From: Elusimicrobiota bacterium
GTDB taxonomy: Bacteria; Elusimicrobiota; Elusimicrobia; UBA1565
Direction: 5' to 3'
NCBI GenBank assembly: GCA_043819795.1
Contig: JBDREN010000141.1
Location: 1-52,565, forward strand
DNA length: 52,565 nucleotides
Made by a program: the position numbers and the translations under genes
Notes under the pieces: generated by a model
What the model was told of the DNA's origin: nothing
Database searches by the model: none
The model's input: the letters and a program-made list of their open reading frames with translations, nothing else
Shown: piece by piece, positions 1 to 52,565 of the stretch
Layout: each line of letters starts with the position of its first letter
How positions within the stretch are numbered: the stretch's first letter is position 1

Positions 1-2
1 TC

Positions 3-3000
3 CTGGCCGAGAACAACGTCTCCTCCAACGCGGCGCACGGCATCCATCTGGCCGGCGCCGCCGGGAACACGCTGTCGGCCAACAACGCGTTCGGGAACAC
101 CACCGCGGGCATCTACCTGGAGGGCTCTTCGGGCAACGACATCAAGCTTAACCACGCCTACTCCAACTCGGACGTCGGCGTCCACCTCTTCAACGGCTCC
201 TACTTCAACGTCGTGGAAGGCAACTACGCGTACGCGCAGCCCTCGCACGGCTTCTGGCTCCAGAGCGGCTGCGACCACAACACGCTCGCCTCCAACAACG
301 CCTACGTCTTCGGCGATACCGGCATCCTGCTCGACGCCTCCGCGAGCAACACCCTAGCCTTCAACGAATCCTACTCCGGGACGCGGGGGGTCCATCTCCG
401 GCAATCGTCCGACGACAACCTGCTGGCCTCCAACGAGGCCGGATCGAACACGGCCGCGGGCATCAGCCTGGACGACTCCTCGAACGGCACGTTGATCGAC
501 AACCTGAGCCATGACAACGGGAGCTACGGGCTTCTTATCAAGACCGGCGCGTCCGGCTCGACCCTCGTCGGGGGCGGCCTGGGCTACGACAGCGCGGGCG
601 CCGCCGATCCCAATACCCAGAGCGAGCTGCACATCGACGACGTCTCCAGCGGGAGCCTTACCCTCAAGGGCGTCCGGATCAACCCAGCGGTCGGCATCTC
701 CACGGACGGCTTCAACCGCGAAGGCAACTATCTGCTGTCCTACAACCAGGACTTCGACACGGGCACGGTCCGGCTCTGGGGCGACCTCACGCTCTCCGGG
801 GACACGCTGACCTTGGACTACGCGACTCAACTCTACGCCGCCACCGCCACCGCCTCCAAGCTGATGCGCGGGACCGGCCACTCGGCGTCCGTGAGCTCGA
901 CGAACGACACCACCGCCGTCAGCCAGATCATCACCATCGAGCATAGGGGCGGGCAGTGGCACGTGGACGGCTCATCCTCGGGCGCGGACATGGCGAGCTT
1001 CACCGGCTCCCAGGCCAACCTGACCGTGCCCGCTTCCGACACCCAGTTCATCCTCGACTTCACCGAAGGCGGATCGGCGGTCGAGGGCGACCGCGTGGAC
1101 TTCGCCCTCATCGCCGCCTCGCAGGACCAGAACGCGCGGAAACGGCTCCTATTCGGTCCCGCGGCGGACGGCTTCCATGAAGGCCGTTCCAAGCTCGCGG
1201 TCGCCGCGGACGCGGGCGTCGTGCTCCAGGGCGCGGAGACCATACACACCTTGGTCGACATGCTCCCCGGCGGCACGTACTACACCTTCGTGGACTCGGG
1301 CGCGTTCACCGCCATGTTCTCGTCGTTCACCAACATGGACCCGGGAGGCATACAGCTCTCCGGCTCCGCCGGAGTCTTTATATCCTCGTCGGTCTTCGAC
1401 TACCTCGGGTTCGCCGCCGGCACCAACGCCTACATAACGGCCAGGGACCTGGCTTCCGACATCTGGCTCGACAACGTGGGCTTCCTGCTCAGCCGCAGCT
1501 CGCACGGGTTCGACTCCATGTACAACGTCCGCGTGGAGGGGACGGACTCGTCCCTGCGTTGGCGCCTCAAGACGGGAGGGACGCCTTTGTGGGGCGAGGA
1601 CTTCGACTACGACCCGAACGCGAAGGTGGCATGGATCAACTGCAGCGCCATCGCCAGCGTCCAGAGCGGGGATTGGTCGGATAACCTGACTTGGGACCAG
1701 GCATTCGAGCCCACGGAATGCAACGCGACCACGGTCTCCGCGGGCCACACGGTCACGGTGGATAGGACCGACGCCATTGCGGCCATGACCACCGTGCGGG
1801 GGACCCTGTCCTTCAGCCGCGTGGCCCACAGCAGCCTGACGATCGTCGGAGGCGACGTGACGGTCGAGCCCGGCGGGCACCTCGACCTGGGCACCGAGGC
1901 CAGCCCCATACCCGCGGGCGTCCGGGCCCACCTGGTCCTCGCGCTCGGACAGACCGCCGGGCAGTACGGCCTCATCGTCCAAGACGGCGGGGACTTCACG
2001 GTCCGGGGCGCGACGAAGACGCCGTATTCGACGCTGGATCCCTCGGACTCGCTGCTCACCGACGAGAACACGCTGACCTTGAGCGAGGATCCCGCCCAGC
2101 TGGGCTGGGCGGTGGGCGACGTGATCACCATCGGTCCCTCGCAGGGCTCCGGCCCCGGCTCGACCGAGAAGAGGACCATCGCGGGCATCGCGGGCAGCAT
2201 CATCACCGTGGACGTCAGCTTCTCGAAAATCCACTACGGGACCGCCACCATCGACATCGCCGACCTCACCCGCAACGTCCTGGTGCGTTCTTCGGGGACC
2301 GACACGGGAAGCGACACGGCCTACATCAGGAACCTGGCGACGAACGCCACGAGCTTCAATCTGAGCTACGGGGAGTTCGCCTACCTCGGGAACAACGCCG
2401 CCCTGAAATACGGCATCGCCTTCGGCGGCGGCGCGCGGGGGCAGGTCTCGAGCTCCACCGTCCGCAACGGCTATACGGGCATCTACATGTTCCAGTCCGA
2501 CGGAAACACCCTGGCCTCGAACACCCTTTACAGCAACACATACGCCGGGATCCATCTCGACGACACCTGCACCGGCATCACGCTGACCAAGAACAATTCC
2601 CACTCCAACGCGAACGGCCTCCTCGTCACCAACAGATCCAGCGGCAACACCCTGAGCGCCAACAACGTCTACTCCAATTCGACGGACGGCATCAAGCTAT
2701 CCGACGCCTTCGACAACACCTTGAGCGGGAACCGCAGCCATTCCAACGAGCCCAACGGCATCCTGGTCATCTTCTCCTCGAGCAACACCCTGAACGGCAA
2801 CGACATCTACGCCAACCTGGGCTTCGGCATCTATCTCGCCGAAGATGCGAACCGCAACACCCTGGAGGCGAACCATAGCTACGCCAACCTGAATTCCGGC
2901 GTCTATCTCAACGCCGCCTCGCACAATACGCTGATCGGCAACGATATCCACTCCAACATCGGCGCCGGCCTTTACATCACCGACCACGGCGACGAGAACC

Positions 3001-6000
3001 TCGTTGTCGGCAACGACCTCTATTCCAACTCGTCCGACGGCATGTATCTTGATGTCGCCCTCGACAACACCCTGATCGCGAACGACAGCTACGACAACGC
3101 ATCCTACGGCGTCTACGTCTACGATGCCCGCGGCAACACGCTCATCGCGGGAAGCCTGGGCTACGACGCGTCCGGCGCCGCCCTGCCCGACGCCATGGGT
3201 GAGATATATCTCGATATGACACCGAGCGAGGACCTCGTGCTCAAAGGCGTCCGGGTCAATCCCGCGGCCGGCATCTCCACCGGCGGCTTCAACAAGGCGG
3301 GGAACCGCCTCATCTCCTACAACCAGAACTTCGATACGGGGACCCTGCGCATGTGGGGCGACTACTTGGTCTCGGGCAGCACGCTGACCCTGGACTACTC
3401 GACCAGGCTGTACGCCTCCACCGCCACCGCGCCCAAGCTGATGCGCGGGATCGGGCACTCGGCTGCCCTGGTCACGACCGAGGATGCCACCGCCGTCAGC
3501 CAGCTCATCGCCATCGAGTACCGCGGCGGCCAGTGGCACGTCGACGGATCGGTCTCCGGGGCGGACATGAGGACCTTCACCGGCTCGCCGGCCGGCCTCG
3601 CCGTCCCGTCGTCGACCCCCCAGTTCACGCTCGATTTCACGGCCGGCGGCTCGCCGCTGGAGGGCGATCGCGTGGACTTCGCCCTGATCGCCTCCTCGCG
3701 GGACGAAGACGTCCAGAAGCGCCTGCTCTTCGGGCCGTCCGCCTCGACCTTCCGGGGAGGGAAGTCCAAGCTTTCCGTGGCCTCCGACGGCGGCATCGTG
3801 CTGCGCGGGATCGAGGGGACACCCACCCTCATGGACCGGCTGGACGCCTCGAGCACGTACTACACGCTCGTGGACTCGGGCGCCTTCACCGCCGAGCACT
3901 CCTCCATGACCAACATGGACCCCGACGGCCTGCAGCTCTCGGGAAGCGGGGGCGTGCTCATCGCCACCTCCACGTTCGACTTCATGGGCGTCGCGCCCGG
4001 AACGAACGCGTACATCACGGCGCGGGACCTCAGCTCCGCCGCCACCTTCTACGGACTCGCTTTCGGCGTCTCCAGGAGCACGGGGGGCGCTTACTCGGCG
4101 TACTGCGTCCGGGTGGAGGGAGTCGACAGCGGCCTGGCATGGATCATGAGGAAGTGGAGCGGGCCGCTCGGCGGGGAAGACTACGACCAGGACGCCGGCG
4201 GCAAGGTCGCCTGGTCGCCCTTCGCCCCCCAGGCCGGCACCCCGGCGATCGCGGCCGTATATTCTTCCAGCGTCACGCTCCAGTGGGGAGACAGCCTCAA
4301 CGACCCCGGCGCGCTATACAACCTGGAGGCTTCCACGGCCAGCGACTTCACGGGAGCCGTGCTTTCCTCGGCCACGCCGAACCTGACGGACACGGTCTCC
4401 GGCCTGGCCCCCAACGCGACCTACTACCTCAGGGTGAGCGCCGTGGACATCGCGACCTCCCCCTACACGAGCCTGGGCTCGACCGTCACGCTGTCCCCGG
4501 CTCCCACGCCGCTCGCGGACTCCTTCACGGAGGTATCCATGACCAGCGTGACGGTGGCCTGGACCGCCCTGCCGGCCGGCTCGGCGGAAAGCTATGTCCT
4601 GGAGGCCTCCTCCACGGACTTCGACGGCACGGGGGTGCTTCATTCCTCCTCCACGCCCGACATCCCGCTCAGCACGTTGGTGCTGGGCCTGGGCACGGCC
4701 ATGGAGCCCAACACGACCTATTACTTCCGGGTGGCCGGCGTGAACCGCAACGGCGTCGCGAGCTATTCGCTCTTGGGCGCCACCTCGACCTTGGCGGGCA
4801 GGCCCGGGACCGTCGCGCCCGCCTTCACCGAGGTGTTCAACTCGTCGGTCACGGTCCAGTGGGCGCCGCTTCCGGCCAGCCCGTTCACAGCCACGGCCGA
4901 GGGCTACATCCTGGAGGCGTCGTCCACCGACTTCGGCGGCCTGGCCCCCGGGGGCATCGTCCACTCCAGCCGGACGCCGAACGTCGGCATCGACGTCCTC
5001 ACTCTCGAAGGGCTCCAGCCCAATACGACCCATTATTTCCGGGTGGGGAGCCTGAACTGGAACGGAAGCCCGAACTATACCGCTCTGGGCGCCACCGCGA
5101 CGTTCGCCGACGCCCCGGCGGCCGGCTCGGCCGTCTTCTACCCGGTCGCTTCGACCGCCTTCGGGGTGAGCTGGACCGCGGGCGGCAACCCGCTGGTCAT
5201 CACCACCTATACAGTGGAGGCGTCGACGGCCTCCGACTTCAACACGGGCGCGACCGACGCGGTCTCCCTGGCCACCGCCCCGGCCGGCGGCCCGCACGCG
5301 ACCTTCACCGGGCTGAGCGTGAACACGACCTATTACTTGCGGGCCCAGGCCGTCAACCATTACGGGTTCGTGACGGCTTTCGTGGACCTGGAGTCGACGG
5401 CCACCCTGACGGTCCCGCCCGCCACGGCCGTGACCACTTTCACGGCCGTGGCCTCCACCTCCATGACCGCGGTCTGGGAGCGGAACGGCAACCCCGCGGA
5501 CGTGACGACCTACACGGTGGTGCTGAGCACGAGCCCCGCCTATCCCAACGCGTTCTCGGGCACGGTCTCGGCGGACACGGCGCCGGCGGGCGCGTCGCCC
5601 GCCGCCACGCTCGCGGGCCTGGTCCCCAACACGACCTATCATCTCTTCATCCAGGCGGTCAACCACAACGGAGTGGGAGGGGGCTTCGCGTCCTTGGGCT
5701 CCACCGCGACACTGGCCAGCGCGCCCTTGAGCGCCGCCGCCACCTTCAGCGAGGTGACGGCCGGCGGCTTCGGCGTGAGCTGGGGCTCGGGAGGGAACCC
5801 CTTGGCCGCCTCCACCTACACGGTTCAGGCCTCGACCGCGGCCGACTTCAACGCGGGCGCGACCGACGCCGTCTCCCTCTCCACCGTGCCGGCCGCCGGA
5901 CCCTTCGCCACCTTCACGGGGCTCAGCGTCAACACGACCTACTACGTCCGCGTCACCGCCGTCAACCACAACGGCGTGGGCACGGCGTACACGGAGCTCG

Positions 6001-9000
6001 GCTCCACCTCGACCTTGACGAACCCTCCGGCCGCCGCCGCGAGCACCTACACGGCGGTCTCCATAAGCTCGATGAGCGTCGCGTGGGGCCCGGGCGGGAA
6101 CCTCGTGGACGTGACGACCTACACGGTGGTGCTGAGCACGGGCTCCGGCTATCCCAACGCGTTCTCGGGCAACGTCTCGGCGAGCACCGCGCCGGCGGGC
6201 GGCTCACCGGCCGCCACGCTCACGGGCCTGGCCCCCAACGCCACCTATCACCTCTTCGTCGAGGCCATCAACCACAACGGGGTCGGGGGCGGCGTCATCG
6301 CCTTGGGCTCCACATCCACGTTGGCCAACGCGCTCTTGAGCGCCGCCACCACCTTCAGCGCGGTGGCCGCCGACGGCTTCGGCGTGAGCTGGGACGCGAG
6401 CAGCAACCCCTTGGGCCTCTCCAGCTACACGCTCCAGGCATCCACGGCCGCGGACTTCAACGCGGGCGCGACCGACGCCGTCTCCCTCGCCACCGCGCCG
6501 GCCGCCGGGCCCTTCGCCACCCTCACCGCTTTGAGCGCCAATACCACCTACTACGTCCGCGCCCAGGCCTTCAACCACAACGGGATCCCGACGGCGTTCG
6601 CGGAGCTGGGCTCCACCTCGACTTTGGCCGCGGCGCCGGCCACGGCGGTGACCACCTTCACGGTGGTCGCCTCCACGACGATGACCGTGGCCTGGGAGTC
6701 GGGCGGCAACCCCGTGGACGTGACGACCTACACGGTGGTGCTGAGCACGGGCTCCGGCTATCCCAACGCGTTCTCGGGCAACGTGTCGGAGAGCACGGCG
6801 CCCGCGGGCTCATCGCCGACCGCCACCCTCGCGGGGCTGGAGCCCAACACGACCTATCAGCTCTTCGTCGAGGCGCTCAACCACAACGGCTTGGGCAGCG
6901 GCGTCTCGGCCCTGGGCTCCACCGCGACCCTGGCGAACGCCCCCTTGAGCGCGGCCGCCACATTCAGCGCGGTGACGACAAGCGGCTTCGGCGTGAGCTG
7001 GGACGGCAACGCGAACCCCATGGCCCTGACCGCCTACGCGCTCGAGGTCTCGACGGCCCCCGACTTCGACGCGGGGGCCGCGGACGCCGTCACCCTCGCC
7101 ACCGCCCCGGCGGCCGGGCCTTTCGCCACCGTGACGGGGCTCGGCGCCAACGCGACCTATTACGCGCGCGTGCGCGCCGTCAACCATAACGCCGTCCCCA
7201 CCGCCTACGCGCAGCTGGGGTCGACCTGGACCGTGGTGGCCGCGCCGGTCTCCGCGGACCCGACCGGGATCAGCACCTCGACGATCACCCCCCAGTGGGG
7301 CGCCGGGGGCAACTCCCCGGTCACGCGCTACACCGTCGAGATATCGACCGACGACTTCGCCACGGTGAACGCCTCGAGCGTGACCGTCGCCACGTCCGCC
7401 GTGTTCTCCGGACTGCTGCCCGACACGACCTACTATTTCCGGGTGCTGGCCGCCGGAAACGACGGCCGGCTCACGGCCTACACGCCCCTGCCCTCGGCCA
7501 TCACGTATCAGGCCCTGCCGGAGTCCCTGGAGGCGGCCTTCGCCGCGGTCGAGACGAGCAGCATCAGCGTCAACTGGACCGGCGGGGCCCCGGGCGCGAC
7601 CTACGAGGCCGAGATCTCGACCGACGGTTTCGCGTCGGTCAACCTGAGTTCGAGCACGCTGAACCTCTCCGCGCTCTTCGGGGCCGGGGGGGCCGGAGAC
7701 GATCTCGCCCCGAACACCACCTACCACTTCCGGGTGCGCACCGTGGGCGCCGGAGGCCCGGGACCCTTCGTGAACCTCGGCTCGACGGTCACCCTGGCGA
7801 GCATCCCCGGCGCGATATCCATCACGACAGTGGCGTCCACGACCGTCGGCGTGGACTGGCTGCCGAACGGGAACCCGGAGCCGGGCACGCAGTACGAGCT
7901 CTGGCGGGACACGGAGGCGGCCTTCGGCCAGCCGCTCAAGACGCTGGTCGCCGCCTCCGCACACCTCGCGGAGGGACTCTCCAAGGAAACGACCTACTAC
8001 TTCAAGGCGCGCGCCAGGAACCACACCGGCCTCTTCAGCGCCTTCAACGCCGCGGTGTCCACGTGGACGCTGATCGCGCCGCCCGGGCAGCCGGGAACGC
8101 CGGCCGGCGCGACGCTCGGCGTATCGTCGATCGCCTGGACCTGGGCGGCGGCCGTCGACGTCACGATCGGCTACCGGGTATTCTCGGCCTCGAGCCCCGA
8201 GAGCCTCGCGGGCAGCTCCGCCGGCACGACCTTCTACCACACGGGCCTCGCCACCAACACCGCCTACGGGATCGTCGTCGGAGGCGTCAACGCGGGCGGC
8301 GTGGGGCCGCTCTCGGCCGCCGCGACGGTCTACACGCTGGCCGTCCCGCCGGCCGGGACCGCGGCCAGCGCCGTCGAGGCCACCAGCGCGACGCTCACCT
8401 GGTCGCTGAACACCAACCCGGCCGCGACCGTGGCGGAGCTGGAGCGCTCCACCGACAACGCGGTCTTCGCCGGCGTGTTCACGGGCGGCGAAACCAGCTA
8501 CACGGACTACGGCCTGCTCGGCTGCACCACGTACTACTACCGGGCCAGGAACCGGAACGGGGACGGCGTTCCGACCGGCTACGACGCCGCGGTCCAGATC
8601 ATGACCGAGGGCTCCACGCCCATAGCGCCCTCGGGGCTCTCCGCCGCGAGCCTGGCGGGAGGCCGGATCGCCCTCTTCTGGAACATGTCGCCGTCGGAGC
8701 TGGTCACCGAATACCGGATCTACTACGACTCCGGGACCGGGACGGTGGACTACGCGACGCCCCTGGCGACCGTCAGCTCCACGGTGACCGCATACACGAC
8801 CGACGTCCTGGTCTCCAGCCCCGCGTACACCTTCTCCCTGCGCGCTTACAACCGTTGCGGGGTGGAGGAGCCGAACACCATCGTGGTCGCCGCGGCGGCG
8901 TCCGAGGTGGTCCTGCAGGAACTCCGAGCCGCCGTCAAGGTGCCGGCGAGCGGACAACGGGTCAAGGGCAACCGGGTGACGGTCAAGGCCGAGCTGACCC

Positions 9001-10052
9001 TCGGCGATCCGGGCCAGACCAAGCAGGTCCTCTTCGAGTACAAGGCCTCCACCGGCTCCTCATGGACCGCCATCGCGGCCGCCGACCCCAACCATCCCAA
9101 CCCGGACCCGGCGTACCCGTACTTCGTCCACTGGGACGCGGACTCTTTGGCCGCGACCTCCTACGACCTCCGGGCCGTGGCCACCGACACCTCGGACAAC
9201 GCGGACGCCGGCCCGCCGAGCGTGACGATCGCCGTCGTGGACACCGCGGACTTCGACATCAGCGAAAGCCTGGTCGCCGGAAAGATCGTGAAAAGCCAGG
9301 TGGTCAACAACGGAGCGCCGAGCTCCGTCGAGGCGGGGGACGCGGATTCTCCCCAGCTCACGACGCTGGCCATCCCGGCCGGCGCCCTGGACAGCTCCAC
9401 GCTGACCGTGACCATGGCCAACAATCCGGCGACGACCCCGGCCGCCTCCTCGGACCTGGACCCCGCGGGCGTGAGCGTGGAGATCACCCTCTCCAACGGC
9501 CAGAGCCAGCTGGCGGGCGGGCGGACCGCCACGTTGACGCTCGCCTACCCGGACGCCGACAACGACGGGGTCGTGGACGGGACGGCCCTGCGGGCCGATG
9601 ATCTGGACATCTATGCCTACGACGCCGTGGCCGGCGAGTGGGCCAAGGGCTTCGCCTCGACGGTGGACCTCGCGAGCCGCACGATCGCGGGGAACACCCC
9701 CCATCTCAGCTTCTTCGCGCTCTTCGCGCTGAAGCCATCTAGCCCCACCGCGGTGAGGGTCTATCCCGTCCCCTTCAAGCCCAACAGCGGCAGCGCCGAC
9801 GACGGCGTCGCCTACAGTCCGGGAGACTCCGACTCCGGGATCATCTTCGACAACCTGCCCGACCAGGCCACGATCGAGATCTACACGGTCACCGGGCAGC
9901 GGGTGGCGCGGTCCGCGGCCGGGACGGCCGGCAGAGTGCAGTGGGACGTGAAGAACGAGAGCGGCCGGGACGTCGCATCGGGCGGCTACATCGCCCTCAT
10001 CAAGAGCCCCAGCCAGAATAATGTCGTCAAAAAGCTTTTGATAATACGATGA
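3..10052 (+). CDS. Giant secreted/surface protein, 5'-partial: parallel beta-helix (NosD/PbH1) repeats, G8-like domain, duplicated ~355-aa module, many FN3 repeats, C-terminal FlgD-Ig/T9SS-like sorting domain
   Basis: The frame is open from base 3, so the true start lies upstream of the window. Motifs: Asn-ladder repeats (GIxLxxSSxNTLxxNxxxSN); G8-like SVQSGDWSDNLTW...TVSAGHTVTVD; FN3 motifs (LxPNTTYYFRV); C-terminus VRVYPVPFKP...IEIYTVTGQRV...WDVKNESGRDVASGGY...KKLLIIR. Confidence 0.9.
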   Translation: MAENNVSSNAAHGIHLAGAAGNTLSANNAFGNTTAGIYLEGSSGNDIKLNHAYSNSDVGVHLFNGSYFNVVEGNYAYAQPSHGFWLQSGCDHNTLASNNAYVFGDTGILLDASASNTLAFNESYSGTRGVHLRQSSDDNLLASNEAGSNTAAGISLDDSSNGTLIDNLSHDNGSYGLLIKTGASGSTLVGGGLGYDSAGAADPNTQSELHIDDVSSGSLTLKGVRINPAVGISTDGFNREGNYLLSYNQDFDTGTVRLWGDLTLSGDTLTLDYATQLYAATATASKLMRGTGHSASVSSTNDTTAVSQIITIEHRGGQWHVDGSSSGADMASFTGSQANLTVPASDTQFILDFTEGGSAVEGDRVDFALIAASQDQNARKRLLFGPAADGFHEGRSKLAVAADAGVVLQGAETIHTLVDMLPGGTYYTFVDSGAFTAMFSSFTNMDPGGIQLSGSAGVFISSSVFDYLGFAAGTNAYITARDLASDIWLDNVGFLLSRSSHGFDSMYNVRVEGTDSSLRWRLKTGGTPLWGEDFDYDPNAKVAWINCSAIASVQSGDWSDNLTWDQAFEPTECNATTVSAGHTVTVDRTDAIAAMTTVRGTLSFSRVAHSSLTIVGGDVTVEPGGHLDLGTEASPIPAGVRAHLVLALGQTAGQYGLIVQDGGDFTVRGATKTPYSTLDPSDSLLTDENTLTLSEDPAQLGWAVGDVITIGPSQGSGPGSTEKRTIAGIAGSIITVDVSFSKIHYGTATIDIADLTRNVLVRSSGTDTGSDTAYIRNLATNATSFNLSYGEFAYLGNNAALKYGIAFGGGARGQVSSSTVRNGYTGIYMFQSDGNTLASNTLYSNTYAGIHLDDTCTGITLTKNNSHSNANGLLVTNRSSGNTLSANNVYSNSTDGIKLSDAFDNTLSGNRSHSNEPNGILVIFSSSNTLNGNDIYANLGFGIYLAEDANRNTLEANHSYANLNSGVYLNAASHNTLIGNDIHSNIGAGLYITDHGDENLVVGNDLYSNSSDGMYLDVALDNTLIANDSYDNASYGVYVYDARGNTLIAGSLGYDASGAALPDAMGEIYLDMTPSEDLVLKGVRVNPAAGISTGGFNKAGNRLISYNQNFDTGTLRMWGDYLVSGSTLTLDYSTRLYASTATAPKLMRGIGHSAALVTTEDATAVSQLIAIEYRGGQWHVDGSVSGADMRTFTGSPAGLAVPSSTPQFTLDFTAGGSPLEGDRVDFALIASSRDEDVQKRLLFGPSASTFRGGKSKLSVASDGGIVLRGIEGTPTLMDRLDASSTYYTLVDSGAFTAEHSSMTNMDPDGLQLSGSGGVLIATSTFDFMGVAPGTNAYITARDLSSAATFYGLAFGVSRSTGGAYSAYCVRVEGVDSGLAWIMRKWSGPLGGEDYDQDAGGKVAWSPFAPQAGTPAIAAVYSSSVTLQWGDSLNDPGALYNLEASTASDFTGAVLSSATPNLTDTVSGLAPNATYYLRVSAVDIATSPYTSLGSTVTLSPAPTPLADSFTEVSMTSVTVAWTALPAGSAESYVLEASSTDFDGTGVLHSSSTPDIPLSTLVLGLGTAMEPNTTYYFRVAGVNRNGVASYSLLGATSTLAGRPGTVAPAFTEVFNSSVTVQWAPLPASPFTATAEGYILEASSTDFGGLAPGGIVHSSRTPNVGIDVLTLEGLQPNTTHYFRVGSLNWNGSPNYTALGATATFADAPAAGSAVFYPVASTAFGVSWTAGGNPLVITTYTVEASTASDFNTGATDAVSLATAPAGGPHATFTGLSVNTTYYLRAQAVNHYGFVTAFVDLESTATLTVPPATAVTTFTAVASTSMTAVWERNGNPADVTTYTVVLSTSPAYPNAFSGTVSADTAPAGASPAATLAGLVPNTTYHLFIQAVNHNGVGGGFASLGSTATLASAPLSAAATFSEVTAGGFGVSWGSGGNPLAASTYTVQASTAADFNAGATDAVSLSTVPAAGPFATFTGLSVNTTYYVRVTAVNHNGVGTAYTELGSTSTLTNPPAAAASTYTAVSISSMSVAWGPGGNLVDVTTYTVVLSTGSGYPNAFSGNVSASTAPAGGSPAATLTGLAPNATYHLFVEAINHNGVGGGVIALGSTSTLANALLSAATTFSAVAADGFGVSWDASSNPLGLSSYTLQASTAADFNAGATDAVSLATAPAAGPFATLTALSANTTYYVRAQAFNHNGIPTAFAELGSTSTLAAAPATAVTTFTVVASTTMTVAWESGGNPVDVTTYTVVLSTGSGYPNAFSGNVSESTAPAGSSPTATLAGLEPNTTYQLFVEALNHNGLGSGVSALGSTATLANAPLSAAATFSAVTTSGFGVSWDGNANPMALTAYALEVSTAPDFDAGAADAVTLATAPAAGPFATVTGLGANATYYARVRAVNHNAVPTAYAQLGSTWTVVAAPVSADPTGISTSTITPQWGAGGNSPVTRYTVEISTDDFATVNASSVTVATSAVFSGLLPDTTYYFRVLAAGNDGRLTAYTPLPSAITYQALPESLEAAFAAVETSSISVNWTGGAPGATYEAEISTDGFASVNLSSSTLNLSALFGAGGAGDDLAPNTTYHFRVRTVGAGGPGPFVNLGSTVTLASIPGAISITTVASTTVGVDWLPNGNPEPGTQYELWRDTEAAFGQPLKTLVAASAHLAEGLSKETTYYFKARARNHTGLFSAFNAAVSTWTLIAPPGQPGTPAGATLGVSSIAWTWAAAVDVTIGYRVFSASSPESLAGSSAGTTFYHTGLATNTAYGIVVGGVNAGGVGPLSAAATVYTLAVPPAGTAASAVEATSATLTWSLNTNPAATVAELERSTDNAVFAGVFTGGETSYTDYGLLGCTTYYYRARNRNGDGVPTGYDAAVQIMTEGSTPIAPSGLSAASLAGGRIALFWNMSPSELVTEYRIYYDSGTGTVDYATPLATVSSTVTAYTTDVLVSSPAYTFSLRAYNRCGVEEPNTIVVAAAASEVVLQELRAAVKVPASGQRVKGNRVTVKAELTLGDPGQTKQVLFEYKASTGSSWTAIAAADPNHPNPDPAYPYFVHWDADSLAATSYDLRAVATDTSDNADAGPPSVTIAVVDTADFDISESLVAGKIVKSQVVNNGAPSSVEAGDADSPQLTTLAIPAGALDSSTLTVTMANNPATTPAASSDLDPAGVSVEITLSNGQSQLAGGRTATLTLAYPDADNDGVVDGTALRADDLDIYAYDAVAGEWAKGFASTVDLASRTIAGNTPHLSFFALFALKPSSPTAVRVYPVPFKPNSGSADDGVAYSPGDSDSGIIFDNLPDQATIEIYTVTGQRVARSAAGTAGRVQWDVKNESGRDVASGGYIALIKSPSQNNVVKKLLIIR
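570..4215 (+). repeat. Internal duplication of a ~355-aa module (approx. 570-1635 and 3150-4215) in the giant protein
   Basis: The segment LGYD...LKGVR(I/V)NPAxGISTxGFN...SYNQxFDTGT...KLMRGxGHSA...GGQWHVDGS...EGDRVDFALIA...VDSGAFTA...GEDxD...KVAW occurs twice, about 2.58 kb apart. Confidence 0.9.
5110..7235 (+). repeat. Tandem two-FN3-domain unit with 609-bp (203-aa) period, arranged (AB)3A
   Basis: GTGACGACCTACACGGTGGTGCTGAGCACG recurs at 5502, 6111 and 6720. A-type (FGVSW...DFNAGATDAVSL) and B-type (YTVVLST..YPNAFSG) domains alternate. Confidence 0.9.
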
Positions 10053-10138
10053 AGCTCCGGATGAGGATCTTGGGTTTTCTTGAAAATCGCGGAAGCGATT
10101 TTCAAGGAAACCCGCTTCGCGAGACTGAACGCCACGGG

Positions 10139-11527
10139 ATGGCGACGGCGAACCGCGCGGTGACGCTGGCCTTGGCCCTGCTCCTCTTGAGCGGAGGGCG
10201 CCCCTGCGAGGCGGCCTCGGCAGGAGCCGAGCCGTTCAATTTCCTCTTCCTGGACGCGAACGCCCGCGCCGTGGGGATGGGCGGCGCCTACACGGCGATG
10301 GCCGCGGACGCCAACGCCCTGCTCTACAACCCCGCGGGCCTGGGCAGGATGGACGCTCACGAACTGACGTTCATGCACAACGAGTACTTCCAGGGCATCT
10401 TCCAGGACTACGTGGGCTTCGGCGCCCGCCAGGGATGGGGCGTGAGCCTGAACTACCTGAGTTTCGGGAATGTCCCAAGAACGACGATATCCAACCCCAC
10501 GGGCGCCGGTCTGGGCACAGCCGGGCTCACGGACCTGGCCTTCGGAGCGGGCTACGGCCGCTCCTTCCAGGAGCGGTGGAGCCTGGGCGCGGGCATCAAG
10601 TTCATCCGAGAATCCATCGACGACATCTCGACGCAGGGCCACGCCCTCGATCTCGGCGCCATGTACGATCCCCCCGCCTTCACGGGCCTGACCGTGGGCA
10701 TGGCGATCCAGAACATCGGGCCGACCGTCACGTTCCAGCACGCTACGGAGAACCTCCCGCTGAACGTACGGATGGGAGCCGCCTACGACTTCTCCTTGGG
10801 GGGCCGGAAGAACAAGCTGTCTTTGGACCTGAGCAAGGAGCGCAGCGAGGACGTGCTGGTCGCCCTCGGAGCCGAGATCCGGCTCTATCCCCTCATGCCC
10901 CTGCGGGCGGGCTTCAATACCCGCAACGACGCCGGCCCCGGGGTCAGCGTGGGAGTCGGATGGGTCCACAGGGACCTCATGATCGACTACGCCTTCGTCC
11001 CCTTCGGCGACCTCGGCAACGCCCACCGCATCAGCGCTACCGTGCGATGGGACGTCACGGCCGCCGCGCCCGCGGCCACGATGGCGCCCGTCGTGAAAAG
11101 AGAGACGCCGCAGGCCGGAGAGACGCCCGAGTCGCATCTCGACTACGCCGACCGCTTCATCGAGGTGGGCATGCTGGAGGCGGCCGCCAAGGAGCTCAAG
11201 GCCGCCGCCGACCTGCTCGATCCCGACGACCGGCTGTGGATCCGCTATCTCGCGCGCAGCGGGCACATCGCCCTCCTCGAAGACGATATCCCGAGAGCCA
11301 AGCGCTCGTTCCAGCTGGCCGTGGAACTGGCCGTCCGGCTGGGGCTGAAGGGGCCCCGCGTCGCCAACGCGTATGCGGGCTTAGGTTTGTGCCTGCTCAA
11401 GGAAGGCTCACTCGAGCAAGCCCGGATGTACTTCCAGAAAGCCATCGAGGCCGGTCCCTCGCCCCAGACGCGCGAAGCCCTGCAACGCCAGCTCAAGAAG
11501 CTCCGGGAGCGCCTGCAGGAGCGTTGA
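10139..11527 (+). CDS. PorV/PorQ (UPF0164)-family outer-membrane beta-barrel with C-terminal TPR extension
   Basis: Signal peptide follows the ATG at 10139. Motifs FLFLDANARAVGMGGAYTAMAADANALLYNPAGL and DYAFVPFGDLGNAHRIS; TPR-like AYAGLGLCLLKEGSLEQARMYFQKAIE. Confidence 0.85.
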   Translation: MATANRAVTLALALLLLSGGRPCEAASAGAEPFNFLFLDANARAVGMGGAYTAMAADANALLYNPAGLGRMDAHELTFMHNEYFQGIFQDYVGFGARQGWGVSLNYLSFGNVPRTTISNPTGAGLGTAGLTDLAFGAGYGRSFQERWSLGAGIKFIRESIDDISTQGHALDLGAMYDPPAFTGLTVGMAIQNIGPTVTFQHATENLPLNVRMGAAYDFSLGGRKNKLSLDLSKERSEDVLVALGAEIRLYPLMPLRAGFNTRNDAGPGVSVGVGWVHRDLMIDYAFVPFGDLGNAHRISATVRWDVTAAAPAATMAPVVKRETPQAGETPESHLDYADRFIEVGMLEAAAKELKAAADLLDPDDRLWIRYLARSGHIALLEDDIPRAKRSFQLAVELAVRLGLKGPRVANAYAGLGLCLLKEGSLEQARMYFQKAIEAGPSPQTREALQRQLKKLRERLQER

Positions 11528-11557
11528 AATAGCGCTCAAAAATAAGTAAAAAGAGGT

Positions 11558-12250
11558 ATGCGTCCCCTCGCTCTTGTATTGGCCTGGACGCTCCTGGCCC
11601 CGTCCGTATTCGCGGCCGATTTCGCCGGTCAGGTCGACGGTGTCCTGCGGGCCCTGCGCACGGGCGAAAGCCCTCCCGGACTGCCCCTCGCCGTCCCTGC
11701 CGCTCCCGAGGCCGTTGCGCTCACTAGCGACCTGCCCAACTTCGCCCGGGTGGACGAGTCCTATTATCGCTCGGCTCAGCCCACGGTGAGGGGGCTGCGG
11801 ATGATCGCGGAGCTCGGCGTCCGGACGGTGCTCAACCTGCGCGACGATTCGGAATCCTACGAGAAGGTTGTCGTCGAGGGCTTCGGCATGCGCTATATCC
11901 ACATGCCGATGTCCGCGTGGAAGCGCCCCACCGGCGAGCAGATCGACACGTTCCTTTCGCTCATGAGGGACCCCGAGGCCGCCCCGATGCTCGTCCACTG
12001 CGCGCGCGGCGCGGACCGCACCGGGGTCCTCAGCGCGATCCGCCGCATGGAGATCGACGGCTGGACGGCGATGCGGGCCGCGAAGGAGATGATCGCGTTC
12101 AAGACGTATTCCCCGCCCCTCGTTCTGTACGTCTTCGAGTACTACCACCGGATGGACCCCAAGCACGAGATCCCCGACCTCTCGAAGCTCGCCCCGCGCC
12201 TCTTCTCCGCCGGCGCCCCCGTGGCCCCGGGCCTCCAGCCCGCGCGATAG
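11558..12250 (+). CDS. Secreted protein-tyrosine/dual-specificity phosphatase family protein
   Basis: N-terminal signal peptide; NFARV..YYRSAQP; VLNLR; CX5R loop HCARGADRTG; RBS GAGG. Confidence 0.9.
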   Translation: MRPLALVLAWTLLAPSVFAADFAGQVDGVLRALRTGESPPGLPLAVPAAPEAVALTSDLPNFARVDESYYRSAQPTVRGLRMIAELGVRTVLNLRDDSESYEKVVVEGFGMRYIHMPMSAWKRPTGEQIDTFLSLMRDPEAAPMLVHCARGADRTGVLSAIRRMEIDGWTAMRAAKEMIAFKTYSPPLVLYVFEYYHRMDPKHEIPDLSKLAPRLFSAGAPVAPGLQPAR

Positions 12251-12257
12251 CGGCACG

Positions 12258-12347
12258 GACGTTCGAACGTCAGTTACTCAAAGCCACGGTGCCAGGCACC
12301 GTTTCGGTGCCTGGCACCGGTTGCGGTTACTCAAAGAACTCAATGCC
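12258..12347. repeat. REP-like composite palindromic element, copy 1
   Basis: CGGTGCCAGGCACCG-TTT-CGGTGCCTGGCACCG (12287-12319), flanked by AGTTACTCAAAG (12272) and GTTACTCAAAGAACTCAATGCC (12326). Lies between convergent genes. Confidence 0.75.
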
Positions 12348-12366
12348 GGTTGGCTGCGGTTGCCGG

Positions 12367-12870
12367 CTATTTTCTGTAGGCGCGGAGGATCCGGCCGGAA
12401 TAGACGGTATGGTAGTCGCCCTCTTGGTAGTACCTGTCGATGATGCCGGGGTCCAGGGTTTCCTTTATAACCTTGGTCTTGTGGACGATCTCGCACTCAT
12501 AGAATAGGTCGCAGCCCGGCAGGATGGACACCCCCTTCGTGGACCCGGGAGCGACCTTCATCCCGCACTCCCTGATCTTGTCCAGGTCCCTGCCGGAGCG
12601 GGTCCCGCAGAACTGGAGCTCGTCGGGCATCTTGCCGATAGGGACATTGACGGAGAAGCATCTCGCCTTCTCCAGAAGCCCGAAGGTGTGGCGCGAGGGC
12701 CGCACCAGGACCGTGAGCACGGGCTCGCCCCATACCGCGCCGAGGGTCCCCCAGCCTATCGTCATGGGGTTGGGCTTCCCCCGGGGGTCCTCGACGACCA
12801 AGAACACGCCTCCTCCCCGCAAAGCCCTGCAAAAATCCCCGAACCCCTCGTAATATTCAATACTCTTCAT
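12367..12870 (-). CDS. Flavin reductase-like (flavoredoxin family) FMN-binding protein
   Basis: Motifs KPNPMTIGWG...VLVRPSRHT...FSVNVP...FCGTRSGRDLDK...YHTVYSGRI. Start at ATG 12870 with GGGAGG RBS. Confidence 0.9.
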   Translation of the reverse strand: MKSIEYYEGFGDFCRALRGGGVFLVVEDPRGKPNPMTIGWGTLGAVWGEPVLTVLVRPSRHTFGLLEKARCFSVNVPIGKMPDELQFCGTRSGRDLDKIRECGMKVAPGSTKGVSILPGCDLFYECEIVHKTKVIKETLDPGIIDRYYQEGDYHTVYSGRILRAYRK

Positions 12871-12964
12871 GCGCCGTCGTCCTCCCGGCCATCCTGGCCA
12901 AAGCCAATCATATTCTAACACCAACGGCCAGCGGCGTCATATCCGGATAACGGGATAACGGCAC

Positions 12965-12994
12965 CGACACATTGCCTCCTCTAAAATCGTCTAA
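12965..12994 (+). promoter_or_regulatory. Putative autoregulatory ECF sigma promoter (CGACACATT-N12-ATCGTCTAA)
   Basis: Lies 38 bp upstream of the ECF gene. The same bipartite motif with the same spacing recurs at 13575-13604. CGTC is a typical ECF -10 core. Confidence 0.75.
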
Positions 12995-13032
12995 TATGTA
13001 TAGGCAACGCGGCCAAGCAGGCGCATCCTTTT

Positions 13033-13623
13033 GTGGAACAGGCTGAGATCCGACGCATCATCGAGGAAGTCCGCTCCGGCTCCACCGCCGCCTATGCGGG
13101 CCTGGTCCGGCGGCATCAGCAAATGGTCTTAAGCGTGTGCGCCTCCATGCTCGGGGCTTCCGACGCGGAGGACGCGGCGCAAGAGGTGTTCCTTAAAGCT
13201 TTCCGGTCCCTCGGCAAGTTCCAGGCCGCCGCCTCGTTCTCCACATGGCTCTATCGCATCGCGACCAACCACTGCCTGGACACGCTTAAGAAGGCCTCCC
13301 GGCAGAGGGAGGAATCCTGGGACGCCTTGCTCGAGCGTGACGGGGAGCTCTCGCCGGGGTCGTCGCCGCCCGCGCGGAGCGAAAGCGCGGCCCTTGAGGA
13401 CAAAGACCTGGTCGAACGCATCCTTTCCGGCCTGAAGCCGGAGTACCGGGCGATCCTGGTCCTCCGCGAGCTCCAAGGCCTGAGCTACCGGGAGCTCGCC
13501 GAGACGCTGGATTGCTCCATTGACTCGGTCAAGGCGCTCCTCAGGCGGGCGCGCGAGGCGTTCATGGCGGGCCGCGACACATTCCAGGAGCCAAGATCGT
13601 CTAACGAGGTGAGGGCGCGATGA
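13033..13623 (+). CDS. ECF-family RNA polymerase sigma factor
   Basis: Region 2: DAEDAAQEVFLKAFRSL...FSTWLYRIATNHCLD. Region 4: LRELQGLSYRELAETLDCSIDSVKALLRRAR. Confidence 0.95.
   Translation: MEQAEIRRIIEEVRSGSTAAYAGLVRRHQQMVLSVCASMLGASDAEDAAQEVFLKAFRSLGKFQAAASFSTWLYRIATNHCLDTLKKASRQREESWDALLERDGELSPGSSPPARSESAALEDKDLVERILSGLKPEYRAILVLRELQGLSYRELAETLDCSIDSVKALLRRAREAFMAGRDTFQEPRSSNEVRAR
13575..13604 (+). promoter_or_regulatory. Second copy of the putative ECF promoter, inside the sigma gene 3' end and upstream of the anti-sigma gene
   Basis: CGACACATT-ccaggagccaag-ATCGTCTAA ends 15 bp before the anti-sigma ATG at 13620. Confidence 0.7.
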
Positions 13624-14081
13624 ACGAATACCAGAAAGAGCTCATCCTGGCCTACCACGACGGAGAGCTCGGGGAAGACGAGAAGAGGGAAGCCGAGGCG
13701 CTCCTGGCGAAGGACCCCGAATCCCGGAGGTTCCTGGAGAGCTGGAGGGAAGCCTCGGGCAGATACTTCAAGCGCCCGGAAGTCCGCGCTTCGAACGATT
13801 TCGTTTCCCGGGTAATGGACCGCATCGACGAATCGGCGAAGGCGGGCGAAAGAACCTCGCCTTGGTGGTGGGGATGGCTTATCCCGGCTCTCGCGGCCGC
13901 CTCCCTGCTCCTGGTGCTGATCCCCGCGCCCGAGACTCTGTGGGGCGCTCGGGAACCCGACGTCTCCACGGACGCCCTTCTTTTGACGTCCGGGGGCCTG
14001 AGCGACCGGCCCGGATGGATGGCCTCCGACACGGCCAGCGGGGCCGAGACCCTTTTGGACACGTATTTGGAGGAGCTATGA
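13620..14081 (+). CDS. Putative transmembrane anti-sigma factor
   Basis: ATGA overlap with the sigma gene; N-terminal LILAYHDGEL...EAEALL (zf-HC2-like, but without the HxxxCxxC ligands); one TM helix WWWGWLIPALAAASLLLVLI. Confidence 0.8.
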   Translation: MNEYQKELILAYHDGELGEDEKREAEALLAKDPESRRFLESWREASGRYFKRPEVRASNDFVSRVMDRIDESAKAGERTSPWWWGWLIPALAAASLLLVLIPAPETLWGAREPDVSTDALLLTSGGLSDRPGWMASDTASGAETLLDTYLEEL

Positions 14082-14575
14082 GGATCGACTTCGAGATCGA
14101 CTGGAAGCAGGTCGTCACCGCGTTCCTCATCGGCCTCATCGCCGGCGTGGCGGTCATGCAGTGGAGGACGCATCACCGGTTCTACAAGCGATGGCACGAG
14201 CGGGGGCGCCCTGGGCAAGAAAAGCCGTTCGAGCGCAGACTGGAGCGCTTCAGCTCGAAGCTCGGGCTTACCCCGGAGCAACAAGACCGGGTCGCCGGGA
14301 TATTCGACAGCCAGGGTGAGGCCATGGAGGCGATCCGCGACGAATGCGGGCCGAAACTCGAGGCCGTGCGCAAATCCACGGAGGAGCAGATCCGGGGCGT
14401 CCTGACGCCGGAGCAGGAGAAGAAATTCACCAGGATGCGCAAGGGCCCTCGCCCCGGAAGAGGGCGGGGATTCGGAGGGCCGTTCGGCCCGAGAGAAAAG
14501 GGGATGGGCGGGAGAAGGATGCATGGAGGAGAGGAAGGCGGACGGCGATCCGCGCAAGAAGGATCCCAGCCATGA
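14078..14575 (+). CDS. Spy/CpxP-like (LTxxQ) membrane-anchored periplasmic protein
   Basis: GGAG RBS with ATGA overlap at 14078; N-terminal hydrophobic helix; LGLTPEQQ and VLTPEQEKKF motifs. Confidence 0.75.
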   Translation: MRIDFEIDWKQVVTAFLIGLIAGVAVMQWRTHHRFYKRWHERGRPGQEKPFERRLERFSSKLGLTPEQQDRVAGIFDSQGEAMEAIRDECGPKLEAVRKSTEEQIRGVLTPEQEKKFTRMRKGPRPGRGRGFGGPFGPREKGMGGRRMHGGEEGGRRSAQEGSQP

Positions 14576-14634
14576 ACGCGGCTAAGGACGAGGCGCCGCG
14601 GCCGTACACGACGAATCATCAGGAGGCGAGTCTC

Positions 14635-15339
14635 ATGCAAAAGACGATGCTGGCGATACTGGTGGGCAGTTTGATGTCCTGCGGGGTGGTCTGGGCCCAA
14701 GACGCGGACGACGAGGGGCCCGGCATCGCGGCCGATGAGGAGGTCGTGGAATGGCAGGAGCCGGACGAAGCCGACGCTCCGTCCTACGAACATCCCTGGG
14801 TCCCGATGGGCCGCGCCATGGGCCACCGGGACGGGCCTTCGGCCTGGGGCGGCAGAGGAGCCGGCATGGGCCGCGGGATGGCCGGCCGGCGCGACGGCCG
14901 CGGCGGGGGCATGCGAGACGGTTCCGGCCCGGGGCATGGGCAGGCCTGCCAGCGGTTCATCGGGATCATCCGTAGGAACGCGAAGGAGCTCGGCCTGGAC
15001 GACAAGCAGAAGGAAGGCCTCAAAGACCTGCTCTTCGACCTACGGGAGAAGCGCATCCAGAATCAGGCGGACAAGAAGATCGCTACTCTCGGCATGCGGC
15101 GCGAGCTCATGAAGCATCCCCCGGACTTCAAGAAGGCCCGGGCGAAGGCGGATGAGATCAACAAGGCCTCCGCGACGATGATGCACTCGGGCCTGGACGC
15201 CATGGAGAAAGCGTACGCCCTGCTGACCTCGGAGCAAAAGGATGAGCTGAAGAAGATCAAGGCCGACCGCCCCAAGCGCGACGATCGCAAAGGCAAGAAG
15301 TCCCGCGGCAAGCGCGGCAAGCGCCGCGGCCGCAAATGA
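14635..15339 (+). CDS. Spy/CpxP-family periplasmic protein
   Basis: AGGAGG RBS; signal peptide MQKTMLAILVGSLMSCGVVWA; Gly/Met/Arg-rich linker; LGLDDKQK and LLTSEQK motifs. Confidence 0.8.
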   Translation: MQKTMLAILVGSLMSCGVVWAQDADDEGPGIAADEEVVEWQEPDEADAPSYEHPWVPMGRAMGHRDGPSAWGGRGAGMGRGMAGRRDGRGGGMRDGSGPGHGQACQRFIGIIRRNAKELGLDDKQKEGLKDLLFDLREKRIQNQADKKIATLGMRRELMKHPPDFKKARAKADEINKASATMMHSGLDAMEKAYALLTSEQKDELKKIKADRPKRDDRKGKKSRGKRGKRRGRK

Positions 15340-15382
15340 GGGCCACGGAGACGCCCATGACTCCGGGCGCCGCGCGCCCGGC

Positions 15383-16111
15383 CTAGAGTAAAAGCAGGCT
15401 GCCGACGACTCCCTCCAGGCTCTTGAGGACGCCCGTCCCCAGGAGCCTGGAGGGCTCGCCGATGGCGTCCTCCAGGCCCTCGTCGAAGCGCACTCCTCCC
15501 AGATAGGGCACCCCAAACCGCTTGACCTCGGCGCGCACGTAGGGCGAGTCCCCCATCGTCATATTCTCGAGCACGCCGACGATGCCCGCCCGCAGCTCCT
15601 GGAACATGCGGATCACCTTCCCCACGGTCGCGAAGGAGACCTTGGAGGGCGTGGTCACGAGGATGGACTCCGACCGCTTCATAAGCCGGACGACGTCCAG
15701 GGCCGCGTCGCTCAAGCCCGGCGGCATGTCCACGATGAGGAAGTCCAGCTCCCCCCACCGGGTGATGGCGAGGATCTCGATGATGGCGTTGGAGATGTCG
15801 GCCCCCCGCAGGGGAGCGGGGTTGTCGCCGGAGAAGAAGGACATGGACATGAATCGCAAGCCGTGGACCTCGGGCGGGACTATCCCCTTGTCCTCTTTAG
15901 GGAAACCGCCCTTCACGCCGAGGATGGTGTGCTGGGAGGGGCTGCTGAAGTCCAGGTCCAGGAGGCCGACCCTCCTTCCGGCCTTGGCGAGCGAGAGGGC
16001 CAGGCACGAGGAGACGACGCTCTTGCCGACCCCGCCCTTCCCCCCTGACACGGGGATCAGCCGCTTGACGCCGGCCAGGCGGTCCTCGATGACGCTGGTC
16101 CTGGGATCCAC
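15383..16111 (-). CDS. Mrp/NBP35-family P-loop ATPase, probable ATPase-type HypB (Thermococcus TK2007-like)
   Basis: GGKGGVGKS deviant Walker A; LLDLDF; TRWGELDFLIVDMPPG; VLENM is not followed by the CxxC of ApbC/Nbp35; translationally coupled to hypA. Confidence 0.85.
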   Translation of the reverse strand: MDPRTSVIEDRLAGVKRLIPVSGGKGGVGKSVVSSCLALSLAKAGRRVGLLDLDFSSPSQHTILGVKGGFPKEDKGIVPPEVHGLRFMSMSFFSGDNPAPLRGADISNAIIEILAITRWGELDFLIVDMPPGLSDAALDVVRLMKRSESILVTTPSKVSFATVGKVIRMFQELRAGIVGVLENMTMGDSPYVRAEVKRFGVPYLGGVRFDEGLEDAIGEPSRLLGTGVLKSLEGVVGSLLLL

Positions 16112-16527
16112 TACGCCCCCCGCCCCTTCACCGAGTCGAGCCAGATCCCGCGGCCTTTGACCACCTCAAAGTCCGGGCTCCCGCACTCCGGGCACCGGAG
16201 GTAGGCGTGGGCCACCTCCGGCACGAAATGGACGTACTCGGCCTCCTCCTCGGAGAGGCCCTTCCTGGTCTCGTCGAAGTCCCACGCGCGCCGGCAGACG
16301 CGGCACGCGAAGGAGGCTTTCTCCGTCTCGATGTTCACCTTGGCCGACCCCGCCATGGAGCCGTGCGCCTCCATGGCCGCCTTGAGCCCGAAGTCGAAGG
16401 CCTCCATGCTCATCTGCTGGAGCTCCCCCACGCGGACGTTGATCTCGCTGATCCGCTCGAGCCTCTCCTCCCCGGCGATCTTGACCGCCGAGCGGATCAC
16501 GCTCTCCGCCAGCGCGAACTCATGCAC
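16111..16527 (-). CDS. hypA: Hydrogenase nickel incorporation protein HypA (long-spacer, Thermococcales-like)
   Basis: A GTG start at 16527 gives the MHE nickel motif; VGELQQ; CRVC...HFVPEVAHAYLRCPECGSPDFEVVKGRG. Confidence 0.92.
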   Translation of the reverse strand: MHEFALAESVIRSAVKIAGEERLERISEINVRVGELQQMSMEAFDFGLKAAMEAHGSMAGSAKVNIETEKASFACRVCRRAWDFDETRKGLSEEEAEYVHFVPEVAHAYLRCPECGSPDFEVVKGRGIWLDSVKGRGA

Positions 16528-16543
16528 TGTCTTTCCCCGAGGC

Positions 16544-16584
16544 GGCACCAGCTGAGAATCCCGCGGGGATTTTCGGCTGGTGCC
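16544..16584. other. 19-bp imperfect inverted repeat between hypE and hypA
   Basis: GGCACCAGCTGAGAATCCC-gcg-GGGATTTTCGGCTGGTGCC. Both mismatches are G-T pairs on the + strand. Confidence 0.65.
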
Positions 16585-16624
16585 AAGAGAGAATAGGACG
16601 GTTCCAGTAGAATAACATTCGCGA

Positions 16625-17636
16625 CTAGCAGATGCGGGGAAACTGGTCCGCGACCAGCATGTCCAGGATCCGGCTTCCTCCGATAGCCGTCCTTAGGAAG
16701 ACCTTGCCTTTGGGGCCGGCCACGACTTCGCCGATCAACGCCGCCTCCTTGCCGAGGGGATGCGAACGGACGACCTCGAGCGCGCGCTCCGCGTCCTTGC
16801 CGGCGACGACCATCACCATCTTGCCTTCGTTGGCGATATAGAGGGGGTCGAAGCCGAGCAGCTCGCAGAAGGCGCGCACGGGCTCCTTGACGGGCACCGC
16901 GGACTCGAAGAGCGTGATCCCGATATCCCTGCCCGACACGGCCTCGTTGAGCACCGTTGCCAGCCCTCCCCGGGTGGCGTCCCTCATGAACTTCACGTCG
17001 CAGCCCGCCTCCAGGAGACCCTCGACGAGCCCCCAGAGAGGCGCGCAGTCCGACTCCAGCCCGGACAAGCCCAAAGACTGCCTCTCCGAGAGCACGGCCG
17101 CTCCGTGGTCCCCGAGCGTCCCGTTGACGAGGATCTTGTCCCCCGCCGCGATCCTATCCGGCGAGAGGCGCGTTCCCCCCGGTGATCTCGCCGATCCCGG
17201 CGGTGTTGATGAAGATCCGGTCGCAGCCGCCCTTCTCCACGACCTTCGTATCGCCCGTAACGACCCGCACCCCGGCCAGCCGGGAGGCCTCCCCCACCGA
17301 GCCGATGATCCTCTCCAGCGCCCGTCTCTCCAGCCCTTCCTCGATCACGAGCCCCAGGGAAAGATAGCGCGGCCTGGCCCCCACCGCGGCCAGGTCGTTG
17401 ACCGTGCCGAAGACCGAAAGCTTGCCGATGTCGCCGCCGGGGAAGAAGACCGGACTCACCGTGTAGGTGTCGGTGGTGAAGGCTATCCTCCCGCCCGCGA
17501 ACTCGACCACCGCGCTGTCGCCCAGTTCCTCGAGGACCGGATCGGGCAGGGACTTGACCAGCGAGCGCACCAGCTCGTGCGACAGCCTGCCCCCGCTGCC
17601 GTGGGCGAGCAGTATCCTCTCAGCCTTCTCTGCCAT
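16625..17636 (-). pseudogene. hypE: Hydrogenase maturation protein HypE, split by a one-base frameshift (genuine lesion or homopolymer sequencing error)
   Basis: The N-half (LAHGSGG, FFPGGDIG, GTVNDLA, VTGDTKVV) stops at 17154. The C-half (GDKILVNGTLGDHG, SDCAPL, MRDATRGG, ANEGK, terminal PRIC) is in the next frame. Removing one G from the G6 run at 17175-17180 fuses them. Confidence 0.9.
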
Positions 17637-18711
17637 ACTTGTGGTACGCGGCGCAGGTCCCCTCGCTCGAGACCATGCAGGCCCCGACGGGCTCGACCGG
17701 CGTGCACGCGCTCCCGAAGAGGGGGCAGTCCACCGGCTTCTTCACCCCCCTGAGCACCTCGCCGCAGATGCAGCCGGTGTCGACGCGCTCCTCCTCGACC
17801 TCCGCCTCGATATTCGCCCGCGCGTCGAGCCCGGCGAACTCGGGAGCGATCTCCAGGCCGCTGCCCGGTATGTTCCCGATGCCCCGCCAGACGCAATCGC
17901 AGGGCTTGAACACCCGGTCCATGACCCGGCGGGCCTTGGGATTGCCTTCCGGCCTTACGCTCCGCTTGTACTGGATCTCGAGGCGCGCCGTCCCCTGGGC
18001 GATCTGCTCGACCAGCAGACGCACTCCTTGCGCGATGTCCAACGGCTCGAAACCGGTGATGACCGAGGGCATGCGAAACTCCGAGCAGAGAAAGCCGTAG
18101 GGCTCGGAGCCGATGACCGTGCTCACGTGCCCCGGCAGGATCAACCCCTGGACGGCGATGTCCTTGTCCCGGGCCAGCGCCCTCAACGCGGGAGGGACCA
18201 GCTTGTGGCCGCAATACAGATAGTAGTTCTTGATGTCCCTTTCGACCGCCGCCAATACGGTGGCCGCGACGCTCGGGGTCGTGGTCTCGAAACCGACGCC
18301 CAGGAAGACGACCTTCTTGCCGGGGTTCTGCGCCGCGATCTCGAGCGAGTCCATCGCGGAATAGACCGTGCGCACGTCCGCCCCGCAAGCCCTCTCCTTC
18401 TCTAGGCTCGAGCTCGACCCCGGAACGCGGAACATGTCGCCAAAGGTGGCCACGATCGTGTCCGGCCGCCGGCAGTAGGCCACGGCCCGGTCCATGTAGG
18501 CGTTCGGCGTGACGCACACGGGGCAGCCCGGCCCGGAGAGCAGCTCCAGGCGGTCCGGGAAGACGTTCCTCAAGCCGCTTCTGAAGATCGCGACGGTGTG
18601 GGTGCCGCAGACCTCCATAAGCGTCGCGCTCCTGTCGCCGAGCGCTTCGGCGATCTCCCGGATGCAGGCCCGGACCGGCTCCGGCCGCCGGTACTCGTCG
18701 AGGTACCTCAT
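17620..18711 (-). CDS. hypD: Hydrogenase formation protein HypD
   Basis: MEVCGTHT, GPGCPVCVTP, PGHVS, GFEPLD, CPLFGSACTPVEPVGACMVSSEGTCAA. Confidence 0.97.
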   Translation of the reverse strand: MRYLDEYRRPEPVRACIREIAEALGDRSATLMEVCGTHTVAIFRSGLRNVFPDRLELLSGPGCPVCVTPNAYMDRAVAYCRRPDTIVATFGDMFRVPGSSSSLEKERACGADVRTVYSAMDSLEIAAQNPGKKVVFLGVGFETTTPSVAATVLAAVERDIKNYYLYCGHKLVPPALRALARDKDIAVQGLILPGHVSTVIGSEPYGFLCSEFRMPSVITGFEPLDIAQGVRLLVEQIAQGTARLEIQYKRSVRPEGNPKARRVMDRVFKPCDCVWRGIGNIPGSGLEIAPEFAGLDARANIEAEVEEERVDTGCICGEVLRGVKKPVDCPLFGSACTPVEPVGACMVSSEGTCAAYHKYGREG

Positions 18712-18941
18712 GCGCCGCCCTCGACCTCGCTATCGAGGAGCCTCTCGATCAGGGCCAGATCCTTCTCGGCCTGCTCCTTATCGAGCTTCTGGATCGCGAA
18801 GCCCGCGTGCACGATCACGTAGTCGCCCGTCTTGGGATCCTCGACCAAGTCCAGGCGGATCTCCTTCTCGGCCCCGCCCATCCGCACGGTCCCGGCCTCG
18901 CCCTTGACCGCCGTGAGCTCCATGGGGATCGCTAGGCACAT
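18708..18941 (-). CDS. hypC: Hydrogenase assembly chaperone HypC/HupF
   Basis: MCLAIP start at 18941; GDYVIVHAGFAI; 77 aa. Confidence 0.96.
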   Translation of the reverse strand: MCLAIPMELTAVKGEAGTVRMGGAEKEIRLDLVEDPKTGDYVIVHAGFAIQKLDKEQAEKDLALIERLLDSEVEGGA

Positions 18942-21265
18942 GGCGCGTCTCCTCTCAGCGCCGCGTCGGCCACGAGCGCCTGCCCGAGGCTGATGCCGCC
19001 GTCGTTGGCGGGCACCTGCCGGTGAAGCAGGACGGTGAATCCGGCCTCCCGAAGAAGCGCGACGATCGAGCGCAAAAGCAGCATATTCTGGAAGACTCCC
19101 CCGCTCAACGCGACGATCCCGAGCCCGGTCCTCTCGCGCAGGGCCGCGCACACGCCCGCCGTGAAGCGCGCCAATGTCCGGTGGAACTTCGCGGCGATCT
19201 CGCCCGTGCCGGCGCCCTCGCTCCGGGACAGGTCGTCCACTATCCCGCGCAGGACCGGCTCGGGATCGAGCACGATCGGGAAGACGTCCTTGCCGACGGA
19301 GAAAGGATAGCATTCCCCGTCTTGGTCCGGCTCGCCGGCGGCCATCTCCAGCTCAACGGCCGCCTGGCCCTCGTAGAGGATCTCGTCGCGGACGCCCGCC
19401 AAAGAGGCGACCGCGTCGAAGAGACGGCCCACGCTGGAGGTCAGGGGGCTGTTGAGCTTGCGGTCTATCATCTTCTTGAGGACCGCCCACTTGCCCCGGT
19501 CCAGCCTCCTGACGAGCCCTATGTCGAGGTCAAGGAAACCCTCGCCGTACGCCTGATAGAGCAGGCTCGCCGCCATCCGCCACGGCTCTTTGATCGCGGC
19601 CGCTCCTCCGGGCATGGGAGCGGGCCTCAGGTGCGCGGCCCGCTCATAGCCCTTGAAGTCCGCGACCAGGAACTCGCCCCCCCAGACGGTGCCGTCGTCG
19701 CCGTAGCCGGTCCCGTCGAAAGCGATCCCGATGACCCGCTCCGAGACCCCATTGTCGGCCATGCAGGCCGCCACATGAGCGTGATGGTGCTGGACCGCGA
19801 CGAGGCGGGTCCGCGGCCCGCGCTCAGCGAGCCCCAGGGCGTACTTGGTGGAAAGGTAGTCCGGATGCATGTCGTGAGCCACTACGTCCGGAGCGACGCC
19901 GAAGACCTCCTTGAAATGCTCGATCCCCCGCTCGAAGGCGCCCAAGGTCTCGAGGTTCTCCAGGTCCCCGATATGATGGCTCACCGCGCACTCCTCGCCC
20001 GCGGCCACGGCGAAGGTGTTCTTGAGCTCGGCCCCGCAGGCCAGGACCGGCTGTCCGAGCTTCACGGGCAGCCGCACGGGCGCGGGGACGTAGCCCCGGG
20101 AGCGCCTGATCAGTCTTTCGGAGCCCTCGAAGACCCGGCTCACGCTGTCGTCGCACCGGATGTGGATGTCGCGGTCGTGGAGAAGGAAGGCGTCCGCGAT
20201 GCCCTTGAGCCGGGCGAGCGCCTCGTCGTTCTCGTGGGCGATCGGCTCGTCGCTCACGTTGCCGCTCGTCATGACCAGAGCGGGAGGACAGGACGAGTCG
20301 AAAAGCAGCTGGTGCAGGGGCGTGTAGGGGAGCATGAACCCCAGATACCTCTGCCTCGGGGCCGTCTCCTCCGGAATGGGGCAGCCTTCCTTCCTCGCCA
20401 GAAGGACGATGGGGCGGCGGACCGATCCGAGCGCCTCTGCCTCCTCCGGGCCGACGCGACAGAACCGGCGTACGGTCTCCAGGTCCTTGGCCATTACCGC
20501 GAAGGGCTTGTCCTCCCTGTATTTTCTGCCCCTTAAGGTACGGACCGCATCGCGGTCGAGCGCGTCGCAGGCGAGGTGGAAGCCCCCCAGCCCCTTGACC
20601 GCCACGATCCGGCCTTCCTTGAGAAGCGCCGCCGCCTTGGCGATCACCGCGCGGGAATCGCCCCGCTCGATGTCCTCGCCCCTGGGGTCCGCCAGCCGGA
20701 TCCCGGGCCCGCACGCCGGGCAGGCGGTGGGCTGCGCGTGGAAGCGGCGGTCCATCGGGTCCTCGTACTCCGCCCGGCAGGCGGGGCACATCTTGAACGG
20801 CTCCATCGTGGTCTTGTGGCGGTCGTAGGGGACGGCGCGCACGATGGTGAAGCGCGGGCCGCAGTTCGTGCAGTTCAGGAAAGGATAGCCGTGCCGTCTG
20901 TCGGCGGGATCGGCCAGCTCGCGCAGGCAGTCCGGACACGCGGCGAGGTCCGGGGATATCTCGGTCCTGACCCCGGCCCCGTCCGCGCTGGCCCGTATCG
21001 TGAAATCCCCGTCTTCCCGGAGGCGTACGCTCCTGCTATCGATGCCGGTTATGTCGGCTCGAGGCGGAGGCGAGCCCTCGAGCGCTGCCAGGAACCCGTC
21101 CACTTCGGCGGCCGGGCCCTCCACCTCGATGGCCACGCCCTCCGGCGTGTTCGAGACCCAGCCGTGGAGACTACGCGCGCGCGCGTAGCGGTATACGGTG
21201 GGCCGGAAGCCCACCCCCTGCACCCTGCCGCGGACCTCGATGCGCAGTCTCTTCCTGGAATCCAT
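18932..21265 (-). CDS. hypF: Carbamoyltransferase HypF
   Basis: Acylphosphatase GRVQGVGFRP; zinc fingers CPDC...CTNCGPR and CPAC...CPACGP; KGLGGFHLAC; HHHAH; DGTGYG; NDGGISLGQ. Start at ATG 21265, with TATAAT at 21287-21292. Confidence 0.97.
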   Translation of the reverse strand: MDSRKRLRIEVRGRVQGVGFRPTVYRYARARSLHGWVSNTPEGVAIEVEGPAAEVDGFLAALEGSPPPRADITGIDSRSVRLREDGDFTIRASADGAGVRTEISPDLAACPDCLRELADPADRRHGYPFLNCTNCGPRFTIVRAVPYDRHKTTMEPFKMCPACRAEYEDPMDRRFHAQPTACPACGPGIRLADPRGEDIERGDSRAVIAKAAALLKEGRIVAVKGLGGFHLACDALDRDAVRTLRGRKYREDKPFAVMAKDLETVRRFCRVGPEEAEALGSVRRPIVLLARKEGCPIPEETAPRQRYLGFMLPYTPLHQLLFDSSCPPALVMTSGNVSDEPIAHENDEALARLKGIADAFLLHDRDIHIRCDDSVSRVFEGSERLIRRSRGYVPAPVRLPVKLGQPVLACGAELKNTFAVAAGEECAVSHHIGDLENLETLGAFERGIEHFKEVFGVAPDVVAHDMHPDYLSTKYALGLAERGPRTRLVAVQHHHAHVAACMADNGVSERVIGIAFDGTGYGDDGTVWGGEFLVADFKGYERAAHLRPAPMPGGAAAIKEPWRMAASLLYQAYGEGFLDLDIGLVRRLDRGKWAVLKKMIDRKLNSPLTSSVGRLFDAVASLAGVRDEILYEGQAAVELEMAAGEPDQDGECYPFSVGKDVFPIVLDPEPVLRGIVDDLSRSEGAGTGEIAAKFHRTLARFTAGVCAALRERTGLGIVALSGGVFQNMLLLRSIVALLREAGFTVLLHRQVPANDGGISLGQALVADAALRGDAPCA

Positions 21266-21378
21266 GGAGTCCGGCCTTTCCCGATCATTATACGCAACAA
21301 CCCGGCCCATCGAGCGCGCAAGGCGTTGGGATGGCGCCGCCGGGTCCATGCGGGGATGCTCGACGCCGAGGGCCTTCC

Positions 21379-24300
21379 TCAGCGGAGAAGGGCGCCCAGC
21401 GAGCGGGGATCGTCGAGGAAGAGCTGCTCGTTGTTCACCTTGTCGATGAACTCCGGAGCCCACTCGCGGTTGGTGGCCTCGGTCACCGCGATGAGGATCT
21501 GCTTGTAGCGGTCCCGGAGGGACCTCAAGGCGGCCATGCGCCGCTCCCGGGGGCCCTTGTCGACGAAGTCCAGATGATACAGCAGCAGATGGCCGGCCGT
21601 CTCCTGTCCGATGACCGGGACGATGAGTATCCGGCGATTGTCGTTGGCGCCCCGGCCCAGGAAGATCCTTGAATCGGCGACCACGCCCCATTTCGTGCCG
21701 CTCAGACGCCTCGGCTCATCGCAGCGGGAGGGGATCTCCGAAGCGGCGCCGAGCTTGCGCTCGACCCGGATCCGGGAGCCGTAAAGGGGCTTGCCGATCG
21801 GGCTCAGGCCGTCCACGCCGTAGAGGGTGGCGCCCGTGACGCGGGCGACGAGAGGCTCCAGACACGAGACGATATTCGCGTGGCCGGCCAGCACATTCGA
21901 GGGATCGACTCCGGCCTCCCGCAGCCGGGACCACAGGGGCCCCCGGGAGGGCGCCTCGACCAAGCGCGAGACGCCCACCGTGACGGTCTTGGCTTGGTGC
22001 TTGATGGCGTCTATCGGGCGGCAGAGCTCGTTGACCGCGACGGACAGCTGCTCCACGAGGGAAGCCAGGAGCCCCCCGATCGTGCCGGGACGCTTGAACC
22101 GCGGCCTCAGGTTATCGAGCGGCACGTGCCCCAGCAGGAAGTCCAGGAGCGAGGACAGCTTCGTGGCCGTGCCGACCTCGAGGCCGCTGTTGAGGCTTCC
22201 CGAATCCATGACGCGCTGCAGCTCGAGCGCCCCGGTGGCCACCCGCTCCGAGCGGCCCAGAAGCCTCCAGACGTCCGTCCCCAGCAACTCCTCCTCGTCC
22301 CCCTCCAGCTCCTTGACCAGCCCGTTGCGAAGCCGCTTCAGGAGATCGGCCTGACGGTCGAATGCCCGGGCCGCGTGATAGCCGAAAAGATGCCCGGCCA
22401 TGGTCGGGAGCAGGTAGCTCAGCTCGCCTTCGTAGCGGGGCAGGGGGATGAGGTGCTCGGCGTAGGGATCGAAGCGCCGCTCGTCCTCGTCCGCCATGAC
22501 GATCGGCAGCGAGGCGTGGGCGCGGAAGATCGCGATTTCCTTCGCCACGTCGCTCTTGGCCGCCTCCGGCAGGCCCGAGGCGCAAACCAGGATCAGGGGC
22601 TCGGAGGAGAGGTCTATATGCTTCTTGTCCTCCAGGAAGTCCACGGCGATCGCCTTGTAGCAGAGCTCCGAGAGCTTGATGCGGATCTCGTCCGCGGCGA
22701 CCTTGGTCGAGCCCGTGCCCACGACCGCCCAGTACCTCCGCTTGAGGACGGTGTCCGCCGCGATCTCCCCGATGCGACCGGAGAGCTCGAGGACGCGCTT
22801 CATCGCGGCGGGCAGCGCGAGAAGCGCCTTCACGTGCCGCAGGCGTTCGTCCGCGTCCAGAAGGCCCATGACCTCGCACAGGGCCAGCGACAGGATCTGT
22901 CCGGCGACATTCTGGGCGTAGAACGCCTTGGTGGAGGCCACGGACATCTCGATGTCCCTGCCGTCCGAGGTGTAGAGCACCCCGTCCGACTTGTAGACCA
23001 GGTCGGAGTTGCGGCGGTTCACGATGCCGATGACGCACGCGCCCCGCTCCCGCGCCAGGTCCACGGTCCGGTTGGTGTCGGTGGTCGTCCCCGACTGCGA
23101 CACCGCCACCACGAGGCAATCGCTCATGTCGTCTTGAAGGTGGTGGCTGGACAGCTCGGTGGCCTTCATCGGGCTCACCCTGATGCGGGCTCCCCGGAGC
23201 TTGGCTTCCAGCAGCCGGCCGATGCCTTCGGCCGCGACCGCGGCGGTGCCCTGCCCGGTGGGGATGATGCGCCGGATCTCTCCCGCCTTGAGCTTGGACA
23301 CCAACTTGGGCGGGAGCACGGTGTCGTCGAGAAGGGTCCGCGCCCGCCCGCTCTTCGCGTCCAGGAACACCTTCCCCCGGATGGTCTTCTCGACCGAGCT
23401 CACGGACTCGGAGATCTCTTTGAGGAAGAAGTGGGGGAATTCCCCCCTGTTGATGTCGCGCGTGGTGATCTCGGCGGTCTTGATCGCGGCCTCGTCGACG
23501 GGAACGCCGGCGGGAAGGAGGCGGACCCCGCCCCGCTCGGGCCCCGCGACCAGGAATGTCTCTCCCGCGGTCCGGCCGTCTTCCTTCTTCTCTCCTTCGG
23601 CCTTGACGTAGCGGGGGGTCAGCTCCACGAGGCCGTACATCTCGGAGGCCACGGCCACGGTGCTCCCGGCGAAGCCGATGAACAGCCCTTGGCCGCTGCC
23701 CTTCTGCGCGCAGATGAACTGCTCCGGCCGGTCCGCCGCCATCAGGCATATGGCCATGGACCCCTCGAACTCCGAGAAGGCCTGCGCGAACGCTTTCTCC
23801 AACGAGCCCGCGGTCTTGAGCTTCTCCCGGACGACGATCGGGATGATCTTGGCGTCCGTGGTGATGCCCGGCGCCACGTCCGCCCCCCGGGAGGAGACGT
23901 ACTTCCTGAAAAGATCCTGGAAGTTGTCGATGTCGCCGTTGAGAGCGGCGACCACCAGCCCGGGGTCCGCGGGCCCGCTTCCGGCCTCGATGATGGCGCT
24001 GTCCACGGGATGGCAGTTAGGGATGCTTATGACGCCGTTGGAGGCCCAGCGGGTGTGCCCCATGGCCTGCAGCTCGGTCCCGGGATGACGGAGGGCGGCC
24101 TGGAAAAGGACGTCATTCAATATCTCTTGCCTGAGGAAACGGACGTTCTCCCCCATCTCCCCGACTTCCTCGGCGATCTTGAAGGAGAAGAGCAGCGTCT
24201 GGGATATTCCCCGAGGGCGGATGACGCAGCGATGCGCGAAAGCCGGCGTGGCGCGGCGGCGATCGAACTCATCCAGCCGGTCCCCCGCGCTCAGGAAGCC

Positions 24301-24837
24301 GTCCAGGTCCTCCCGGGACCGGAATCGGACAAAGGCGGCGATACCCGCAGAATCCCTTCCGCGCACCTCAAGGCGGTCGATATTGTTGAGGATGAGGTTC
24401 AAGGACCAGCCGTGGCGCAGGGTCGAGCGGCCGGTGTCGGCCGCTCCCCCGAGCAGGCTTGTTATCTTGGGGGCGTTGCCCAGGACGTCCGCCCGAAGCT
24501 GCCATGCGACGTCTTTCCCGGCCGTCAGCTGCCGATGGATATGCTCCCGGGACTTCTGGGACAGCTCCAGATCACTTTCCAGCTTGGCTTCGAGCCCCTC
24601 CATCCAGGACTCCAGCGTCGCCAAGGCCTTGACGAGGCGCGTGCCGATCGAAGGATCGCCGGCGAGCCGAAGGAAGCCTTCGGGGCGGGTCCAAAGGCCG
24701 CACAGCCTCTTGATGTCGTCGAGCAGGGCCGGATCGCCGTCCGTGCGCGTCAGGCGCTCGAGCTTGTCGGCCAGCTCGGCGTGATCCGGCGGATCCGCCT
24801 CCGATTTATCGCTTGTTACCGCGAAGATACCACACAT
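21379..24837 (-). CDS. glmS: Extended glutamine--fructose-6-phosphate aminotransferase-like protein (Ntn glutaminase plus two SIS domains, 1152 aa)
   Basis: MCGI start; LEVRGRDSAG; GHTRWAS; SQSGTTTDT; VASTKAF; AKTVTV. Carries large insertions and a C-terminal extension. Confidence 0.8.
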   Translation of the reverse strand: MCGIFAVTSDKSEADPPDHAELADKLERLTRTDGDPALLDDIKRLCGLWTRPEGFLRLAGDPSIGTRLVKALATLESWMEGLEAKLESDLELSQKSREHIHRQLTAGKDVAWQLRADVLGNAPKITSLLGGAADTGRSTLRHGWSLNLILNNIDRLEVRGRDSAGIAAFVRFRSREDLDGFLSAGDRLDEFDRRRATPAFAHRCVIRPRGISQTLLFSFKIAEEVGEMGENVRFLRQEILNDVLFQAALRHPGTELQAMGHTRWASNGVISIPNCHPVDSAIIEAGSGPADPGLVVAALNGDIDNFQDLFRKYVSSRGADVAPGITTDAKIIPIVVREKLKTAGSLEKAFAQAFSEFEGSMAICLMAADRPEQFICAQKGSGQGLFIGFAGSTVAVASEMYGLVELTPRYVKAEGEKKEDGRTAGETFLVAGPERGGVRLLPAGVPVDEAAIKTAEITTRDINRGEFPHFFLKEISESVSSVEKTIRGKVFLDAKSGRARTLLDDTVLPPKLVSKLKAGEIRRIIPTGQGTAAVAAEGIGRLLEAKLRGARIRVSPMKATELSSHHLQDDMSDCLVVAVSQSGTTTDTNRTVDLARERGACVIGIVNRRNSDLVYKSDGVLYTSDGRDIEMSVASTKAFYAQNVAGQILSLALCEVMGLLDADERLRHVKALLALPAAMKRVLELSGRIGEIAADTVLKRRYWAVVGTGSTKVAADEIRIKLSELCYKAIAVDFLEDKKHIDLSSEPLILVCASGLPEAAKSDVAKEIAIFRAHASLPIVMADEDERRFDPYAEHLIPLPRYEGELSYLLPTMAGHLFGYHAARAFDRQADLLKRLRNGLVKELEGDEEELLGTDVWRLLGRSERVATGALELQRVMDSGSLNSGLEVGTATKLSSLLDFLLGHVPLDNLRPRFKRPGTIGGLLASLVEQLSVAVNELCRPIDAIKHQAKTVTVGVSRLVEAPSRGPLWSRLREAGVDPSNVLAGHANIVSCLEPLVARVTGATLYGVDGLSPIGKPLYGSRIRVERKLGAASEIPSRCDEPRRLSGTKWGVVADSRIFLGRGANDNRRILIVPVIGQETAGHLLLYHLDFVDKGPRERRMAALRSLRDRYKQILIAVTEATNREWAPEFIDKVNNEQLFLDDPRSLGALLR

Positions 24838-25084
24838 AGGATCGGCTCAAACGGCGAAGACACATCCTCTCTCGCCCGGGCTTTGGACCGGGGGGATTAC
24901 AGAAAATACTAAAAGGAAAGCCGTGAGGGAAGTCCCGATAGAGGCTCCGCCCATGTGACCAAAGTCGTATAGCGCTGCCGCGACCGGCGGGATACACTGG
25001 GGGAAGACGGAGCCGCCGAAGCGGCCACCGCCGGGTACCGCGGGCGGACTCAGGCCCTGCCGAGGCGGATTATGGGGGATCCAG

Positions 25085-26692
25085 ATGGGTGACGAAAAGA
25101 AGACGAGGAGCCAGCTCGTCGCCGAGCTCAATCGCGCCCGCCGGAGGCTCGATCGGCTCAGGAAGGCCGCCGCGGCCAAACGCAGGTCCGTCGGCAAGAA
25201 GCTGCGCGAAAACCGGGAGCTGTCCCATCTAATCTCCGACAACGTCGACGACATGATCGCCGTCCTGGACCTCAAAGGACGGCGGCTCTACAACAATCCC
25301 GCATATCGCATGCTGGGCGACCCCGATTCCCTGCGGGGGTCGGATTCATTCCGGGAGATCCATCCGGAGGATCAGGGAAAGGTGCGCCGCGTCTTCGAAG
25401 AAACGGTCAGGACGGGCGTCGGCGGGAGGGCCGAGTATCGTTTCGTCCTCGCCGACGGCTCGATGCGCTACATCGAGTCCCAGGGGAACGCGATATGCGA
25501 CAAGGACGGGAAGCCCGCCAAGATCATCGTCGTGTCGCGGGACATCACCGAGCGCCGTGAACTGGAGGCCAAGTCTCAGGCCCTCCAACAGCAGCTTTTC
25601 CATTCCGAGAAGCTCAAGGCCCTGGGCGAATGCCTCTCCGGGATCGCCCACGAGCTCAACAACCCCCTCGGCGGGATCCTGACCCGCTGCCAGCTGATCC
25701 TGCAGTACGAGAACATCCCTCTTTCGGATCGGCTCCGGGAGGACTTCGAGATGATCTTCCAGGAGGCGCTGCGCTGCAAGAAGATCGTGAAGAACGTGGC
25801 GGCTTTCTCGCGCAAGCACGCTTCCGAAAAGACGAGCATCAGCGTCAACGGCATCATCGAGGACTGTCTGCGGCTGCAGATCCATCGCCTCCGCGACGGG
25901 ACCGCGGAGGTCCGCAACGAGCTCGATCCGGAGCTTCCCGAGACCCTCGCCGACTACCATCAGCTGCAGCAGGTGTTCTTGAACCTCATCAACAACGCCC
26001 TGCAGGCGGCGGAGGGCCGCCGCCGGAAGACGACATTGATCATACGGACCCGGCGGACGCCGAGCGGCATCCGCGTCGAGTTCGAGGACAACGGGCCCGG
26101 GATCCCGCCGGAGCGCCTTTCGAAGGTGTTCGAGCCGTTCTTCACGACCAAGGAGGTGGGCGAGGGGACCGGCCTGGGGCTCTCGATCTCCCACGGCATC
26201 GTGACGGAGCATGGCGGAAGGATCTGGGCCGAAAGCGCGCCGGGCAAAGGAGCGACGTTCGTTATCGAGCTGCCCGTCCGGACGACGCCGAAGGAGGACG
26301 GCACGGCGAAGCCTTCAGGCGATGACGCCTGCCCGAGCGGCCGGAGGGTCCTCGTGATCGACGACGAGGCGAGCATCCGGAAGTCCCTCGAGCGCTACCT
26401 GCAGAGCAAGCGCATGGAGCCGGAGACCGCTCCAGACGGAAGGACGGCTCTCCGGATGCTCAACGACAAGGACTACGACGCCGTGCTCTGCGACATCCAT
26501 CTGCCGGGGATAGACGGAAGAAAGCTCTACGCATGGGCGAAGAGACACCGGCCCGATCTCGCCTCCCGTTGGGTCTTCCTGACGGGCTCGGTGGACCGCA
26601 ACGGCAAGCTCCCCCCCAAGGGCGCGAAACCCACGCATCTCCACAAGCCTTTCCGCCTCGAGGAGATCGCCAAAGCCCTCAACGACCTCTAA
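25085..26692 (+). CDS. Cytoplasmic PAS-domain hybrid sensor histidine kinase with receiver domain
   Basis: PAS/PAC (IHPED...SRDITER); H-box IAHELNNPL; NLINNA; DNGPGI; FEPFFTTK; GTGLGL; receiver DDE/CD/KPF. Confidence 0.95.
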   Translation: MGDEKKTRSQLVAELNRARRRLDRLRKAAAAKRRSVGKKLRENRELSHLISDNVDDMIAVLDLKGRRLYNNPAYRMLGDPDSLRGSDSFREIHPEDQGKVRRVFEETVRTGVGGRAEYRFVLADGSMRYIESQGNAICDKDGKPAKIIVVSRDITERRELEAKSQALQQQLFHSEKLKALGECLSGIAHELNNPLGGILTRCQLILQYENIPLSDRLREDFEMIFQEALRCKKIVKNVAAFSRKHASEKTSISVNGIIEDCLRLQIHRLRDGTAEVRNELDPELPETLADYHQLQQVFLNLINNALQAAEGRRRKTTLIIRTRRTPSGIRVEFEDNGPGIPPERLSKVFEPFFTTKEVGEGTGLGLSISHGIVTEHGGRIWAESAPGKGATFVIELPVRTTPKEDGTAKPSGDDACPSGRRVLVIDDEASIRKSLERYLQSKRMEPETAPDGRTALRMLNDKDYDAVLCDIHLPGIDGRKLYAWAKRHRPDLASRWVFLTGSVDRNGKLPPKGAKPTHLHKPFRLEEIAKALNDL

Positions 26693-26781
26693 CGGTGTCA
26701 GGCTTCAACTTATGCAACTCATGCAACTTCTCAGCCAATAAATAAGTTTCAATAGTTGCATAAGTTGAAGTCTGACACCGT
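26692..26781. repeat. 28-bp inverted repeat around a 34-bp AT-rich spacer (REPIN/MITE-like)
   Basis: ACGGTGTCAGGCTTCAACTTATGCAACT (26692-26719) and AGTTGCATAAGTTGAAGTCTGACACCGT (26754-26781), one mismatch. Confidence 0.8.
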
Positions 26782-26878
26782 CCCCTCCTTAAGTTGAAGG
26801 CCGACGCCTTAATTTATATATTGAGGCGATAGAGCCGAGACGTCGGAATCCTAATCCGATATTCTGGAAGGTGCAACG

Positions 26879-27991
26879 ATGGTCAAGATAGCCTGGCTGC
26901 CCGGAGACGGAGTGGGCAAGGACGTCATGGACGCGGCCAAGATCGTGCTCGACGCTTTGAAGCTCGACGCCGAGTACGTGCATGGCGACATCGGCTGGGA
27001 GTTCTGGGTAAACGAAGGAGACCCCCTGCCGGAGAGGACGCTCAAAGTCCTTCGCGAGACGGACGTCTGCCTCTTCGGGGCGATCACCTCCAAACCGACC
27101 CAGGAGGCGGCCAAGGAGCTCTCGCCCGAGCTGCAGGGAAAGGGGCTTAAGTACTTCAGCCCGATCGTCCGGCTCCGCCAGGAGTTCAATCTGCACACCA
27201 ACCTCCGGCCCTGCAAGGCCTACCCCGGCAACCCCCTGAACTACCGCGACGGCATCGACATCACGGTGTTCCGCGAGAACACCGAGGGCCTCTACAGCGG
27301 CATCGAGTTCCATCCGGTCCCCGAGGAGTTCATGCGGGCCTGCCTGAAGCACTCCAAGAAGGCGGCGCGCTTCAAGGACTCGCCCCTCGACGAGATGGCC
27401 GTCTCGCTCAGGCTCCTGACCGTCAAGGGCTGTCGCTCCATCGTGACGCAGGCCTTCAAGTACGCGCAGAAGCACGGCAAGAAAAAGGTCACGCTCGTGG
27501 AGAAGCCGAACGTCCTGCGGGAGACCAGCGGGCTCATCACGCGGGTGGCCCGGAAGGTGGCCCAGGAGTTCCCGGGCATCGAGCTCGACGAGGCCAACAT
27601 CGACGCCATGTGCATGTGGCTGGTCAAAAACCCCGAGCGCTACGAGGTGCTCGTCACGACCAACATGTTCGGAGACATCGTCTCGGACCTGTGCGCGCAG
27701 CTCGTGGGCGGGCTCGGCTTCGCCTGCAGCGGCAACATCGGCGACGGCTACGCGGTCTTCGAGCCCACCCACGGCTCGGCGCCGAAATACGCCGGGAAGT
27801 ACAAGGTCAACCCCACGGCCATGCTCCTCACCGCGAAGATGATGCTCGAGCATCTGGGCGAGGGTGACATGGCCGCGCGCCTGGAGAAGTCCATCGCCAA
27901 AGTCATACGCGACGCGAAAGTGAGGACCTACGACGTGGGCGGAAGCTCCACCTCTCTGGAGGTCGCGGAGGAGGTCGCCCGCAACCTATGA
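26879..27991 (+). CDS. Isocitrate/isopropylmalate dehydrogenase family, probable (homo)isocitrate dehydrogenase
   Basis: PGDGVG; YFSPIVRLRQ (resembles fungal HICDH YSSPIVALR); RENTEGLY; NMFGDIVSD; FEPTHGSAP. Confidence 0.85.
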   Translation: MVKIAWLPGDGVGKDVMDAAKIVLDALKLDAEYVHGDIGWEFWVNEGDPLPERTLKVLRETDVCLFGAITSKPTQEAAKELSPELQGKGLKYFSPIVRLRQEFNLHTNLRPCKAYPGNPLNYRDGIDITVFRENTEGLYSGIEFHPVPEEFMRACLKHSKKAARFKDSPLDEMAVSLRLLTVKGCRSIVTQAFKYAQKHGKKKVTLVEKPNVLRETSGLITRVARKVAQEFPGIELDEANIDAMCMWLVKNPERYEVLVTTNMFGDIVSDLCAQLVGGLGFACSGNIGDGYAVFEPTHGSAPKYAGKYKVNPTAMLLTAKMMLEHLGEGDMAARLEKSIAKVIRDAKVRTYDVGGSSTSLEVAEEVARNL

Positions 27992-29223
27992 AGCTCATCG
28001 AGGCGAAAGGCAAATCGGTCCTCGCCCGCTGCGGGATCGCCGTTCCCGCCGGGGAGGTCGCCGCCACGCCTGAAGCGGCCGAGGCGGCCGCCCGCTCCAT
28101 CGGCCGTCCCGTCGTGGTGAAGGCGCAAGTGTTGGCGCCCGGGCGCAAGCAGAAAGGCGGGATCCTGTTCGCGGACTCCCCGGAGGAGGCCAAGAAGGCC
28201 GCCGCCAAGCTGCTCGGCGCCGCGATCGGGGAGGAGACCTGCCGCGAGGTACTGGTCGAGGAGAAGCTCGAGATCGTGCGGGAGACGTACCTGGCGGCCA
28301 TGGTGGACACCTCCGCCGCGGACGTGATGCTCATCTTCTCGCCCAAGGGCGGAGAGAGCATCGAGGACTTGTTCCGGGACTCCCCTGACCAAGTGGCCAC
28401 CTTCCACCACAACCCGCTTCGCCCCTTCTATCCGTTCTACGGCCGCAAGCTGGCCAGCGCGGCCCGGGCCGAGCGGAAGGATATCCCCCGCCTGGGGCAG
28501 GCCGCGCACAGCCTGTACCACGGCCTCCGCCGGTTCGACGCCCGGCTCATGGAGATCAACCCCCTGGCGGTCGTAAAGACGCCGGGAAGAGAAGGAATAA
28601 AGCCGGGCGAGAAGCTCGTGGCGGTGGACGCCATCGTAAACCTCGACGAGGACGCGGTGCTGCGAAACCTCGAGCTGCAGAAGATGGGGATATCCATGGA
28701 GGAGGAGCGCCCCCGCCCCCCCACCGAGAACGAGCTCAAGGCGATCGAGATAGACAAGAAGGACTACCGCGGCTCCGTGCACTACCAGGACCTCGATCCG
28801 GACGGGGACATCGGGACCGTGACGGTAGGCTCGGGCCTCAGCCTGACCATGCTCGACCTCCTCAGGAACGCCGGCCTGCGCCCCAAGGGCTTCTGCGACT
28901 GCAGCGGAAGCCCGCCGGCGCACAAGGTCCACGAATGCGTCAAGCTGGTGCTGTCTTTGCCGGGGGTCAAGGGATTCCTCTTCATGAGCGGCGTGGTCAC
29001 CCAGGACCTCGTCGTGACGGCCGAGGGGATCGTCAGCGCCTTCAAGGAGATGAAGCCGGAGATCCCCTTCGTGGTGCGCTTGGCGGGCAACCGCGACCGC
29101 GAGGCGCTCGAGACGCTCAAGGCCGGCGGCATCGAGCACGCCTTCCCCAGGAAGGCGTACGTCGAGGACTGCGTGGCCAAGCTCCAGGAGCTCATGAAGG
29201 CGCGCGCGGAGGCGGTGCGATGA
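27988..29223 (+). CDS. ADP-forming CoA ligase beta subunit (SucC/citryl-CoA synthetase large subunit-like, divergent)
   Basis: ATP-grasp VVKAQV..GRKQKGGI and EINPL. Ligase-domain loops VGSGLS, DCSGSPP and MSGVVT differ from SucC NGAGLA, DVGGG and FGGIV. Confidence 0.85.
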   Translation: MKLIEAKGKSVLARCGIAVPAGEVAATPEAAEAAARSIGRPVVVKAQVLAPGRKQKGGILFADSPEEAKKAAAKLLGAAIGEETCREVLVEEKLEIVRETYLAAMVDTSAADVMLIFSPKGGESIEDLFRDSPDQVATFHHNPLRPFYPFYGRKLASAARAERKDIPRLGQAAHSLYHGLRRFDARLMEINPLAVVKTPGREGIKPGEKLVAVDAIVNLDEDAVLRNLELQKMGISMEEERPRPPTENELKAIEIDKKDYRGSVHYQDLDPDGDIGTVTVGSGLSLTMLDLLRNAGLRPKGFCDCSGSPPAHKVHECVKLVLSLPGVKGFLFMSGVVTQDLVVTAEGIVSAFKEMKPEIPFVVRLAGNRDREALETLKAGGIEHAFPRKAYVEDCVAKLQELMKARAEAVR

Positions 29224-30116
29224 GCATACTCGTGGACGAGAAGACCAGGGTCGTCATCCAGGGCATCACCGGGGAGTCCGGCCACCGGTTCACCGACCGC
29301 ATGAAGGAGTACGGCTCCCCGCCCGTGGCGGGGGTGACCCCGGGCAAAGGCGGGCAGGACGTGATGGGCGTGCCGGTCTACGACACGGTCGTGGAGGCGG
29401 TCGAGCGCCACGGCTGCGACTTTTCCTCCATCAACGTGCCGCCGGGCTTCGTCAAGGACGCCGTGATGGAGGCGTTGGACGCCGGCATCAAGAACGTCTT
29501 CATCTACGCCGAGCGGGTCCCGCTGCAGGACACCATGGAGATCGTCCGCCGCGCCGACGAGGAGGGCGCCACCGTGGTGGGCCCGAACACGCCCGGGATC
29601 GTGAGTCCGGGCAAGTTCCGGCTCGGAGGCTTGGGCGGAGCGGCCGAATACGCGAGACTCGCCTTCATGCCCGGGAACATCGGGCTCGTATCCCGAAGCG
29701 GCGGCATGACCTCCACCATCGCCTCCCTCCTCACGCAAGAAGGCCTGGGGCAATCCACCGGCTTCGGCTGCGGAGGCGACGCCATCGTCGGGACGCCCTT
29801 CGTCAAGGCCCTCAAGCTCTTCCAGGCGGACCCCGAGACCAAAGCAGTGGTGATGTTCGGGGAGATCGGAACCTCCTCCGAGGAGGAGGCCGCCGAGCTC
29901 ATCAAGAGCGGAGGCTGCTCCAAGCCGGTCGTCGCCTTCATCGCGGGCAAGCACGCGGCTCCCGGCTTTCGCTTCGGCCACGCCGGGGCCCTGGTGGAGC
30001 GCGGCCGAGGGACATACGAGGCCAAGCGCGAGGCCCTGGCCGGAGCCGGGGTGCGCATAGCCGACTGCCTGGCCGACATACCCAGGCTCGTCAAAGAGGC
30101 CCTCAAAGGGAGCTGA
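29220..30116 (+). CDS. ADP-forming CoA ligase alpha subunit (SucD-like)
   Basis: MSILVD..TRVVIQGITG; GVTPGKGG; GPNTPG; SRSGG; GEIG; phospho-His motif FGHAGA. ATGA overlap at 29220. Confidence 0.9.
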   Translation: MSILVDEKTRVVIQGITGESGHRFTDRMKEYGSPPVAGVTPGKGGQDVMGVPVYDTVVEAVERHGCDFSSINVPPGFVKDAVMEALDAGIKNVFIYAERVPLQDTMEIVRRADEEGATVVGPNTPGIVSPGKFRLGGLGGAAEYARLAFMPGNIGLVSRSGGMTSTIASLLTQEGLGQSTGFGCGGDAIVGTPFVKALKLFQADPETKAVVMFGEIGTSSEEEAAELIKSGGCSKPVVAFIAGKHAAPGFRFGHAGALVERGRGTYEAKREALAGAGVRIADCLADIPRLVKEALKGS

Positions 30117-30121
30117 GCGTC

Positions 30122-30895
30122 ATGGGCGACAAGTGGAAGACCGCGATCTCGCACGTCGAACCCAACAGGATCGTGATCCGGGGCCATGAGATCTCGGACC
30201 TGCTGGGGAAATGCTCATTCTCGCAGGCGCTCTTCCTGCTCTGGACGGGCAATCTCCCCTCTCCCGAGATAGGGCGTTTGATGGACGCCGTGATGATCGG
30301 CGCCATGGATCACGGGGCCAGCCCGCCCTCGGTCATCGCGGCCCGGACCGTCGCCTCGACCGGCGCGCCGCTGAACGCGGCCATGGCGGCCGGCATCCTG
30401 GCGCTCGACAAGCACCACGGGGCCGCCATCGAGGCGTGCATGAAGGTCCTCAAGGCGATCGTCGCGGGCTCGAAGGGCATCGGCCTTCCCCTGCAGAGCG
30501 CGTGCTCCCGCTATATCGCGGACGCGCGCGACAAGAGCGTCCGGCTCAGGATCCCGGGCCTGGGGCACAGGATGCACACCAAGGATCCGCGGGTGGACAT
30601 CATCTTCGCCCTGGCCAAGGACTGCGCCGTACCGGGCGACTACATCGCGGCCGCGCGCGAGCTCGAGTCCCAGATGGCGGCCTCTCTGGGCAAGCCCCTT
30701 CCCATCAACATAGACGGCTGCATCGCCGCGGTCTTCTGCGAGATCGGCTTCCCGGATGATCTCGCCAACGCGCTCTTCCGGCTCTGCCGCCTCACCGGGA
30801 TCACCGTGCAGGCGCACGAGGAGAGGAAAAGGGAGAAGCCCATGCGCAAGATAGACGCCGGGGCCTTCGAGTACGACGGCCCGCTTCCGAAGTAG
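30122..30895 (+). CDS. Citryl-CoA lyase (citrate-synthase fold, ACL C-terminal-like)
   Basis: 257 aa; WKTAIS...IRG; DHGASPPS; HGAAIE; IPGLGHR..DPR; PINIDG. Confidence 0.88.
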   Translation: MGDKWKTAISHVEPNRIVIRGHEISDLLGKCSFSQALFLLWTGNLPSPEIGRLMDAVMIGAMDHGASPPSVIAARTVASTGAPLNAAMAAGILALDKHHGAAIEACMKVLKAIVAGSKGIGLPLQSACSRYIADARDKSVRLRIPGLGHRMHTKDPRVDIIFALAKDCAVPGDYIAAARELESQMAASLGKPLPINIDGCIAAVFCEIGFPDDLANALFRLCRLTGITVQAHEERKREKPMRKIDAGAFEYDGPLPK

Positions 30896-30979
30896 TCCCT
30901 GGACAAGATCGGCCGGCTCCTGCCTGATTCCTGACGCGTGATAGGAATGCCCGCCATATGTGGGTCTTCCTGCACTCTC

Positions 30980-31449
30980 GTCAGGGGTGAGGCCCTGTAG
31001 CCGGCGTCCCCCCCGATGAAGAAGTAGATGTCGTTGCCGGTGCCGATCATGAAGTAGAAGCCGGTGGAGCCGGACCGGGACAGCGCGATCACCTGCGGCG
31101 CGTAGGAAGCGCCGGTCTTGATCCACGCCTCCACGCTCAGAGTCTCGACGATCCCCAGATTGGCGCCGACGAGATAGTCGTCCACCCCGTCCAGGCTCAA
31201 GGCGCCCCCCGCCCGGCCCGAGTCCGTCCAGCCCGCCCCGAGCTTGAGCGTCAGCGGGTCGGCGGCGTAGTCGTCCTTCCCGGGATCGGCCGGATCATCG
31301 AAAGTCCAATAACCCGCCAAGCCGCTCGGACAGTCGCCGGGTATCGCGGCGCCCGCCGGCCGCGCCCCCGGAATGACGAGCGCCGACAGGATCCCCGCCG
31401 ACACGATCGCCGAAACAACGGCCTTGCCCGCGTACTTATCCATGGTCAT
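30980..31449 (-). pseudogene. Truncated secreted LamG-like (concanavalin fold) protein
   Basis: GGGAGG RBS; signal peptide; GLAGYWTFDD...GALSLDGVDDY...LSVEAWIK. Similarity ends near 30985, before the WHHV strand, and the frame runs on antisense into the lyase gene to 30640. Confidence 0.6.
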
Positions 31450-31691
31450 CGCATCCTCCCGTCGCTGCAGCGCCGGCATCGGCGCTCAGGAACGCCCGAA
31501 GTCGGACACGGCCGCCCCCGGCGCCCCGTTCGAATCCTGTCCGCGACCCGACGGGCGGACCACGTGGATGGTCCCGCCTCGATCATAGTGTAGACCCGCT
31601 CCCGACCACGCGCAAGGCCGGACGCGGCGGGGAGTTTGCCGGACCGGGCGCCAAAGAGCTACAAATTCAATATCCCGGGCGGGCCGGAGGC

Positions 31692-32324
31692 ATGACGGAC
31701 ATGAAGCCGAGCCATCTTCTCAAGCACGCCGTGGACCGCCTCCTGGCGGCCGCGGTCCTGATCGCGGGGCTCCCGCTCTTCGCCCTTCTGATCGCCGCCA
31801 TCGTGGCCGAGGACCTCCTCTCGGGCGAGGGCCTCATGACGCCGTTCTTCCGGGAGCCGCGCCTGTCCGGCGGAAGGAAGTTCATCATCCTCAAGTTCCG
31901 CATCCTCAGGCCCTCGGCCGTGCGGAAGGTGGCGCGGGGCGAGGCCGGGGCCGGCGGATACATCAAGGCCCTGGAGCACGACCCCGAGAGCGTCTCCAGG
32001 ATCGGCGCGCTGCTCAGGGACTACTATTTCGACGAGCTGCCCCAGGTCGTGAACATCCTCAAGGGCGAGATGAGCTTCGTGGGACCCCGGCCGATCCCCC
32101 TCAAGAACGACCCCCTCAGGCTCAAGCTTTACGGCAAGACCGCCATGCGCTGCGGCCTGACCGGGATCCACCAGCTCGGAAAGGGAAGCGCCCGGTCCCA
32201 GGACGAGATGGACGAGGAGTACCGGGAGAGATGGGAGACCCTGAGCCCGCTGAGACTCCTGGCCTACGACGCCGGGATCATGTTCCGGACGATCTTCAAG
32301 GTCTCCAAAGGCGAGGGGATCTAG
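31692..32324 (+). CDS. Bacterial sugar transferase (phosphoglycosyl transferase, WcaJ/PglC-like)
   Basis: KHAVDRLLA plus TM helix; F.ILKFR; DELPQVVNILKGEMSFVGPRP; GLTGIHQ. Confidence 0.9.
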   Translation: MTDMKPSHLLKHAVDRLLAAAVLIAGLPLFALLIAAIVAEDLLSGEGLMTPFFREPRLSGGRKFIILKFRILRPSAVRKVARGEAGAGGYIKALEHDPESVSRIGALLRDYYFDELPQVVNILKGEMSFVGPRPIPLKNDPLRLKLYGKTAMRCGLTGIHQLGKGSARSQDEMDEEYRERWETLSPLRLLAYDAGIMFRTIFKVSKGEGI

Positions 32325-32824
32325 CGGGCCATGTCCGCGAGCTCGGACATGGCGCCCAGGCCCTTCTTCTGAAGGAAACCCACGATCCCTCCGTGCTCGC
32401 GCATCTTAAGCATGAGCGGGGAGATCTCCAAGCCTATCCGCTTGCCCTTGGTCTTATTGACCAGGGCCTTGCCCGCCACGTCGAACTCGAGCTCGTCGCC
32501 CTCGTCGATCCCGTTCGTGTCGCCCACGGCCAGAAGCAGCCCGAGGTTGATGGCGTTGCGGTAGAAGATGCGGCCGAAGGACTTGGCCACGACGCCGGCG
32601 ATCCCCGTGTGCTTGAGGGACACCACGGCCGTCTCGCGGGAGCTGCCGCAGCCGAAGTTGGAGCCGCCCACCACGATGTCGCCCGGGCGGACCTCCTTGG
32701 CGAACTCGGGCCGGTGCTCGATGAACGCCACCTTGGCCAGCTCCTTGGGGTCGGTGGTGATGTTGTAGCGTCCCGGGGTGACTAGGTCGGTGTTCACGCT
32801 GTCGCCGAATTTCCAGGTTCTCAT
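32321..32824 (-). CDS. Homoaconitase/3-isopropylmalate dehydratase small subunit (LeuD/HacB/LysU family)
   Basis: WKFGDSVNTD..TPGRYNIT.DPKELA; NFGCGSSRE; SFGRIFYRNAINLG. Confidence 0.92.
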   Translation of the reverse strand: MRTWKFGDSVNTDLVTPGRYNITTDPKELAKVAFIEHRPEFAKEVRPGDIVVGGSNFGCGSSRETAVVSLKHTGIAGVVAKSFGRIFYRNAINLGLLLAVGDTNGIDEGDELEFDVAGKALVNKTKGKRIGLEISPLMLKMREHGGIVGFLQKKGLGAMSELADMAR

Positions 32825-32837
32825 GGTCCCCCCTTGG

Positions 32838-34118
32838 CTAGGCCGCGGACGCGGAGAGCGCCCCTTTGAGGTAGTTCCGCGGGTCGGTGATCTTGCCGGT
32901 TATCGCGGTCGCGGCCGCGGTGGCCGGGCTGGCCAGGTAGATCTTGGCCTTGGGGCTGCCCATCCTGCCCTTGAAGTTGCGGTTGCTCGTGGCCACGCAG
33001 ACCTCGTCGTCGTAGAGCACCCCCCCGTGCCGGCCCAGGCAGGGCCCGCATCCGGGCGGGATGATCATGGCCCCGAGCTTGCTGAAGGCCTCGAGGTAAC
33101 CCCTCTTGAGCGCCTGCTCCCACACCTTCCGGGAGGCCGGGCCCACGATGACCCGAAGGTCCTTCTTGAGCTTCCTGCCTTTCCAGATGCGGTGGGCGAC
33201 CTCGAAATCCTCGATCCGGCCGTTCGTGCAGGAGCCGATGAAGACCTGGTCCACCTCCACGCCGCCGCCCTTCTCGAGCTCGGCCGCGGGCCGCACGTTG
33301 TCTATGTCCGGCGGGCACGCGACCGCGGGCACGAACGCGGACGCGTCCAGCTCGAGCCGGCGCTCGTACTCGGCGTCGGGGTCGCTCTTCACCTCGACGA
33401 AGTCACCCTCCCTGCCGTTCTCCCGCAGGTACTCCAGGGTCTTCGCGTCGGAGGGTACGACGGCCGCCTTGGCCCCCATCTCGGCGGCCATGTTGGTCAA
33501 GGTCAGCCGGGCCGGGACATCGAGGGATTCCACGACCTCGCCCCCGTACTCCACGGCCTTGTACACGCCTCCCGTGGTCTTCAGCTCCTTGGCCACCCAC
33601 AGCACCGCGTCCTTGGACAGGACGCCCTCGGGCAGAGCTCCCGAGATCGTGACCCGGATGGTCGGAGGCACCTGGAACCACTGCTTGCCCGTGGCCATGG
33701 CCACCGCGACGTCGGTGGAGCCCACGCCGATGGTCAGAGCTCCCAAAGCGCCGCTGGTCGGGGTATGGGAGTCCCCCCCGAGGACGAGGGCTCCGGGCCG
33801 GACGAAGCGCTCGGCCAGGACCTGGTGGCACACGCCGTCGTATATGATGCTTATCCCCTGCTCCTTGGCGAACTTGCGGATCTCGGACTGAAGCTTGGAC
33901 GCGTTCACGTTCGGGCTGGGGAAAGCGTGGTCGAACGGGATCACGATCCTCTCGGGATCGAAGACCTTCTTGGCTATGGAGTAGAAAGGCTCCAGCGCCC
34001 AGGCGCAGGTGGTGTCGTGCGCCATGACGAGGTCCAGATCGGCCAGGACGAACTCGCCGGCCCGGACCTGCCTGCCGCAATGAGCGGAAAATATCTTCTC
34101 GGCTATGGTTTGTCCCAT
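32838..34118 (-). CDS. Homoaconitase/3-isopropylmalate dehydratase large subunit (LeuC/HacA/LysT family)
   Basis: TIAEKI; FDH; GVCHQ; DSHT; IGSCTNGR; GCGPCLG; SNRNFKGRMG; YLASP. All three 4Fe-4S cysteines are present. Confidence 0.93.
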   Translation of the reverse strand: MGQTIAEKIFSAHCGRQVRAGEFVLADLDLVMAHDTTCAWALEPFYSIAKKVFDPERIVIPFDHAFPSPNVNASKLQSEIRKFAKEQGISIIYDGVCHQVLAERFVRPGALVLGGDSHTPTSGALGALTIGVGSTDVAVAMATGKQWFQVPPTIRVTISGALPEGVLSKDAVLWVAKELKTTGGVYKAVEYGGEVVESLDVPARLTLTNMAAEMGAKAAVVPSDAKTLEYLRENGREGDFVEVKSDPDAEYERRLELDASAFVPAVACPPDIDNVRPAAELEKGGGVEVDQVFIGSCTNGRIEDFEVAHRIWKGRKLKKDLRVIVGPASRKVWEQALKRGYLEAFSKLGAMIIPPGCGPCLGRHGGVLYDDEVCVATSNRNFKGRMGSPKAKIYLASPATAAATAITGKITDPRNYLKGALSASAA

Positions 34119-34126
34119 GATCACCA

Positions 34127-34136
34127 ATTATATAAT
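34127..34136. promoter_or_regulatory. Palindrome ATTATATAAT providing a TATAAT -10 box on both strands (candidate overlapping divergent promoters)
   Basis: The minus-strand TATAAT (34127-34132) lies 8 nt before the dehydratase ATG. The plus-strand TATAAT (34131-34136) faces the LKR-SDH-ALDH operon. Confidence 0.5.
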
Positions 34137-34247
34137 CAAGCCCGAGCGGCCGTCTACTAAAGGCGGCGTCTCGGCGCGCGCCCCTGGCGTCGGATATTCC
34201 ATTTATGCTTTGATATCCAATACATTCTTGCGTATATCCGCACTCCG

Positions 34248-35600
34248 ATGTCCAAACGCCACCTTATCGGAATACGACGCGAAGACCTGAACCCCTGGGA
34301 AGGGCGGGTGCCCATCATCCCGGAGCATGCGGCGTCCCTCATCAGGGACCACGGCTTCGATATCCTGATCCAGAAGTCGGACATCCGGGCTTTTAAAGGA
34401 GAGGAATACCTTCGCGCCGGCGCGACGATAGCCGAGGACCTCTCCCGCTGCCGGACGGTCTTCGCGGTCAAGGAAATCCCCGTCCCCTTCTTCCAGGAAA
34501 GGCGGACGTACGTGTTCTTCTCCCATACGATCAAGGGCCAGAAGCGCAACATGCCCCTGCTGCGCAGGATCATGGACCTGGGCTGCCAGCTCATCGACTA
34601 CGAGAAGATGACCGACGACAAGGGCAGGCGCGTCGTCTTCTTCGGGAAGTTCGCGGGCCTGGCGGGCATGATCGACACTCTCTGGGCCCTGGGACGCCGG
34701 CTGGACTCGGAGAAGATCCCCAACCCGTTGAGCGCGGTCAAGCGGGCCCTGGAATATCCGAGCCTCGCGGCCGCCGAAGAGTCCGTCCGGGAGGTCGGCA
34801 GGAAGATCGCCGCCGACGGCCTCCCCGAAGCGGTCGCGCCGCTCGTCTGCGGCTTCGCGGGCTACGGAAACGTGTCGCAGGGCGCGCAGAGCATCCTGGA
34901 CCTGCTGCCCGTCACCGAGATCGCTCCCGAGGAGCTGATCCCCGCGTTCCAAGACGGCGGGGCGTTCAAAGAGAAGAAGAACCGCGTCTTTAAAGTCGTC
35001 TTCCGAGAAGAGCATATGGTCGAGCCCGTCTCCCCGGGACACCCGTTCGCGCTCCAGGATTACTACGACCATCCCGAGAAATACCGGGCCCAGTTCGAGA
35101 AATACGTCCCGTATCTGACCGTCCTCGCCAACTGCATCTATTGGGACGCCCGCTATCCGAGGCTCGTCACGAAGGATTATCTCAAGAAGCTCTACGGCGA
35201 GACGCCGCGACCGCGCCTCAGGGTCCTCGGCGACATAACCTGCGACGTGGACGGGGCGATCGAGTGCAACGTCAAGCCCATGGACCCGGGCAACCCCGTA
35301 TTCGTCTACGACCCGCTGCGCGACCGGGCCGAGGACGGCTGGGAGGGCCGGGGGCCGGTGGTCTTGGGCGTGGCCAACCTGCCCGCCGAGCTCCCGCGCG
35401 AGTCCTCCGTGGAGTTCAGCCGGGCGCTTCTGCCCTTCATCCCCGGGATCGTGAAGGCGGACATGTCGGTCGGCTTGGAGGACGTGGACCTTCCCGACCC
35501 GGCCAAGAGGGCGCTGCTGGTCCATCAGGGCAAGCTCACGCCCGACTACCGCTATCTGGCGAAATATCTCAACAACAACGCCGCTAAGGAGGGAAAATGA
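34248..35600 (+). CDS. Lysine-ketoglutarate reductase / saccharopine dehydrogenase (lysine-forming), AASS N-terminal-like
   Basis: IGIRRED.NPWEGRVP; FFSHTIKGQ; LIDYEK; FGKFAGLAGMID; GYGNVSQGA; NCIYWDARYPRL; DITCD; NLPAELP. Confidence 0.9.
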   Translation: MSKRHLIGIRREDLNPWEGRVPIIPEHAASLIRDHGFDILIQKSDIRAFKGEEYLRAGATIAEDLSRCRTVFAVKEIPVPFFQERRTYVFFSHTIKGQKRNMPLLRRIMDLGCQLIDYEKMTDDKGRRVVFFGKFAGLAGMIDTLWALGRRLDSEKIPNPLSAVKRALEYPSLAAAEESVREVGRKIAADGLPEAVAPLVCGFAGYGNVSQGAQSILDLLPVTEIAPEELIPAFQDGGAFKEKKNRVFKVVFREEHMVEPVSPGHPFALQDYYDHPEKYRAQFEKYVPYLTVLANCIYWDARYPRLVTKDYLKKLYGETPRPRLRVLGDITCDVDGAIECNVKPMDPGNPVFVYDPLRDRAEDGWEGRGPVVLGVANLPAELPRESSVEFSRALLPFIPGIVKADMSVGLEDVDLPDPAKRALLVHQGKLTPDYRYLAKYLNNNAAKEGK

Positions 35601-36943
35601 AGAAGATACTGCTGCTCGGGGCGGGCTTGGTGACGAAACCCCTCGTCCGATACCTGCTCGGGAAGGGATTTGCCGTTAAAGTGGCCAGCCGTACGGTGAG
35701 CAAGGCCGAGGCGTTGATCGCCGGGCATCCCAACGGCGAGGCGCGGACCTGGACGGTCGACGACAAGCGGGGGCTCAAGGAGATGGTGGGCGAGGCGGAC
35801 CTCACTATCAGCCTGCTGCCCGCCGCCCACCACGTCATGGTCGCGGAGGAATGCATCGCGCAAAAGAAGCAGATGGTGACCACATCCTACGTGAGCCCGG
35901 CCATGCGCGCCCTGGACCGGAAGGCCAGGGACGCGGGGATCCTGGTCCTCAACGAGATCGGGGTGGACCCGGGCATCGACCACATGTCCGCCATGAAGAT
36001 CATCCACGCGGTGAAGAACGAGGGCGGCAAGGTCACGAGCTTCCGCTCCTACTGCGGCGGCCTGCCGGCGCCCGAGGCGAACACCAACCCCTGGGGCTAC
36101 AAGTTCTCCTGGAGCCCCAAAGGCGTGATGCTGGCCGGCAAGAACACCGGCCGCTACCGGAAAGACGGCAAGATCGTTGACGTGCCGGGCCCGGAGCTCT
36201 TCACCGACGTCCACATCCTGGACGTGCCGGACCTGAGCGAGCTGGAGGCCTATCCCAACAGGGACTCTATGGGCTACGTCGACATCTACGGGCTTCAGGA
36301 GGCCCAGACCGTGTTCCGCTGCACCCTGCGCAACAAGGGATGGTGCGCGACCCTGAAGAAGGTCGTGGACGCCGGCCTGCTCGACGAGAAGGAACGGGAC
36401 CTCAAGGGCCAGACCTTCAGGACGTTCACCGCGTCCCTGATCCCGGACGCCAAACCCGAGAGCGTCAAGAAGGACTTCGCGGCCCATTTGGGTCTTTCAG
36501 CAAACTCCGAGCCCATCGAATGGATGGACTGGCTCGGGCTCTTCTCAGACGACAAGCTGCCCATCGAGAAAGGCGGCGCCATAGACGTCATGACGGCCCG
36601 CATGCTCGAGAAGATGCCCTACAAGAAGGGCGAGCGGGACATGCTCGTCATGCACCACGAGTTCATCGCCGAGTACCCCTCGGCGGGCAAGAAGGAGAAG
36701 ATCACCTCGACCCTCCTCGACTTCGGCATCCCGAACGGGGACTCGTCCATGGCCCGAACGGTGAGCCTGCCCGCGGCCATGGCCGCGAGGCTCATCTTGG
36801 AAGGCAAGATCAATGCCACGGGCGTGCACATCCCGGTGAGCCCGGCCATCTACGAGCCCGTCATGAAGGAGCTCGAGGAGATGGAGAACGGGATCCGCTT
36901 CACGGAGAGGAAGACGGATCTGAGCGTCGGCGTCGGAAGCTAG
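35597..36943 (+). CDS. Saccharopine dehydrogenase (glutamate-forming), LYS9/AASS C-terminal-like
   Basis: LLGAGLV; SLLP; TTSYVSP; NEIGVDPGIDHMSA; SYCGGLP; YKFSWSP; EAYPNRDS; SMARTV. Confidence 0.93.
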   Translation: MKKILLLGAGLVTKPLVRYLLGKGFAVKVASRTVSKAEALIAGHPNGEARTWTVDDKRGLKEMVGEADLTISLLPAAHHVMVAEECIAQKKQMVTTSYVSPAMRALDRKARDAGILVLNEIGVDPGIDHMSAMKIIHAVKNEGGKVTSFRSYCGGLPAPEANTNPWGYKFSWSPKGVMLAGKNTGRYRKDGKIVDVPGPELFTDVHILDVPDLSELEAYPNRDSMGYVDIYGLQEAQTVFRCTLRNKGWCATLKKVVDAGLLDEKERDLKGQTFRTFTASLIPDAKPESVKKDFAAHLGLSANSEPIEWMDWLGLFSDDKLPIEKGGAIDVMTARMLEKMPYKKGERDMLVMHHEFIAEYPSAGKKEKITSTLLDFGIPNGDSSMARTVSLPAAMAARLILEGKINATGVHIPVSPAIYEPVMKELEEMENGIRFTERKTDLSVGVGS

Positions 36944-36965
36944 TAGAGCCTTCAAGGAGGAAGAT

Positions 36966-38516
36966 ATGGCGGTCGCGGAAAAGATCAAGAAGATGGACTT
37001 CATCGAGGAGCTGGGCATCAAGGGCGTCAACTCGGGAGTGTGCTACGGCCCCGGCTGGATCGAGAATCCCTCGGGCGGGATCCTGGAGTCGTACTCCCCC
37101 AACGACGGGAAGCTCATCGCCAAGGTCAAGATGGCGGGCCCCGAGGATTACGAGAAGGTCGTGGCGAAAGCGGCCGAGTCCCTCAAGACCTGGCGCATGG
37201 TGCCGGCGCCCAAGCGGGGCGAGATCGTCCGGCAGATCGGCATGGCGCTTCGCGAGAAGAAGGCCAGCCTCGGCAAGCTCGTCAGCTACGAGATGGGCAA
37301 GATCCTCCCCGAGGGCGAGGGAGAGGTCCAGGAGATGATCGACATGGCCGACTTCGCGGTCGGCCTGTCCCGCCAGCTCTACGGCCTCACCATGCAGAGC
37401 GAGAGGCCGCTCCACCGGATGTACGAGCAGTGGCATCCTTTGGGCGTGGTGGGCATCATCTCGGCCTTCAACTTCCCGGTGGCCGTATGGGCGTGGAACG
37501 CCGCGATCGCGGCCGTGTGCGGGGACACCATGGTCTGGAAGCCCTCCTCGCAGACGCCCCTGACCGCCATCGCGACCCACAACATCGTCAATAAGGTGTT
37601 CGAGCGCAACGGCTACGAGGGGATCATGGGCCTCGTCATCGGGCGCGGCTCGGCGATCGGCGAGAGGCTCATCAACGACAAGAGGATCCCCATGGTCAGC
37701 GCCACGGGCAGCACCGCCATGGGCGTCAGGATCGGCGAGGTCGTGGGCAAGCGCCTGGGCAGCACCATCCTGGAGCTCGGCGGCAACAACGCCATCATCA
37801 TCATGGACGACGCGAACCTGGACCTGGCCCTTCGGGCAGTCCTCTTCGGGTCGGTCGGGACCGCGGGCCAGCGCTGCACCACCACCCGGCGCGTGATCCT
37901 GCAGAAGGGGATCGCCAAGGAGTTCACCGACAAGCTCGTCAAGGCCTACTCCCAGGTGACGATCGGCGACCCCCTGAAGGAGGGCACCCTCATGGGGCCT
38001 CTCGTCAACAAGGAGGCCGTCGACGACATGCAGAAGGCCCTCAAGGTGATCAAGCAGCAGGGCGGCGAGGTCGTCTGCGGCGGCGAGGTGCTGACAGGCG
38101 CCGGCTACGAGAGCGGCTGCTACGTCAAGCCCTGCATCGTCAAGGCCAAGGCCGACATGCCGATCGTGCAGGACGAGACCTTCGCCCCGGTCCTCTACCT
38201 CATCACGGTGAGCGACCTGGATGAGGCCATCAAGGTCCAGAACGACGTCCCGCAGGGCCTGTCCTCGGCCATGTTCACCAACGGCCTCATCAACGCCGAG
38301 ACCTACCTCAGCCACAAGGGAAGCGACTGCGGCATCGCCAACATCAACATCGGCACCAGCGGCGCCGAGATCGGCGGGGCCTTCGGCGGCGAGAAGGAGA
38401 CCGGCGGCGGCCGCGAGGCCGGCAGCGACGCCTGGAAGGCCTACATGCGGCGGCAGACCAACACGATCAACTGGAGCCCGGACATGCCCCTGGCCCAGGG
38501 CATCAAGTTCGGCTGA
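36966..38516 (+). CDS. ALDH7-family aldehyde dehydrogenase (alpha-aminoadipate semialdehyde / P6C dehydrogenase)
   Basis: [79 protein letters not shown]. Confidence 0.93.
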   Translation: MAVAEKIKKMDFIEELGIKGVNSGVCYGPGWIENPSGGILESYSPNDGKLIAKVKMAGPEDYEKVVAKAAESLKTWRMVPAPKRGEIVRQIGMALREKKASLGKLVSYEMGKILPEGEGEVQEMIDMADFAVGLSRQLYGLTMQSERPLHRMYEQWHPLGVVGIISAFNFPVAVWAWNAAIAAVCGDTMVWKPSSQTPLTAIATHNIVNKVFERNGYEGIMGLVIGRGSAIGERLINDKRIPMVSATGSTAMGVRIGEVVGKRLGSTILELGGNNAIIIMDDANLDLALRAVLFGSVGTAGQRCTTTRRVILQKGIAKEFTDKLVKAYSQVTIGDPLKEGTLMGPLVNKEAVDDMQKALKVIKQQGGEVVCGGEVLTGAGYESGCYVKPCIVKAKADMPIVQDETFAPVLYLITVSDLDEAIKVQNDVPQGLSSAMFTNGLINAETYLSHKGSDCGIANINIGTSGAEIGGAFGGEKETGGGREAGSDAWKAYMRRQTNTINWSPDMPLAQGIKFG

Positions 38517-38524
38517 TCGGGACG
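38349..38524 (+). repeat. Direct repeat copy 1 (3' end of the ALDH gene), attL-like
   Basis: 176 bp matching 39567-39742 with 5 mismatches by manual alignment. Confidence 0.95.
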
Positions 38525-38557
38525 AAGCACCCGGACGCGGAAGCGCCCGGGTGCTTC
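38524..38557 (+). terminator. Stem-loop downstream of ALDH
   Basis: GAAGCACCCGG-acgc-GGAA-gcgc-CCGGGTGCTTC, with a weak T tail. Confidence 0.65.
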
Positions 38558-38673
38558 TTGGGCTGAGTGCCCGTCTTGGCGAGAAAGGACGCCGGCCCTC
38601 TGCTGTAGGCCCGGGGCTATTATCCCACGATCCCGAATCGGGTGTGGCAGGGGAAGTCGATTCCTGTTACACT

Positions 38674-38826
38674 ATGGGCGTGGCGGAACGTCGTGAACGC
38701 TCTCTGTACCGCACGAACCCCTATCTCCGGGACAAGAGGCTCCGCGAGAGGTTGCTGCTTCTGATCGCCAAGGACTCTTCCCGCATGGAAGGGGTGCGCG
38801 TCCCTAGGCGCGCTTCCGGCCGCTGA
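38674..38826 (+). CDS. Putative Fic antitoxin, about 50 aa
   Basis: MGVAERRERSLYRTNPYLRDKRLRERLLLLIAKDSSRMEGVRVPRRASGR contains SxxxEG, matching the (S/T)xxxE(G/N) Fic-inhibitory motif. An extended -10 (TGTTACACT) lies just upstream, so the real start may be GTG 38680. Confidence 0.65.
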   Translation: MGVAERRERSLYRTNPYLRDKRLRERLLLLIAKDSSRMEGVRVPRRASGR

Positions 38827-39475
38827 GCCTGCCGGCGGCCTTCTTCGCCCTCCGGATAGCGTCTATCACAACCTCGGTCAGCTCCCCATAGTCCCGCAGA
38901 TATCCCCGCTTGACCGCCCGGAGATAACGGCTCCTGTTCTTCCTAAGCCGGAACCCGAACTCCGGCGGAGGACATCCGGCCTGAAGCGCCATGATCCCGG
39001 CGATGAGCCGCGCGAGCCGGCCGTTTCCCTCGCGAAAGGCGTGAATCAGCAGGAACTCGGCATGGACCACGGCGATGGACTCCGCCACCCGCTCCAAGGG
39101 GCCCGGCCGGCACGGGGTGCGCGTCTTGAGCGCGTCCCGCTCGAAGGCCGCCATGTTCTGCGGAATCCTCCCGGCCGGAGGCCAAACGAAACCGGGCTTC
39201 GATAGGTTCACCGTCCGGTAACGGCCGGCCCAGGGATAGATCCCGCCCAGGAAGTGCCTGTGCATCTCCAGGATCAGGGCGTTGGTGATCGTCGTGTCCG
39301 CGGTCGCCGAGCGGAAGCATCGCGCCTGCGTCCGGCGCAGGGCCTCGAACTCCCGGGCGTCCATCCGCCTTCGACTGCGGATGCCGAGCTTGTTCTTGAG
39401 GACGGTGCTTCCGGGCTCGAACTCGCCTTCGATGTTGCCCGTTATGGAATAGCGGGTGCAGTCCCGTTTCCTCAA
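38804..39475 (-). CDS. fic: Fic/DOC family protein (AMPylase-type)
   Basis: VLKNKLGI; HRHFLGGIYPWAGRYRTVNLSK; catalytic loop HAFREGNGRLAR. Confidence 0.93.
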   Translation of the reverse strand: MRKRDCTRYSITGNIEGEFEPGSTVLKNKLGIRSRRRMDAREFEALRRTQARCFRSATADTTITNALILEMHRHFLGGIYPWAGRYRTVNLSKPGFVWPPAGRIPQNMAAFERDALKTRTPCRPGPLERVAESIAVVHAEFLLIHAFREGNGRLARLIAGIMALQAGCPPPEFGFRLRKNRSRYLRAVKRGYLRDYGELTEVVIDAIRRAKKAAGRLSGRKRA

Positions 39476-39566
39476 TGGTCGGCCACACTGATCCGTGCGT
39501 AGTGATTCATCGCCTCAAGGGATTCTACTAAACGATTGTTACCTTGTCTTGGACCGCGACAAAGGG

Positions 39567-39742
39567 ATCGGGACCAGCGGCGCCGAGATCGGCGGGGCCT
39601 TCGGCGGCGAGAAGGAGACCGGCGGCGGCCGCGAGGCCGGCAGCGACGCCTGGAAGGCCTACATGAGGCGGCAGACCAACGCCATCAACTGGAGCCCGGA
39701 CATGCCCCTGGCCCAGGGGATCAAGTTCGGCTGATCGGGACG
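39567..39742 (+). repeat. Direct repeat copy 2 (orphan 3' fragment of the ALDH gene), attR-like
   Basis: Encodes [23 protein letters not shown]...GIKFG-stop with no upstream ALDH sequence. Confidence 0.95.
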
Positions 39743-39760
39743 CGGACCGTTCGCTGACCG

Positions 39761-39800
39761 GAGAAAGCCCCCGGACGCTCAGGCGTCCGGGGGCTTTCTC
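39761..39800. terminator. Probable bidirectional terminator
   Basis: Perfect 18-bp stem GAGAAAGCCCCCGGACGC-tcag-GCGTCCGGGGGCTTTCTC between convergent reading frames. Confidence 0.8.
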
Positions 39801-39815
39801 GCGCCGGCGTCCGCG

Positions 39816-41042
39816 TCAATCCGGCGGGGGCAGCAGGTCGCGCTCGAGCTGCTCGTATTTGCGGATCACCTTCCGGACCAAGGAGCGCTTCTCGTTGTAG
39901 CTTCCCGGGAAGAAGCTCCCTTTGAAGCCCGCCACCACCAGGTTGCGCACCTGCCGCCGCGTGAGCTTCAGGCGCCGGGCCACCAGCTCGATCTCCCCCG
40001 AGACCGTGGTATTGGAGATGAGCCGGTTGTCGGTGCAGAGGCTGACCGAGAGCCCCCAGTCGATCATCTTGCCGATCGGGTGCGCCGCGATCGACCGGAC
40101 CGAGGGCGTGGTCTGGAGGTTGCTGGTCACGCAGACCTCGATGCCGATGCGCTGGCTGGCGATGTAGTTGGCGAGGTCGTAGACGTAGCGGCGCCGATCC
40201 CGGATGGAGGGGTCCTTGATCATGTCGTGCGCGAAGAGGAAAGTCCCGTGCCCGATGCGGTTGGCGTAGCACTGCGTGATGGCCTGGAAGATGGACTCGG
40301 GGCCGTAGGCCTCGCCCGCGTGGACCGTCTTCTTGATGAAGTGCATGTGGGCGTAGTGGTAGGCGCGCCAGTGGTCCACCGGGGGATAGCCGGCCTCCTC
40401 GCCCGCGAGGTCGAAGCCCACGATGGGCAGGGCATCGGTCTTGATGAGGACGACGGCCGCGCGCGCGAGCTCGAGCGAGGCGGCGGTGAAGATATCCTTA
40501 CGGTCCGAATGCCCCATGATGCGGATCAGGTCCGCGAAATAGGGCGACATGCTGCGGCCGAAGCGGCGCATCGCGCAGACGATGAGGCCGTGATGGAACG
40601 GGACGTCCTCGCCCTTCTGGACGGGGCGCGAGCGGTTGTGGGCGCGCTTGGCGGACTCGAGGCCCCGGACCACGGCGCGGATCACGTCCGGGGTCGAAAA
40701 GTCGCGGGAGGTATGCAGATGCGGCGCGAAGCGCAGCTCGATGTAGCGTACGCCCTCCGCGATGTTGTCCTCGGCCAGCTCCCGCGCCGCCCGCTCGAGG
40801 TTCTCGGCGGTGCGGAGCACCGCGCAGGTGTAGGAAAAGCCGCGGAGGTACTCCCGGAGGTTCCGGTACTTGGGTTTGAAGACGAGCCTTCGCAGGCCGC
40901 TCTGCGTGTAGGACGGCAGCTTGACCTTCGCGCGGCGCGCCAGCTCGATCAAGGTCTGCAGGCGCAGCGAGCCGTCCAGATGGACGTGCAAGTCCGCTTT
41001 GGGGATGCTCCGAATGAACTCCGGGGTGATCTTCTCGTTCAT
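39816..41042 (-). CDS. add: Adenosine deaminase family protein
   Basis: PKADLHVHLDGSLR; YIELRFAP; GFDLAGEE; TVHAGE; RIGHG; EVCVTSN; TDN. ATG at 41042, 8 nt after TACAAT. Confidence 0.92.
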   Translation of the reverse strand: MNEKITPEFIRSIPKADLHVHLDGSLRLQTLIELARRAKVKLPSYTQSGLRRLVFKPKYRNLREYLRGFSYTCAVLRTAENLERAARELAEDNIAEGVRYIELRFAPHLHTSRDFSTPDVIRAVVRGLESAKRAHNRSRPVQKGEDVPFHHGLIVCAMRRFGRSMSPYFADLIRIMGHSDRKDIFTAASLELARAAVVLIKTDALPIVGFDLAGEEAGYPPVDHWRAYHYAHMHFIKKTVHAGEAYGPESIFQAITQCYANRIGHGTFLFAHDMIKDPSIRDRRRYVYDLANYIASQRIGIEVCVTSNLQTTPSVRSIAAHPIGKMIDWGLSVSLCTDNRLISNTTVSGEIELVARRLKLTRRQVRNLVVAGFKGSFFPGSYNEKRSLVRKVIRKYEQLERDLLPPPD

Positions 41043-41286
41043 CACGACAGATTGTAGCGAAAAAAGACGCCGCGCCCAAAGAATACTTGCCGGGGAGGCG
41101 TATTGTATCCTTAATATCGGACCCGTAAAGGGGGATGATGATGGACCGCAATAAAAAGACGCTCTGACGCCCGGAAGCTCTTGCCTAAAGTCACATCCCG
41201 AAGTCATTGATTTCCCTGGTATAACCGCCTAAACTTAATACAGTCCCCACCGGAACATGCTGATTAAAATCTGCAGAGGTACCCCT

Positions 41287-43869
41287 ATGATGGCCGCGGG
41301 AAGGGAAGCCCCCCCGTCCGGCAAGGCCGGGTTCACTATCGTCGAGCTCATGATGTCCGTCTCCATCCTTTCGATCGGCGCGCTGGCGTTCGCCACCGCC
41401 TTCGGGAGCATGAGCAAGGCGATCCAGAAGGCCAAGATCCGGACCATCTCAGCCGGCCCTCTGGTCTCGGAGAAGATGGAGACGCTCAAGCGGACGCCCT
41501 ACTACCGCCTGCTCGCATCCACCGTGACCGCGACCGCCTCGGAGTCGGGCCTGGACGGCTTCGAGTACGACGCCGGGGCCTATCCCTCCGAGACGATCAC
41601 GGTCGGGGACTATCGATTCACCCGGCGCGTGCTCATCGAGAAGGTCGAGCTCGTCGGCGACAGCTTCGCGCCGGTCCCCGCCGGCGCGCCCGACACCGGG
41701 ATCAAGCGCATCACGGTCTACACGCTCTGGCAGGAAAATGGAGACTGGTACAAACACCGGGCCTCCAGCCTCTACTCCAACCCCAACCCGGCGGCCCTCG
41801 ACAACAGCGTCGGCGGCGACATCCGGGACGACGGGGGAAGCCCCCTCTCGGACGTCGAGGTGGTCGCGCTGCAGAACGCGAGGTGCGTTTCGCTGTCGGG
41901 ATCCGCCGGAGACTACTCCCTCGCGCTGCCGGCCGGCGACTACACCCTGCGCGCCAGCAAGCCCGGCTACCACTCCGCCTACAGCTCCCCGTTCACCGTG
42001 GGCTCCAACGAGGCTGTGACCCGGGACTTCACGCTGGCCGCCATCGCCGCCGGCGCGGTCCGGGGCACGGCGTGGATCAACGATCACCTCGTGCTCAGCC
42101 AGGTGGTGGGCAGCACCCCCACGGCCGGCTTCTCGACGGAGTACGTCGAAATCTTCAATCCCACCACCTATACCTGGACCGTCAACGGCGAGATCGGCCT
42201 CAGGTTCCAAAGGGACCCCGCCTCGGACCCGGTGAAGATCGACATCGACATCGACTATCGCTCGGACGAGATCCGGCCGGGAGGGTACTTCCTCTTCGCC
42301 AACACCGGCACCGTCCACGTGCTCGGCTCCTCCGTGGCGGCCGACGCGGTGTGGGACACGGCCCCGTTCGGGGACAACGACGCCGACTTCCCGTATTTCA
42401 ACGCCGCCGGGGGCGTCTACAACATCATCCCGATAAACGCCGACGGCCCGGAAGGCGAAGGCGCGCTCGAGCTCTACCGGATATCCGACGGCGCCGCCCT
42501 GGACCGGTTCGGATGGTCCGGCAACGGCTGCAGCCACAAACCGGGCTTCTACGAGACCTCGCCTCTCGCCGAATGCACGGGCCTCCAGATCCAGGAGCAG
42601 TACTACCGGTTCTCGAGCACCTCCGGATACGACTCCTCATTCGGCCCGGCCTACGACTCCGGCCACAACAACCGGGATTGGAGGGCCGTCAACCCTCTCC
42701 ACTACCGCCCGAGCAACAGCTCCGGCGCGGCCGTGCCCGTCATCGCCGGGGTCCCGGCCTCGGGGGTCGTGGTCTCCGCCGACGACGGGCTCTCCAGCTC
42801 CACGACGACCTTCGAGACCGGGAGCCCGCCCTACGTCGAGTTCGAGCTGGCCTCCGTGGCCACCGGCACCTGGCAGGTGACCCTGACGAGCGGGTCCCAT
42901 CATTCCGCGATCGGCGGCGTGGTGGTGACGCAGGGAGGGACCGCCCGGATCCCCAACAGCGCGACCGCCCCGTCCTGGACCTCCGCCGGATACACGGTGG
43001 CCCTTCTGAGCTCCACCATAACCACGGGGTTCATCGCCGGGCAGGTGAGCGACGCCGGCCTGAGCGCGCTTTCCGGCATCACGGTGCGCACCCCCTGGGG
43101 CACGACGGTGACGGGAGGGGACGGGACGTACGTGCTCAGCCTGACGCCCGGCGAGTACGCGGTGGATGCCAACCCGTCCGGCCACCCCGGATACGACCAG
43201 GATTACGTCTCGGTGTCCAGCGGCGGCTGGAGCGTGCACCTCGGCCAGGTCACCCGGGGCGTGGACTTCACGCTCTCGGCAGCCGGGGCCGTCAGCGGAT
43301 GGGCCACGATGAACGGGGTCGACCCGCTGCGCAGCGTGTCGGTGCTCGCGTTCCGGTCCGGCGTCGAGATGGGCACCGCCATAACCGGCGACGATGGGAG
43401 CTTCGCCATCATCGGACTCTCCACCGGCTCCTACTCCGTGGTCCCGCAGACCGACACCGGGGAGAGCGTGAGCCCCTCGAGCGCGAGCGTGACGCTCTCG
43501 ACGCCCGGCGAGACGGTCTGGTCCGCCACGTTCACGCTGTCCGGCGCCATGGGCACGATCACCGGGACGGTGGAGCTGGGCGGCGTGCCCATCGAAACGG
43601 GCGTCGTCATCATGGCGACCACCGGCACGATAAGCGGCAGCGACCCTCCCTCCTTCGGCTCCGCTTTGCGCTCGGGCGGCGTGCTCTACTACACCGCCTC
43701 GAGCCGGCCCGGCGGGACCTACTCCCTGGAGGTCCGGGGCGGGGCGGGAATCTACATCGTCTACGGTTGGTACAGCACGCGCCACGACCAGTACCCGACC
43801 ACGATCATGGCCAGCGGCTTGACCACCGTGAACGCGGGGGACACCTCGACCGTGGACCTGGATTGGTAG
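41287..43869 (+). CDS. Large prepilin-type protein with carboxypeptidase-regulatory-like beta-sandwich repeats and a lamin-tail-like domain
   Basis: Class III signal GFTIVELMMSVSIL; repeats such as GDYSLALPAGDYTLRASKPGY; LTD-like EYVEIFNPT...IRPGGYFLF. Confidence 0.8.
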   Translation: MMAAGREAPPSGKAGFTIVELMMSVSILSIGALAFATAFGSMSKAIQKAKIRTISAGPLVSEKMETLKRTPYYRLLASTVTATASESGLDGFEYDAGAYPSETITVGDYRFTRRVLIEKVELVGDSFAPVPAGAPDTGIKRITVYTLWQENGDWYKHRASSLYSNPNPAALDNSVGGDIRDDGGSPLSDVEVVALQNARCVSLSGSAGDYSLALPAGDYTLRASKPGYHSAYSSPFTVGSNEAVTRDFTLAAIAAGAVRGTAWINDHLVLSQVVGSTPTAGFSTEYVEIFNPTTYTWTVNGEIGLRFQRDPASDPVKIDIDIDYRSDEIRPGGYFLFANTGTVHVLGSSVAADAVWDTAPFGDNDADFPYFNAAGGVYNIIPINADGPEGEGALELYRISDGAALDRFGWSGNGCSHKPGFYETSPLAECTGLQIQEQYYRFSSTSGYDSSFGPAYDSGHNNRDWRAVNPLHYRPSNSSGAAVPVIAGVPASGVVVSADDGLSSSTTTFETGSPPYVEFELASVATGTWQVTLTSGSHHSAIGGVVVTQGGTARIPNSATAPSWTSAGYTVALLSSTITTGFIAGQVSDAGLSALSGITVRTPWGTTVTGGDGTYVLSLTPGEYAVDANPSGHPGYDQDYVSVSSGGWSVHLGQVTRGVDFTLSAAGAVSGWATMNGVDPLRSVSVLAFRSGVEMGTAITGDDGSFAIIGLSTGSYSVVPQTDTGESVSPSSASVTLSTPGETVWSATFTLSGAMGTITGTVELGGVPIETGVVIMATTGTISGSDPPSFGSALRSGGVLYYTASSRPGGTYSLEVRGGAGIYIVYGWYSTRHDQYPTTIMASGLTTVNAGDTSTVDLDW

Positions 43870-43873
43870 GCTT

Positions 43874-44371
43874 ATGCGCACTGGACGAAAGACCGCGGGC
43901 TACACGTTGACCGAGATGATGGCGGTGATGAGCATCGTGGGCATCCTGAGCACGGTGGCGCCCCAGCTCTTCATCCAGGTGTCCCGCTTCTTCCGCCAGA
44001 GCCAGGCCCGCACGGAGATCCAGCGCGACTCGCGGACCGTCTTCGCCCTGCTGGGACGCTCCCTGCGCCAAGCCCAGGCCTCCACGATCACCGTGGACCA
44101 CCTCTGGGCCCAGCCGCCCTTCTCGCGCATCACCTTCACGAAGAAGGACGGCGCCGTCATGAGCTTCTATCAGAAGGGGACCGAGCTCTACCAGGTGGAC
44201 GGCGGCACCAAGTCCATCGCGAAGAACCTGCGCTACCTCGCCTTCACCTTCCCCCACACCGACGACGAGAACCTGCTCTCGGTCGCCCTCACCCTGGAGA
44301 AGGCCACCTACCAGGGCCAGACCAAGGCGCTGCAGCTCTCGATCGAGCCGGTCCGCGTCCGAAATGAGTAG
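43874..44371 (+). CDS. Prepilin-type minor pilin/pseudopilin (PilW/GspJ-like)
   Basis: AGYTLTEMMAVMSIVGIL prepilin motif with Glu at +5. Confidence 0.85.
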   Translation: MRTGRKTAGYTLTEMMAVMSIVGILSTVAPQLFIQVSRFFRQSQARTEIQRDSRTVFALLGRSLRQAQASTITVDHLWAQPPFSRITFTKKDGAVMSFYQKGTELYQVDGGTKSIAKNLRYLAFTFPHTDDENLLSVALTLEKATYQGQTKALQLSIEPVRVRNE

Positions 44372-44413
44372 AAGCCTCTAGCGCAGCTTCAAGGGATTTG
44401 GCAGTATCTCAAG

Positions 44414-45817
44414 ATGTCGGGCACGCCAGATCCCTTAACACCCCGCGGGAAAACACACGGCGAAAAAGGACAGCTGTTGGTCGGGGCCCTGCTGATGCTT
44501 CTGGTGCTGGCCATCCTGACCCCGGCCCTCGTATTCCTGCTAAAGAACGAGTCGAGGATGGCCGCCAGGAAAAGGGAGTCCACGGTCGCCTTCTACGCGG
44601 CCGAGGCCGGGGTCGAACGCGCGCTCTGGATGCTGCGCACGAGCACCTCCACCTTCGACGAGATCCTTGGAGGGAGCGTCCCCTCCGGCTATCTGCGCGA
44701 CGCGACGTACGCGGACATCAACGCGGGGACCTACGTCGTCCTTCTTTCGAGCACCGGCGTGAGCAAGGAGATCCGCGTCGAATCCACGGGCAGAGACGAC
44801 AGTGCCAGAGAGTTAAGGACGATCGAGGTGCTCCTGAAGAAGGACATCGTCCCCGCCGTCATCTTCGCCGCTACCGTTAGGATCAAGAGGTCCGCCCAGG
44901 TGTTCTGGGGGCCGATCATGGCCACGACGAGCGTCGACGTTCAGAACTCCGCCGACCAGCTCTACCCCCGGAAGATGTCCCGCGGCCGCATCACCGCCGG
45001 GGACAACTACCCGGACCGCGACACCGACCCCTCGGCGCCCAATACCGACCGCCGGGAATGGTGGAGCTATGACTCCTACCCGGTGCCGGACGCGCCCGCC
45101 ATCGACCTGGACTACTACCGCACCCAGGCACAGATCTCCCCCAACTATTACACGAACGGCGATATGCGCTGGAACAAGGAGAAGGACAACACCGAGATGA
45201 TACGGTTCGTCGAGGGGAACTGCCAGCTGGAGGGCGATATGCACATGCGCGGCTGGCTGTTCTGCACGGGGGACGTCACCATCGACGGAAAGTGCTACGA
45301 AAAAGACGACGGCCAATACGGCGACTACACGGTCGCCGCCGAGGACATCCCCCAGAAGGCACACCTGGAGTACCGGAAGAACACCCCCAGCCAGGGGATG
45401 AACTGCCGCGGCTACGACGTCGACTGCGACGCGGGCGGCCCGGAAGCGACCAACGACGGGGACTACGCCGACGGCGACGACGCGGACGGCAACAGCGGGT
45501 GCTGCTACCAGTTCCCGGGGGACAACGGCCGCGACGGGGAGTACGCGGACTTCCGCTTCAAGTACGGCGCCGCCGGCTGCGACTCGTCCTGCCAGGGCGG
45601 CCCGAACGCGGCGGTCTGCTTCAAGGGCCTGGTCTACGCCGGAAGGGACTGCCACATCGACACATCCGCCGTGATCCACGGCGTCGTCGTATGCCAGGGC
45701 GACTTCGAAGCCGACCACGACGCCAACGTCTTCTACGACGAGAGCCTGGACATAAAGATGTCCGTGACCAGCTTCAACCAGACCTCCTGGCGGGAGCTCA
45801 TCGCGAAAACGTTCTGA
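44414..45817 (+). CDS. PilX/GspK-like minor pilin with a Cys/Asp-rich C-terminal domain
   Basis: KG-QLLVGALLMLLVLAIL (no Glu+5); AFYAAEAGVERAL; 12 Cys in the C-terminal half. Confidence 0.75.
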   Translation: MSGTPDPLTPRGKTHGEKGQLLVGALLMLLVLAILTPALVFLLKNESRMAARKRESTVAFYAAEAGVERALWMLRTSTSTFDEILGGSVPSGYLRDATYADINAGTYVVLLSSTGVSKEIRVESTGRDDSARELRTIEVLLKKDIVPAVIFAATVRIKRSAQVFWGPIMATTSVDVQNSADQLYPRKMSRGRITAGDNYPDRDTDPSAPNTDRREWWSYDSYPVPDAPAIDLDYYRTQAQISPNYYTNGDMRWNKEKDNTEMIRFVEGNCQLEGDMHMRGWLFCTGDVTIDGKCYEKDDGQYGDYTVAAEDIPQKAHLEYRKNTPSQGMNCRGYDVDCDAGGPEATNDGDYADGDDADGNSGCCYQFPGDNGRDGEYADFRFKYGAAGCDSSCQGGPNAAVCFKGLVYAGRDCHIDTSAVIHGVVVCQGDFEADHDANVFYDESLDIKMSVTSFNQTSWRELIAKTF

Positions 45818-45901
45818 CCGGCGCCCTCCTCGAGGCAGGCTAGCCTCGGAGTGGACGATTTCTTGCCGGGCATGCGCCTCTCGACGGAGGATGTCGCGCC
45901 G

Positions 45902-47413
45902 CTACGTCCCGGAAGCCGTCTTCCCGGCGCCGACCGCGGCCGTCAGCCCCAGGTAGGTGAAGAAGGAGACCCCGAAGCTGACGAACCAGGCGTAGTGATA
46001 CAGGCTCATCCAGAAATCCGGCACCTCGGCGATCTTGATCGTCCCGGCGAACCCGGGCACGCAGGGCAGGATGCCCAAGACCAGCGCCGCGACGGCCACC
46101 GGGTTGAAGCCCCGGCTGTAGGCGTATTCCCCTTCGGCGGCGTAGAGCGCGGGCAGGTCGAGCTTCGTGCGCCTGAGCACGAAGTAGTCGCAGAGCAGGA
46201 CCCCCCCGATCGAGCCCAACAGGGCGGAGTAGCCCACGAGCCAGGTGAAGATATAGCCCGTCGGATCCTGGACCAGCTTCCAGGGCTGGATCAGGATGCC
46301 GATGACCCCGGTGATGAGCCCCCCCGCGCGGAACGAGATCCTCTTGGGCCAGATGTTCGAGAAGCCGTTCGCGGGGCTGACCACGTTCGCCGCCAGGTTG
46401 GTGGTCAGAGTCGCCAAGGTCAGGGCCACCATGCACACGACGACCACCGCCGGGTTCTGGAACCGGGAGAGGAGCTCGACCGGGTCCCACACCGCCTCGC
46501 CGAATATGATGACCGTCGCCGAGGTGACGGCCACGCCGATGAACGAGTACATCAGCATCGTGCTCGGCAGGCCGATCGCCTGGCCCAGGACCTGGTCCTT
46601 CTGGGAGCGCGCGTAGCGCGTGAAATCCGGGATATTGAGCGAGAGGGTGGCCCAGTAGCCCACCATGCCCGTCAGGGCCGGGAAGAAGAACGCCCAGAAC
46701 CGCCCCTCCCTGGGCCCGCCCGGGACGAACTGGGAAGGCTGCGACAGCATGGGCCCGAAGCCCCCCGCCTTCACGTAGGCCCAGATGAGCAGGCACACGC
46801 CGATGACGAGGAGGAACGGCGCGGCGTAGTCCTCCACGCGGCGGATGGACTCCATCCCCCTCCACACGATCCACATGTTGAGGGCCCAGAAGAAGAGGAA
46901 GCAGCCGAACTGGCAGGCGTTGATGCCGAAGAACGTCTTGGGCAGAGCGTCCATGCCCGGCAAGCCCACGCACGTCAGCTTGTAGATGGCCCACCCGCCT
47001 ATCCAGGTCTGGATGCCGAACCACCCGCAGGCGACCAAGGACCTCAAGGTGGCCGGGATATGCGCTCCGGCCATGCCGAAAGCCGCGCGGCAGTAGACGG
47101 GGAAGGGGATCCCGTACTTCGTGCCCGCGTGCGCGTTGAGCACCATGGGGAAAAGGACGATCACGTTGCCCAGGAGGATCGTCAAAAGCGCCTGCCACCA
47201 GTTCATCCCCTGGGCGATCATGGAGGAGGCCAGCATGTAGGTCGGGATGCACACCGACATACCGACCCACAAGGCCGCGATGTCCCACTTGCCCCACTTG
47301 CGCTCGGAAAGCCCCGCGGGGGCGATGTCGGAGTTCCAGTAGGGCGAGCCGGAGACGTCCGATACCAGCTCGTGGATGTTCCCGGTCACCTTCACGGACG
47401 TCGCTTCAGGCAT
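45902..47413 (-). CDS. NCS1 family nucleobase:cation symporter
   Basis: LWVGMSVCIPTY; GTKYGIPFPV; CGWFGIQTWIGG; WATLSLNIPDFTRY; NLAANVVSPA; multiple TM helices. Confidence 0.95.
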   Translation of the reverse strand: MPEATSVKVTGNIHELVSDVSGSPYWNSDIAPAGLSERKWGKWDIAALWVGMSVCIPTYMLASSMIAQGMNWWQALLTILLGNVIVLFPMVLNAHAGTKYGIPFPVYCRAAFGMAGAHIPATLRSLVACGWFGIQTWIGGWAIYKLTCVGLPGMDALPKTFFGINACQFGCFLFFWALNMWIVWRGMESIRRVEDYAAPFLLVIGVCLLIWAYVKAGGFGPMLSQPSQFVPGGPREGRFWAFFFPALTGMVGYWATLSLNIPDFTRYARSQKDQVLGQAIGLPSTMLMYSFIGVAVTSATVIIFGEAVWDPVELLSRFQNPAVVVVCMVALTLATLTTNLAANVVSPANGFSNIWPKRISFRAGGLITGVIGILIQPWKLVQDPTGYIFTWLVGYSALLGSIGGVLLCDYFVLRRTKLDLPALYAAEGEYAYSRGFNPVAVAALVLGILPCVPGFAGTIKIAEVPDFWMSLYHYAWFVSFGVSFFTYLGLTAAVGAGKTASGT

Positions 47414-47481
47414 GATGTGGCGTCAGGAGCCTCCTAGACGGACATAATGCGCAATTTCCGCACCCGCTTCAAGCAGGCGGC

Positions 47482-47550
47482 GAGTTACTCAATAGGCGGT
47501 ACCAGGTACCCGGATGTGAGTTACTCAAAGAACTCAATAAACTCAATGCC
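47482..47550. repeat. REP-like composite element, copy 2
   Basis: GAGTTACTCAAT (47482), GGTACCAGGTACC (47498-47510), GAGTTACTCAAAGAACTCAAT (47518-47538). Confidence 0.7.
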
Positions 47551-47578
47551 CGGCACCGCCAGCGGCACCGTCAGCCCG

Positions 47579-49936
47579 TCAGCGGGGGCGGCCGCAGCGG
47601 AAGCCTATGTAGTACTTCCAATGCGAGGGGGAGACGAGCGCGCCGAGGGCGAACACGCCGGCTCCGGTGCCCTCGCCCCAGAAGCCTCCGCGGATCACGG
47701 CCGTGACCATCCCGGTCACCCAGTCGAGCGAAACCGGCGAGCCGTACTGCGTGTAGACCTGGCCCCCGACGTTCTTCATGACGTCGTTGTTGTAGCCGCT
47801 GTAGGCGCCGTCCCACTCCACGATGGCGTTGTCCGTCGAGTTGGAGACCCCGGCCGCGGCCGTGCCCCACTCCCCGACGTATTCCCACAAGGAGCCGATC
47901 ATGTTCTCGGCCCCGTAGGCGGACAGGCAGTTCGTCCCGGTCCCCGTGACGCCGGGGCCGGTGTTCGATGACGCCGTCATGCAGTCGGGCGCGGTGCCGC
48001 TGGCCCCGGGATCCGGCGTGCCCGCGGCCGCGGCCTGCCAGATGCGGTTGGGCAGGAGCTCCTTGTTCACGTTCGTGCACGCGATGTTCGCCTGGAACCA
48101 TGTGATTTGGCGCGCGGGCGTGACCCCGCTGACGCTGCGCGCGTAGATGGGGTTGGCCGCCCCGGCGGGGCAGTCCGTGCCGTTGTCGCTGCAGGGATAG
48201 TCGTCGGTGCTGGCCCCGTACTGCGTCCCGCCGGTCGGCGTGGCCCACACCGAGCCCTCGTACTTGTCCACGCACCAGGCGCCGACCGCCACCATGTCGG
48301 ACGGGCAGGCTCTGAGACCGTCGGCGTAGGCCTTGGTCGCCGCGTCCTGATTCGCCGTCGGGTCGGCGAGGTTCGTGAGCTTATTGCCGCCTATATCCAG
48401 GTCCGCGTCTATATTGATCTCCGAGGACTCTATACTGCCTCCCAGGACGGAAACGCTACCCTGCAAAGCCGCGTTCGCGATGGACGTCGCCGGAAGCTCG
48501 ATCGAGCTCCCGACCCGGAACGCGTCCACGGTCCCAGAGGAGACGTAGAACGTGGCTCCCGTCTGGAGGGTTTCCTGGAGCTTGATGCCGGCGGCCTCCG
48601 TGATGTAGCCGGCGTCGTTGGCGAGCAGGGAAACGTTCTCCCCCTCTTCCATCACGGCGTCGTCCAGCCTGGACGTGGGGAACCTCCCGGAGGCCACGGC
48701 CGCGGTCGAGACCTCCACCCTGTCGTCGGAGAACTTGCCCGAGGAGACGGCCGCGGTGGAGAGCGACACCTTCGCGTCCGTCACGGCGCCGGCGCCGATC
48801 GCGTCGGCGCCCACGGCTCCGGGCGCGAGCGACTGGGCGAGCACGTCGGCGGGCAAGGTGCCGGCGCCGATGTCCGCCGTTTCGATCGCGTCGTCGGGGA
48901 GATCGATCGCGGTCTCGACCCTGAGGTCCTGGACCGTCCCCGAAGAAACGTAGAAGGTGGCGCCCGCCTGCAGGCTGTCCTGGATCTTGACGGCCGCGCT
49001 CTGCGCGATGTAGCCGGCGTCGTTGGCGAGCAAGGAAACGGCCTCCCCCTCCACCATCACCGCGGCCTCGAGCTTGCTCGCCGATATTCCCGCTGACGAA
49101 TTCACGTCCGCGTCCGCGATCGTGTCGTCCGCGATCTCCGCGGACTCCACTTGCTGGCCCATCAGGGAGACCGAGGAGGCGTCCAGGTTCGCCAGCGGGA
49201 CGAGCCCGCCCCCGTCGAGCAGGAGCAGCCTGCCCGCCAAGTTGAAGGTATTCCCCTGCAGCGTCACCGACGAGGCCTCCAGATCGATCTCGGCGACGCT
49301 GCCGACGGCGGTCACCTCGAACTGGGCCGCGTCGAAGTCGAGCGCGCCGGTGGGATTCACCTTGTCCGCCCCGCCCTCCCGGCTCACGATGGAGCCCGCC
49401 GAGTCGTCGAAGCCGTCGGCGAAGTCCGCCGGCATGTTCTTGATCTGCGTCCAGTCCACCGCGTTCGTCGAGAGGTTCAAGGTGGACGGCTGGGACGGGT
49501 CTTTCTCCAGGACCGAAAGGGGGACGACCGCGTCGGAGGAAAGGGCCTGGCTCACCAGCGCGAAGGGGGCGGAGACGATCTCCTCGGCGGGGGAAAGGGT
49601 CACCGCGTCGACGGCGATCTCCATGAACCGGGGCCCGGCGAAGGTGCCCGTGGAGAGGTGGGCCGGCGTGCCGGTCTCCAGCACCACGCTGAAAAGCCCC
49701 TCGGTCACGAGGATGTTGTGGGTCTCGCTGGTCCAGACGAGCGTCCCGCCCGAGGCGGCGTCGTACATCTTGAACACGAAACTCTTGATCCCGCTGGCCG
49801 GCTCCCCGCTCTCCTCGAGCCTGCCCTGGAAATTGATGCGCATGGGGGCCGCCGCGAAGGCCTCGATCACGCCTGGGCCGCTCGCCAGGAACCAGAAGAG
49901 CATGACGCCGTACGCCGCAAAAAGGATCTTTCTCAT
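47579..49936 (-). CDS. Secreted fibre-like protein with a C-terminal FGE-sulfatase/C-type-lectin-fold domain
   Basis: Signal peptide; INFQGRL...FKMYDAASGG..VW N-domain; fibre repeats (EIADDTIADAD, GAVTDAKV, duplicated LLANDAGYI...LQxGATFYVSSGTV); neck-like NKLTNLADPTANQDAATKAY; CVDKYE...NMIGSLWEY...RGGFW...IGFRC. Confidence 0.8.
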   Translation of the reverse strand: MRKILFAAYGVMLFWFLASGPGVIEAFAAAPMRINFQGRLEESGEPASGIKSFVFKMYDAASGGTLVWTSETHNILVTEGLFSVVLETGTPAHLSTGTFAGPRFMEIAVDAVTLSPAEEIVSAPFALVSQALSSDAVVPLSVLEKDPSQPSTLNLSTNAVDWTQIKNMPADFADGFDDSAGSIVSREGGADKVNPTGALDFDAAQFEVTAVGSVAEIDLEASSVTLQGNTFNLAGRLLLLDGGGLVPLANLDASSVSLMGQQVESAEIADDTIADADVNSSAGISASKLEAAVMVEGEAVSLLANDAGYIAQSAAVKIQDSLQAGATFYVSSGTVQDLRVETAIDLPDDAIETADIGAGTLPADVLAQSLAPGAVGADAIGAGAVTDAKVSLSTAAVSSGKFSDDRVEVSTAAVASGRFPTSRLDDAVMEEGENVSLLANDAGYITEAAGIKLQETLQTGATFYVSSGTVDAFRVGSSIELPATSIANAALQGSVSVLGGSIESSEINIDADLDIGGNKLTNLADPTANQDAATKAYADGLRACPSDMVAVGAWCVDKYEGSVWATPTGGTQYGASTDDYPCSDNGTDCPAGAANPIYARSVSGVTPARQITWFQANIACTNVNKELLPNRIWQAAAAGTPDPGASGTAPDCMTASSNTGPGVTGTGTNCLSAYGAENMIGSLWEYVGEWGTAAAGVSNSTDNAIVEWDGAYSGYNNDVMKNVGGQVYTQYGSPVSLDWVTGMVTAVIRGGFWGEGTGAGVFALGALVSPSHWKYYIGFRCGRPR

Positions 49937-49948
49937 GGCTCTCGCCTC

Positions 49949-50491
49949 CTACTTGATGACCATCAGCTTTCCGCTCTTGACCGCGCCCGCGGCCTTGATG
50001 ACGTAGAGATACACTCCGCTGGCCAGGCCTTCTCCACGCTCGTTGGTGACGTTCCACTCGACGGAGTTTCCCGCGCCCGACTTGATCAAAGTCTTGACCA
50101 GCCGTCCCGAGATGGTATAGACCCTGACCTCCGCGTCCCGAGTCAGGCCGGTGAACGTGATCTTGGCGTGGCCCCGGTACGGCCTGAAGGGTACCGGGAA
50201 GGCATGGGCGCCCGAAAGGTCATCGGCCGCGGACACGACCGGCGCGGCCGCGGAGGCGAACCCGCCCTGCATCGCGAACTGGCCGCCCGACATCCGCGAG
50301 CCGCCTCCCCACTGGCCCGTGCCCGAAGAGGCGATCCGGAAACGGCCCTGCGAAGGCCGGCTACCCCCTCCGCTGGTGCCCGCGATCAAGGGGATGCGGA
50401 AGCTCCCCCCGGTCAACACGGCGGCGCACAGAGAGCCAAGCGCCGTGAGGAACGCCGCCGCCAGCAGGAGCCCAGCCTTACGGAAAGTCAT
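49949..50491 (-). CDS. Small secreted protein: Gly-rich three-repeat segment plus FlgD-Ig/T9SS-like sorting domain
   Basis: Signal peptide; GGSFRI / QGRFRI / GGQFAM; then AFPVPFRP...VYTISGRLV...WNVTNERGEGLASGVYLY...KLMVIK. Confidence 0.8.
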   Translation of the reverse strand: MTFRKAGLLLAAAFLTALGSLCAAVLTGGSFRIPLIAGTSGGGSRPSQGRFRIASSGTGQWGGGSRMSGGQFAMQGGFASAAAPVVSAADDLSGAHAFPVPFRPYRGHAKITFTGLTRDAEVRVYTISGRLVKTLIKSGAGNSVEWNVTNERGEGLASGVYLYVIKAAGAVKSGKLMVIK

Positions 50492-52137
50492 CTCCCCGCC
50501 TCCTCCAGTCTCTTGAGCGCCTTCTCGGCCGCGGCCCGGACACGGCCGTCCTCGTCCTTCAAAGCCCCCTCAAGCGCCCTGATGGCGCTCAGGCCCCCGA
50601 AATATCCCAGCACGGTGGCGGCGTTCATCCGCACGTCCGGATGCCCGTCCCGCAGCATCCCTGTCAAAGGACGCACCGCCCGCCTGTCGCGCAGCAGGCC
50701 CAGGGCGATGATGGCTCCCAGACGCGCGTCCTTGTCCCGGTCCTTCAGGAGCTCGAGCACGGGCCCCACGGCGCTCTTGACGCCCAGCTTGCCCAGGGCC
50801 ATGGCCGCATGCGCCCGGACGCTGGCGTATTCGTCTTTCAGGCTCGCGACAAGGAGCTTCACCGCGCGCCCGCCGCCCATCTCGCCCAGCCCCTCCACCG
50901 CCTCGTACCGCTCGTACTCGTCGCCGTTCTCCAGCGCCCGCGCAAAGTACGCGAACGTCCCCGGCGCGGACGCGGCCTCAGCTTCGGCCGCCCACCTCTC
51001 CGCCGGCGGCGCGGCGGCAGTTTCCCCCGGAGAGGAAGCGGCGGCCCGCCCCCTCGGCGCAGGCTCGGATTCGGCGGCCGGTCTCCTCCCCGCCGGCCGG
51101 ACGGCCGCTCGTTTCGGGGCCGGCCGGCGCCTGCTCCCGGCTCCGCGGACCGGCTCCGCCTCCTCCCCGCGAGCGAACCGCATCAAGATGCCGAACCGAT
51201 GGACCGTGTCCAGGTCGCCGGAATCGACGAACGCGTAGTCCACCTCGAAGTCCGCGGGCAGAAGCCTTCCCATCCTCAGCCCCACCCCGAACGTCAGCCC
51301 GGAGCCCACGTCCCTGTAGGACTCATACCCCGCCCTGATCGCGAGCACGTCGTAGAGCCGGTTCTCGACGCCGAGCGCCACGTAGGGATCCCCGTCCGCG
51401 GGAAAGTGCCCCTCGATGGAGCACGCGAACGCGTACCTCTCGCCGGGCTCGATCCCATAGGACGCTCCCGCCTTCCCCTTGAGCGGAAGGGGAAATCCTT
51501 CCTCGACGAACTTCATCTTCGTCCCGACCACGTTGTCGGCCCCCAGGCCGATCCTGACGCCGCGCCACGCCGGCTTGAGCAACAACCCCAAGTCCGCGCC
51601 GAAGCCCGCCGCCTTTTCGGTGTCCAGGCGCTCTTGGATATACTTCAGGTTGACCCCCCAAAGGATCTCTCGCAGCCAGGCGCCCCGAAGCTCCGCCCCC
51701 CTGGCGTACGCCATGTTGACGGCGAGATCGGACGCGGAAACGGAGCCCATGGGCTCGTCGTTCTCGTCATACGCGTCGAAACCGTCCACGGAAAGGGAGT
51801 TCAGGCCGATCCCGAACGTTCCCCACCGGGGATGGGGATAGGCGTACGCCGCCCACTCCTGTGTGACCCCCTCGAAATATCGGTTGTGCGTGAAGGCGGC
51901 CTGCTGCGACCCGAGCTGGGCCAAGCCCGCGGGATTGTAGGCGATGGCGTTGACGTCGTCGGCCAGGGCGGCGAAGGCGCCCCCCAGGCTCGCGGGCCGG
52001 GCGGCCAGGGGGATGTTCAGGAAGTCGGCGCCGCTCGTGCCCGGACCCCCGCAGAAGCCCAAGGGGACCAACAGGAAATACGCCATGCCCGTGATGATCG
52101 GGACGGCCGCCCGCCCGCGCCGGACCTTCGCTCTCAT
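50488..52137 (-). CDS. PorV/PorQ-family beta-barrel fused to HEAT/PBS-lyase repeats
   Basis: GADFLNIPLAARPASLGGAF...YNPAGL; DYAFVDSGDLDTVHRFG; Ala/Pro linker; LKDExxxVRxxAAxALG repeats. Start taken at ATG 52137. Confidence 0.85.
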   Translation of the reverse strand: MRAKVRRGRAAVPIITGMAYFLLVPLGFCGGPGTSGADFLNIPLAARPASLGGAFAALADDVNAIAYNPAGLAQLGSQQAAFTHNRYFEGVTQEWAAYAYPHPRWGTFGIGLNSLSVDGFDAYDENDEPMGSVSASDLAVNMAYARGAELRGAWLREILWGVNLKYIQERLDTEKAAGFGADLGLLLKPAWRGVRIGLGADNVVGTKMKFVEEGFPLPLKGKAGASYGIEPGERYAFACSIEGHFPADGDPYVALGVENRLYDVLAIRAGYESYRDVGSGLTFGVGLRMGRLLPADFEVDYAFVDSGDLDTVHRFGILMRFARGEEAEPVRGAGSRRRPAPKRAAVRPAGRRPAAESEPAPRGRAAASSPGETAAAPPAERWAAEAEAASAPGTFAYFARALENGDEYERYEAVEGLGEMGGGRAVKLLVASLKDEYASVRAHAAMALGKLGVKSAVGPVLELLKDRDKDARLGAIIALGLLRDRRAVRPLTGMLRDGHPDVRMNAATVLGYFGGLSAIRALEGALKDEDGRVRAAAEKALKRLEEAGR

Positions 52138-52317
52138 CAGTCCACCAAGCAAGAAACGCCCCTTTCCCCTCCGGCCCCGCCCGTCCAAACGCGGAAGGTC
52201 TTGCGCAAAGGATAGAGACAATGTGTTAGGAAATCAAGGATTTTGCCGCCATCGCAGAAATCCCATTAATATATTGGCTTTTTATCGCCTCCTAGAGACG
52301 GCCAGGCGGCGTCACTC

Positions 52318-52420
52318 ATTGAGTTCTTTGAGTAACTCGCGGCCGGGTGCCAGGCACCGAGATGCCAGGCACCGAGATGCGGCCGGGTGCCAGGCACCGA
52401 GATTTAAGGCACCGAGATTT
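52318..52420. repeat. REP-like composite element, copy 3, with tandem expansion
   Basis: ATTGAGTTCTTTGAGTAACTC (reverse complement of the motif at 47518); GGTGCCAGGCACC at 52346 and 52386; AGGCACCGAGAT four times. Confidence 0.8.
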
Positions 52421-52565
52421 AGTTAACAAAGTGGATCTTCTCGGAATAGAGTGGGTATCTTAAGTATGGCACCATTGGGAGTCATGTCGTAGATAAACAA
52501 AGGGCATCCCTCCTTCTTGGTACAAGGATGTTGTCGAGACACCTTGGCCAAGAGGGGGAGGGATG

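Follow-up and report, generated by a model that had tools for sequence, protein, structure and literature searches.

How might a fibre that has no sorting domain of its own be held at the surface of a bacterium by T9SS-type parts? The question is raised by three neighboring genes on the minus strand of the window, by which we mean the whole 52,565-nucleotide stretch of Elusimicrobiota DNA analyzed here. The first encodes a PorV/PorQ-family outer-membrane barrel with C-terminal HEAT repeats (52137-50488, 549 amino acids), the second a small adaptor (50491-49949, 180 amino acids), and the third the fibre itself (49936-47579, 785 amino acids). The end of the barrel gene runs 4 bp into the adaptor gene (50488-50491), and 12 bp (49937-49948) that include a GGAGG part adaptor from fibre, coordinates that bear out the tightly linked operon described in an earlier note on this DNA. 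In our reading, the trio is probably a surface-fibre mount: a peptide of the adaptor would grip the fibre trimer, and the adaptor's sorting domain likely sits on the adjacent barrel. Such an arrangement would let T9SS-type parts serve a protein that lacks a sorting domain, and the fibres concerned, a family that is very widespread on bacterial surfaces, would thereby have their mount. Our literature searches found no description of a three-gene fibre-mount module, nor of such a T9SS-type system for Elusimicrobiota. The same genome holds a second trio, with a different gene order (C37:25299-30084). A pilin-like cassette lies 2-6 kb from the trio in the window.

The adaptor is readily described by its parts, all of them, like those of its neighbors, on the minus strand. 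A signal peptide (called by eye, like that of the fibre) is followed by a three-repeat peptide (residues 24-80, with F31, F51, and F72; 50252..50422) and a T9SS type A-like C-terminal sorting domain (residues 88-180; 49952..50230), which matches TIGR04183 at 29.8 bits (cut-off 23) and falls under the Pfam cut-off for PF18962 (20.1 of 27). The repeats, (L/M/A)-(S/T)-G-G-x-(F/L/Y)-x-(V/L/I), are kept across 37 aligned homologues, in keeping with the earlier description of the protein as little more than three such strands and a sorting domain. No Pfam family matches the peptide, sequence searches of the PDB with it returned nothing meaningful, an Atlas search gave leads only, all under its bar, and the C82 peptide, used as a lone query sequence, gave matches in two of 201 genomes.

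The fibre was correctly described as having a signal peptide, an FQGRL N-domain, and a lectin-fold tip at its C terminus in place of a sorting domain; a sorting-domain profile search of its 785 residues gave no match. Its N-domain (residues 29-134, with INFQGRL at 34-40; 49535..49852) scores 23.8 bits against NF053851, under the cut-off of 60 for the mosaic adhesive trimer (MAT) N-domain of Bdellovibrio, and 35 of 39 fibre homologues match that profile at E<=0.01. On this sequence evidence the two domains are homologous but distant. In the structure model the N-domain is an Ig-like beta-sandwich: Foldseek found no PDB match at E<=0.001, VIA-align placed it among generic Ig-like sandwiches (best Z 6.7, rmsd 3.1, 87 aligned), and PDB sequence searches with N-domain and tip yielded nothing meaningful. 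Among surface-protein families without a name the domain ranks, by its sequence matches, with the larger ones: it has 73,877 representatives at E<=0.001 (approximately 74,000 clusters at 50% identity), and it occurs in 99 of 201 Elusimicrobiota genomes. The stalk that follows (48317..49534) contains an internal duplication (~285-340 and ~425-483) and a neck (486-540) with PHROG tail-fibre matches (E 9e-7 to 5e-5). A prophage tail-fibre gene was considered and rejected, as the neighbors are housekeeping and surface genes, the N-domain is absent from 50,697 phage records, and GC content is ordinary (67-70% in the trio, 67% in the genome). A prophage or mobile island was set aside likewise, the flanking inverted repeats belonging to a genome-wide REP-like family.

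The earlier note proposed that the three repeats bind the three N-domains of a fibre trimer, and suggested an AlphaFold-type multimer model as a check. When three copies of fibre residues 29-146 were modeled with adaptor residues 22-85, the complex reached ipSAE values of 0.81, 0.81, and 0.82, against 0.00 for the best of three controls. Of 157 solved complexes 116 attain the ipSAE mark, as do 2 of 215 mismatched pairs, a calibration that is rough here, where our own alignments and four chains were used. Contacts agree between runs by at least 95%, and all three N-domain copies are in contact through the same residues (34-44, 78-85, and 105-125); adaptor F72, for instance, packs against fibre L40, V109, V112, and L114 in the model. 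The peptide has a pLDDT of 81-82 in the complex and 31 with an unrelated chain, and the N-domain trimer reaches 91-92 when modeled with the peptide. Because searches turned up no solved structure close to the N-domain, recall by the model of a similar complex is less likely. The proposal thus gains a confident predicted interface, to which a strong co-occurrence of peptide and fibre can be added. Three proteins (P0049, P0050, and P0065) carry three N-domains in tandem within a single chain, as a trimer mimic would look if judged from sequence.

Co-occurrence was assessed in 54 loci, retrieved with a sorting-domain pattern, in which the peptide was scored by a context-free profile. The fibre N-domain is present in 34 of 35 loci with the peptide versus 5 of 19 lacking a match to this first profile, as the earlier note would have it, with a Fisher p of 5e-8 that overstates the linkage because kin are not independent. 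Once the loci are rescored post hoc, with broader profiles and visual inspection, the fibre accompanies 39 of 42 peptide loci versus 0 of 12 that are peptide-free. A peptide profile built from Elusimicrobiota only gives two matches in the 41,446 frames of this genome, both true adaptors. Applied to foreign loci, it reveals small exported peptide proteins adjoining fibres in 33 of 79, and in 20 of the 33 with full flanks; 12 of these 33 well-flanked loci have no peptide gene nearby. The foreign proteins end in a dockerin (over the Pfam cut-off in two of seven scanned) or a YLP box, and their loci show no barrel match. The fibre's constant partner is the peptide and not the barrel, which makes the module wider than proposed at the outset. 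Single loci depart from the pattern. The C15 fibre of this genome comes after a gene for a large sorting-domain protein with no visible peptide, and the C96 and C81 fibres, at contig ends, fall outside the partner count; at L054, on a contig edge, the gene after the peptide starts with a different N terminus.

The barrel domain (residues 34-321; 51175..52038) places the first gene in the PorV/PorQ family (NF033709, 142.5 bits; cut-off 90) and under both equivalog cut-offs, at 32.2 of 250 bits for PorV proper (NF033710) and 98.6 of 220 for PorQ proper (NF033711). The HEAT tail (~residues 400-546; 50500..50940; PF13646 HEAT_2, 95 bits), which would lie in the periplasm, is an optional part: the PorV-family barrel with a HEAT tail is present as the earlier note described it, but the tail recurs in just 16 of 36 trio barrels of the fetched loci and is missing from the second trio barrel of this genome. 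A barrel also adjoins 10 of 12 peptide-free sorting-domain loci, and adjacency alone is therefore not specific. Of 38 trio barrels, 36 group together in a single clade (FastTree support 0.988), both from this genome among them, and 0 of 34 other barrels fall in it. As a pattern in sequences, this trio-specific clade is one of shared inheritance, not contact; it favors the dedicated barrel that had been suggested for the adaptor, with docking of the sorting domain on it a further, presumptive step.

A search of the genome for SprA and PorKLMN, advised in the earlier note, had a divided outcome. A SprA-like gene of 1889 amino acids is present (C134:12856-18525), a 1165-residue part of which scores 159 bits, under the cut-off of 200, and similar sub-cut-off matches occur in 178 of 201 genomes of the phylum. 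GldL, GldM, and GldN (PorL, PorM, and PorN) gave no match, blanks that are weak given a genome 90% complete and control genomes without a true positive, and the best GldK (PorK) match lies far below its cut-off (49.9 of 350 bits). PF14349 (SprA_N) had no match in this genome and none in the controls. In this incomplete genome the protease domain of PorU was not found either: matches to NF033707 are confined to its C-terminal sorting-domain part.

From these parts a sequence of events can be proposed. Sec would take all three chains across the inner membrane, and the adaptor would exit through the SprA-like channel by means of its sorting domain. The fibre may ride out on the adaptor, as we prefer, or meet it at the surface. 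One peptide would hold the three N-domains of the trimer, folding only upon binding, and each repeat is predicted to insert its aromatic residue into an equivalent pocket that lies next to the FQGRL strand. The sorting domain would dock on the barrel encoded next door and, because no PorU protease was found, may be retained there, by analogy with type B cargo on PorP-like barrels. The fibre would thereby be held at the outer membrane with its lectin-fold tip left free.

Other arrangements of the same parts can be imagined. The adaptor could be an export tag and folding template only, in which case the clamped trimer would cross the SprA-like channel by way of the barrel, to be released afterwards into the medium or onto vesicles; PorV of Bacteroidota is, after all, a shuttle and not a final anchor, and the predicted interface and gene linkage suit such a route equally. 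We nevertheless consider it unlikely, because the foreign peptides are joined to dockerins or YLP boxes with no barrel match, that is, to attachment or sorting modules and not channel tags, because a PorU protease domain to process the cargo was not found, and because MAT fibres are located at the surface, according to the available text of PMC10769870. Slightly less probable again is that the peptide clamps the fibre while the adjacent barrel is no special partner, any PorV-family barrel or other anchor sufficing and the fibre perhaps leaving by a type II or type IV pilus-type machine. The genome does hold approximately 28 PorV-family genes (32 matches), with a paralogue of the trio barrel at 10049-11527 of the window, barrels flank peptide-free cargo, the pilin-like cassette is close by, and five peptide-fibre pairs have no nearby barrel match (L164, L169, L170, L172, and L052, where none occurs within 6 kb). 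On the other hand, the barrel and adaptor genes overlap, and the trio clade has been kept despite changes of gene order and a duplication. Mere clustering of surface-protein genes, with the glycine-rich peptide a linker that binds no fibre, would suit a short, low-complexity segment without a Pfam family and the foreign fibres that lack it, but is very improbable given the modeled interface, the missing fibre in all 12 peptide-free loci, a peptide that stays beside fibres while the C-terminal domain switches between phyla, and the fact that a linker would not begin the mature chain.

The surface-fibre mount that we favor has one of its closest counterparts in the MAT fibres of Bdellovibrio bacteriovorus (Caulton et al. 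2024, PMC10769870), which, in the available text of that study, combine a signal peptide, a conserved beta-rich N-domain, a phage-like stalk, and a swappable tip. Fibre homologues share this layout, with a common N-domain, mosaic stalk, and varied C-terminal domains, and the confident N-domain trimer in our model would suit a homotrimer, which may, as in MAT, be displayed at the cell surface. The trio fibre differs in its low profile score, its phylum, and its CLec tip. The available text of PMC10769870 describes the surface partner of the MAT N-domain as awaiting identification, whereas a candidate partner is encoded beside the Elusimicrobiota fibre. In T9SSs of Bacteroidota, type B sorting-domain cargo is carried on PorP/SprF barrels, and PorV/PorQ pairs are described, as set out in the available text of PMC9143113. 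The trio has, like these systems, a co-encoded outer-membrane barrel as putative dock for the sorting domain, and the genome holds the SprA-like channel gene that scores under its cut-off. Here, however, the displayed protein lacks the sorting domain, which is of a type A-like kind and belongs to a separate adaptor, the barrel is of the PorV/PorQ family with an optional HEAT tail, and PorL, PorM, PorN, and the PorU protease were not found.

A further parallel is PamT, predicted to be the pilin at the tip of the Pam pilus in CPR bacteria; a tail fibre-like gene is conserved beside the pam operon, and the only PamT domain described in the available text of the preprint is a truncated Ig donor-strand acceptor at its end (PMC13278184). 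Positions 25-76 of the NCBI PamT profile (NF058579) show a weak similarity to three-repeat peptides of this kind, with a best E of 8.5e-6 once the signal peptide is removed; in PamT they are followed by the donor-strand acceptor instead of a sorting domain. Fifteen of 17 Elusimicrobiota matches to this profile lie near fibre genes, none of 37 adaptors of the window's type matches it, and all matches in 201 genomes are to its N-terminal part, none reaching the >240 bits of a whole protein. Fibres of Saccharibacteria have the N-domain (59-70 bits). The PamT link depends on NCBI's profile, as viral contigs, plasmids, and a longer-protein profile search gave no PamT sequence or CPR locus. It is tempting to suggest, tentatively and with slightly the poorer chance of being right, that FQGRL/MAT-type trimeric fibres have a universal plug in the three-repeat peptide, a single chain that breaks threefold symmetry and passes the fibre to the anchor of each lineage: a sorting domain and dedicated barrel in Elusimicrobiota, and elsewhere a dockerin, a YLP box, giant adhesins, an Rhs protein, or PamT in CPR. 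If so, the missing Bdellovibrio MAT anchor would be a protein with a three-repeat peptide, and the tip of the Pam pilus would bear a fibre trimer for host recognition, which offers a testable view of how CPR epibionts might recognize their hosts by this pilus. A 60-residue peptide and a residue-level predicted interface make the question of what holds the MAT N-domain testable with two small recombinant pieces.

The tip (residues 541-785; 47582..48316), swappable among homologues, has an FGE-sulfatase/CLec fold by Atlas features (0.96) and a model match at TM 0.81. The Pfam E value is 0.057 for this tip, against 2.3e-7 for a homologue with 59% identity, and the fold call draws on Atlas and Pfam, our own tip model from a two-row alignment having a pLDDT of 31. 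Atlas models with PF21916 (mtd_2nd) match it at TM 0.66, a likeness to the Mtd-type CLec receptor-binding tips of phages and diversity-generating retroelements, from which it differs in the lack of the N-domain in the phage records and of a template copy of its 3' end. A reading of the gene as a retroelement target was rejected, its last 322 bases having no long copy elsewhere in the 90% complete assembly. Four reverse-transcriptase matches occur elsewhere in the assembly. By eye, paralogous fibres in this genome end in S74-like domains.

Three genes on the minus strand of the window together probably constitute a clamp-and-barrel mount for a surface fibre. The first (52137-50488, 549 aa) encodes a PorV/PorQ-family barrel with HEAT repeats (NF033709, 142.5 bits, cut-off 90), which falls under the cut-offs for PorV proper and PorQ proper in profile searches. 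The second (50491-49949, 180 aa) encodes an adaptor in which a signal peptide, recognized by eye, precedes a glycine-rich peptide of 57 residues, with a sorting domain of type A at the end (TIGR04183, 29.8 against a cut-off of 23). The third (49936-47579, 785 aa) encodes a fibre that opens, after a signal peptide again visible by eye, with an FQGRL N-domain; its stalk matches phage tail fibres, and its tip has a CLec/FGE-sulfatase fold (Atlas 0.96, TM 0.81; Pfam E 0.057 with its own sequence, 2.3e-7 with the homologue at locus L006). Profile search found no sorting domain in it. Barrel and adaptor genes overlap by 4 bp and 12 bp separate adaptor from fibre. The earlier note's observations—this spacing, a PorV-HEAT barrel, an adaptor with little beyond repeat peptide and sorting domain, and a fibre with a lectin-fold tip and no sorting domain—are thereby all borne out. 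In the proposed mechanism, the adaptor peptide would clamp the three N-domains of a fibre trimer in a predicted 3:1 complex, and the sorting domain would mount the clamped fibre on the barrel. The trio's parts are of known kinds. The open-access literature searched contains no account of the adaptor, of the trio or of T9SS components in Elusimicrobiota, nor of a 3:1 clamp with an exchangeable anchor as predicted here.

The window is contig C141 of a 4.99 Mb genome, 90% complete, whose closest homologues carry Elusimicrobia as source name. REP-like intergenic repeats, from a family on at least 20 contigs, occur at 47497-47549, 52316-52374 and 12287-12345; two copies chance to bracket the operon in inverted orientation. 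Positions 52433-52565 are identical to C80:34020-34152, on a contig with a 25-base inverted copy 1.4 kb away, and are probably an insertion sequence end where the contig breaks. A pilin-like cassette of three genes (41257-45817) comprises a large prepilin (870 aa, carrying carboxypeptidase-regulatory and lamin-tail-like domains), a second, small prepilin and a protein resembling PilX.

PorV binds sorting domains, and SprA passes folded proteins. A SprA-like gene lies at 12856-18525 of contig C134 in the window's genome, a 1165-aa part scoring 159 bits (cut-off 200), and SprA-like matches (E≤0.001) occur in 178 of the 201 genomes of the phylum. Profile searches of the window's genome gave no match to GldL, GldM or GldN, weak matches to GldK and, for PorU, a match to its sorting-domain part only; these blanks are not proof of absence, because none of the control genomes yielded a true positive. 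The spread of SprA-like genes, alongside PorL/M/N not found in the window's genome, hints at a T9SS-like channel with a different motor. A rival reading, in which the adaptor acts as an export tag and its complex is then released, we regard as unlikely. Lasting anchorage has its nearest precedent in type B cargo, which, according to PMC9143113, stays bound to a PorP-like barrel.

Comparison drew on 54 Elusimicrobiota loci fetched with the sorting-domain pattern, not with the peptide or fibre. Barrels occur in 37/39 peptide-plus-fibre loci but also in 10/12 peptide-free loci, as they might if the barrel were not dedicated to the adaptor. Of the 36 trio barrels that come from loci, 16 have the HEAT tail. 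A midpoint-rooted FastTree phylogeny of 72 barrels places 36 of 38 trio barrels, including both from the window's own genome (C141 and C37), in one clade (support 0.988) with none of the 34 other barrels; L017 and L038 stand apart. A non-dedicated barrel is improbable. Elsewhere in the window, at 3-11527, a 5′-truncated giant (>3349 aa; G8, beta-helix, FN3, sorting domain) and the PorV-TPR barrel of its own that follows it lie together; this one-cargo-one-barrel layout is repeated across the genome, with 32 barrel and 33 sorting-domain matches.

That peptide and fibre do not interact is very improbable, given their co-occurrence and the predicted complex. With a peptide profile derived from protein sequences that carried no gene context, the fibre N-domain was found in 34/35 matching loci versus 5/19 others, an association the earlier note had named as a check (Fisher p 5e-8, an overstatement since related loci are not independent). 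In those five, a wider profile or visual inspection reveals the peptide; regrouped post hoc, fibres accompany 39/42 peptide loci versus 0/12 peptide-free loci, N-termini being truncated in 5 of the 12. The three fibreless peptide loci (L036, L049, L054) all lie within ~500 bases of a contig end. At L041, L044, L046 and L051, tiny proteins consist of just a signal peptide and a sorting domain; each adjoins a barrel, with no fibre. The earlier note's further claim, that three adaptor repeats engage three N-domains, drew a confident complex prediction: three copies of fibre residues 29-146 with one of adaptor residues 22-85 gave ipSAE values of 0.81, 0.81 and 0.82, versus 0.00 for the best of 3 controls. 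The ipSAE mark is reached by 116/157 solved complexes and 2/215 mismatched pairs, a rough guide for a four-chain model with its own alignments. Model runs share at least 95% of contacts, and partner pLDDT is 81-82 with the N-domains and 31 beside an unrelated chain. In the model, the same surface of all three copies (the INFQGRLEESG strand, residues 78-85 and 105-125) meets the peptide, with fibre L40, V109, V112 and L114 best placed, around adaptor F72; across 37 aligned rows, the repeats share the motif G-G-x-aromatic/Leu-x-aliphatic. The model supports binding of the peptide to the N-domain trimer, which we consider very probable.

AlphaFold2 models the N-domain as a beta-sandwich, with confidence for roughly residues 1-90 out of 137; structure and PDB sequence searches turned up no solved fold close to it. 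Profile matches identify it as a distant relative of the N-domain of Bdellovibrio mosaic adhesive trimer fibres: NF053851 is matched at E≤0.01 by 35/39 homologues in the alignment, and at 23.8 bits (cut-off 60) by the copy in the window. Caulton et al. (PMC10769870) leave the surface partner of the Bdellovibrio N-domain to be identified. The family, with 73,877 representatives at E≤0.001, occurs in 99/201 Elusimicrobiota genomes and also in Saccharibacteria and Phycisphaerales, and is absent from the 50,697 phage records searched; fibre homologues keep the N-domain and exchange the tip. Three proteins (P0049, P0050, P0065) carry three tandem N-domains on a single chain, followed by Ig-like and propeller domains, likely forming a pseudo-trimer; this arrangement is independent of the complex model. 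Three short tandem fibres with collagen-like stalks lie at 51823-54885 of contig C96 in the window's genome, behind a giant sorting-domain gene that starts beyond the contig.

The peptide extends to other phyla. Among 79 metagenome loci fetched by a Phycisphaerales N-domain, from the best 80 of 455 matches, a profile built from Elusimicrobiota peptides alone matched a neighbouring exported protein in 33, and in 20 of the 33 loci that had full flanks; one iteration raised these counts to 36 and 21. In the window's genome the profile matched 2/41,446 frames. The peptide gene was not found in 12 of the 33 well-flanked loci, and Elusimicrobiota-derived profiles detected no barrel and no Elusimicrobiota-type sorting domain in the 79 from this best-80-of-455 set. 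Behind the foreign peptides comes instead either dockerin (PF00404; of 7 scanned, 2 exceed the cut-off and 1 matches weakly) or a YLP box (matched by NF050076 in 1 case, at 14 of 15 bits, and recognized by eye in many). The YLP box is linked to Chloroflexota, as one sub-bar Atlas row echoes. Since the same peptide adjoins fibres with dockerin or YLP box in place of a sorting domain, these sequences indicate that the peptide is the fibre's constant partner and the anchor varies between phyla.

A further lead is PamT, which is predicted to be the pilin at the tip of the CPR Pam pilus. The start of its NCBI profile, NF058579, is matched by three foreign adaptors (E 0.003-0.03), and 15 of 201 Elusimicrobiota genomes contain a total of 17 matches to the profile, all below cut-off and all at its N-terminal part. 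A fibre N-domain gene lies within ~6.5 kb of 15 of the 17, where gene density predicts ~0.3, a generous null because surface genes cluster; the exceptions are L160 and L173, the latter the weakest match. Fourteen aligned segments retain their match to profile positions 25-76 once the signal peptides are taken off (best E 8.5e-6), a circular result because the same profile had selected these segments. An alignment of the segments matches that of the adaptors (probability 64%, E 6e-5, 56 columns) and 11 frames in 9 foreign loci also matched by the adaptor profile (best 80 of 455). Against the link, NF058579 matches 0/37 adaptors of the window's type, and the reverse profile none of the 54 sorting-domain loci at E<0.05. 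The preprint PMC13278184, moreover, presents PamT solely as a truncated Ig domain. It also reports a conserved tail fibre-like gene next to the pam operon; Saccharibacteria fibres bear the same N-domain as the window's fibre. Our hypothesis, drawn from the NCBI profile, is that the N-terminal part of PamT may be the same kind of three-repeat peptide. A universal plug, serving such fibres generally and PamT included, is a possibility we place slightly below an even chance.

The peptide also opens giant exported proteins directly downstream of fibres: one of >6349 aa with FN3 repeats (peptide at L136:2161-2337, contig C82; PamT-profile E 8.8e-6) and a LamG protein (peptide at L137:4883-5095, contig C69; by eye, profile E ~5). 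At L164:6453-12341 it opens an Rhs-repeat protein of 1949 aa (Ig, DUF6531, RHS), encoded immediately downstream of a short fibre that might aim it. At L170:6308-11523 the peptide belongs to a protein of 381 aa that lacks a sorting domain, matches no family and looks pilin-like at its C-end by eye; the adjoining fibre contains an intein-like insertion, also by eye.
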